The notes beneath the pieces are model-generated. The model did not search any database. It was given only the letters and a program-made list of their open reading frames with translations, and had not been told where the DNA came from. From positions 1 through 35,868 of the IMG/VR virus record IMGVR_UViG_3300044633_001084: DNA of 35,868 nt; one strand, 5' to 3'. The DNA comes from a virus. Its lineage: Duplodnaviria; Caudoviricetes. Below are positions 1-35,868 of the stretch, one piece after another. The number at the start of each line of letters is the position of its first letter. Positions within the stretch are counted from its first letter, which is position 1. The position numbers were made by a program, and so were the translations under genes.

Positions 1-179
1 AGTTTGGTGTGGTCAATGGCGTGCTTGAGCAATATGGTGAAGAGTTACTAAAAAATATTAGTTACTTTGGTAATAATAAAGGCGTAGTCGGTAGCGGTGA
101 ATTGCTTAGTAATATGATCCCAGAGATTATTGAGCAAAATGGTGTAACTACCTTTACGCTAAGAATGCTAGACTATTTT
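1..179. repeat. Terminal direct repeat, left copy (179 bp); indicates a circular or circularly permuted complete genome
   Basis: 1..179 is identical to 35690..35868 except T128 vs C35817. Confidence 0.97.
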
Positions 180-581
180 GACTATCCCAATGAGGGAGTA
201 AAAGGTGTTGATAGTTCAAGAAATGCACCCAATTCAACATATCAATATAAGAACTATGGCATGCCAGAGAGCGGCCGAGCATCCCTAAAAAGATACATAC
301 AGAGTGGAAAGGCGAAGATTACAAGTGTCATGAATGACAAGGCTTTAGGCAAAGGCGGCGAAAAAATAGGGGTAAGCTTTAGCAAAAAAGGATCTTTAAT
401 TGATAGGCAAGTTGAGACTTTAGCTTATTTAATTAAAAGATTTGGTATAAAGACTACTAACTATTTCACGGATGCTTTTAACAAGACCTTTGAGAATTTT
501 GAGGTGACTATTGCAGAGGCGGTTGGATCGGACATTGTGATCACATTTGAGAGAATTAATTTGAATAAAAGTAATAAATAA
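1..581 (+). CDS. 3' part of a putative tail completion/virion morphogenesis protein (full ORF 35614 across the junction to 581, 218 aa)
   Basis: The frame continues across the circular junction from ATG 35614. C-terminal 'LAYLIKRFGIKTTNYFTDAF' resembles HK97 gp10-like tail completion proteins. Lies between the tail chaperone and tail-tip genes. Confidence 0.55.
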   Translation, partial: FGVVNGVLEQYGEELLKNISYFGNNKGVVGSGELLSNMIPEIIEQNGVTTFTLRMLDYFDYPNEGVKGVDSSRNAPNSTYQYKNYGMPESGRASLKRYIQSGKAKITSVMNDKALGKGGEKIGVSFSKKGSLIDRQVETLAYLIKRFGIKTTNYFTDAFNKTFENFEVTIAEAVGSDIVITFERINLNKSNK

Positions 582-1711
582 TGGCAATAACAAACCTAGG
601 TTATCCAAGTGGCAGTCCATCGGTGCAAGACACTCTTTGGCATATATTTGACTCAAACATAACAAGCACAGACTTGAAATATGTTGTTGATCTTTACGTT
701 GGCGGAGCGCAGCAAGTAAGAGTTAAGCTTTACCCAGAGCCAACAACCGGCATCGGATATTTTGACGCTGGGCCTATTATAAGAAACACAATGACTTACC
801 AGTGGCTAACACCTAACACAAACGTATTAATGTGCGAGCCAAATGTGAGCGGACAAATAGCACAGACATATCAATATAGGATCGGTGAGGAATATAGCGG
901 TGTGACTTATTTAAACTTAGCAAGTGGCAACGTAACTGCTTACAATTTTGTGGCTCCTACATTTGAGCGCAAGGTGGCAGATTTGAGCGCTTATAATGGC
1001 AAAGCATTAAGCAATAGGCCAAACGAAATAAATGCATCACTAGGTGACAATATCTATATAGGTGCTAAGGATGTAAGCGGATTGGTTGTGTCAACTTATA
1101 ATTTTAGCAATGTAAAAATTGCAGACACTACTTATTCCCTTGGAGGCACTAAGGCTTTTGCGCAGCTTAACGTAGGATCGCCGGCATTAAACAACCCTAC
1201 TGCCGTGATCACATCATCTGTTAAATACTACACGATCACACTAGGCACTAGCACATATAGAGTTAATTTGGAGTGCAATCCTAAATACACTAGCTACAAC
1301 CTACATTTTATGAATCACCTAGGCATGTTTGACACTGCCAAGTTTGATCTAGCATCTAGGCTAACAATGGATGTTCAAAGAAAGTCTTATGAAAAAAGAG
1401 ATTATACTTTTGGCGCGTCATCTGTTACTTATTATGATGCCAATAAAAAGTATGTTGATAGCAAGGTGAACTATCTAAATAAAAAGGATCATGCATATAA
1501 GCTTACAATGAATGCACCAACAGATAGCCAATATGAATGGCTTGCAGAGTTAATTGACTCACCTCAAGTGTATTTTGAATTGGATGGTTATTTTTATCCA
1601 GTAAGTATTAAGAATACAAATTTTGAATATAGCAAATATGTCAATAATAGATTAAGAGTTTTTGAGGTAGAGATTGACATTAATCAAACACGCTTTAGCC
1701 AATTAAGATAA
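581..1711 (+). CDS. Putative tail structural protein (distal tail/baseplate component)
   Basis: 376 aa, beta-rich. C-terminal 'FMNHLGMFDT...EWLAELIDSPQVY' is typical of Bacteroidota siphophage tail genes. Coupled to neighbours (TAATG overlap at 579-583). Confidence 0.65.
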   Translation: MAITNLGYPSGSPSVQDTLWHIFDSNITSTDLKYVVDLYVGGAQQVRVKLYPEPTTGIGYFDAGPIIRNTMTYQWLTPNTNVLMCEPNVSGQIAQTYQYRIGEEYSGVTYLNLASGNVTAYNFVAPTFERKVADLSAYNGKALSNRPNEINASLGDNIYIGAKDVSGLVVSTYNFSNVKIADTTYSLGGTKAFAQLNVGSPALNNPTAVITSSVKYYTITLGTSTYRVNLECNPKYTSYNLHFMNHLGMFDTAKFDLASRLTMDVQRKSYEKRDYTFGASSVTYYDANKKYVDSKVNYLNKKDHAYKLTMNAPTDSQYEWLAELIDSPQVYFELDGYFYPVSIKNTNFEYSKYVNNRLRVFEVEIDINQTRFSQLR

Positions 1712-1712
1712 C

Positions 1713-4700
1713 ATGACTAGAATATTTATTGAAGGATATGAACTTGATTTGACTCAAGGCTTAAGCAACCAGATTACTTATGCCATTGATGATCTACAAA
1801 ACATAGATAGCAAAAGCACCAGCTTTACAAAGACAATAGTATTGCCCGGCACTGCTAACAATAATAAATTGCTAGGCAATATCTTTGATTTTAACAATGC
1901 TAACTTTGACAATCCTCTTGATCCAAATGTGCTGGCAAACTTTAACGCAGCGCGTAATGCATCGGCACGAATAGAGATTGACGGATTGCAGATCATGAAA
2001 GGTGTTTTGCGCTTACTTGAGATAGTACATGTTGACGGAGCGATTGAATATGAGTGCGCATTATTTGGGGAATTGGGCGGATTTATAAATGCACTTGGCA
2101 ATAAAAGACTTGAGGACTTAGACTTTAGCGCTTATGATCACACATATTCTTATGCTAATATTGTGGCAAGCTGGAATACTACCGGCAGCACTAGCTATTG
2201 CTATCCTTTGATTGACTATGGCAATGTAAGTACTGACAAAGTAAATTTTCAATATAAGACATTCAAGCCAGCATTGTTTGTGCGTGAATATCTAGATAAG
2301 ATTTTCACTGGCAGTGGCTACACTTATGAATGCGATTTATTTAATACTAGCGATTTTAGAAAGCTAATTGTGCCTAACAATTCAAAGCAATTAACTAAAC
2401 AGACAAGTGATGTGCTTAAATTGACTAAAGCAATAAATCAAAGCATGAATGAAGGTGGCTCACAAGACTTTGTAAGTTATGAGACTAAAGTAGGCTCTTT
2501 ATTTACTGCAAGCGCTAGCGATACAACCTTCACTTATAATGGTACGCCTACGCTTACTACTAATATAACAATTGAAATTTTTGGTGATTATACTTTAGCT
2601 ACAAGGCCATTAACAATAGCAGTCTTAAAAAATGGAGTTGCAATATCTGGATCAAGTCAAACTTATAATGGTACTGATTTGCTTTATTATAATAAATCAT
2701 TATCTGTAACCCTAGCAACAAATGACACATTAAGAGTTAGAACAAGTTGCATACTTGACATTGGTGATGAGGTTAATGTAAGCGAAAGTACAATAAATGT
2801 TATAAACAATGTTGCAACAACTGCGCCTATTGAATTAGGTGACACAATGGTGATCAATAATACAATCCCAAAAGGTATATTTCAAAAAGACTTTGTGACA
2901 TCCATCATGAAGATGTATAATTTATTGATTGTTGAAGATAAATATAAGACAAAGCATTTAGTGATTAAGCCTTATGTTGATTTTTATACTGGTACGATTG
3001 TTGATTGGAGTGACAAGCTAGATCATAGCAAAGCAATTAAGATCAAGCCAATGAGTGAGATCAATGCTAGATATTACAATTTTAAATATAAACAAGACAA
3101 TGATTTTTACAATGAAGATTATCGCAAGAAATTTAATGAGGGATATGGTGATAGGGTGTACGATAATGGTCTTGAATTTGCTAAAAATACTGAGAGTGTT
3201 GAAATAATATTTGCGTCATCACCTTTGTTTGGCACAAGTACAACTGACAAAATTTTCCCAGCTATTTATAAAAAGTCGGACAATAATACCAAAGAAGATC
3301 CTATGGATCATATTATGCGTATTATGCAAATAAACAAAATTACTGGTGTAACAAGTTGGAGCATATTAAATGGAGCGACTAACTTAGGATCAAACACTGC
3401 TTATTTATTTTGTGGACATTTAAACAATCCAACAACGCCAAATATTGACATAAACTTTGGCGCACCACAACAATTGTTTTTTAACTTGACAAGTGGTGAC
3501 TTAAGCTACAACTTATTTAATGTTTACTACTCGCCGTACATGTACGAAATTACTGACAAAGATAGCCGTTTACTAACCGGCTTTTTTGATTTAACGGAAC
3601 TAGACATTTTTAATATAGATTTTGCAAAGTATTATTTTATTGATGGCGGACTTTATAGACTTATAAAAGTGTACGATTATAGTCCAGAAAACAATGATAC
3701 TACAAAGGTTGATTTGCTAAGAGTGATTGATGCAGTTGGTACTGATTTTGTGCCATCTACAACAACTACTACTACAACTACAAGTACAACTACTACAACT
3801 ACAACTTTAGCTACTTTTGACGCATCTTATAGCATGGTGAGTGCTTATGATGTTTGTAACAATGTATGTCCAAATCCATCGCGTCCAGTTGAAACATTTA
3901 CCATTTTATCTGGTGGTGGCACGCTTTGCACTGCGACTAAATTAACAAGTACTTTAATTGCGAATGGCACAATCACTGGCAATTTCTGGTTAAGCGCTTG
4001 TACTGGCACTAGCAGAGGATTTACTATTATTATTGAAGGAGGTCAATTTGTAGCAGTATGGACAGAAGAGACATGTCAAACATGCCCAGATGTTACTACT
4101 ACTACAACTACTACAACTACTACAACAACTAGTACTACTACAACTACTACAACGGCTCCGCCAACAACAACTACTACTACAAGTACTACTACTACTACAA
4201 CTACATTGCCTACTTTTAATGCATCTTATAGCATGGTAAGTGCTTACGATGTTTGCAATAATGTATGCCCTAACCCAGCAAGACCAATAGAGACATTTAC
4301 AATTCTAGCTGGCGGAAGTACTTTATGTACTGCGACTAAATTAACAAGTACTTTAATTGCAAATGGTACAATTACTGGTAATTTTTGGATAAGTGAATGT
4401 AGCGGAACAAGCAGAGGATTTACTATTATACTTGAAGGTGGTCAATATGTTGCAGTATGGACAGAAGAGACATGTCAAACATGTCCGGCTGCCACAACAA
4501 CTACTACAAGTACAACAACTACTACTACAACGGCTCCGCCTACAACAACAACTACTAGTACAACAACAACTACTACAACGGCTCCGCCTACAACAACTAG
4601 TACTACTACAACTACTACAACGGCTCCGCCTACAACAACAACTACAAGTACAACTACAACTACTACTACTTATGCTGCAATTACATTAAGTGTTAGTCCA

Positions 4701-5429
4701 GGTTGCACTGGTGGGGAAGGAACCGGAACTGTTACTGCTAACGGATTTAACGGAGGTAGTGAAAGTTTTGAGTATATTGCTATCAGTTCAACGTCAAGTA
4801 GTGATGCGCTTAGTAGATTAGACAATTCAGCAACTAGAACATTCTTAGGAGGTGCTACTGAATTTACATATACTATGCTTGCAAATGCAACATATTATGT
4901 GGCAATTATGGACAATGTAGGAAATAAAGGTGTAAGCTCAGGAGCGGTTGTAAATTGTGTTACTACAACAACTACAACTACCACTACAAGTACAACAACT
5001 ACTACTACAACGGCTCCGCCTACAACTACAACTACAAGTACAACTACAACTACTACAACGGCTCCGCCTACAACAACAACTACGAGTACAACAACTACTA
5101 CAACTACGCTAGGTTATGCTTTTGTTGATATTACTAATAGCACGGCCGGTACATCAATAACTAATATAACAATAAATGGAGTTCAAGTTGATGGTGCAAC
5201 ATTCCCAATAGTTGCTGGTGATGGAGCATCGGCTACAACTACGCAGACTGGTGCATCTAGAACAATTGTTGTATCTTACACAAATGTAAGCAATGACTCT
5301 GTTGAGGTGATTGATACTGCATCAAACCTTACTTGTATAAGTGCAACATCAACAAGCAGAACATTTAGCGGCCAAGTTGTAAATGATGGAGGTACAATAA
5401 GCGTCACAATGTTTGACGGATCATGCTAA
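1713..5429 (+). CDS. Tail tip/baseplate hub protein with a mucin-like, Thr-rich multidomain C-terminal extension
   Basis: The N-terminal ~680 aa ('ITYAIDDLQNIDSKSTSFTKTIVLPGT', 'YPLIDYG', 'FKPALFVREYLDKIF') resemble tail-tip proteins. The C-terminus has four Thr tracts, two 94-aa Cys-rich repeats and two beta-rich domains. Confidence 0.75.
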   Translation: MTRIFIEGYELDLTQGLSNQITYAIDDLQNIDSKSTSFTKTIVLPGTANNNKLLGNIFDFNNANFDNPLDPNVLANFNAARNASARIEIDGLQIMKGVLRLLEIVHVDGAIEYECALFGELGGFINALGNKRLEDLDFSAYDHTYSYANIVASWNTTGSTSYCYPLIDYGNVSTDKVNFQYKTFKPALFVREYLDKIFTGSGYTYECDLFNTSDFRKLIVPNNSKQLTKQTSDVLKLTKAINQSMNEGGSQDFVSYETKVGSLFTASASDTTFTYNGTPTLTTNITIEIFGDYTLATRPLTIAVLKNGVAISGSSQTYNGTDLLYYNKSLSVTLATNDTLRVRTSCILDIGDEVNVSESTINVINNVATTAPIELGDTMVINNTIPKGIFQKDFVTSIMKMYNLLIVEDKYKTKHLVIKPYVDFYTGTIVDWSDKLDHSKAIKIKPMSEINARYYNFKYKQDNDFYNEDYRKKFNEGYGDRVYDNGLEFAKNTESVEIIFASSPLFGTSTTDKIFPAIYKKSDNNTKEDPMDHIMRIMQINKITGVTSWSILNGATNLGSNTAYLFCGHLNNPTTPNIDINFGAPQQLFFNLTSGDLSYNLFNVYYSPYMYEITDKDSRLLTGFFDLTELDIFNIDFAKYYFIDGGLYRLIKVYDYSPENNDTTKVDLLRVIDAVGTDFVPSTTTTTTTTSTTTTTTTLATFDASYSMVSAYDVCNNVCPNPSRPVETFTILSGGGTLCTATKLTSTLIANGTITGNFWLSACTGTSRGFTIIIEGGQFVAVWTEETCQTCPDVTTTTTTTTTTTTSTTTTTTTAPPTTTTTTSTTTTTTTLPTFNASYSMVSAYDVCNNVCPNPARPIETFTILAGGSTLCTATKLTSTLIANGTITGNFWISECSGTSRGFTIILEGGQYVAVWTEETCQTCPAATTTTTSTTTTTTTAPPTTTTTSTTTTTTTAPPTTTSTTTTTTTAPPTTTTTSTTTTTTTYAAITLSVSPGCTGGEGTGTVTANGFNGGSESFEYIAISSTSSSDALSRLDNSATRTFLGGATEFTYTMLANATYYVAIMDNVGNKGVSSGAVVNCVTTTTTTTTTSTTTTTTTAPPTTTTTSTTTTTTTAPPTTTTTSTTTTTTTLGYAFVDITNSTAGTSITNITINGVQVDGATFPIVAGDGASATTTQTGASRTIVVSYTNVSNDSVEVIDTASNLTCISATSTSRTFSGQVVNDGGTISVTMFDGSC
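3756..5108 (+). repeat. Four Thr/Ser-rich coding tracts (3756-3806, 4095-4205, 4494-4670, 4962-5108) with six TAPP units
   Basis: Runs of ACA/ACT codons. ACGGCTCCGCC occurs at 4152, 4530, 4578, 4620, 5010 and 5058. Confidence 0.97.
3807..4487 (+). repeat. Tandem duplicated 94-aa Cys-rich domain (3807-4088 and 4206-4487)
   Basis: 83 of 94 residues identical by manual alignment; six Cys conserved in each copy. Confidence 0.95.
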
Positions 5430-5442
5430 TAAAAAAAACAAT

Positions 5443-6408
5443 ATGATTTATATTTGCACGCAACCTAAGATAGTTTATTACGCATGGCATTTAGAAGTTA
5501 TGCTCACCAACTTTAAGTCGGTGGGCATACCAGATGATAAGATACATGTCTTGTTATCTGTTAGTAAAGATCAAAATGATAAGACTAACTGGCCAGAGAC
5601 AACTGCTATGTATGAAAGGTTAAAAGAGAAATTTAACACAATAGCTTTTTTTGAGTACAAAGACACTCGTGTGATGCCTACTTACATTCCTAGTGTGATC
5701 ATGAATGCAGTCAAGCAGCACTATCAAGCTTATCCTTATTTGCAGATGGAAAATGTATTTCTACATGACTGCGATATGATATTCACAAAACCGGTAGATT
5801 TTAGCGATCTTGAGCAAGATGATAGTTGCTATGTTAGTGACTCAAAAGGCTTTATTTGGAGCGATTATATTCTAGAGAAAGGTCAAGACCTTTATGAGGA
5901 TATGTGCGACATTGTTGGCTTAGATTATAGCGTGCCAATAAAGCACAGATTGAATAGCGGCGGATCTCAATATATTTTTAAAAATACTGACTATAAATTC
6001 TGGCAAAAAGTTGAGAGCGATAGTGTGGCTTTATATGATTATTTCCAAAAGAGTGAGCCATTAAGAGTGCAAAAAAATCCAAGCTATTATGGCATTCAGC
6101 AGTTTACTGCCGGCATGTGGGGTATGCTTTGGAATTGCTGGTATCATGATCTTGATGTAAAAATAACGCCAAGACTAGATTTTTGCTGGGGTACTGATCC
6201 GATTGAAAAATGGAGCAAGTGCGATATTTTCCACAATTCCGGCGTGACTTATGACATTGGAAAAAATCATAATATATTCTACAAAGGCGCATATACAGAC
6301 AAATTGCCTTATGAAGATGTGATGAATACTGAGTACAATGAGACCTTTGGATCATTTAATTATACTAACCTAATAAGACAAGTAGGCTTAAACACTTGTT
6401 TAAAATAA
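5443..6408 (+). CDS. GT-A fold glycosyltransferase, possibly a peptide O-glycosyltransferase (HPAT/SERGT1-like)
   Basis: DxD motif 'VFLHDCDMIFTKP', N-terminal 'YYAWHLEVM', 'FTAGMWG' and a late 'IFHNSG' His. ATG 5443 after an A-rich leader is preferred over TTG 5413. Confidence 0.7.
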   Translation: MIYICTQPKIVYYAWHLEVMLTNFKSVGIPDDKIHVLLSVSKDQNDKTNWPETTAMYERLKEKFNTIAFFEYKDTRVMPTYIPSVIMNAVKQHYQAYPYLQMENVFLHDCDMIFTKPVDFSDLEQDDSCYVSDSKGFIWSDYILEKGQDLYEDMCDIVGLDYSVPIKHRLNSGGSQYIFKNTDYKFWQKVESDSVALYDYFQKSEPLRVQKNPSYYGIQQFTAGMWGMLWNCWYHDLDVKITPRLDFCWGTDPIEKWSKCDIFHNSGVTYDIGKNHNIFYKGAYTDKLPYEDVMNTEYNETFGSFNYTNLIRQVGLNTCLK

Positions 6409-6414
6409 TAAAGC

Positions 6415-8001
6415 ATGGCAACTAAAAAAACAACAATTGCCGCCGAGATTAAAGTTGACACCGGCGGTGCAGAGAAAGAGGTCAAAGATTTAAAAGATGA
6501 CATACAAGGTGTCGGCACTGCCACAGAAGGCAGTATTGCTCAGCTTAAAGAATTAAAAAAGCAGTTAAAAAATACGGCTGCCGGCTCCGAGGAATTTGAA
6601 AAATTATTCAATCAAATTGACGATCTAGAGGATAAAATTAAGGGATCTAAGAAAGCATCAAGCGACTGGATTGATACTTTAGAAAGTGCTGGCGGCCCAC
6701 TAGGAATGGTAGGAGCTGCACTTAATAGAGCAAAAGTTGCTACAACATCATTTAGTGCTGCACTTAAAGCAACTGGTATCGGATTGCTAGTTAGTTTAGT
6801 AGCTGGACTAGCGGCCGCATTTGCAAAGAATGAAGGTGCAATGAAAAAGCTTGAGCCTATAATTACTCAATTTGGTAGGATCTTAAATGGCATTTTAGGA
6901 GCAATGGAGCCTTTAATAGATACTTTCATTGATCTTGCTACTAAGGCATTGCCTTATGTCACAGATGGTTTTAAAGTGGCTTATTCTGCCATGAGTTCAT
7001 TCTTGCAAGGATTAGGCCTTGTTGGATCAGCAGTTAAAAAGTTTATAAGTGGTGACTTTAGTGGTGCGTGGGATGATGCTAAAAAGTCTGTTACAGAATT
7101 TGGCACCAGATATGAAGATGCAAATAAAAGATTTATTGCTGGATCAAAAGAGTTGACTGATACAGAAAAGGCAGAACAAGCTAAAAGATTAGCTGATCAA
7201 AAAGCATTTAATGAAAAGCAAGCGGCAGAAAGAAAAGCAGCGCAAGAAAAAATAGACGCAGAAGAGAAAGCAAGACTTGAGAAAGCAGCAGCAGATGCTA
7301 AAGCATATGAAGATTTTGACACTGAATTGCAACAAAGACTTATTGAAATTGAAGATGAAAAAGCAGCCAAAGAAACTGAAAGATTAGAGAAAGCAGCAGC
7401 AGAAGCTAAAGCTTATAATGATTTTGATACAAAATTACAACAAGATTTATTAAAAGTAGAAGAGGATGCAACTGCTAAAAAAATAGCACTTGCAGATGCA
7501 GAGTTGCAAGCAAAACTAGGTCTTGCAAATGCTATCGGTAATATTGCTGGAGGTTTATCTGCATTATTTGAAAAAGGTACTACTGCCGCAAAGATTGCTG
7601 GTCTTGCAGAAATAGCAATAGGCACTGGTGTTGGATTTATACAAGGCTTAGATATTGCACAAAAAGGTGCAAAAGCAACTGGCCCAGCAGCACCTTTTGC
7701 ATTTCCTATTTTTTATGCCACTCAAATTGCAGCAGTACTTGCAGCAGCTAGCAGAGCAAAGAGTGTAATGACTCAAGTAAAAGGCGGAAGCGGAATTTCA
7801 ATCCCTAGCTTTGGCGCACCATCTATTCCTAGTGTAAGCGCAAATGCACCACTTGCGCCATCATTACAAACTACTACTTTAAATCAAGCACAAGTTAATC
7901 AAATAGGTAATGTGGCAGCAAGAGCATACGTTGTAGAAAGTGACATAAGCGGAAATCAAGAAAGGATCACAAGATTAAACAGAGCCGCAAGGATCAGCTA
8001 A
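6415..8001 (+). CDS. Putative tape measure protein
   Basis: 528 aa, Ala/Gly/Lys-rich, predicted helical with coiled coils and hydrophobic segments ('ALKATGIGLLVSLVAGLAAAF'). Has an internal 36-aa repeat and C-terminal 'RAYVVESDI'. Confidence 0.7.
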   Translation: MATKKTTIAAEIKVDTGGAEKEVKDLKDDIQGVGTATEGSIAQLKELKKQLKNTAAGSEEFEKLFNQIDDLEDKIKGSKKASSDWIDTLESAGGPLGMVGAALNRAKVATTSFSAALKATGIGLLVSLVAGLAAAFAKNEGAMKKLEPIITQFGRILNGILGAMEPLIDTFIDLATKALPYVTDGFKVAYSAMSSFLQGLGLVGSAVKKFISGDFSGAWDDAKKSVTEFGTRYEDANKRFIAGSKELTDTEKAEQAKRLADQKAFNEKQAAERKAAQEKIDAEEKARLEKAAADAKAYEDFDTELQQRLIEIEDEKAAKETERLEKAAAEAKAYNDFDTKLQQDLLKVEEDATAKKIALADAELQAKLGLANAIGNIAGGLSALFEKGTTAAKIAGLAEIAIGTGVGFIQGLDIAQKGAKATGPAAPFAFPIFYATQIAAVLAAASRAKSVMTQVKGGSGISIPSFGAPSIPSVSANAPLAPSLQTTTLNQAQVNQIGNVAARAYVVESDISGNQERITRLNRAARIS

Positions 8002-8036
8002 AAGTACCTAAACGGCATTAAAAATATTTATTAAGT

Positions 8037-9083
8037 ATGAACTTACCTATTTACGAATTAAGAATACAAGAGGATCTACAAGATGATGCTGAGGTCTCAT
8101 TTATTGCTCTTGTAGATAAGCCAGCAATCCAGCGTGACTTTGTAGCGTTTAGTCAAGATTTTATTGATCCAAGCAAAGGCGAAAGACAAGATGAGTTTTT
8201 GCCTAGATGTATTAGCTATGTGATCAATGAAGGCAAAGATAGTGAGCAAGCAGTTGCTATATGCAATTCAATCTGGGAGCAACACTTTGCAGAAGAGTCA
8301 TATAATGACTACCCAGAATCAGCTAAAAATAATGCAGAAAGAGCGATCAAATTAAATGAAAAACTAGGCAATAAATGTGCTACTCAAGTAGGTAAGGTAA
8401 GAGCGCAACAGATCATGCAAGGTGAAAATCTAAGCAAAGAAACTATTAAGCGCACCTATTCTTATTTAAGCAGAGCAAAAGAATATTACAACCCGAGCGA
8501 TAGTGAAGCTTGCGGCACAATTAGCTACCTTTTATGGGGTGGTGATCCGATGTTAAACTGGTGCGAATCTAAAATGAATAATGAAGATTTTAAATCTGCA
8601 TCTATGAATTTTGCAATACAAGATGAAGATAAGCACATTATATCTGGCCCGATCATGCTAGCAGATAAGCCAATATATCGCAACAATAAAAAGTTTGGCG
8701 AGCATTTTGTGACATTCCCAGCAGAAACAATTAAAGATATTGCGATCAAGTTTAGCAAAAAAGGGTATCAAGACAAAGTTAATTTGATGCATGACAAGTC
8801 AATGACTTTGGATGGTTTGATTATGTTTGAGTCATTTATAGTTGACAAAGAGCGTGGCATTCAGCCAATGAAAGGATTTGAAGATGCAAAAGATGGTAGC
8901 TGGTTTGGTAGCTTTTATGTTGAGAATGAGCAAGCATGGCAGCTTATAAAACAAGGCAAAGTGAAAGGATTTTCAGTTGAGGGATTTTTTGAATATCCAA
9001 TAGAAAAAAAGGAGCCAACCTATGCAGAACAAAAACTTGCAGAGTTGGCAGAGTTATTAAAAGTACCTTTATCAATTAAATAA
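8037..9083 (+). CDS. Prohead serine protease (XkdF/Peptidase_S78-like) with two inserted modules
   Basis: 'IALVDKPAI', 'IISGPIMLADKPIYR', 'NLMHD' and 'VKGFSVEGFF' (GFSxEG catalytic Ser motif). Directly upstream of scaffold and capsid genes. Confidence 0.8.
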   Translation: MNLPIYELRIQEDLQDDAEVSFIALVDKPAIQRDFVAFSQDFIDPSKGERQDEFLPRCISYVINEGKDSEQAVAICNSIWEQHFAEESYNDYPESAKNNAERAIKLNEKLGNKCATQVGKVRAQQIMQGENLSKETIKRTYSYLSRAKEYYNPSDSEACGTISYLLWGGDPMLNWCESKMNNEDFKSASMNFAIQDEDKHIISGPIMLADKPIYRNNKKFGEHFVTFPAETIKDIAIKFSKKGYQDKVNLMHDKSMTLDGLIMFESFIVDKERGIQPMKGFEDAKDGSWFGSFYVENEQAWQLIKQGKVKGFSVEGFFEYPIEKKEPTYAEQKLAELAELLKVPLSIK

Positions 9084-9095
9084 TATATATAAAGT

Positions 9096-9680
9096 ATGAA
9101 AGACGCACAAAACATTCTAGAGAAAGTATCTTTGTTTTTCGCTGAATTAGTGAACAATGAAGATATGCCAATGCCAAGCGGCGAGCCTAAAGCAGAAGTT
9201 AAAATGATGGAAGCCAAATTGAAAGACGGCACTATTGTTGAAGTTACTGAGTTAGCAGTTGGTGGTATTGTAACAATTGCTGGTGTACCAGCACCAGTAG
9301 GTGAGCATGAACTTGAAAGCGGTGAGGTTATCGTTTTAGGCGATAATGGAGCGATCATGGAAATCAAACCAAAGAAAGAAGATGAGGTATCAGTAGAAGT
9401 TGAAGTACCAGCAGTTGAAGATATGAGCGCAAAATTTGCTGCTTTTGAATCTGCAACGAATGATAAATTCAGCGCATACGAAAACAAGTTTGCACAATAT
9501 GAGGCTAAATTAGGCCAAGCAAACAAAGTGATTGAAGGCTTAATGCAGATCAGCAAGATGTTGGTTGAAGCGCCTCAGTCAGCACCGGATGCTGGTGTTA
9601 AAACAAGCAACAACTTTGCAGAAGCTAAAACAGACGCAAAAGCAGAGTTTGATAAATTTTCAAAATCAATTTGTTCATAA
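9096..9680 (+). CDS. Putative capsid scaffolding protein
   Basis: Acidic; 'KLKDGTIV...PAPVGEHELESGEVIV' followed by a coiled coil. Lies between protease and capsid genes. Confidence 0.7.
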   Translation: MKDAQNILEKVSLFFAELVNNEDMPMPSGEPKAEVKMMEAKLKDGTIVEVTELAVGGIVTIAGVPAPVGEHELESGEVIVLGDNGAIMEIKPKKEDEVSVEVEVPAVEDMSAKFAAFESATNDKFSAYENKFAQYEAKLGQANKVIEGLMQISKMLVEAPQSAPDAGVKTSNNFAEAKTDAKAEFDKFSKSICS

Positions 9681-9696
9681 CTAAAAATTAAATAAA

Positions 9697-10656
9697 ATGG
9701 CATTAGCATTTTCAAACATTGCAGCATATACTAAACAAGAGATTGCTCCATTGTTAACAGAAGCAGTTTTCTCTGCAAAGACTCAGTCTTACATCAAGTC
9801 TGGTGGTATCTTATTACCTAAAACAAAATCAAGCGTAAAAGTGCCTAAATTGGCTACAAACGCAAATTTCCAAACAGATTCTTGTGGATGGAATCCAAGT
9901 GGTACAACTACTTTGTCTCAAGCAGAGGTTGTAGTTGGTAAGATTAAAATTGAAGAGACAATCTGTCCTAAAGATTTTGAAGCTTATTTCTCTCAAGAAG
10001 CTTTAAAAGCTGGATCTACTTACGAAGATTTTGGATGGGCAGAGTTTCAAACTAAGTTCACAGAGCAAAAGAATAAGATGATTGCTAAGCAATTAGAAGT
10101 TGCTATCTGGCAAGGTAATACTCAAAGCACTAACCCTAACTTATCTAGCTTTGATGGTTTAATTAAGTTGATTGATGCTGGATCACCAGTTGACGCAAAC
10201 GTATCTGGTTATGTATCTGGTGGCCCTATCGCAACAATTACTGCTGCTAACGTAGTAAGTGTATTGAATGCAGTTTACAAAGCTATCCCAGTAGAAATCA
10301 TTGATGCAGAAGATTTAAAAGTGATGGTAGGTAATGATGTTTACAGATTAGCAGTTTTAGCTTATCAAGCATTAAACCTTTACAACTACAAAGTAGATGG
10401 TGACGCAAATCAAACTTTTGTGATCCCTGGTACAAATGTTGAATTAGTAGCGGTTAATGGTTTAAATGGTACTGGTGACATCTACGCAACAACTTTGTCA
10501 AACATCGCTATGGCGTTTGACTTAGAAGCAGAAGAGGAAAACTACATGATCTGGTACTCTAAAGATAACAATGAAGTAAGATATAGAGTAGCTTTCAAAT
10601 TAGGTGTGAACGTAGCTTACACAACTTTATGTGTTAAGTTTAAGTCAGCAATCTAA
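9697..10656 (+). CDS. Major capsid protein
   Basis: 319 aa; 'IKIEETICPKD', 'QLEVAIWQG', 'FDGLIKL'. Strong codon bias, downstream of the scaffold and followed by a terminator. Confidence 0.85.
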   Translation: MALAFSNIAAYTKQEIAPLLTEAVFSAKTQSYIKSGGILLPKTKSSVKVPKLATNANFQTDSCGWNPSGTTTLSQAEVVVGKIKIEETICPKDFEAYFSQEALKAGSTYEDFGWAEFQTKFTEQKNKMIAKQLEVAIWQGNTQSTNPNLSSFDGLIKLIDAGSPVDANVSGYVSGGPIATITAANVVSVLNAVYKAIPVEIIDAEDLKVMVGNDVYRLAVLAYQALNLYNYKVDGDANQTFVIPGTNVELVAVNGLNGTGDIYATTLSNIAMAFDLEAEEENYMIWYSKDNNEVRYRVAFKLGVNVAYTTLCVKFKSAI

Positions 10657-10674
10657 TTAAATAAATAACCAAAG

Positions 10675-10706
10675 AAAGGCGGTGCAATAAACGCCGCCTT
10701 TTTTTT
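10675..10706 (+). terminator. Rho-independent terminator after the major capsid gene
   Basis: AAAGGCGGTG-caataaa-CGCCGCCTTT stem followed by a T run. Confidence 0.85.
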
Positions 10707-10719
10707 AAACTTTTTTATT

Positions 10720-11238
10720 ATGCCATGTGCAATAACAAGCGGATATTCTATTGATTGCCGCGAAAATATCGGAGGCTTACAAGCCGTTTTTTTAGCCGAG
10801 TTCGGTAACATCACATCCGTTGCAGAAGTTAGCGGATTGGTTACTGGTATCACAAAAGCAACCGGCAAAAGATTTTATAAGTTTGAGGTGCCAAGAGCAA
10901 CCGCAAACACAAGTTCAAATGCAACTGCATCCGAGGAAAACGGATCAGTATTCTATACTCATCAAGTAGTATTCCCTTTAAACAAGAGAGACTCTACAAC
11001 TGCAAACATTGTGAGAACATTAGCTAAAAATAAGCTAGTTGCAGTTACTCTAGATATGGATGGCAACTATCGCATGTATGGCGAAGGAAATGGCCTTTAT
11101 TTAGCATCTACTGAAAGTGGATCTGGTACTGCTGCCGGCGATCGTAACGGATACAACATCACATTGACTGGTGTTGAAAAAGATGATTTTTTACAAGTGT
11201 CTGCATCAGTAGGAGCGGCGCTTGAGACTGCTGGGTAA
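10720..11238 (+). CDS. Major tail tube protein
   Basis: 172 aa; 'MPCAITSG...DC...IGG', 'SEENGSVFY' and 'SGTAAGDRNGYNITLTG' are typical of Bacteroidota siphophage tube proteins. Confidence 0.7.
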   Translation: MPCAITSGYSIDCRENIGGLQAVFLAEFGNITSVAEVSGLVTGITKATGKRFYKFEVPRATANTSSNATASEENGSVFYTHQVVFPLNKRDSTTANIVRTLAKNKLVAVTLDMDGNYRMYGEGNGLYLASTESGSGTAAGDRNGYNITLTGVEKDDFLQVSASVGAALETAG

Positions 11239-11261
11239 TTTTACCATAGTAGTACTTAATT

Positions 11262-11295
11262 ATGCCCTACCTACTTTGTGTGGGTAGGGCATTTT
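11262..11295 (+). terminator. Hairpin terminator after the tail tube gene
   Basis: ATGCCCTACCTA / TGGGTAGGGCAT 12-bp stem (one G-U pair) followed by a T-rich run. Confidence 0.75.
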
Positions 11296-11307
11296 AATTT
11301 TTATAAC

Positions 11308-11682
11308 ATGTTGCATATATACAAAGGCATTGACAATAATTTAATATTTACCGGCTTAGAATTGGCAACAATTTCCAACCCGAAATACTTGTTTATTTTC
11401 ACAAGTGCAACAGAAAATTGTGTTACATTTGTAGGGACAAACATAAGCACAGATGCAAGATACCAGAAGGTACTTGTTTTAAAGTCTGTGTTTGATTGCA
11501 AAGAGAGTGGCACTTGGAGGTATAAGATAAGAGAGCAAGCAAGCGCAACTAACACTAAAGAGAGTTTGAGCGGTGCGATAGTAGAAGAGGGATTTATGTA
11601 TTTACATGATGAAACCGATTGTCCTCAACCAGAGTACAACGAGCAAGATAACGAATTTAAAACTTATACAAGTGAGCAATAA
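11308..11682 (+). CDS. Hypothetical virion protein
   Basis: 124 aa from ATG 11308; 'GTWRYKIREQASATN...VEEG'. Overlaps the portal start. Confidence 0.6.
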   Translation: MLHIYKGIDNNLIFTGLELATISNPKYLFIFTSATENCVTFVGTNISTDARYQKVLVLKSVFDCKESGTWRYKIREQASATNTKESLSGAIVEEGFMYLHDETDCPQPEYNEQDNEFKTYTSEQ

Positions 11683-13648
11683 ATATCAATTAATAAACAT
11701 TCAGTTTGATCAAGCGCAGCAGCCTAGATTTGAAGAGAAAAAAGGCAAAAATTATGTTGAGTTTGGTGCAAAAAACAATTATCCAAACTACTTAATTGAG
11801 TTGTATGGTGAGTCACCTAAGCACGGAGCAATTGTAAAAGGCAAAGTCAACTATATATTTGGCAAAGGCTTTGAGGGTGTTGAGCAGAAAGCTAATTCTC
11901 AAGGTGAGACTTGGAATCAAATCATGAAGCGCTCAATCTTAGATGATGAGTTGCAAGGTGGCTATTACTTACAAATCATTTACAATGCTTTGGGTAAGAT
12001 TAAAGATGTATTTCACATAGAATTTCAAAAGGTAAGAGCAAGTAAAGACTTACAAACATTCTATGTTAAGAATGACTGGACTGCTAGCGACTTTAAAGAG
12101 AAAGCAAGAGAGTACCCAGCATTCAATCCGAATGATCCTAGTGGCCCACAAATATTCTTTGTAAAGCAATACAACCCTAAAAGCGATGTATATCCTTTGC
12201 CGAGTTATTTCCAAGGCTTGAACTATATTGAGAGTGACATCCAAGTAAGCAGACACATTTTAGGCAATGCAAAGCACAACTTTGTTGCTACTAAATTGAT
12301 TAACTTTAATAACGGCTTACCTCAAGAAGAGGAGCAAGAAATGGTTGAGACAGACTTAAAACGTAAGTTTGCAAATCATGACGGCGATCGTGTTGTAATT
12401 GCATTTAACCCATCAAGAGAGAATGCAGTTGACATTGTGAACTTAGGTGAGACAAGCTTAACAAAAGAAGATTTTACCAATGTCAATAATTTGATTATGC
12501 AAGAGATTTTTTCTTGTCATCAAGTTACAAGTCCGATGTTATTCGGTATCAAGACAGAGGGCCAATTAGGTGGCAGAAGCGAAATTCGCGATGCTTACCA
12601 GATATTCCAAAATACTTATGTAAACGAGCGCCAGCAAGAGCATGAGCAAACATTCACTAAATTAATGAATTTAGCCGGCATAGAGGGCGAGTTTAAGATC
12701 GTACCAGTTGAGCCGTTAAGCTTTGAGTTTAGCGAGGCAGTGATGTCAGCTAACATGACAAGAGATGAGATCCGTGAGAAATTAGGATTGCAAAGTTCGG
12801 TTGTAGCAGATGCTAGCGGTGTAACAACACAACCAGTACAAGCAAATGCAACTTTGACTAACTTAAGCGGACGCCAGCACCAAAATGTAATGCGCATTGT
12901 GCGTCAATTTGGATCTGGTAAGATCAACAAAGCGCAAGCATCTTTAATGCTTAAAAATGGCTTTGGATTTACAGATGCAGATGTTGACACTTTCTTAGGC
13001 ATTGATGATGATCCGTCAACAGAGCAAGCTTTTGCATCTATGCAAGATGACTTATTAGTGAATGAGTTTGCAGCATGTGGTGACAATGTAGAAGATTTTG
13101 AGGTAGTAGAAACGCATGACGCTAAAGGTTATCAAGCTTTTGCGGATGAGGAAATTAATGTACTTAAAGCAAATGTCTTAGATTTAATTAGCAAAGACAA
13201 GCGTGTGACACCAGAGGTGATGGCTAAGGTCTTAAATAAAAGTGTTGAGCAAATAGATAATGCGCTTGAGGCGCTAAAGCTTGAGGGGTACTTAACGCAG
13301 ACTGGTGTTGCAATAAGCATTTTAAACCCCAACTATACACCAGTAATAAGACAACTGACTGAGCCTTTAAGTAAGATTCCGGGCGGTGACAAGACAACTA
13401 AGACCGAGGTGTTGCTTAGATATACTTACTCTGGGCCAGAGGATAGTAAAAATAGACCATTTTGTGCAAGGATGTTGCAATTGGCTAAGACTAAACTTTG
13501 GAGCCGCGCAGACATAGAGAATATCAGTGAGCGTTTAGGTTATTCAGTTTGGGATCGCAGAGGCGGTTGGTTTACGGAGCCAAACGGCAACCATAGACCA
13601 TATTGCAGACATAGATGGCAAGTTAAAATAGTAACTAGAAAAAAATAA
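11672..13648 (+). CDS. Portal protein with a C-terminal extension (wHTH-like and MuF/SPP1 gp7-like segments)
   Basis: 'FGAKNNYPNYLIELYGESPKHGAIVKGK', 'YPLPSY' and 'IFSCHQVTSPMLFGIKTEGQLG' are portal-type motifs. C-terminus has 'NRPFC...YCRHRW'. Likely start is GTG 11672. Confidence 0.8.
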   Translation: MSNKYQLINIQFDQAQQPRFEEKKGKNYVEFGAKNNYPNYLIELYGESPKHGAIVKGKVNYIFGKGFEGVEQKANSQGETWNQIMKRSILDDELQGGYYLQIIYNALGKIKDVFHIEFQKVRASKDLQTFYVKNDWTASDFKEKAREYPAFNPNDPSGPQIFFVKQYNPKSDVYPLPSYFQGLNYIESDIQVSRHILGNAKHNFVATKLINFNNGLPQEEEQEMVETDLKRKFANHDGDRVVIAFNPSRENAVDIVNLGETSLTKEDFTNVNNLIMQEIFSCHQVTSPMLFGIKTEGQLGGRSEIRDAYQIFQNTYVNERQQEHEQTFTKLMNLAGIEGEFKIVPVEPLSFEFSEAVMSANMTRDEIREKLGLQSSVVADASGVTTQPVQANATLTNLSGRQHQNVMRIVRQFGSGKINKAQASLMLKNGFGFTDADVDTFLGIDDDPSTEQAFASMQDDLLVNEFAACGDNVEDFEVVETHDAKGYQAFADEEINVLKANVLDLISKDKRVTPEVMAKVLNKSVEQIDNALEALKLEGYLTQTGVAISILNPNYTPVIRQLTEPLSKIPGGDKTTKTEVLLRYTYSGPEDSKNRPFCARMLQLAKTKLWSRADIENISERLGYSVWDRRGGWFTEPNGNHRPYCRHRWQVKIVTRKK

Positions 13649-13651
13649 GAA

Positions 13652-14242
13652 ATGAGTTTAAACATACTTTTTATAACAGAAACGCTTGTCAAAAGTCGCA
13701 CCGCTATAAGTGATGCAATAGATGGCAAGCAAATCTTGCCAGTGATCAAACTTGCTCAAGATAAGTTTATATTGCCGGCTTTAGGATCTGGCCTTTATAA
13801 CAGATTACAAGAAGGAATTGACATTGGGAATTTAAGTCAAGACGAAAAAAACTTGCTTGATAATTACATCACAGATACTTTGCTTTGGTTTACAATTGGC
13901 GAGATGGTGATCAGCACCAGCTTTCAATTTTTTAGCAAAGGCGTGTTGCAGAAAGGTGCAGAAGAGAGCAACACTCCATCTAAGGGCCAGCTTGAGTTAT
14001 TAGAGCGCAAGTACATGAGCAATGGCGAATTTTACAAGCAAAGATTGATTGACTATTTGAGAGAAAATAGCACCATGTTTGAGCAATACTTACAATATGG
14101 TGATGGCTTTGATGCTATTGCACCACAGATACAAGCTTACACATCGCCGATCTATTTAGGTAGAAGAGGCACTACACGCAAAGTTAGCAATCTTGATTTG
14201 CCTTATAATTTTAACAATCCTTATGAAGATACGCAGTTATAA
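13652..14242 (+). CDS. Putative head-tail adaptor
   Basis: 196 aa, helical; 'IKLAQDKFILPALGSGLYNRL'. Directly after the portal. Confidence 0.6.
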   Translation: MSLNILFITETLVKSRTAISDAIDGKQILPVIKLAQDKFILPALGSGLYNRLQEGIDIGNLSQDEKNLLDNYITDTLLWFTIGEMVISTSFQFFSKGVLQKGAEESNTPSKGQLELLERKYMSNGEFYKQRLIDYLRENSTMFEQYLQYGDGFDAIAPQIQAYTSPIYLGRRGTTRKVSNLDLPYNFNNPYEDTQL

Positions 14243-14277
14243 ACGCGAGTTTGTTGAGCGAGTAAAAATGAAATTTA

Positions 14278-14715
14278 ATGACATACAATCAAGTAATAAC
14301 GGAACTAAAAGCAATACTGGCAACGCATGCGATGATAAAAAGCATAAAGAATGCAACGCCAAGAGAGTGGCTATTCGCAGATAGCCAGCCGGTATTTCCT
14401 ATTGCTTGCTTAGCAATTAACAACGGATCACTTAACGTAGGCCGTGAGCAAGTCTATAATATCACTTTATGGTTTTTAGACAAGGCTGGACTTGAGGGTG
14501 AGTTTGAGCAAGATGTAACTAGCGATCAGTTGCAAATATGTGCTGACATTATAAGCAAGTTAAGGAATGGCGCAAACGATTGGCAGATTGATGACAATAT
14601 AACATATAATTTAATACTAGATAAGTTTGAGGACTATTTGAGCGGTGTTGAGGTAAGCTTTAACATGATCACTTATTCCGATTACGATGCTTGTGATATA
14701 CCATTAAACCCATAA
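14278..14715 (+). CDS. Putative tail terminator/head-tail connector
   Basis: 145 aa, acidic; 'SDQLQICADII', 'DKFEDYLSGV' and C-terminal 'CDIP'. Confidence 0.55.
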   Translation: MTYNQVITELKAILATHAMIKSIKNATPREWLFADSQPVFPIACLAINNGSLNVGREQVYNITLWFLDKAGLEGEFEQDVTSDQLQICADIISKLRNGANDWQIDDNITYNLILDKFEDYLSGVEVSFNMITYSDYDACDIPLNP

Positions 14716-14720
14716 TAAAA

Positions 14721-15089
14721 ATGAGTTGTAATTCTACAAGCGCTGACTTAAGGCCGGCGCAATACAATGTAAAGATTTGGCGCAATGATAGCTGGGCGCA
14801 GACCTTTGCTTTATTAGCAGACACTACGCCGATTGACTTGAGCGGTTGCACTATTTTAATACAAGTAAGACCAACGCCAACAAGTAGCGTGGTGGCTTTG
14901 ACCTTATCTACTGCAAATAGTAGCATAAGCATTGGAGGTATAAATCGCAATCAAATTACTTTAAACAAAATTGTAGATGTAGCTGCTGGCACTTATGTCT
15001 ATGATATGAATGTGACATTCCCTAGCGGCGAGGTCAAAACATATCTTTGGGGTAATTTTATTGTTCAAGAGGATATATCTAAAGTATAA
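14721..15089 (+). CDS. Small Ig-like virion protein (BppU N-terminal-like fibre anchor)
   Basis: 'PIDLSGCTILIQVR', 'AAGTYVYDMNVTFPSGEVKTYLWG'. Precedes the tail fibre. Confidence 0.5.
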   Translation: MSCNSTSADLRPAQYNVKIWRNDSWAQTFALLADTTPIDLSGCTILIQVRPTPTSSVVALTLSTANSSISIGGINRNQITLNKIVDVAAGTYVYDMNVTFPSGEVKTYLWGNFIVQEDISKV

Positions 15090-15092
15090 AAA

Positions 15093-18000
15093 ATGGAAAT
15101 AATAAACGTAACGGACGAGATCATAGAAATAAATGTCACAGAGGCAGTTGTTAATGTTGTAACACAGAATGGCGCATATCCATTGCCAAGCAATGTATTT
15201 AGCGTATTTGGCAGAGTGGGCAACGTAGTAGGACAAGCTGGTGACTACACAACTAGCATAGTAGCAGAAGGTACAAATCTTTATTATACAGATGCTAGAT
15301 CAAGATCAGCGATCAGTGAGAATATCACTGGAATTGAATACTCAAGTGCAAGTGGTATCTTTAGTCTTACAAATGGCTACCTTATCCCAACGCAAGCAAT
15401 GCTTGATGCAAAAGTACCTTATACTGGTGCAACTGGGAATGTAACTTTAGGCGAGCATCAATTAAGTGCTGGACAAGTTGCGTTTGATCAAACACCTACC
15501 GGCACTGCTGGTGTAGGCATAATGAGATGGAATGATGCAGATGGCACATTGGATCTAGGATTGAAAGGCGGCAATGTTACTTTACAAGTAGGGCAAGAAA
15601 TGGTTGCAAGAGTTGTAAACAAAACTGGCGCTGATTTATTAGAGGCAAACTATCAAGTGGTGCGTATTAGTTCGGCGCAAGGTCAAAGACTAGCGGTGCA
15701 ACTAGCGCAAGCAAATAATGATGCAAATAGCACAGACACTATTGGTATTGTTACTGAGACCATACAAAATAATCAAGAAGGTTTTATTACAATATTAGGA
15801 CAAGTTAAGCAAATCAATACTACCGGATCACTACAAGGTGAGACTTGGGCGGATGGTGATGTGCTTTATTTAAGTCCGACTATTGCTGGTAGAATTACAA
15901 ACATAAAGCCAACGGCTCCGCAACACATGGTTGTTGTTGGTTATGTAGAATATGCGCACCAAAATAATGGTAAGATTTATGCTAAGATAGCAAATGGATA
16001 TGAGCTTGAAGAGTTGCACGATGTTGCGCCTACGCCATATATTAATAACGGCGTGCTTTATAGAGACACTGCTACTAACTTATGGAAATCTGCAACGATT
16101 GGTACTTTGCTTGGATATACACCAGTGACAAGTGCTAGAACAATAAGCACAACTGCACCTTTAACTGGTGGCGGTGATCTTAGTGCAGATAGGACATTTG
16201 CAATCACACAATCTAGCGCAAGCGCAGATGGTTATTTAAGCAGCACAGACTGGAATACATTTAACAATAAAGAAAACTTTTTAGCAAGCGGCACAACGGC
16301 GCAATATTACAGAGGTGACAAGACATTCCAGACTCTAAATACTTTAGCAGTACCAGAGAATACAAATCTTTATTATACTCAAGCAAGATTTGACACTGCT
16401 TTTGGAAATAAAAGCACAACAAATTTAGCAGAAGGCACAAATTTATATTACACAGATGCGCGTGCAAGAGCATCAATTACTGGCACGGCTCCAATAGATG
16501 TAAGCGGTGGCGTGGTAAGTATAAGCCAAGCTGGTGGTGCAAGCAATGGTTATTTAAGCAGCACAGATTGGAATATATTTAACAACAAGCAAGCTGCTTT
16601 AAATGGCACTGGCTTTGTAAAAATATCTGGTACTACAATTTCTTATGATAACAATACATACTTAACAACAATAAGCGGCATTGCTGCTGGTGGCGAGTTA
16701 AGTGGTACTTATCCAAATCCTAGCTTAGTAAATAGCGCGGTAATTGGCAAGGTTTTAACCGGACTTAATTTAACCGGTGGTGGTACTATTGCTGATACTG
16801 ATAGCATTTTAGGTGCTTTTGGTAAAGTTCAAAATCAAATTAGTGCTTTAGTTGGTGGCGTTATGTACGAGGGTACTTGGAATGCATCAACAAACACACC
16901 TACTATTGTTAGTAGCGTAGGATCTAAAGGTGACTATTATATAGTTTCAACTGCTGGATCTACAAACATAAACGGCATCACAAGTTGGAATATAGGTGAC
17001 TGGATCATTTTTAATGGCAGCACTTGGGATAAGGTAGATAACACAGACGCAGTAAGTTCGGTTAACGGATACACTGGTGCAGTTAGTTTAGTAACTAGCG
17101 ATGTGCCAGAGAGCGGCAGTTTATACTTTACAAATGCTAGAGCGATAGGATCAACTTTAACTGGTTATACAAGTGGCTCTGGTGTGGTAGCTGCAACAGA
17201 TACAATATTACAAGCTATTCAAAAGCTTAACGGCAACGTGAGCGGATTGGTTACTGGTGTGAGTTCGGTGTTTGGACGCACTGGCGCGGTGATCGCTGCT
17301 AGTGGTGATTATACTACAACACAAGTGACAGAGGGTACAAACCTTTATTATACAGAGGGCAGAGTAAGCGCAAATACAGATGTCGCTGCCAACACTGCTG
17401 CTAGACACGCGGCGGTTACAATAGGCACGGCAAATGGTCTTAGCTTAAGCACGCAAGCTTTAAGCTTAGCGGCTGCAAGCACAAGCACAACTGGTGCTTT
17501 GACTAGCACAGACTGGAATACATTTAATGGCAAGCAAGCTGCGCTTAATGGCACCGGCTTTGTGAAGATCAGTGGCACTACTATAAGCTATGACAATAGC
17601 ACTTACTTAACTACAAGCGCTGCGTCAAGCACTTACCTACCTTTAACTGGTGGTACGCTTACTGGTGCTTTAAGTGCAAATACTGGAATTAATATAGGAT
17701 CAAGTGGAACAAATGATATTAGCTGGAATACTGCTGGTGGTATAAAATTAAGTAGAACAAATGTAGGCCCAGAATATGCTTTATCTCAAGCATGGACTGG
17801 AACATTAGCTTATGTTGATATTGCTTCATCTTCACAATGGAATGGTGGTGTAAGAATATTACCTAATGGAGGTGGTAACGTTGGAATTGGAACGAGTACG
17901 CCAAGTCAAAAATTAGAAGTTGCTGGTGCTGATGTTAAGATATTAGTTAATTCAACTGATTATGCTGCATTACAATTAAAAGCTGGTACTACAAGAACTT

Positions 18001-19316
18001 TTAATTTACAATCAATAAATGATGGTACAGGTGCATTTAGGATTTATGATGCAACTGCTGATGTTGAAAGATTAAGAATCACAAGCGGTGGTAACGTACT
18101 TATTAATCGTACAACTGATCAAGCAACTGGCACATCACAAGTAAAACTTGCAGTAAATGGCCCAGTAAATGTTGGTAGTGCTATAAATAACACCTCTTTC
18201 CCAACAAGAGATGACGGAGGGTTAGGTGTTTATGTTGGTAGTGGCTCTAATGCGTTTCAAGTTTGGGATGATAATAACTTTACAAACCCAAGATTTATTG
18301 TACAAAGAGGCGGTAGCGTTGGAATCGGAACGAGTTCGCCATCAAGTAAACTACATATTGAAGGAACTGGTACGGGTGCTTGGCTTACTATTAATAGAAC
18401 TGATAGCGGTACAAATATTGTAGATTTTACTCAAAGTGGAACAAGATTAGGTTATGTAGGATACATCGGTAACGACTTGAATTTAAACAATGCAACCGCT
18501 TCTAATACAATATTTAGTACTTCCAATAGCGAACGTATGCGTATCACTAGCGGTGGTAACGTTGGAATCGGAACGAGTTCTTTTCCATCATATTCAGGTG
18601 CACAACAAATGACAATGAAGGGGAGTGCTACAAATACTAATAGTGTTTTTCAAGTTCAAAGTTATGATGAAGGAACTTCAATTTCAATATATTCAGGTGC
18701 TGCATCAAGTGATGACCCAGCTATAATATATCAAAAGAATTTAAGATTTGGTTCAGCAACAAATACGGCATTAGGTGGATATGCCGAACGAATGAGAATC
18801 ACTTCGGGGGGTAATGTATTAATAGGAGATACTGGTGATTATTTATCAAGTAGATTAAATTTAAAATCAGCAGATTCAACAAGTTCAACAAATATTATAT
18901 CTTGTAGAAATTCATCTGGAACTGATTATTTTAGAGTAAGAAGTGATGGTTATACTTATGCACTTGGTGTTTACAATAATACAACTGGTAGTGGTGCAAA
19001 TGTTTTTGTAGGTGCTGGTGGTGATTTTCTTCGTTCTACATCTTCATTAAAATATAAAAATAGTATTAGAGATTATGATAAAGGTTTAGATATTGTCAAT
19101 CAATTAAGACCAGTTTACTATAAAGGTAATAATGATGGCGATACAATATTTGCTGGTTTAATAGCAGAGGAAGTACATGAATTAGGCTTAACTGAATTTG
19201 TGCAATATGCAGAAGATGGTACTCCAGATGCGTTAGCTTATCAAAATATGATAGCATTAGCATTTAAAGCAATTCAAGAACTTAAAGCAGAAATAGACGA
19301 ATTAAAAAACAAATAG
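15093..19316 (+). CDS. Long tail fibre/receptor-binding protein with a C-terminal intramolecular chaperone (Peptidase S74-like)
   Basis: Repeats 'EGTNLYYT', 'STDWNxFNxK', 'SVFGRxG' and 'ERMRITSGGNVGIGT'. C-terminal 'TSSLKYKNSIRD...GLIAEEV...KAIQELKAEIDELK'. Confidence 0.88.
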   Translation: MEIINVTDEIIEINVTEAVVNVVTQNGAYPLPSNVFSVFGRVGNVVGQAGDYTTSIVAEGTNLYYTDARSRSAISENITGIEYSSASGIFSLTNGYLIPTQAMLDAKVPYTGATGNVTLGEHQLSAGQVAFDQTPTGTAGVGIMRWNDADGTLDLGLKGGNVTLQVGQEMVARVVNKTGADLLEANYQVVRISSAQGQRLAVQLAQANNDANSTDTIGIVTETIQNNQEGFITILGQVKQINTTGSLQGETWADGDVLYLSPTIAGRITNIKPTAPQHMVVVGYVEYAHQNNGKIYAKIANGYELEELHDVAPTPYINNGVLYRDTATNLWKSATIGTLLGYTPVTSARTISTTAPLTGGGDLSADRTFAITQSSASADGYLSSTDWNTFNNKENFLASGTTAQYYRGDKTFQTLNTLAVPENTNLYYTQARFDTAFGNKSTTNLAEGTNLYYTDARARASITGTAPIDVSGGVVSISQAGGASNGYLSSTDWNIFNNKQAALNGTGFVKISGTTISYDNNTYLTTISGIAAGGELSGTYPNPSLVNSAVIGKVLTGLNLTGGGTIADTDSILGAFGKVQNQISALVGGVMYEGTWNASTNTPTIVSSVGSKGDYYIVSTAGSTNINGITSWNIGDWIIFNGSTWDKVDNTDAVSSVNGYTGAVSLVTSDVPESGSLYFTNARAIGSTLTGYTSGSGVVAATDTILQAIQKLNGNVSGLVTGVSSVFGRTGAVIAASGDYTTTQVTEGTNLYYTEGRVSANTDVAANTAARHAAVTIGTANGLSLSTQALSLAAASTSTTGALTSTDWNTFNGKQAALNGTGFVKISGTTISYDNSTYLTTSAASSTYLPLTGGTLTGALSANTGINIGSSGTNDISWNTAGGIKLSRTNVGPEYALSQAWTGTLAYVDIASSSQWNGGVRILPNGGGNVGIGTSTPSQKLEVAGADVKILVNSTDYAALQLKAGTTRTFNLQSINDGTGAFRIYDATADVERLRITSGGNVLINRTTDQATGTSQVKLAVNGPVNVGSAINNTSFPTRDDGGLGVYVGSGSNAFQVWDDNNFTNPRFIVQRGGSVGIGTSSPSSKLHIEGTGTGAWLTINRTDSGTNIVDFTQSGTRLGYVGYIGNDLNLNNATASNTIFSTSNSERMRITSGGNVGIGTSSFPSYSGAQQMTMKGSATNTNSVFQVQSYDEGTSISIYSGAASSDDPAIIYQKNLRFGSATNTALGGYAERMRITSGGNVLIGDTGDYLSSRLNLKSADSTSSTNIISCRNSSGTDYFRVRSDGYTYALGVYNNTTGSGANVFVGAGGDFLRSTSSLKYKNSIRDYDKGLDIVNQLRPVYYKGNNDGDTIFAGLIAEEVHELGLTEFVQYAEDGTPDALAYQNMIALAFKAIQELKAEIDELKNK

Positions 19317-19317
19317 T

Positions 19318-19325
19318 TATATTTG
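19318..19325 (+). promoter_or_regulatory. Bacteroidota -7 promoter element upstream of the lysis region
   Basis: Intergenic TATATTTG matches TAnnTTTG and lies 18 nt before ATG 19344. Confidence 0.6.
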
Positions 19326-19343
19326 CATCAAAAATAAAAAATT

Positions 19344-19490
19344 ATGTTAACATTAAACGAGCAACACATGGCCGACTTAAAGGCCTTTATTAACAAGATC
19401 CCGAGTGAGTTCGGATTGCCTTTATTAACTTTTTTCGGTCAGCTTGAGCAAGAGCAAAAGCCAGCAGAAGAGATTAAAACAGAAGATTAA
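19344..19490 (+). CDS. Small hypothetical protein (48 aa; not in the ORF track)
   Basis: MLTLNEQHMADLKAFINKIPSEFGLPLLTFFGQLEQEQKPAEEIKTED. A-rich leader; abuts the next ATG. Confidence 0.7.
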   Translation: MLTLNEQHMADLKAFINKIPSEFGLPLLTFFGQLEQEQKPAEEIKTED

Positions 19491-19679
19491 ATGACACAAG
19501 ATAGCAGCCAAGCCTTAATCAATACCGGCGTGTCAATGACCGCCGCGACTTTGTCAGTAACACAAGCGCAACCATTTGTGACCTTAGTGGCCGGTTTGGT
19601 TGCTATCATCTCTGGTTTTATGGCTATACGTTATTACTACAATGCCACAAAAAAGATTAACAAAGATGAAATTTCTTAA
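19491..19679 (+). CDS. Small membrane protein, holin/antiholin candidate
   Basis: 62 aa with hydrophobic segments and a basic C-terminus, in the lysis cassette. Confidence 0.55.
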   Translation: MTQDSSQALINTGVSMTAATLSVTQAQPFVTLVAGLVAIISGFMAIRYYYNATKKINKDEIS

Positions 19680-19860
19680 TAGTATTTATGGATCATGGCT
19701 TAAGATGGTCTTGACGGCGATCCTTACCATGATCATAACTAAAGGCAATATCTACGAGGTGACACTTGAAGAGTGCATAAGTGCTGGTGTGATCTCTATT
19801 TTGCCTATTATCATTAACTGGTTAAATCCACACGATCCGCGCTATGGCACCAAAAAGTAA
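19666..19860 (+). CDS. Holin-like protein
   Basis: 64 aa from ATG 19666; two TM segments and C-terminal 'NWLNPHDPRYG'. Confidence 0.6.
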   Translation: MKFLNSIYGSWLKMVLTAILTMIITKGNIYEVTLEECISAGVISILPIIINWLNPHDPRYGTKK

Positions 19861-20344
19861 GCTGCTATTAGTATATTTATTACTAATAGCTATTTTGATT
19901 TTAGCTGCGTGCAATCCGATCCGCAAGGCAGAGCGCTTAGTGCTTAACAACCGCGAGGCGAGTGATCGCGTCTTTAATACTTTGGCCCTAGATCATCCAT
20001 GCGCCAACGATACTATAATATTTACCTTAAGCGACACCACTATTTTACACGATACCCTTGTAGACTACAAGCGCGATACTATTAACAATGTTATTACCTT
20101 AACCGAGCAAGGCAAGACCATTGTTAAAACTATTAAAGTTAAGCACATTAAAACCGCCTATGTGCAAGATATGCGCATGATAGGGATTCTTGCCGATTCC
20201 GTGCGATATTACAAGGTTTTATATCAAGCCGAGCATAAGTACAAGAAGCAAGCCGAAAGGCGCTTATTTTGGCTTATAATCGTAATAGCGGCTATTGTTA
20301 TTTTAAAACGTTATTTATGGTCATTTCTCAACATGTTACGCTAG
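19844..20344 (+). CDS. Lipoprotein with a C-terminal TM helix; unimolecular spanin candidate
   Basis: Signal peptide with lipobox 'LAAC', a beta-rich Thr/Asp middle and C-terminal 'LFWLIIVIAAIVIL'. Confidence 0.65.
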   Translation: MAPKSKLLLVYLLLIAILILAACNPIRKAERLVLNNREASDRVFNTLALDHPCANDTIIFTLSDTTILHDTLVDYKRDTINNVITLTEQGKTIVKTIKVKHIKTAYVQDMRMIGILADSVRYYKVLYQAEHKYKKQAERRLFWLIIVIAAIVILKRYLWSFLNMLR

Positions 20345-20766
20345 GCGAATTAATTAGATCCGAAACTGCTAAACGCCTAGGCATATCCAATATGCCAACA
20401 CCAGAGCATATTGAAAATCTAAAGGCTATCTGTGAGCATATCTTTGAGCCGATCCGTGCAGAGTTTAGAGTGCCAATTTACATATCTAGTGGGTACAGAT
20501 CCAAAGCTTTGAATAAGGCAATTAAGGGCAGCGCTACCTCACAACATTGCAAAGGTGAAGCGCTTGACCTAGATGTTGATGGACATAGTCATGATATTAC
20601 CAATAAACAGATCTTTGATTTTATTGTGGCCAAGCTGCCATTTGATCAAGTGATCAATGAGTTTGACTATGCGTGGATTCATGTAAGCTATAAAAAAAAC
20701 GGCCCTCAAAGAAAACAAATCTTGAGAGCCGTGAGGGGGAAAGATGGGGGTGTTATTTATTTATAG
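20317..20766 (+). CDS. Endolysin, peptidase M15A family
   Basis: 'ISSGYRS...LNKAIKGSATSQHCKGEALD' and 'WIHVS' are Zn-binding motifs. Likely start is ATG 20317. Confidence 0.88.
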   Translation: MVISQHVTLGELIRSETAKRLGISNMPTPEHIENLKAICEHIFEPIRAEFRVPIYISSGYRSKALNKAIKGSATSQHCKGEALDLDVDGHSHDITNKQIFDFIVAKLPFDQVINEFDYAWIHVSYKKNGPQRKQILRAVRGKDGGVIYL

Positions 20767-21082
20767 CATGTAAAATGCTTGTATGATCTCGCTTTAAAAA
20801 TCTTGCAATAGAGGTGCATTTATACCCAGACATGTAAGCAGCTTTAATAAAATCATGCCTAATATCAACAATTTCTTGCTTTCTTGATCTGTCCATAATT
20901 ACATTAATACTTACATTGAAATCAACACAATAATCTTCTGCCCATATTTTAATAGGGATTTTTGATGGCAATTCCCTAAATACGGATTTTTGTATTTTTG
21001 ATTCCAACAATGCCTCAATCCTTTTTAATGCGTGATCATTGCAACCAGTGTATAATTTAATGTAATTAAGAATTTCCTTCAT
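20753..21082 (-). CDS. DnaA C-terminal (domain IV)-like HTH protein
   Basis: 'SRKQEIVDIRH...SIARFLKRDHTSILHA' matches the DnaA-C signature RDHTTVxHA. Confidence 0.8.
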   Translation of the reverse strand: MKEILNYIKLYTGCNDHALKRIEALLESKIQKSVFRELPSKIPIKIWAEDYCVDFNVSINVIMDRSRKQEIVDIRHDFIKAAYMSGYKCTSIARFLKRDHTSILHAINK

Positions 21083-21248
21083 TGTTGATTTTTACCTCGT
21101 TAAACAATCCAAGCAATTCGCTTGCTCCTACCCAGCTTTTAAAAGCGTTAAAGCTATCCTCGTCATTTTGTAAAAGGTGTGTAACCTTGCCTACCAGATC
21201 AATTTTCTCTATGATCGTAAGGTCTTGCCATTGTTGGTGATTTGCCAT
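21066..21248 (-). CDS. Hypothetical protein
   Basis: 60 aa; preceded by the AAAACCAATAAC leader motif. Confidence 0.65.
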   Translation of the reverse strand: MANHQQWQDLTIIEKIDLVGKVTHLLQNDEDSFNAFKSWVGASELLGLFNEVKINNEGNS

Positions 21249-21250
21249 TG

Positions 21251-21394
21251 TTATTGGTTTTGATTATTAATTAATATTTTTTCATCATTCGCCTCGTCAT
21301 CTTCATCCTCCCAGTCGCAATGATCGCAACACTCTGGACAAATATCAATTTCGGGCATACGGCTATAAGCGCCGCAACAAGTAGAATAAGCCAT
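21251..21394 (-). CDS. Small Cys-rich Zn-ribbon-like protein (47 aa; not in the ORF track)
   Basis: MAYSTCCGAYSRMPEIDICPECCDHCDWEDEDDEANDEKILINNQNQ. Confidence 0.7.
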   Translation of the reverse strand: MAYSTCCGAYSRMPEIDICPECCDHCDWEDEDDEANDEKILINNQNQ

Positions 21395-21396
21395 GA

Positions 21397-21513
21397 TTAA
21401 AAGTTTTTGATTTTAGATAATAAAGTTGCAGTTAAAAAAATAGTAATTGCTAGAGGAATTGACACAACTATAAAATATGTCAGTTCGTAAATAAATACTA
21501 AATAATTTCTCAT
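21397..21513 (-). CDS. Small single-TM protein (38 aa; not in the ORF track)
   Basis: MRNYLVFIYELTYFIVVSIPLAITIFLTATLLSKIKNF. ATGA overlap with the upstream ORF. Confidence 0.55.
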   Translation of the reverse strand: MRNYLVFIYELTYFIVVSIPLAITIFLTATLLSKIKNF

Positions 21514-21638
21514 AAGTTTTGCATTATGGCGGTTACTAAAAAAGCTACGCATACAATGATAAATGCATACATTGGCTTGATTGACTCTTGAGCGTAGCGC
21601 TCGTTTGCTTTTTGTTGTGGTGTTTTTAAACGATTCAT
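21510..21638 (-). CDS. Small single-TM protein (42 aa; not in the ORF track)
   Basis: MNRLKTPQQKANERYAQESIKPMYAFIIVCVAFLVTAIMQNL. Preceded by AAAACCAATAAC. Confidence 0.7.
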   Translation of the reverse strand: MNRLKTPQQKANERYAQESIKPMYAFIIVCVAFLVTAIMQNL

Positions 21639-21653
21639 GTTATTGGTTTTGGT

Positions 21654-21860
21654 TTATTTTAATTTTGATAAAAGCCAATTTTTTACAAAATATTGCTTGG
21701 TAATAGTACCATCGCCACATTGAGTATCTTTAATAATCATTTGACTTTTAGGAATCCATACTTTTTTATACATATCACAATAACCAGCATAAGTATTAAA
21801 ACATACTGCATTTTCAGTTTCCGCAACTATTGGTAATTGCACCTCTTCAAATTGTTTCAT
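21654..21860 (-). CDS. Small hypothetical protein (ETxxA...WIPKSQ type)
   Basis: 68 aa; 'AETENAV...WIPKSQ'. Leader motif and promoter upstream. Confidence 0.75.
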   Translation of the reverse strand: MKQFEEVQLPIVAETENAVCFNTYAGYCDMYKKVWIPKSQMIIKDTQCGDGTITKQYFVKNWLLSKLK

Positions 21861-21883
21861 GTTATTGGTTTTGATTATGAAAT

Positions 21884-21914
21884 CAAAGCTAAAACAAACT
21901 AATTAAATAAAAAA
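21884..21914 (-). promoter_or_regulatory. Early promoter: TTTTTTATTTAA-N10-TTAGCTTTG
   Basis: TAGCTTTG matches TAnnTTTG. Same architecture as 26346-26376. Confidence 0.7.
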
Positions 21915-21920
21915 ATATTT

Positions 21921-23147
21921 TTAATATATTTTTTTAAAATGACTCAAAGTAAAGTCTTTTTTGTTCTGCACCATGCCAAAAATGCGCTCTTCAATGCCGC
22001 CACTGGTGAATATCCAGTACACATGTGAGGCAGATTTGCGGTCTTTTGTCTGCATTCTGGCTCTTGATTGCCAATAACTTACGGCGCTAAAGTCAATATT
22101 ATACATGACAAGCGCCTCTGCGCTGCTTAGATTTATGCCTTCACGGCCCGACTGGATCTGGGAAATAAACACTGCATCACCATCCGCCTCATTAAAGGCC
22201 ATTGGATCCTCTATTATACGGCCAGCAAAGGTGTATCTTAACTGCATGCCCTCTGCTATGTACTTGTAAAATATGGCTATTTTCTGGCCTTTAAATCGCT
22301 CTTTAATAAATGTAGCTTTTGTGTCATCAAAGATCACTGCATTGCCATCCTCTGTCTTGACTGATCCGCTACAAATTTGATGGATCTTTTGCATCTCTTT
22401 GACCGCCGTATCTGCAAGCACTACTTGTCCATCTTTAGTCTTGAACAATTTATCTTTTTTAATCTTGTCAACTGCCCACTTAACCTTATCACTCATCTTT
22501 ACATATAAGATCGTCTCTTGGACTAAAGACTCAAAGCCGGCCTCTTCTTGCGTATAAGTCAACATTAAATGCTGAATGTCCGACTGGATGCGCTCTTGCT
22601 TCACTTTACTATAATCTGCCAATTCTCTGTTATAAACATATTTCTTGGCCGGAATGCCATACTCTTTGTGCCATGCGTAAAAGTTTTTAAAGTCTTTAAA
22701 CGGACTAAAGCTACTCACCCAGAATTGATGATAAAACTGCGCATAAGTCTCTGGACTAGGTGTGCCGCTTAAGTACACAACTGGTTTGCCTATGCAGATC
22801 ACACTAAGTGATTTTGTGCGCTCCGATGGTATTGGGTATTGGCCCAGTGCATGCGCCTCATCTATAATAATAAAATCATAATCAATAGATGCTTTATGCA
22901 CACTCTCATAGTTTATAACATCTAAATCAAATATACAATTGGATTGCTTAAAGTCATCCTCTATGCTAGAGATCGCTTTCTTTTTAGTTACAAATAATAC
23001 TTTCTTTGCACCATATAAACTAGCAATGTGCAAGCTGGTGATTGTCTTACCAGTACGCACTTGCATTGCCAAATAGACAAGCTTAAATTCTTTTAAGATG
23101 TCAATTGCTTGCTCGGCAATATCTACTTGATAGTCTCTTAATTGCAT
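21921..23147 (-). CDS. Superfamily 2 (DEAH/SNF2-like) helicase
   Basis: 'LRDYQ', 'RTGKT', 'IIIDEAH', 'LSGTP', 'GREGINLS' and 'QSRAR'. Confidence 0.92.
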   Translation of the reverse strand: MQLRDYQVDIAEQAIDILKEFKLVYLAMQVRTGKTITSLHIASLYGAKKVLFVTKKKAISSIEDDFKQSNCIFDLDVINYESVHKASIDYDFIIIDEAHALGQYPIPSERTKSLSVICIGKPVVYLSGTPSPETYAQFYHQFWVSSFSPFKDFKNFYAWHKEYGIPAKKYVYNRELADYSKVKQERIQSDIQHLMLTYTQEEAGFESLVQETILYVKMSDKVKWAVDKIKKDKLFKTKDGQVVLADTAVKEMQKIHQICSGSVKTEDGNAVIFDDTKATFIKERFKGQKIAIFYKYIAEGMQLRYTFAGRIIEDPMAFNEADGDAVFISQIQSGREGINLSSAEALVMYNIDFSAVSYWQSRARMQTKDRKSASHVYWIFTSGGIEERIFGMVQNKKDFTLSHFKKIY

Positions 23148-23164
23148 ATTAAATGATTCAAAAA

Positions 23165-23218
23165 GTCAAGTTATTGACTTACTTTTTTATAACGTGTGTC
23201 AAGTTGTAGCTTTACTTT
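23165..23218. repeat. Pair of 21-bp imperfect direct repeats, 33 bp apart
   Basis: GTCAAGTTATTGACTTACTTT (23165) and GTCAAGTTGTAGCTTTACTTT (23198); 17 of 21 identical. Confidence 0.7.
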
Positions 23219-23229
23219 ATGTAAAAGAT

Positions 23230-23289
23230 AAGGCCGGCATTCCCTAATTACTATAATAAATTTTATTATTGATTTTTTTTGCCGGCCTT
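23230..23289. other. GC-rich inverted repeat closing an AT-rich internal hairpin
   Basis: AAGGCCGGCA ... TGCCGGCCTT with an inner TAATAAA/TTTATTA pair. Confidence 0.65.
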
Positions 23290-23328
23290 TTGCCTAATCA
23301 TATTTAATTGGTCAAAGGCAATCCAATT

Positions 23329-23601
23329 CTATATTAAGCCGTCTTGAAGCGGCTCGTCCTCTTTTTGATCCACGCGTCTGTAACCTTCTTTCCAGAGGAT
23401 GCGTGTAAGCATCACAGAATTTTTGACAATTGTAGCCTCGGAATTGCGAGGATATAGCAAATGCAATACCTCATGAATTAATATTTCTAAATGCTTTTTG
23501 CCTTTTAAACGCTCGTCAATTTCTATAACACCATCACTACTGGCGAGGCCATGTGCTTGCTCTCTGCCAAGTTTGCGATATATGATTTTGATCTTAAGCA
23601 T
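23329..23601 (-). CDS. Small Zn-metallopeptidase-like protein (HExxH)
   Basis: 'GVIEIDERL...LEILIHEVLHL'. Confidence 0.7.
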   Translation of the reverse strand: MLKIKIIYRKLGREQAHGLASSDGVIEIDERLKGKKHLEILIHEVLHLLYPRNSEATIVKNSVMLTRILWKEGYRRVDQKEDEPLQDGLI

Positions 23602-23791
23602 CTTTCTTTAATTCTATTTCATCAAGACGATCTATTTGATCACTAGGAGTAAAGATAATTTGACCGCCGCGTACCTTAGCAAGATAGCGTCTTATTTCTT
23701 GCTCAATACCATGCACCTCTGCCAGCTTATTAGTAAGCCATGTCTCTTGCTCGGATAGTTTCATTTTATTAAATAACTTTGGTAGTCTCAT
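23594..23791 (-). CDS. Hypothetical protein
   Basis: 65 aa from ATG 23791; overlaps both neighbours in the operon. Confidence 0.6.
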   Translation of the reverse strand: MRLPKLFNKMKLSEQETWLTNKLAEVHGIEQEIRRYLAKVRGGQIIFTPSDQIDRLDEIELKKDA

Positions 23792-24008
23792 ATTCAAATT
23801 GTATTAATAGATCAATATAGTGCTTTGCCTTTTTTAAATCTTCAATGCCATTTTTGTTGCGATGTCTTATCACATACTTGATAATGTTGCCCTCAATAAA
23901 AGGTATATTGTTAGCATGTATAAATTCAGTTGGCTGGATCTTACAATCCTTATAATGCGATCCGCCTACTTGTCCGTCTTTCGGTGAAATTTCCCACATG
24001 TTATGCAT
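23769..24008 (-). CDS. DUF3310 (SaV/T7 gp1.7-like) protein
   Basis: 'QVGGSHYK...IQP...EGNIIKYVIRHRNKNGIEDLKKAKHYID'. Confidence 0.88.
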   Translation of the reverse strand: MHNMWEISPKDGQVGGSHYKDCKIQPTEFIHANNIPFIEGNIIKYVIRHRNKNGIEDLKKAKHYIDLLIQFEYETTKVI

Positions 24009-24697
24009 TTATAAATTATTTTAATTGTGCCGCTAGCTAAAATTTGTCTGCTATGTTTATGCAAATCATCCGATCCACACTCTGGGCATGTGCCTTTATA
24101 CTCGCCAAAGATAACACCATAGTGCGTCTTAGCATCTATGTGATTATTTAAAAGCTTGTGTACTTTCTCAAGCAACACAACATCCATCTTGCAATACCTT
24201 ACCATCTTAGCCAGTGCGACCTTGTCATTTTTTAATGCAATGTCTTTCCACAAATCAAATTCAGTCTTGATCTTTTGCCCGATCCCTAGATACTGCGCAA
24301 TGTAGTTTAGTTTATTTGAATTAAACTTGAACTTTGAGCGTGCCACTTTTAAAGTATCAATCGTTGTGTACTTTGGAAACATATCAATGCCGTGAAATAA
24401 ACATCTAGTGCGCACCCATGCAAGATCAAACTTGTCACCATTGTGTCCAATAATCTCATCTGCCGTGTTAAGCACTTTGATAAAATCATTGAGCATCTTT
24501 TTATCATTCTGCTTGCTATCCCAAGTTAAAGCATGTGTCTCTTTCTCATCTTCCCACTTATAGCAGATGCAAATAATTGCACGCTCTTTGATAATATTTT
24601 GTGGGCCGATATTAAGTTTAAAGCCACTCTGCCAAAAGAAACCGATGTTTGCACTGGTTTCAATGTCAAAGTATAATCGTTTTCTTTTGGTAGTCAT
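23966..24697 (-). CDS. RNase H-like 3'-5' exonuclease (YprB/DnaQ-like) with a C-terminal Zn ribbon
   Basis: 'YFDIET', 'GHNGDKFD', 'YCKMDV' and 'CPECGS...CITCG'. Confidence 0.88.
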   Translation of the reverse strand: MTTKRKRLYFDIETSANIGFFWQSGFKLNIGPQNIIKERAIICICYKWEDEKETHALTWDSKQNDKKMLNDFIKVLNTADEIIGHNGDKFDLAWVRTRCLFHGIDMFPKYTTIDTLKVARSKFKFNSNKLNYIAQYLGIGQKIKTEFDLWKDIALKNDKVALAKMVRYCKMDVVLLEKVHKLLNNHIDAKTHYGVIFGEYKGTCPECGSDDLHKHSRQILASGTIKIIYKCITCGKFHRKTDK

Positions 24698-24710
24698 GGC
24701 GTAAAGTTAA

Positions 24711-25460
24711 TTACTTTTTATGAGAAAGTTGATAACTAAATTCTTTCGGCTTGTCACCTTCATGCTCGGCGTGCCATAATTGCTGGACGGCTTGGAATAG
24801 TGACCACTGCTTTGAGGTGTCAAATTCGCTTACCATCTGCCAGCCTTTGCCTTGGACATCGCCTTTCTTGCCGGCAGTCCTAGTCTTAGCATTTAGCCAT
24901 AAAATAGCAACGCCGTCAATGTCTGGCATGTTAGATCCATGCAATACGCTTGCATCATACAACTGGCGATATGCAGCCAACTGCAACCAGTACGAATTGT
25001 AAATGCCATTACTGGTCTTGATGTCTAGCACATAAGTCTTGCCATCAATAGTGCAGACGCGATCAATAGTGCCGGCAAAGCCTAGGCCACTGCTTATAAA
25101 TGTTTGCTCAATTAGATGATGCTCTGGCTTATGCGTTACGCTAAATTCAACATAACGCTCAAACATTGACCATTCCTCAAGTGAGTATTTAGGCTTGCCA
25201 TATTCGTCAAGCAAAGTACACTCAATGCCTTGATCATAGTCCTCAGTTAATTGATGCACACTTGATCCGCGCTTACCGGCTGCGTCTCTTATTTCATCTG
25301 CTTTGCTGCCAACCTCTTTCATCCACATGATCAGTTGTGCTGGCTTTGGGTATGCCTCAAGCAAAGTGGTAGCACTGGGGAAATAGTTGCCGTTCTCGTC
25401 TGTGTAGAATCGGCCGTCTTTAAATGTTAGCTGGTTGGATGTTTGGTTTTTTATTAGCAT
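24711..25460 (-). CDS. PD-(D/E)xK exonuclease (recombination nuclease)
   Basis: 'FPSATTLL', 'RGSSVH', 'AGTIDRV', 'LDIKTS' and 'QLAAY'. Confidence 0.88.
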   Translation of the reverse strand: MLIKNQTSNQLTFKDGRFYTDENGNYFPSATTLLEAYPKPAQLIMWMKEVGSKADEIRDAAGKRGSSVHQLTEDYDQGIECTLLDEYGKPKYSLEEWSMFERYVEFSVTHKPEHHLIEQTFISSGLGFAGTIDRVCTIDGKTYVLDIKTSNGIYNSYWLQLAAYRQLYDASVLHGSNMPDIDGVAILWLNAKTRTAGKKGDVQGKGWQMVSEFDTSKQWSLFQAVQQLWHAEHEGDKPKEFSYQLSHKK

Positions 25461-25645
25461 ATTATTTCTTTAATGGTGATCTCATCTGTTTTTTCTCTGC
25501 CGCCGTTTGCAGCTATTTGCTGGGCCACCTCTTCGGCTTTCTCTAATGTAGAAAACCCTTGTATGAACTTGCCGTCAATACGAATAAAGTATCGCGTCTC
25601 ATTGTGTAGTAAATTTGTTTCACTGGTAATTTTTATAACTGGCAT
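25454..25645 (-). CDS. Hypothetical protein
   Basis: 63 aa; A-rich leader; coupled to the nuclease gene. Confidence 0.6.
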   Translation of the reverse strand: MPVIKITSETNLLHNETRYFIRIDGKFIQGFSTLEKAEEVAQQIAANGGREKTDEITIKEIIC

Positions 25646-25664
25646 AAAATATTTTTATTGGTTT

Positions 25665-25695
25665 AAAAAGTGCAGCTTTTTGTACGGAAGCTGCA
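25665..25695 (-). terminator. Intrinsic terminator on the minus strand after the SSB-like gene
   Basis: Minus strand reads TGCAGCTT-ccgtacaaa-AAGCTGCA-CTTTTT. Confidence 0.7.
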
Positions 25696-25718
25696 AACCG
25701 CTAACCAATAATCACCAA

Positions 25719-26312
25719 CTAAAAAGGTGTTTCATCCTCAGCGTCAAGCACTGGATTGTTATCATTTGCATCTGCAAAAAGTTTAAATGCCATTTGCTCT
25801 AGGAATTGCATCATGTCGGAATCATCCCACTGCTCTTTGCCTTTGACCTTAATCTTCACCATTTGAGGCAATCCGTTTGGATCCTCTCTGGTGTAAGCTG
25901 GTGCAATTTTCTCGCCATCTTGATACAAAGTTACACCAGTGATGATCTTTGTAGCGTCAAGCTTGTCCTTCATTGCCCAAGGCATAAAGCGTACATCTTT
26001 AGATGTGTCTAGATTTGGCAATGCTTTTAAAAAGCTTGATGCATAGCGACTGGAATAAGGCAAGCTAACTACATAGCTAGCATCGCCATCCTTAAAATGC
26101 AACTGCCACTGCGTGCCATAGTCATTGGTGCGCGTGGTGATGTTCTCTAGCTTTGCAGTGAGATCCTTGAATCTCTCTTCAAACACTAGCTTGCCGGTTT
26201 TTGTTAAGCGCTCCGTTGTGCGCTCGTTTGCTTGTTTGTGTTGGCGTACTAAGTTGCCGTCCGCAACACTGAGGTAAGTTGTGTTAACACCTCCTAATTG
26301 TGATAAAGCCAT
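25719..26312 (-). CDS. Putative ssDNA-binding/annealing protein
   Basis: Beta-rich with an acidic, aromatic-ending tail 'DAEDETPF'. First gene after the early promoter, near the exonuclease. Confidence 0.6.
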   Translation of the reverse strand: MALSQLGGVNTTYLSVADGNLVRQHKQANERTTERLTKTGKLVFEERFKDLTAKLENITTRTNDYGTQWQLHFKDGDASYVVSLPYSSRYASSFLKALPNLDTSKDVRFMPWAMKDKLDATKIITGVTLYQDGEKIAPAYTREDPNGLPQMVKIKVKGKEQWDDSDMMQFLEQMAFKLFADANDNNPVLDAEDETPF

Positions 26313-26345
26313 AATATAAAATGTAGTTTGTTTTGACTACGAGGA

Positions 26346-26408
26346 CAAAGCTAAGTATTTTGTTTTAAATAAAAAACTTTTTTTTTAAATTTATTTTAAC
26401 TATGTTTG
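26346..26408. promoter_or_regulatory. Divergent promoter pair
   Basis: Minus-strand TAGCTTTG (26346-26353) and plus-strand TATGTTTG (26401-26408) both match TAnnTTTG at the strand switch. Confidence 0.75.
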
Positions 26409-26430
26409 CAGCAAATCAAAAACAAAACAA

Positions 26431-26571
26431 ATGAAAAAAGAAACAAGAGGCCGTAAGCCACTACCCGAAAGAGAAAAAAAGAAACCATTATACATAATGG
26501 TGCAGTCAAAATTTATTAAAGAGGTTAAACCAAAACTAAAAGAAATTGAGAGAGAGTATTCTGCAAAGTAA
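26431..26571 (+). CDS. Small basic DNA-binding protein candidate (46 aa; not in the ORF track)
   Basis: MKKETRGRKPLPEREKKKPLYIMVQSKFIKEVKPKLKEIEREYSAK. AT-hook-like RGRKP; first gene after the rightward promoter. Confidence 0.7.
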   Translation: MKKETRGRKPLPEREKKKPLYIMVQSKFIKEVKPKLKEIEREYSAK

Positions 26572-26794
26572 AGTCATCCGTCATTTTGAATTGCTGGGCT
26601 GGTATGTAGTTAAAATCATTCAGTGCAATAAAAATGGCATGCCGGATCTTATGTTATTAAAAGATGGCAAGACATTTTTTATAGAATGCAAGGCAGAGAA
26701 AGGCAGACTGAGTGAATTGCAAAAGTATCGCCATGAGCAATTACAAGAATTAGGATTTGAAGTGAGAACAATTTATAAAATGCAAGAACTATGA
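26546..26794 (+). CDS. VRR-NUC domain nuclease
   Basis: 'ESILQ', 'GMPDL' and 'FIECKAEKGRLSELQ'. Confidence 0.9.
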   Translation: MRESILQSKVIRHFELLGWYVVKIIQCNKNGMPDLMLLKDGKTFFIECKAEKGRLSELQKYRHEQLQELGFEVRTIYKMQEL

Positions 26795-27090
26795 TAAAAA
26801 CAAAGCAAGAATTAATTGATGAACTTAATGATCTATCAAATCATTATTATACATTATCCGAATATGATACTTGTCATGGTATCGGAGTAGCAGTTGAATA
26901 CATAATGGCAAATTTAATGCATCAAGAAACTGCAAAAGATAAAGGCATAATGCTAAATATAAATAATTATCGCATGAAGCTTTGGTGTGATATGTTTATA
27001 GAATATAAAAAGGGAGGTCATGATAGGCAAACATCTGCCTCTTCTGCAAGCAAAGATTTACAAATGTTTGATTTACAATTTAACCTATAA
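26791..27090 (+). CDS. Hypothetical protein
   Basis: 99 aa; ATGA overlap with the VRR-NUC gene. Confidence 0.6.
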   Translation: MIKTKQELIDELNDLSNHYYTLSEYDTCHGIGVAVEYIMANLMHQETAKDKGIMLNINNYRMKLWCDMFIEYKKGGHDRQTSASSASKDLQMFDLQFNL

Positions 27091-27093
27091 CCA

Positions 27094-29589
27094 ATGATTA
27101 AAGCTGCCAACTATTACACAAAGCAAGGATTTTCCGTTATACCAATCGGGGAAAATAAGCGTGCCGTTTTTCCTTGGACGGAGTTTCAGTCACGCATCAT
27201 GGATGATGCAACAATACAACACCAGTTTACAAATGATCGTTGCAAAAATATTGCGATCATAGGCGGTGCCGTATCTGGCGGACTTGAGATTATAGATGTG
27301 GATCTTAAATATGATGTGAGCGGCAACCTTTGGCAAAGACTACAAGATGCACTGGCCGATCTTATGCCGCTACTTTATGTAGTGCGCACAAAGTCCGGCG
27401 GTTATCATTTGTACTACCGATGCGAAGAGGTGCAAGGCAATCAAAAGCTTGCCATGCGCAACGCTACAAAAGATGAATTAAAAGAAACACCACACGCAAA
27501 AGAGATCGTATTAATTGAGACGCGCGGTGAAGGTGGCTATGTGCTAGCGCCGCCATCCGAAGGCTACACAAAAGAGAAAGACTTTGTCATCAATGTGATT
27601 ACACTTGAGCAAAGAGATAGCATCTTATCTATTTGCAGATCATTCAATGAAGTTGTCAAAGAGGTGCGCACGCAAGTTGTGGCAGACTCGGACACTTACC
27701 AGACAACGCCGTGGGATGACTACAATAGCAAATGCGATGTGGTCGCACTACTTGAGGCGCATGGCTGGACTTACATAGAGTCGCGTGGCGAGCGTGACTT
27801 TCTTAAAAGGCCCGGCAAGACTGACTCGCACATCTCGGCCGACTATCACAAAGGCCTCGGACTATTTAAAGTATTTAGCACAAGCACAGAGTTTGACACC
27901 GGCAAAGGTTATAAGCCGTTTGCTATTTATGCAACGCTTGAGCATAATGGTAACTTTAGCGAAGCCGCAAAGCAACTGGTGAAGGATGGCTATGGTGAGC
28001 AACGCAATAGGATCGGAGGCAACATTAAAAAAGACTTTGTCAATAAAAAAGATGAAGGCATTGACAATGAGAACATCGCTGCCTACTTATCACAAAAGCA
28101 TAAGCTTGACATTAAGCAAGCTAAAAAGTTAGTGCAAGACATGGACTCGGATAATGACACGCAACTGCTTACATTCTGGTCAGTAACAAAAGGCCAGATC
28201 ACAATTGATCGTTATAAGCTGATCAGTCTTTTATCAAATGAAGGTGGCTTTTATCTTTACTACTATGATAAAAAGTTAAACTATCAACTGGTGCGTGTAG
28301 TAGATAACTTTGTCAGTGAGACGAATATTGAGCAGATCAAAAAGTATTTGATCAACTATATTGACGCCATCCCTTATGATAACTTTGACGGCATTAATAA
28401 GATGAGATTGCGTGAAGTGATCTACAAAGGTGCAGATGCTTATTTTAATAAAGCACTCTTTGAATTTATGCCTAACATAGAATTAAAGTTTCTTAAGCAT
28501 ACCAAAGACTCTGCATATTATCCATTCCTTAATGGTGTGGTGCATGTCACAAAAGATAAAAAGGAATTGCTAAAGTATGGCGCGATCAATATGCATGTGT
28601 GGCGCGATCAAGTGATCCAGTACAAGATTGACATTGATCATGACATTGATTATGAGAATGTGCAGTACACTAAATTCATTAATAAGATCAGCAATTCGGA
28701 CAAAGAGCGCGAAGCTTATGCAATTAGTTTGATCGGTTATCTTTTGCACACTTACAAAGATCCTACCAAATCTTTTGCAGTGATCCTAGCAGAAGAGACA
28801 GAAGATGAGGCACAAGGTGGTGGCGCCGGCAAAGGTTTATTTTTTAAAGCTATTGGCAAGCTGATCAATCTTGTCTCTATTGATGGCAAGAACTTTAAGC
28901 TTGACAAGTCCTTTGCATTCCAAAGAGTTGAGTTAAGCACGCAGTTGATCGTCATTGAGGATTGCCGTAAGAATGTGGACTTTGAAGGTTTCTACTCTAA
29001 GATCACAGAAGGGGTGACCATAGAGAAAAAAAACAAAGACGAGGTTTATATATCCTACGAGGACTCACCAAAGTTTGGATTTACTACCAACTACACTATC
29101 AACTACTCTGGTGGTCATGGCAAGCGCCGTGTTAAGGTGATTGAGTTTAGCAGTTTCTTTAATCATAAGAATACACCGCTTGATTTCTTTGGTGGCAAAG
29201 CATTGTTTAATGACTGGGATCATGATGAATGGAATCGCTTTTACAATTACATGATTGAATGCGTCCAGATATACCTTGAGGCCGGCATCCCAGCACTGGA
29301 CAATAGCGACACAATCATTCGTAAGAATGTCAAGCTTAACTTTGGCGAGGATTTCCTAGACTATTACGATAGTTTAGAAGGTGACAAATGGATGGAGTTT
29401 GGGATTGAATACACATCATTTTTAAATACGAACGATCTTGACAAGAAAGACTACACCCAATTGAGATTTAAAAAAGGCATACAAGTTGCCAGTGATCTGT
29501 TTGGGTATTCTATTGAAACAAGACGTAACCGACAAAATAACAACAAACATGAGTTTAAAATCTTATCTAAGTCCGATAGCTGCATTTGA
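27094..29589 (+). CDS. Bifunctional primase-polymerase fused to an SF3/D5-like helicase
   Basis: Prim-pol motifs 'GFSVIP', 'IIDVD', 'TKSGGYHLYY' and 'IETRGEGGYVLAPPS'. Helicase motifs: Walker A 'GGGAGKG', 'IVIED' and 'FTTN'. Confidence 0.9.
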   Translation: MIKAANYYTKQGFSVIPIGENKRAVFPWTEFQSRIMDDATIQHQFTNDRCKNIAIIGGAVSGGLEIIDVDLKYDVSGNLWQRLQDALADLMPLLYVVRTKSGGYHLYYRCEEVQGNQKLAMRNATKDELKETPHAKEIVLIETRGEGGYVLAPPSEGYTKEKDFVINVITLEQRDSILSICRSFNEVVKEVRTQVVADSDTYQTTPWDDYNSKCDVVALLEAHGWTYIESRGERDFLKRPGKTDSHISADYHKGLGLFKVFSTSTEFDTGKGYKPFAIYATLEHNGNFSEAAKQLVKDGYGEQRNRIGGNIKKDFVNKKDEGIDNENIAAYLSQKHKLDIKQAKKLVQDMDSDNDTQLLTFWSVTKGQITIDRYKLISLLSNEGGFYLYYYDKKLNYQLVRVVDNFVSETNIEQIKKYLINYIDAIPYDNFDGINKMRLREVIYKGADAYFNKALFEFMPNIELKFLKHTKDSAYYPFLNGVVHVTKDKKELLKYGAINMHVWRDQVIQYKIDIDHDIDYENVQYTKFINKISNSDKEREAYAISLIGYLLHTYKDPTKSFAVILAEETEDEAQGGGAGKGLFFKAIGKLINLVSIDGKNFKLDKSFAFQRVELSTQLIVIEDCRKNVDFEGFYSKITEGVTIEKKNKDEVYISYEDSPKFGFTTNYTINYSGGHGKRRVKVIEFSSFFNHKNTPLDFFGGKALFNDWDHDEWNRFYNYMIECVQIYLEAGIPALDNSDTIIRKNVKLNFGEDFLDYYDSLEGDKWMEFGIEYTSFLNTNDLDKKDYTQLRFKKGIQVASDLFGYSIETRRNRQNNNKHEFKILSKSDSCI

Positions 29590-29731
29590 AAAATGGCTAA
29601 AGGATAACCCAGAAGGTGGCATTTTTGAGTGGGATGGACAAAAAGTTAAGGTGCAAAAGCGTCAAAATTGTGCAAAAACGAGCAAAAATGTGCATGTTGC
29701 ACAATTTTCGCACAATTTTGAAACTACTTAA
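29549..29731 (+). CDS. Possible small hypothetical protein
   Basis: 60 aa from ATG 29549. Its 3' half overlaps the repeat-rich candidate origin, so the call is uncertain. Confidence 0.35.
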   Translation: MSLKSYLSPIAAFEKWLKDNPEGGIFEWDGQKVKVQKRQNCAKTSKNVHVAQFSHNFETT

Positions 29732-29874
29732 ATCATTGATTTATAAATAAATACAACATTTGTACTCGGTGTACTCTATTTTTTTGATTTTTTAGGGGGG
29801 GGGGGTAAAAATAAAAAAAAAGAGTATAGGAATAAAAAAACACGCAAAAACCAAGTACATTGAGTACATTTGTA
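29663..29874. other. Candidate replication origin: nested inverted repeats, IHF-like site and G11 tract
   Basis: AAAATTGTGCAA/TTGCACAATTTT; TAAATCA-T-TGATTTA; TGTACTC x2 facing AAGTACA/GAGTACA; G11 at 29795-29805. Lies directly after the primase-helicase gene. Confidence 0.55.
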
Positions 29875-29880
29875 TAAATA

Positions 29881-30402
29881 ATGAAAGATTGCTATAAACA
29901 TATTGAAAGCATCTACCGGTCACCACAGATTAATCAACTGATCAAAAGTGTGCGTCCAGAGTCATTGCAAGACGATTTAAGGCAAGAAATGGCTTTAGCC
30001 TTGCTCGGCATTGATTGTGATAAAATAAACGAAATTTGGGCCTCTAATGGCCTTTTAGGATTTTCTATTAAGATTATCACTAATATGGCCTTTAGCAGCA
30101 CAAGCCAGTTTTATAAGAAATTTAGGAAAAATGAATATGAGAAAGCGATCATGTACCTAAAAAGCCAGCTAAAGTTACCAGAATTAAATCCTACCTTTGC
30201 TAAGATAGCAAATCAAAGATTGATTGACAAGTATGGCGAAGATGAGATGCAAGCACACGAGGCAATACTCTTCAATAAATATGTTGAATTTAGATCATGT
30301 AAAAAGGTAGCGGAGTTTTATAACATACCAGAGAAACATGTCAAAGATATTATTCGTAAAACAAAACTTGAACTTAAAACATTATGCTTACAATCATTCT
30401 AG
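29881..30402 (+). CDS. Sigma-70/ECF-like transcription factor (probable late regulator)
   Basis: Region-2-like 'QDDLRQEMALALL' and region-4-like HTH 'SCKKVAEFYNIPEKHVKDIIRKTK'. Confidence 0.65.
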   Translation: MKDCYKHIESIYRSPQINQLIKSVRPESLQDDLRQEMALALLGIDCDKINEIWASNGLLGFSIKIITNMAFSSTSQFYKKFRKNEYEKAIMYLKSQLKLPELNPTFAKIANQRLIDKYGEDEMQAHEAILFNKYVEFRSCKKVAEFYNIPEKHVKDIIRKTKLELKTLCLQSF

Positions 30403-30623
30403 CGGCTTTCTTTTTTGCGTATTATTTCGTGAACGTGGCCAAAATAGTTTATGTTATAAAAAAGGTATGGCAGATTCCTTTTGAGAAAAGGATGAAGCCT
30501 TTTGACTGCGTGACATGCTTAAGCGTGTGGACGGCAGTGCTTTTATATTTCATGCCGATTGAATATTCACAATTTATTTGTGTTATATTTGGTGCTGGAT
30601 TTATAGGACAAAAAATTAAATAA
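30384..30623 (+). CDS. Small membrane protein with CxxC (DUF1360-like)
   Basis: 'KPFDCVTCLSVW' flanked by hydrophobic helices. Confidence 0.65.
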   Translation: MLTIILAAFFFAYYFVNVAKIVYVIKKVWQIPFEKRMKPFDCVTCLSVWTAVLLYFMPIEYSQFICVIFGAGFIGQKIK

Positions 30624-30624
30624 C

Positions 30625-30870
30625 ATGCAACCAGTACTCTTGCCGATTCTTTGTCACAATAGTGACACAATCTTATTTAGTGAATTAGGTGTTGAATATA
30701 AATTCAGCGATCTAGAAGAGGTTGAGTTTTTATTTTTTAACATTGACTATGCATGTGGCAATTTTAAGCAAGGCAAAGAGTACACAGAGATTGTGTGTGA
30801 TGGTGATGCTTATGTTGTGAATTTAACTTTTGATCAATTTAAACAATTATTCATATCATGGCAAAAGTAA
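30625..30870 (+). CDS. Hypothetical acidic protein
   Basis: 81 aa; tightly packed in the operon. Confidence 0.65.
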   Translation: MQPVLLPILCHNSDTILFSELGVEYKFSDLEEVEFLFFNIDYACGNFKQGKEYTEIVCDGDAYVVNLTFDQFKQLFISWQK

Positions 30871-30980
30871 GCAATGACTCACGCAAGGTCACATTTGGCA
30901 AACGCAAAATAGGATCAGCAAAAAAAAGCTACAACAAGCATTCACCCAAACCTAAGAAATATCGTGGACAAGGACGCTAA
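30858..30980 (+). CDS. Small highly basic peptide ending YRGQGR (40 aa; not in the ORF track)
   Basis: MAKVSNDSRKVTFGKRKIGSAKKSYNKHSPKPKKYRGQGR. Fills the gap between neighbouring genes. Confidence 0.7.
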   Translation: MAKVSNDSRKVTFGKRKIGSAKKSYNKHSPKPKKYRGQGR

Positions 30981-31989
30981 GATCATACAAGTACTTGGCA
31001 TCACACAAAAGCTAAGCGGTTGCGGATGGCATAGAGTAATGCTGCCTTTGGCATTTATGCCAGACTCTTACAACCATGTGTGCAATGTACCTACAAAAGA
31101 AATACTTGAAGAGAGGCGATTTGATATTTTGTTGTATAACAGATTCAGTCAATTTGATAATGACTGGGATGAGACAAAGCAGCACTTTAAAGTAGTGATG
31201 GATCTGGATGATGACTGGGAATTGCCATACAACCATCCTTTGTATTATGGGTATGAGGCACACAAAAAGCGGATCATTAACAACATCTTTAATGCTGATC
31301 TTGTGACATGCACAAATCAAAGGATCGCTGACAAGGTGAGCAAGTACAACAAGAAAGTATTAATACTGCCTAACTGCATACCTTATGGTGAGCATCAATA
31401 CAATGGTGACAAATACGAAAGCGACAAGACTCGTATCTTTTGGGCCGGCGGATCTACACACCTTGAGGATATTAAGTTGCTAGCAAATCCTTTTAAAAGA
31501 CTGACTGCATTAAAAGATATTGAGATGGTGCTTGGCGGATATACTGACACAGATCCAGTGAGCAAATCATACTGGGATAAGATACATTCAATGTTTACGA
31601 ATGGCGGAAAGTTAGCTAATAGAAAACTTATAAGCGAACTGCCAAGCAATTACATGGAGCATTTTAAACATGCAGACATTATGGTTGTGCCTTTGCAAGA
31701 GTCACCATGGCATGCGAGCAAAAGCAATTTAAAGCTACTTGAGGCGGCAGCTAAAAGAGTGGCAGTGATTGTGAGTGATGTTGAGCCATACAACCTAGAC
31801 AAAGATGCACCAGTGCTATGGGTAAAAAATCAAGCAGACTGGTTTAAGCATTTATCATACTTAGTAAATAACCCAGACGAAAGGATCAAGATGGGCAATG
31901 ATCTTTTTGAGTGGGCAAAAAACAAATACAATCATGAGCGAATTAATGAAGCTAGACGATCAGCATTTGCAGACCTTGTTAAGGCATAA
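30964..31989 (+). CDS. GT-B fold glycosyltransferase (GT4-like)
   Basis: 'SGCGWHR', 'MDLDDDW', 'WAGGSTHLED' and 'KSNLKLLEAAA...SDVEPY'. Confidence 0.85.
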   Translation: MDKDAKIIQVLGITQKLSGCGWHRVMLPLAFMPDSYNHVCNVPTKEILEERRFDILLYNRFSQFDNDWDETKQHFKVVMDLDDDWELPYNHPLYYGYEAHKKRIINNIFNADLVTCTNQRIADKVSKYNKKVLILPNCIPYGEHQYNGDKYESDKTRIFWAGGSTHLEDIKLLANPFKRLTALKDIEMVLGGYTDTDPVSKSYWDKIHSMFTNGGKLANRKLISELPSNYMEHFKHADIMVVPLQESPWHASKSNLKLLEAAAKRVAVIVSDVEPYNLDKDAPVLWVKNQADWFKHLSYLVNNPDERIKMGNDLFEWAKNKYNHERINEARRSAFADLVKA

Positions 31990-32176
31990 GCATTTTTATG
32001 ATCTGTTCAAGACAACCGGTGAACTGGTTGGATTTACACATGAGATCCAAAACGAACTGGCAGAAGTCATGCGCACAAAAGATCCGTACTACACATACAA
32101 CGGCAGATGTGGTGCATGCGTGGGATCATTTTTAGTTAACGTATATAAAACATTCAATGAGTACATTCATTCATAA
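31934..32176 (+). CDS. Hypothetical protein with CxxC
   Basis: 80 aa from ATG 31934; 'RCGACVG'. Confidence 0.6.
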   Translation: MSELMKLDDQHLQTLLRHKHFYDLFKTTGELVGFTHEIQNELAEVMRTKDPYYTYNGRCGACVGSFLVNVYKTFNEYIHS

Positions 32177-32642
32177 GACGGCCATTGTAGGGCCAAATGT
32201 CACACTAGGTGACAATGTTTACATCGGGCCATATTGTGTGATCGGTGAGCCAGCAGAGCATAAGCTATTCTGGAATGCGCCAGTAGGCGAAGTTGTGATC
32301 GGTGATGACTGCGTGATCACTGGTCATGTGACTATTGATGCCGGCACAATTGACAAGACAATAATCGGTGCTGGTGTTTGGATGCTTAAGCATTCACATG
32401 TAGGTCATGACTGCGTGATTGGTAACAATGTAACAATCAGTTGCGGTGCAAAGATCGGTGGTCATACTATTGTCGGTGATGGCTGCAACATTGGACTTAA
32501 TGCAGTGATCCATCAAAAGCAAGTGATTGCTAAAGGATGCATGATCGGTATGGGTGCCGTGGTAACAAGAAAGCTACACACAACACACGCAACAAAATAT
32601 GCTGGCAACCCAGCAAAGGAAATAGGCAAAAACATATTTTAA
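32157..32642 (+). CDS. Hexapeptide-repeat (LbH) acyl/acetyltransferase, LpxA-like
   Basis: Hexapeptide repeats, 'TIDAGT', LpxA-type 'HVGHDC' and 'AGNPAK'. Lacks the LpxA helical C-domain. Confidence 0.85.
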   Translation: MSTFIHKTAIVGPNVTLGDNVYIGPYCVIGEPAEHKLFWNAPVGEVVIGDDCVITGHVTIDAGTIDKTIIGAGVWMLKHSHVGHDCVIGNNVTISCGAKIGGHTIVGDGCNIGLNAVIHQKQVIAKGCMIGMGAVVTRKLHTTHATKYAGNPAKEIGKNIF

Positions 32643-33284
32643 ATGAAAGTATTAATAGCTGGCTTGACTTATGGCAAAAGACCTCTTGACATAATGTATC
32701 AAAATATATTTAAATGTGGATTTGATGCTCATTGGCTTGAGGTAGTAAAAGAAGTCGGAGGCTTTGATGTAAGTGTAGTTGAAATAAATACCGAAGGCAT
32801 AGCCAACGCAATGAATGAAGCTATTGACATTGCTGGTGTGGATGGCTATGATGCAATTGCGTATTTAGCAAATGACATTATTGAGCCGGACAATTGGCTT
32901 GCTAAAAAGGTTGAGGCACTAGAGACTTACCCAGATGCCGGCATTGTGGCAAGCAGCTTGGACAGAGAAAGGCGTGGCATAAATAGTCAGCATATTATAA
33001 GCAACTGGCTACTTAGTATGAAGGTAGTTGATAAGATCGGCATCTTTAATGAGTCCATGTTTCCTTATGGGCCTATTGATCTGGACTATTGTGAGAGGGC
33101 CAACCTAGCTGGATTTAATACCTACTATGTGATGGACTGCCTTGCCGAGCATATAGGCGGCCATGCATCTGGTGATGAATATGGCTATAACAAAACCGAA
33201 CTATTACAAAAGAATTGGGCGCAACATGAAGCCGATATAAGAGGCTATCGTGATGGCACTAAAAATATAAAACTATGGAAATAA
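32643..33284 (+). CDS. GT2-like glycosyltransferase
   Basis: 'GIANAMNEA', 'YLANDII...WL' and 'IGIFNESMFPYGPIDLDYCERA...GF'. Confidence 0.75.
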   Translation: MKVLIAGLTYGKRPLDIMYQNIFKCGFDAHWLEVVKEVGGFDVSVVEINTEGIANAMNEAIDIAGVDGYDAIAYLANDIIEPDNWLAKKVEALETYPDAGIVASSLDRERRGINSQHIISNWLLSMKVVDKIGIFNESMFPYGPIDLDYCERANLAGFNTYYVMDCLAEHIGGHASGDEYGYNKTELLQKNWAQHEADIRGYRDGTKNIKLWK

Positions 33285-33703
33285 GAGAGCATGTGACTAA
33301 AAAGTTCAAAGACATTGATGAAGAGAAATTGATGGAGTTGGCCTTTGCATATTGTGATAATTGCATGGAGGGCCAAAAGCAAGTGGCAACTGGATCGGGC
33401 AAGATTGTTGAGATTAGAGATCGCTTTGTGCCAACGATTGATTATTTCTTAGATCATTGGTTAAGAAAGCATGACTTTGAATTTTACACAAGAATGGGCC
33501 TTTGGAAAATAAGACAAGATCCTACGCATCCTTATCATGAGGTGGCTAATAGGATCGTATTTATGTTTAAGTCATTGGCTATTGATATTGTAGCAAATGA
33601 AGGCAAAGCAATTTTCTATGCAAAGAATGCACTTGGCATGACTGATCGCGCAACTACTGAAAATACAAACATAGAAACAATCACAATCAAGTATGAATCT
33701 TGA
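33275..33703 (+). CDS. terS: Terminase small subunit
   Basis: 'AFAYCDNC', 'VPTIDYF' and 'AIFYAKNALGMTDR'. Overlaps the terL start. Confidence 0.72.
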   Translation: MEIREHVTKKFKDIDEEKLMELAFAYCDNCMEGQKQVATGSGKIVEIRDRFVPTIDYFLDHWLRKHDFEFYTRMGLWKIRQDPTHPYHEVANRIVFMFKSLAIDIVANEGKAIFYAKNALGMTDRATTENTNIETITIKYES

Positions 33704-34859
33704 CATAAAACTACCTAAGCCACACCCAGCACAAAAGCAAGTGCTTGACTCGGAGGCTCGTTTTAGAGTGATGATGTGTGGCAGAAGGTTTGGCAAGTCA
33801 TTGATCAGTCAAAACATATCTATTGAGACCGGATTGAAGAGACAACATGTTGCATACATCACGCCAACATATCAGCTTGGCAAGATGTTTTTTAAGGAAA
33901 TATGTAAGATACTACCAGATAAGGTTTATAAAAAGAATGAGACAGATTTGCTTATTGACTTTGTCACTGGCGGATCTGTTCGCTTTTATACTGGTGAAAG
34001 GCTTGACGCAATGCGTGGTACTAAATATCATCTGGTGATCATAGATGAGGCATCCTATATTCCAAATCTAGAGGATGGCTGGAATAATTCAATAAGACCT
34101 ACGCTTACTGACTACAAAGGCAAGGCTATATTTTTAAGCACGCCAAGAGGCAAGAACTATTTTTATAGCATGTTTATGCGTGGTGGTGAGCCTAACTGGG
34201 AATCTTTTAAATTTACTACCTATGACAACCCACACATTGATCCCACTGAGATTGACGCAGCAGCAGCACAACTACCGGCAGTGGTATTCAAGCAAGAGTA
34301 CATGGCAGATCCTATGGAAAATGCAGCCAACCCTTTTGGTAGTGATTTTATATACGCTTGTACCAGAGAAACAAAAGGTGTAGCTGCTTATTATGGTATT
34401 GACTTGGCCAAGTCTGTGGACTGGTCAGTAATCATAGGCATGGACAAGCAAGGCAATGTGGTACACTTTGAGCGCTTTCAAAAAGACTGGATGCAAACCA
34501 AAGAGACGATCTTAAGATTGCCAAAGAATCTGCCGATCGTAATTGATAGCACTGGTGTGGGTGATGCCATAGTTGAAGAGTTACAAAAGAAGTTCACGCA
34601 GATGCATGGCTTTAAGTTTACGGCTACAAGCAAGCAGCAATTGCTTGAGTCACTAAGCAGCGCCATTCAAACTAAGTCAATCAGCTATCCAGATGGCCCG
34701 ATCAAACAAGAGTTAGAGGTATTTGAGTACACATTCACACCTACTGGTGTGAGGTACTCTGCACCGCAAGGCTTTCATGATGACTGCGTGATTGCTTTGG
34801 CCTTGGCTAACAAATGCCGTATTGATCATAAACAAGTGGGCAAGTACCATGTTATCTAA
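33693..34859 (+). CDS. terL: Terminase large subunit
   Basis: 'GRRFGKS', 'VIIDEAS', 'FLSTPRGKN', nuclease 'GIDLAKSVD' and 'HDDCVIALAL'. Confidence 0.95.
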   Translation: MNLDIKLPKPHPAQKQVLDSEARFRVMMCGRRFGKSLISQNISIETGLKRQHVAYITPTYQLGKMFFKEICKILPDKVYKKNETDLLIDFVTGGSVRFYTGERLDAMRGTKYHLVIIDEASYIPNLEDGWNNSIRPTLTDYKGKAIFLSTPRGKNYFYSMFMRGGEPNWESFKFTTYDNPHIDPTEIDAAAAQLPAVVFKQEYMADPMENAANPFGSDFIYACTRETKGVAAYYGIDLAKSVDWSVIIGMDKQGNVVHFERFQKDWMQTKETILRLPKNLPIVIDSTGVGDAIVEELQKKFTQMHGFKFTATSKQQLLESLSSAIQTKSISYPDGPIKQELEVFEYTFTPTGVRYSAPQGFHDDCVIALALANKCRIDHKQVGKYHVI

Positions 34860-34878
34860 TAAATATATCTAATAAAGT

Positions 34879-35517
34879 ATGAAGTTAACTATTGACAAAT
34901 TCCAAAAGCTACAAAGCATAGCGACAATTGAGACAGATGAATTGTTAAGAGCCAGCAAGTTAGTTCAAGTATTACTTGACAAAAGTGAGGACTATGTTGA
35001 GTCATTGCCTCCGAAAAAGTTTGGCAAGCTATGCATGAAACTAAAGGATGAATTTGATCTAAAGATTGATCAAGCAACAATGTCAATACCTAGGTCTATT
35101 ATACAAGCAAACGGCAAAGCTTATCATTTAAACTTTGATGTAAAGATGCCATTTAACACCGGCAGATATATTGAGGTTTTGACATTTAGCAAAGATGATC
35201 CTATCATGAATATGCATAATATTTTAGCTAGTATCTGTACGCCTTTAAAATGGAGCTGGCGCAAGCTTAACTTTGTCAAGCAAGACTATGATGCGCTAAA
35301 GCATGAGGAATATGCAAACGATATGAAACAAGCAGAGTTTAAGCACGGATATTTCGCAATGGTTTTTTTTTATCAAGTCTTAAAACATTCAACGAACAAT
35401 ACGATGGATTGTTTGATCAGCGAGATGAATTTGAGGAAGGTGAACAAAAAAAGAACGCAACAATTGAAGAGAATTTTGCAAGCAATTGGGGATGGATCTA
35501 CAACGCAAAAGAAGTAG
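34879..35517 (+). CDS. Putative tail assembly chaperone, zero-frame product
   Basis: 212 aa; contains the slippery site ATG GTT TTT TTT TAT (MVFFY) at 35359-35373. Confidence 0.65.
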   Translation: MKLTIDKFQKLQSIATIETDELLRASKLVQVLLDKSEDYVESLPPKKFGKLCMKLKDEFDLKIDQATMSIPRSIIQANGKAYHLNFDVKMPFNTGRYIEVLTFSKDDPIMNMHNILASICTPLKWSWRKLNFVKQDYDALKHEEYANDMKQAEFKHGYFAMVFFYQVLKHSTNNTMDCLISEMNLRKVNKKRTQQLKRILQAIGDGSTTQKK

Positions 35518-35654
35518 CCGACTTTGAAGCCATACCTTTAGACAAGGTTTATGATTTATCAGTCATTCAATTTCTTAATGATTTGTCCTATTTAAAAAGT
35601 AAAAAGCAACTAGATGAGCATCAATATAAACAAAGCACAAGCAGACTTTCTTAG
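35364..35654 (+). CDS. -1 frameshift extension of the tail chaperone (G-T-like product)
   Basis: The -1 frame is open from 35343 to TAG 35654 with no ATG and reads FFLSSLKTFNEQYDGLF...NWGWIY...QFLNDLSYLK. Confidence 0.65.
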   Translation, partial: FFLSSLKTFNEQYDGLFDQRDEFEEGEQKKNATIEENFASNWGWIYNAKEVADFEAIPLDKVYDLSVIQFLNDLSYLKSKKQLDEHQYKQSTSRLS

Positions 35655-35868
35655 TCAAGGTGGCGATCTAGGTGGCACGGACATCATGGAGTTTGGTGTG
35701 GTCAATGGCGTGCTTGAGCAATATGGTGAAGAGTTACTAAAAAATATTAGTTACTTTGGTAATAATAAAGGCGTAGTCGGTAGCGGTGAATTGCTTAGTA
35801 ATATGATCCCAGAGATCATTGAGCAAAATGGTGTAACTACCTTTACGCTAAGAATGCTAGACTATTTT
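35614..35868 (+). CDS. 5' part of the putative tail completion protein (continues at 1..581)
   Basis: MSININKAQADFLSQGGDLGGTDIMEFGVVNGVLEQ... is in frame with ORF 9..581. Confidence 0.75.
   Translation, partial: MSININKAQADFLSQGGDLGGTDIMEFGVVNGVLEQYGEELLKNISYFGNNKGVVGSGELLSNMIPEIIEQNGVTTFTLRMLDYF
35690..35868. repeat. Terminal direct repeat, right copy
   Basis: Matches 1..179 with one mismatch. Confidence 0.97.

Follow-up and report, generated by a model that had tools for sequence, protein, structure and literature searches.

A candidate phage-encoded system for glycosylation of poly-threonine tracts on a tail protein

Why would a tailed phage place a gene for a glycosyltransferase-like enzyme among its structural genes, directly behind a gene whose product carries four long runs of threonine? 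The initial annotation of this locus proposed a substrate-enzyme cassette that builds a glycosylated, mucin-like appendage. We think it probable that with these two genes the phage brings its own system for O-glycosylating Thr in the cytoplasm, and that in this case the product is a mucin-like adhesive appendage. The features concerned are collected in Table 1, with positions counted in the window, the whole stretch of 35,868 nucleotides that was analysed.

Table 1. Positions of the tail gene, its tracts and beads, the enzyme gene and the flanking genes
Feature	Position	Strand	Basis
376-aa gene (context)	581..1711	+	Gene order in relatives
Putative tail-tip/hub protein, 1238 aa; conserved core, then poly-Thr/bead extension (putative acceptor)	1713..5429	+	
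Conserved core, aa 1-676	1713..3740	+	Homologue comparison
C1q/TNF-like jelly-roll domain, aa 228-370	2394..2822	+	Structure matches to model
Thr tract 1, aa 682-698, 17 aa	3756..3806	+	
Bead A1, 96 aa, 6 Cys	3807..4094	+	
Thr tract 2, aa 795-831, 37 aa, 1 APP hinge	4095..4205	+	
Bead A2, 96 aa, 6 Cys; A1 duplicate	4206..4493	+	
Thr tract 3, aa 928-986, 59 aa, 3 APP hinges	4494..4670	+	
Bead C, 97 aa, 2 Cys	4671..4961	+	
Thr tract 4, aa 1084-1132, 49 aa, 2 APP hinges	4962..5108	+	
Terminal bead B, 106 aa, 2 Cys	5109..5426	+	
GT-A-fold putative glycosyltransferase, 321 aa, PHROG 4417	5443..6408	+	
DxD motif (D109-C-D111)	5767-5775	+	
HNxG motif (H264, N265, G267), C-terminal His metal/nucleotide motif, invariant	6232-6243	+	
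Tape-measure-like gene (context)	6415..8001	+	

The lengths of the tracts, their make-up of mostly Thr with Ser and hinges, and the beads-on-a-string layout in which they separate discrete domains are all as first described. Together the four tracts hold 133 Thr, 11 Ser and six APP hinges, and no T/S run of seven or more occurs elsewhere in the 35.9-kb window, in all other frames and on both strands. The tract codons mix ACT and ACA, so that the tracts are not a pure microsatellite; the genome as a whole normally encodes Thr with these two codons. An assembly artefact is ruled out by 22 other distinct proteins that have the same layout with differing tract lengths; contig joints from four sequencing runs, confounded by unrelated ACT/ACA microsatellites, were left out of account. 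The core is common to 3927 homologues, and most relatives consist of the core alone (about 680 aa). Bead A2 is 82% identical to A1 in DNA and 86% in protein, and across relatives the beads are reshuffled at the tracts, orders such as AACB, ADB, AECB, AHCB and AFG being built from 11 bead types; the C-terminal slot of relatives lacking the enzyme is filled with cadherin/Ig, DUF285 or Cys-rich repeats.

The label of tail-tip protein is weaker than was implied. The 1238-aa protein has no Pfam, PHROG or NCBIfam match, bead A1 has no Pfam match, and Pfam and NCBIfam provide no name for the enzyme, the tail core or three beads. The label rests on position, on the C1q/TNF-like domain (Z 13.4 to BclA and 12.8-13.3 to a cyanophage fibre CBD, with a further lead from PF00386 on 15% of one atlas cluster), and on full-length but weak Foldseek matches (E 2.9e-4 to 1e-3, rmsd 25-30 A) to the tail-tip complexes of lambda and T1; the pLDDT of the model is 68 and its VIA match list is taken up by the C1q domain. 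Much the same can be said of the tape measure, a label for which there is no family match; in Elizabethkingia phage TCUEAP1 a distant tail-gene homologue lies one small gene upstream of an annotated tape measure. Among relatives the 376-aa gene is constantly upstream of the tail gene, and where the enzyme is missing the tape-measure-like gene follows the tail gene directly.

As annotated, the enzyme gene begins 13 nt downstream of the tail gene, with its ATG at 5443 and the tail-protein stop ending at 5429. Its product matches PHROG 4417 over the full length (residues 1-314 on profile positions 1-291 of 293, E 6.5e-55), a family listed as of unknown function whose members are annotated 'prophage pi2 protein 34', and for which we found in print neither a glycosyltransferase role nor a link to poly-Thr. 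The earlier description as a DxD GT-A enzyme holds, as the DxD is invariant in 33/33 and 32/32 aligned homologues and the model (pLDDT 96) has the GT-A fold. This model aligns with glycogenin (Z 15.0, rmsd 3.4 over 225 residues), LgtC (Z 14.5), the Skp1 galactosyltransferase (Z 14.1) and GlyE (Z 13.4), and Foldseek returns UGGT/glycogenin at E ~1e-6. Fold, DxD and C-terminal His motif are common to the enzyme, glycogenin, LgtC, the Skp1 galactosyltransferase and the capsid glycosyltransferase of chlorovirus PBCV-1 (2p6w), with Z of 11-15, whereas identity to the GT8-type enzymes and 2p6w is 8-13%. Neither the enzyme nor its profile matches PDB sequences, the enzyme has no Pfam match, and across 32 members the GT8 Pfam profile gives none with the E limit set at 1, so that the likeness to GT8 is at the level of fold only. 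Judged from this confident model the enzyme appears closest in fold to GT8-type enzymes, and from a GT8-like fold one would probably expect a metal-dependent, retaining mechanism with a UDP-sugar as donor. The family comprises 1039 representatives at 50% identity, with fusions to GT2, GT6, GT7C, GT25, GT29 or PF04488 domains in 18 of 81 long members; the enzyme is predicted to be soluble with no membrane segment, and is under purifying selection (dN/dS <0.05; 0.008-0.048 in 9 of 10 pairs, one pair being saturated).

Its likeness to peptide O-glycosyltransferases, also proposed at the outset, is supported by the GT-A fold together with a weak link to HPAT. HPAT-type enzymes of plants start transfer onto a hydroxy-amino acid within repetitive peptides, and we take PF23452 (HPAT) to be CAZy GT95, with SERGT/GT96 as kin. 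PF23452 is found on 10% of members of an atlas cluster at 0.97, and family member P0216, which is 30% identical to the enzyme (E 4e-46), matches HPAT over residues 9-242 (E 1.3e-4, 21.9 bits, below the curated cut-off of 23.9 bits). Across three sets of family members the matches to PF23452 number 1/72 (the one being sub-cut-off), 0/32 and 0/81, and the enzyme itself has none; a search of the window's genome and five other records also gave none, as did the controls. By this cut-off the enzyme is not a PF23452 member, and sequence weakly suggests that it is a distant HPAT relative, with an extended homology running through P0216 and the atlas lead. In contrast to HPAT, the enzyme here is unanchored, and the proposed acceptor is Thr in place of hydroxyproline or Ser.

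The survey of related genomes suggested in the initial annotation bears out the pairing: in several independent phage groups the enzyme family co-occurs with poly-Thr ORFs and lies next to them. Among 32 tail-gene loci, 15 have both enzyme and poly-Thr, 13 have neither and 4 are truncated, with none of the untruncated loci having one alone, and a set of 80 tail-gene loci divides into 3 with both, 74 with neither and 3 truncated, where 'neither' is judged within the flanks retrieved around each locus. The same all-or-none pattern, with 0 discordant, is seen at iLp84-type capsid loci (36 both, 34 neither; n=70) and at bIL285-type tail-tube loci (14 both, 60 neither; n=74), and among capsid genes 94-100% identical the Thr tail and the enzyme are gained or lost jointly. 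Enzyme loci have a poly-Thr ORF in 66 of 75 cases, directly adjacent in 54; for genome loci the figure is 50 of 65 (one spurious match excluded), and all nine cultured phages inspected have Thr tracts, directly upstream of the enzyme in eight. The locus counts cover related genomes and represent few independent events, the tail-core tree having 6 changes (among independent pairs, 4 go the same way, 0 go the opposite way and 1 is without change; p 0.125) and the capsid tree 3 (3/3 the same way; p 0.25), neither tree being significant alone. Adjacent genes can travel as a single block.

The pairing reaches beyond this tail protein and beyond phages of Bacteroidota. Cultured carriers infect Chryseobacterium, Enterococcus, lactic bacteria, Clostridium and Staphylococcus, with the tracts mostly on capsid or tail genes; in most Firmicutes phages it is capsid, tail-tube, portal and neck proteins that bear short Thr tags, the terminal tags of capsid and tail-tube proteins being 5-12 Thr without beads. 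As the same enzyme accompanies such tags, the general system would be a portable poly-Thr glyco-tag, of which the lake phage is best seen as carrying the long, mucin-like form.

Alternatively, poly-Thr could serve as unmodified flexible linkers or recombination joints, with an enzyme that acts on a host surface glycan or another protein and is co-inherited as a block. The shuffling of beads at the tracts fits this, as do the LPS and glycogen enzymes among the closest solved folds, the four chromosomal homologues (Myxococcota, Dysgonomonas) that have no poly-Thr neighbour, and the 80 loci with a ten-Thr DNA pattern, of which 8 have the enzyme and 72 do not. Homologues apart from Thr-rich proteins would, according to the initial annotation, speak against the cassette, and they are in part observed: among the 65 genome loci the 4 chromosomal ones and 3 phage-like ones have no poly-Thr neighbour, and 5 of the 75 viral enzyme loci (jumbo-like fragments) have no poly-Thr, which is present elsewhere in 1 of 4 such records searched. 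Enzyme-free loci L286 and L289 retain a T7 tail-tube tag. However, many tags form the extreme C-terminus, with nothing beyond to link, two or three separate genes per genome are tagged, and tags 1-3 kb distant from the enzyme gene still co-appear with it. Acceptor proteins unrelated to one another moreover show the pairing in both Bacteroidota-type and Firmicutes phages, against a background of 3 poly-Thr ORFs in 140 enzyme-free loci, and we regard the plain linkers as improbable.

A different possibility is that the glycosylated tracts serve in a general way, as a hydrated shield or solubility coat that guards against proteases, aggregation, grazers or non-host surfaces, and not as a reaching adhesive stalk. 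The chemistry would be the same and the purpose alone would differ. In Firmicutes phages the tags are beadless and belong to the capsid and tail-tube subunits present in the greatest number, and mycobacteriophage virion glycans are reported as protective against antibodies in PMC12363180. Here, however, one low-copy tail protein is tagged while the capsid, tail-tube-like and portal proteins of the same genome have no Thr tracts, the C-terminal slot is otherwise filled by cadherin/Ig or DUF285 domains, and the sequence occurs in lake and freshwater metagenomes, which makes antibody escape unlikely (no RNA data set is listed among those containing it, which has no bearing on expression). The shield is a serious contender that we nonetheless think unlikely.

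It is also conceivable, if very improbable, that the enzyme adds a non-sugar or sugar-phosphate to the tracts, or only elongates from an initial sugar that a second enzyme attaches. GT-A-like phosphotransferases do appear lower in its fold list (GNPT Z 10.3, CpsY Z 9.8), and the genome has GT4-like, GT2-like and acetyltransferase genes at 30964-33284, but the top fold matches are true glycosyltransferases (Z 13-15), and in phiFL1A, bIL285, iLp84 and phiCTP1 the annotation of the head-tail module gives the enzyme no neighbour that is a further Pfam-type glycosyltransferase. Nor does the 30964-33284 cluster follow the cassette, and it was rejected as part of it: 9 loci without the enzyme have the whole cluster, the closest ones (L016, L018) among them, and one enzyme-positive locus lacks it.

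In the preferred reading, a cytoplasmic Thr O-glycosylation system, the enzyme would move sugar from a nucleotide-sugar onto the Thr runs of the neighbouring tail protein in the host cytoplasm, with Thr as the likely acceptor, and the glycosylated extension would form a stiff mucin-like stalk bearing small adhesive domains. A C1q/TNF-like fold usually trimerises; if the tail protein is trimeric there would be up to ~400 Thr per virion. Extended linkers rise 0.25-0.31 nm per residue, so the 162 linker residues, if extended, would span ~40-50 nm. The sugars may keep the poly-Thr soluble, extended and protease-resistant, and capsule or particles are the likely targets of the beads, given that enzyme-free relatives have cadherin/Ig, DUF285 or Cys-rich repeats in the slot that the beads occupy. 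A bolder version, to which we give rather less than even credence, is that in phages of at least two bacterial phyla a one-subunit cytoplasmic enzyme, a prokaryotic relative of the GT95/96 peptide glycosyltransferases of plants, glycosylates any poly-Thr-tagged protein, and that this phage has a true viral mucin, a glycosylated stalk of 40-50 nm with disulfide-type beads reshuffled by recombination between Thr-coding repeats.

Virion glycosylation of tailed phages is documented, in the literature found, only for mycobacteriophages, namely Che8, Corndog and Myrna (Freeman et al. 2023, as cited in PMC12363180, PMC12582341, PMC12691614, PMC12894461 and PMC10568470). There, glycosyltransferases encoded by a phage modify structural proteins (capsid, tail tube) of that same phage, and we propose likewise here from gene context and joint gain and loss. 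In contrast, the mycobacteriophage system consists of three-gene clusters, where here there is a single enzyme with poly-Thr, and the Che8 and Corndog capsid and tail proteins have ends without Thr runs. Profile A2 scores at most 1.6 bits against Che8 gp108-110 and Corndog gp36-38 (no link in sequence), and the 77 phage records with the enzyme family include no mycobacteriophage. Ten phages gave no glycostaining according to PMC12894461, and passages of PMC6821194 do not treat phage poly-Thr. A literature search, mostly of the main text of open-access papers, found no paper on the enzyme family or on poly-Thr virion tags. If the proposal is true, virion glycosylation would extend to freshwater Bacteroidota-type, dairy, Enterococcus, Staphylococcus and Clostridium phages by a route with another enzyme and a sequence tag that is easily recognised, and an unannotated family would gain a function. 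The question would be directly testable in cultured phages of harmless hosts, and one-enzyme, tag-directed Thr O-glycosylation in the cytoplasm would offer a tool for making mucin-like proteins in bacteria.

Serine-rich-repeat adhesins, which have dedicated glycosyltransferases (GtfA/B, GlyE), follow the same logic, in that the gene for a stalk of hydroxy-amino-acid repeats lies beside one for a cytoplasmic transferase dedicated to it, and their GlyE is among the fold matches given above. The locus differs from them in being that of a phage virion, with Thr instead of Ser repeats and no export system or cell-wall anchor; the tracts are Thr-rich and there is no hydrophobic segment, the maximum 19-residue hydropathy being 1.08. 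The initiating enzyme of the serine-rich-repeat system is GT-B, in contrast to the GT-A enzyme here.

As the initial annotation stated, the Thr tracts of the tail protein measure 17, 37, 59 and 49 aa, and the next ATG follows after a gap of 13 nt. The tracts total 133 Thr and 11 Ser with six APP hinges, are unique within the window, and alternate with four small domains, or beads, containing 6, 6, 2 and 2 Cys in order (all even), to form a 557-aa extension on a 676-aa core. The core has 3927 homologues. In a listing of 120 of them, Thr tracts are present in 69 and extensions of another kind in 10 (Cys-rich repeats in 7, cadherin/Ig domains in 2, DUF285 in 1), and 41 consist of the core alone. 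The C-terminus is thus a slot whose content can be exchanged and which tends to be filled by domains of adhesin type. Two close enzyme-free relatives (L016 and L018), with cores 78-83% identical to that of the window, have a Cys-rich extension without tracts followed directly by the tape-measure-like gene. Among 23 distinct Thr-bearing proteins there are 11 bead types in shuffled orders, that of the window being AACB, and bead A is duplicated in the window at 82% DNA identity; the Thr-coding repeats, glycosylated or not, also act as joints for this shuffling. For a protein that folds in the cytoplasm, disulfide-type pairing such as that of the beads is unusual. The model of the core is of moderate quality (pLDDT 68), and its residues 228-370 form a clear C1q/TNF-like domain (BclA, Z 13.4; cyanophage fibre domains, Z 12.8-13.3). 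Assignment as a tail tip is likely, short of proof because full-length matches to the lambda and T1 tail-tip complexes are weak.

The enzyme belongs to PHROG 4417, a family listed as function unknown, and searches of Pfam, NCBIfam and PDB with its sequence gave no match. Its model (pLDDT 96) matches GT-A enzymes of GT8 type, namely glycogenin (Z 15.0), LgtC (14.5), Skp1 galactosyltransferase (14.1), UGGT (13.7) and GlyE (13.4), with which Foldseek agrees; the PBCV-1 capsid glycosyltransferase matches at Z 11.3. Residues D109, D111, H264, N265, G267 and K281 are invariant in aligned homologues, dN/dS is 0.008-0.048 in 9 of 10 pairs (a rough count, with one pair saturated), and the protein has no hydrophobic segment. 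Clustered at 50% identity, the family comprises 1039 representatives, and a scan of 81 long members showed fusion to other glycosyltransferase domains in 18 (GT2, GT6, GT7C, GT25, GT29, PF04488). A connection to the plant hydroxyproline arabinosyltransferases (PF23452) is weak but extended: PF23452 is found on 10% of members of an atlas cluster at 0.97, one family member (30% identical to the enzyme) matches it at E 1.3e-4 with 21.9 bits, below the 23.9-bit cut-off, and matches occur in 1/72 members in one scan and in 0/32 and 0/81 in two others. Chromosomal homologues also occur in Chitinophaga, where the homologue is fused to a GT7C domain, and in Niabella; another, in Dysgonomonas, adjoins a LanC-like gene, hinting at peptide (RiPP) glycosylation.

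Seen from the enzyme, the pairing was assessed in the best 80 of 572 confirmed viral stretches. Five of these were already part of the analysis, all with tracts; at the 75 new loci a poly-Thr ORF is present in 66 and lies at most 100 nt upstream in 54. Four of the remaining nine are cut just upstream and five are real misses in jumbo-like fragments, with poly-Thr elsewhere in the record for one of the four searched. The background is 3 of 140 enzyme-free loci of at least 12 kb. On genome contigs, poly-Thr occurs at 51 of 65 enzyme loci, or 50 once one spurious frame is removed; the 15 negatives comprise eight short contigs, four chromosomal loci (three Myxococcota, one Dysgonomonas) and three phage-like loci without poly-Thr. 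All nine cultured-phage lineages inspected, out of 77 records, have Thr tracts, directly upstream of the enzyme in eight. The tiny poly-Thr ORFs at L396, L398 and L397 come from Enterococcus phage VPE25, Lactobacillus phage LpeD and Staphylococcus phage SA2. Those of VPE25 and LpeD are unannotated; that of SA2 overlaps the tail-tube gene at its end, and a frameshift extension is possible.

Features of the window and of compared loci and phages
Source	Position	Strand	Feature
Window	3807-5426		small Cys-paired domains, of 11 types across loci L001-L051, shuffled between Thr-coding repeats
Window	15093-19316	+	1407-aa tail fibre, C-terminal S74 chaperone domain, no poly-Thr
Window	30964-33284	+	second sugar-modifying cluster: GT4-like (phrog_7162), hexapeptide acetyltransferase, GT2-like; just before terminase genes
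L016	9995-13498		enzyme absent; Cys-rich tandem repeats (490-650 aa in L016 and L018) replace poly-Thr extension
L018	9995-13993		as L016
L396	8462-8617		tiny, nearly pure poly-Thr ORF adjoining enzyme
L398	20998-21165		as L396
L397	19667-19930		as L396
L416 (jumbo-like contig)	451-12685		enzyme fused to GT2; upstream protein with Ser-Gly-Thr repeats, not poly-Thr
L409 (Dysgonomonas contig)	2280-4398		enzyme homologue, LanC-like gene, efflux genes
L286 (Lacticaseibacillus-type prophage)			T7 tail-tube tag; no enzyme or capsid tag in fetched 21 kb
L289 (Lacticaseibacillus-type prophage)	12756-13412		as L286
MA9V-3			Thr tracts on two unannotated genes
phiFL1A			Thr tracts on tail tube, capsid
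bIL285			Thr tract on tail tube
iLp84			Thr tracts on capsid, small upstream gene, tail tube
phiCTP1			Thr tracts on tail tube, portal, head gene
VPE25, VB-SauS-SA2, LpeD, 4995_1			Thr tracts present

The Ser-Gly-Thr repeat protein of L416 is a possible alternative acceptor.

Seen from the tail gene, the first 32 loci comprise 15 with tracts and enzyme, 13 with neither and 4 truncated, and 80 further loci comprise 3 with both (contigs already counted), 74 with neither and 3 truncated. A tree of 101 distinct cores, including 11 rows from the enzyme-anchored search and with 15 truncated or coreless loci dropped, holds 23 with both traits, 77 with neither and one (L108) with the enzyme only, where the Thr tract is encoded by an ORF of its own immediately upstream of the enzyme. 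Each trait changes six times on this tree; four independent pairs change the same way, none oppositely, and one is unchanged (p 0.125). Among 70 scorable loci (of 74) of the iLp84 capsid family, 36 have Thr tail and enzyme, 34 have neither and none is discordant, and 54 such capsid genes at 94-100% identity show three changes, with independent pairs concordant in 3/3 (p 0.25). The bIL285 tail tube gives 14 with both and 60 with neither at 74 scorable loci of 80. Plain linkage could explain adjacent pairs, but against it stand tags (short Thr runs on structural proteins) on genes 1-3 kb from the enzyme, up to three tagged genes per prophage, and the many tags at the extreme C-terminus of their proteins. 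L286 and L289 are likely recombinants and natural controls.

The reciprocal sample was drawn from 2 of the collection's 64 parts and comprises 80 loci that match a ten-Thr DNA pattern. It counts against strict coupling, as just 8 carry the enzyme; among the others, many are ORFs that are short or out of frame, proteins of exported type, or genes of giant viruses. From both sets of counts it follows that in phages the enzyme nearly always implies poly-Thr, and that the converse fails. Other glycosyltransferase families lie within 10 kb in 5 of 11 scanned enzyme-free poly-Thr loci (L127, L128, L142, L189 and L191, with GT2, PF11397, GT4 and GT9 represented), and these are possibly convergent systems.

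Gene context strongly supports the reality of the putative poly-Thr glycosylation system. We consider it probable that the enzyme is produced along with the structural operon and acts in the cytoplasm to O-glycosylate the Thr runs, and the GT8-like fold suggests, by family, metal-dependent retaining transfer from a UDP-sugar. In this phage the result would be an extended stalk of three strands, resistant to proteases, whose Cys-paired beads may bind capsule or particles. The purpose of the putative modification is the least certain step, and a general protective shield or a coat that aids solubility is a serious alternative. Serine-rich-repeat adhesin systems can be likened in their working to the poly-Thr/enzyme pair, although the candidate phage system is not a member of them. 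Mycobacteriophage virion glycosylation (PMC12363180, PMC12582341, PMC12691614, PMC12894461, PMC10568470) is likewise similar in its working, and the candidate system does not belong to it either. The enzyme has no homology to those of Che8 and Corndog, whose capsid and tail proteins have no Thr tags. Literature searches found no description of the enzyme family or of poly-Thr tags.

CheckV rates the window as a phage genome that is 97% complete, and its genes include those for terminase, portal, protease, a capsid-like protein, primase and endolysin. The same 127 bases stand at both ends (1-127 and 35690-35816), which makes the first and last ORFs parts of a single gene and the genome circular or terminally redundant. 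The stretch is present in 20 of 24 listed runs, spread over 15 studies, and 18 of the 20 (one possibly the source) are labelled lake or freshwater metagenome. We infer a Bacteroidota host from matches of the capsid-like protein to Nonlabens phage P12024 (29%, E 9e-9), of the tail core to Elizabethkingia phage TCUEAP1 (22%, E 2e-6) and of the enzyme to Chryseobacterium phage MA9V-3 (39%). Receptor binding probably falls mainly to the S74 fibre, in which case the role of the Thr/bead extension would be an accessory one. The second glycosyltransferase cluster is independent of the poly-Thr cassette, being found in close relatives both with and without it.
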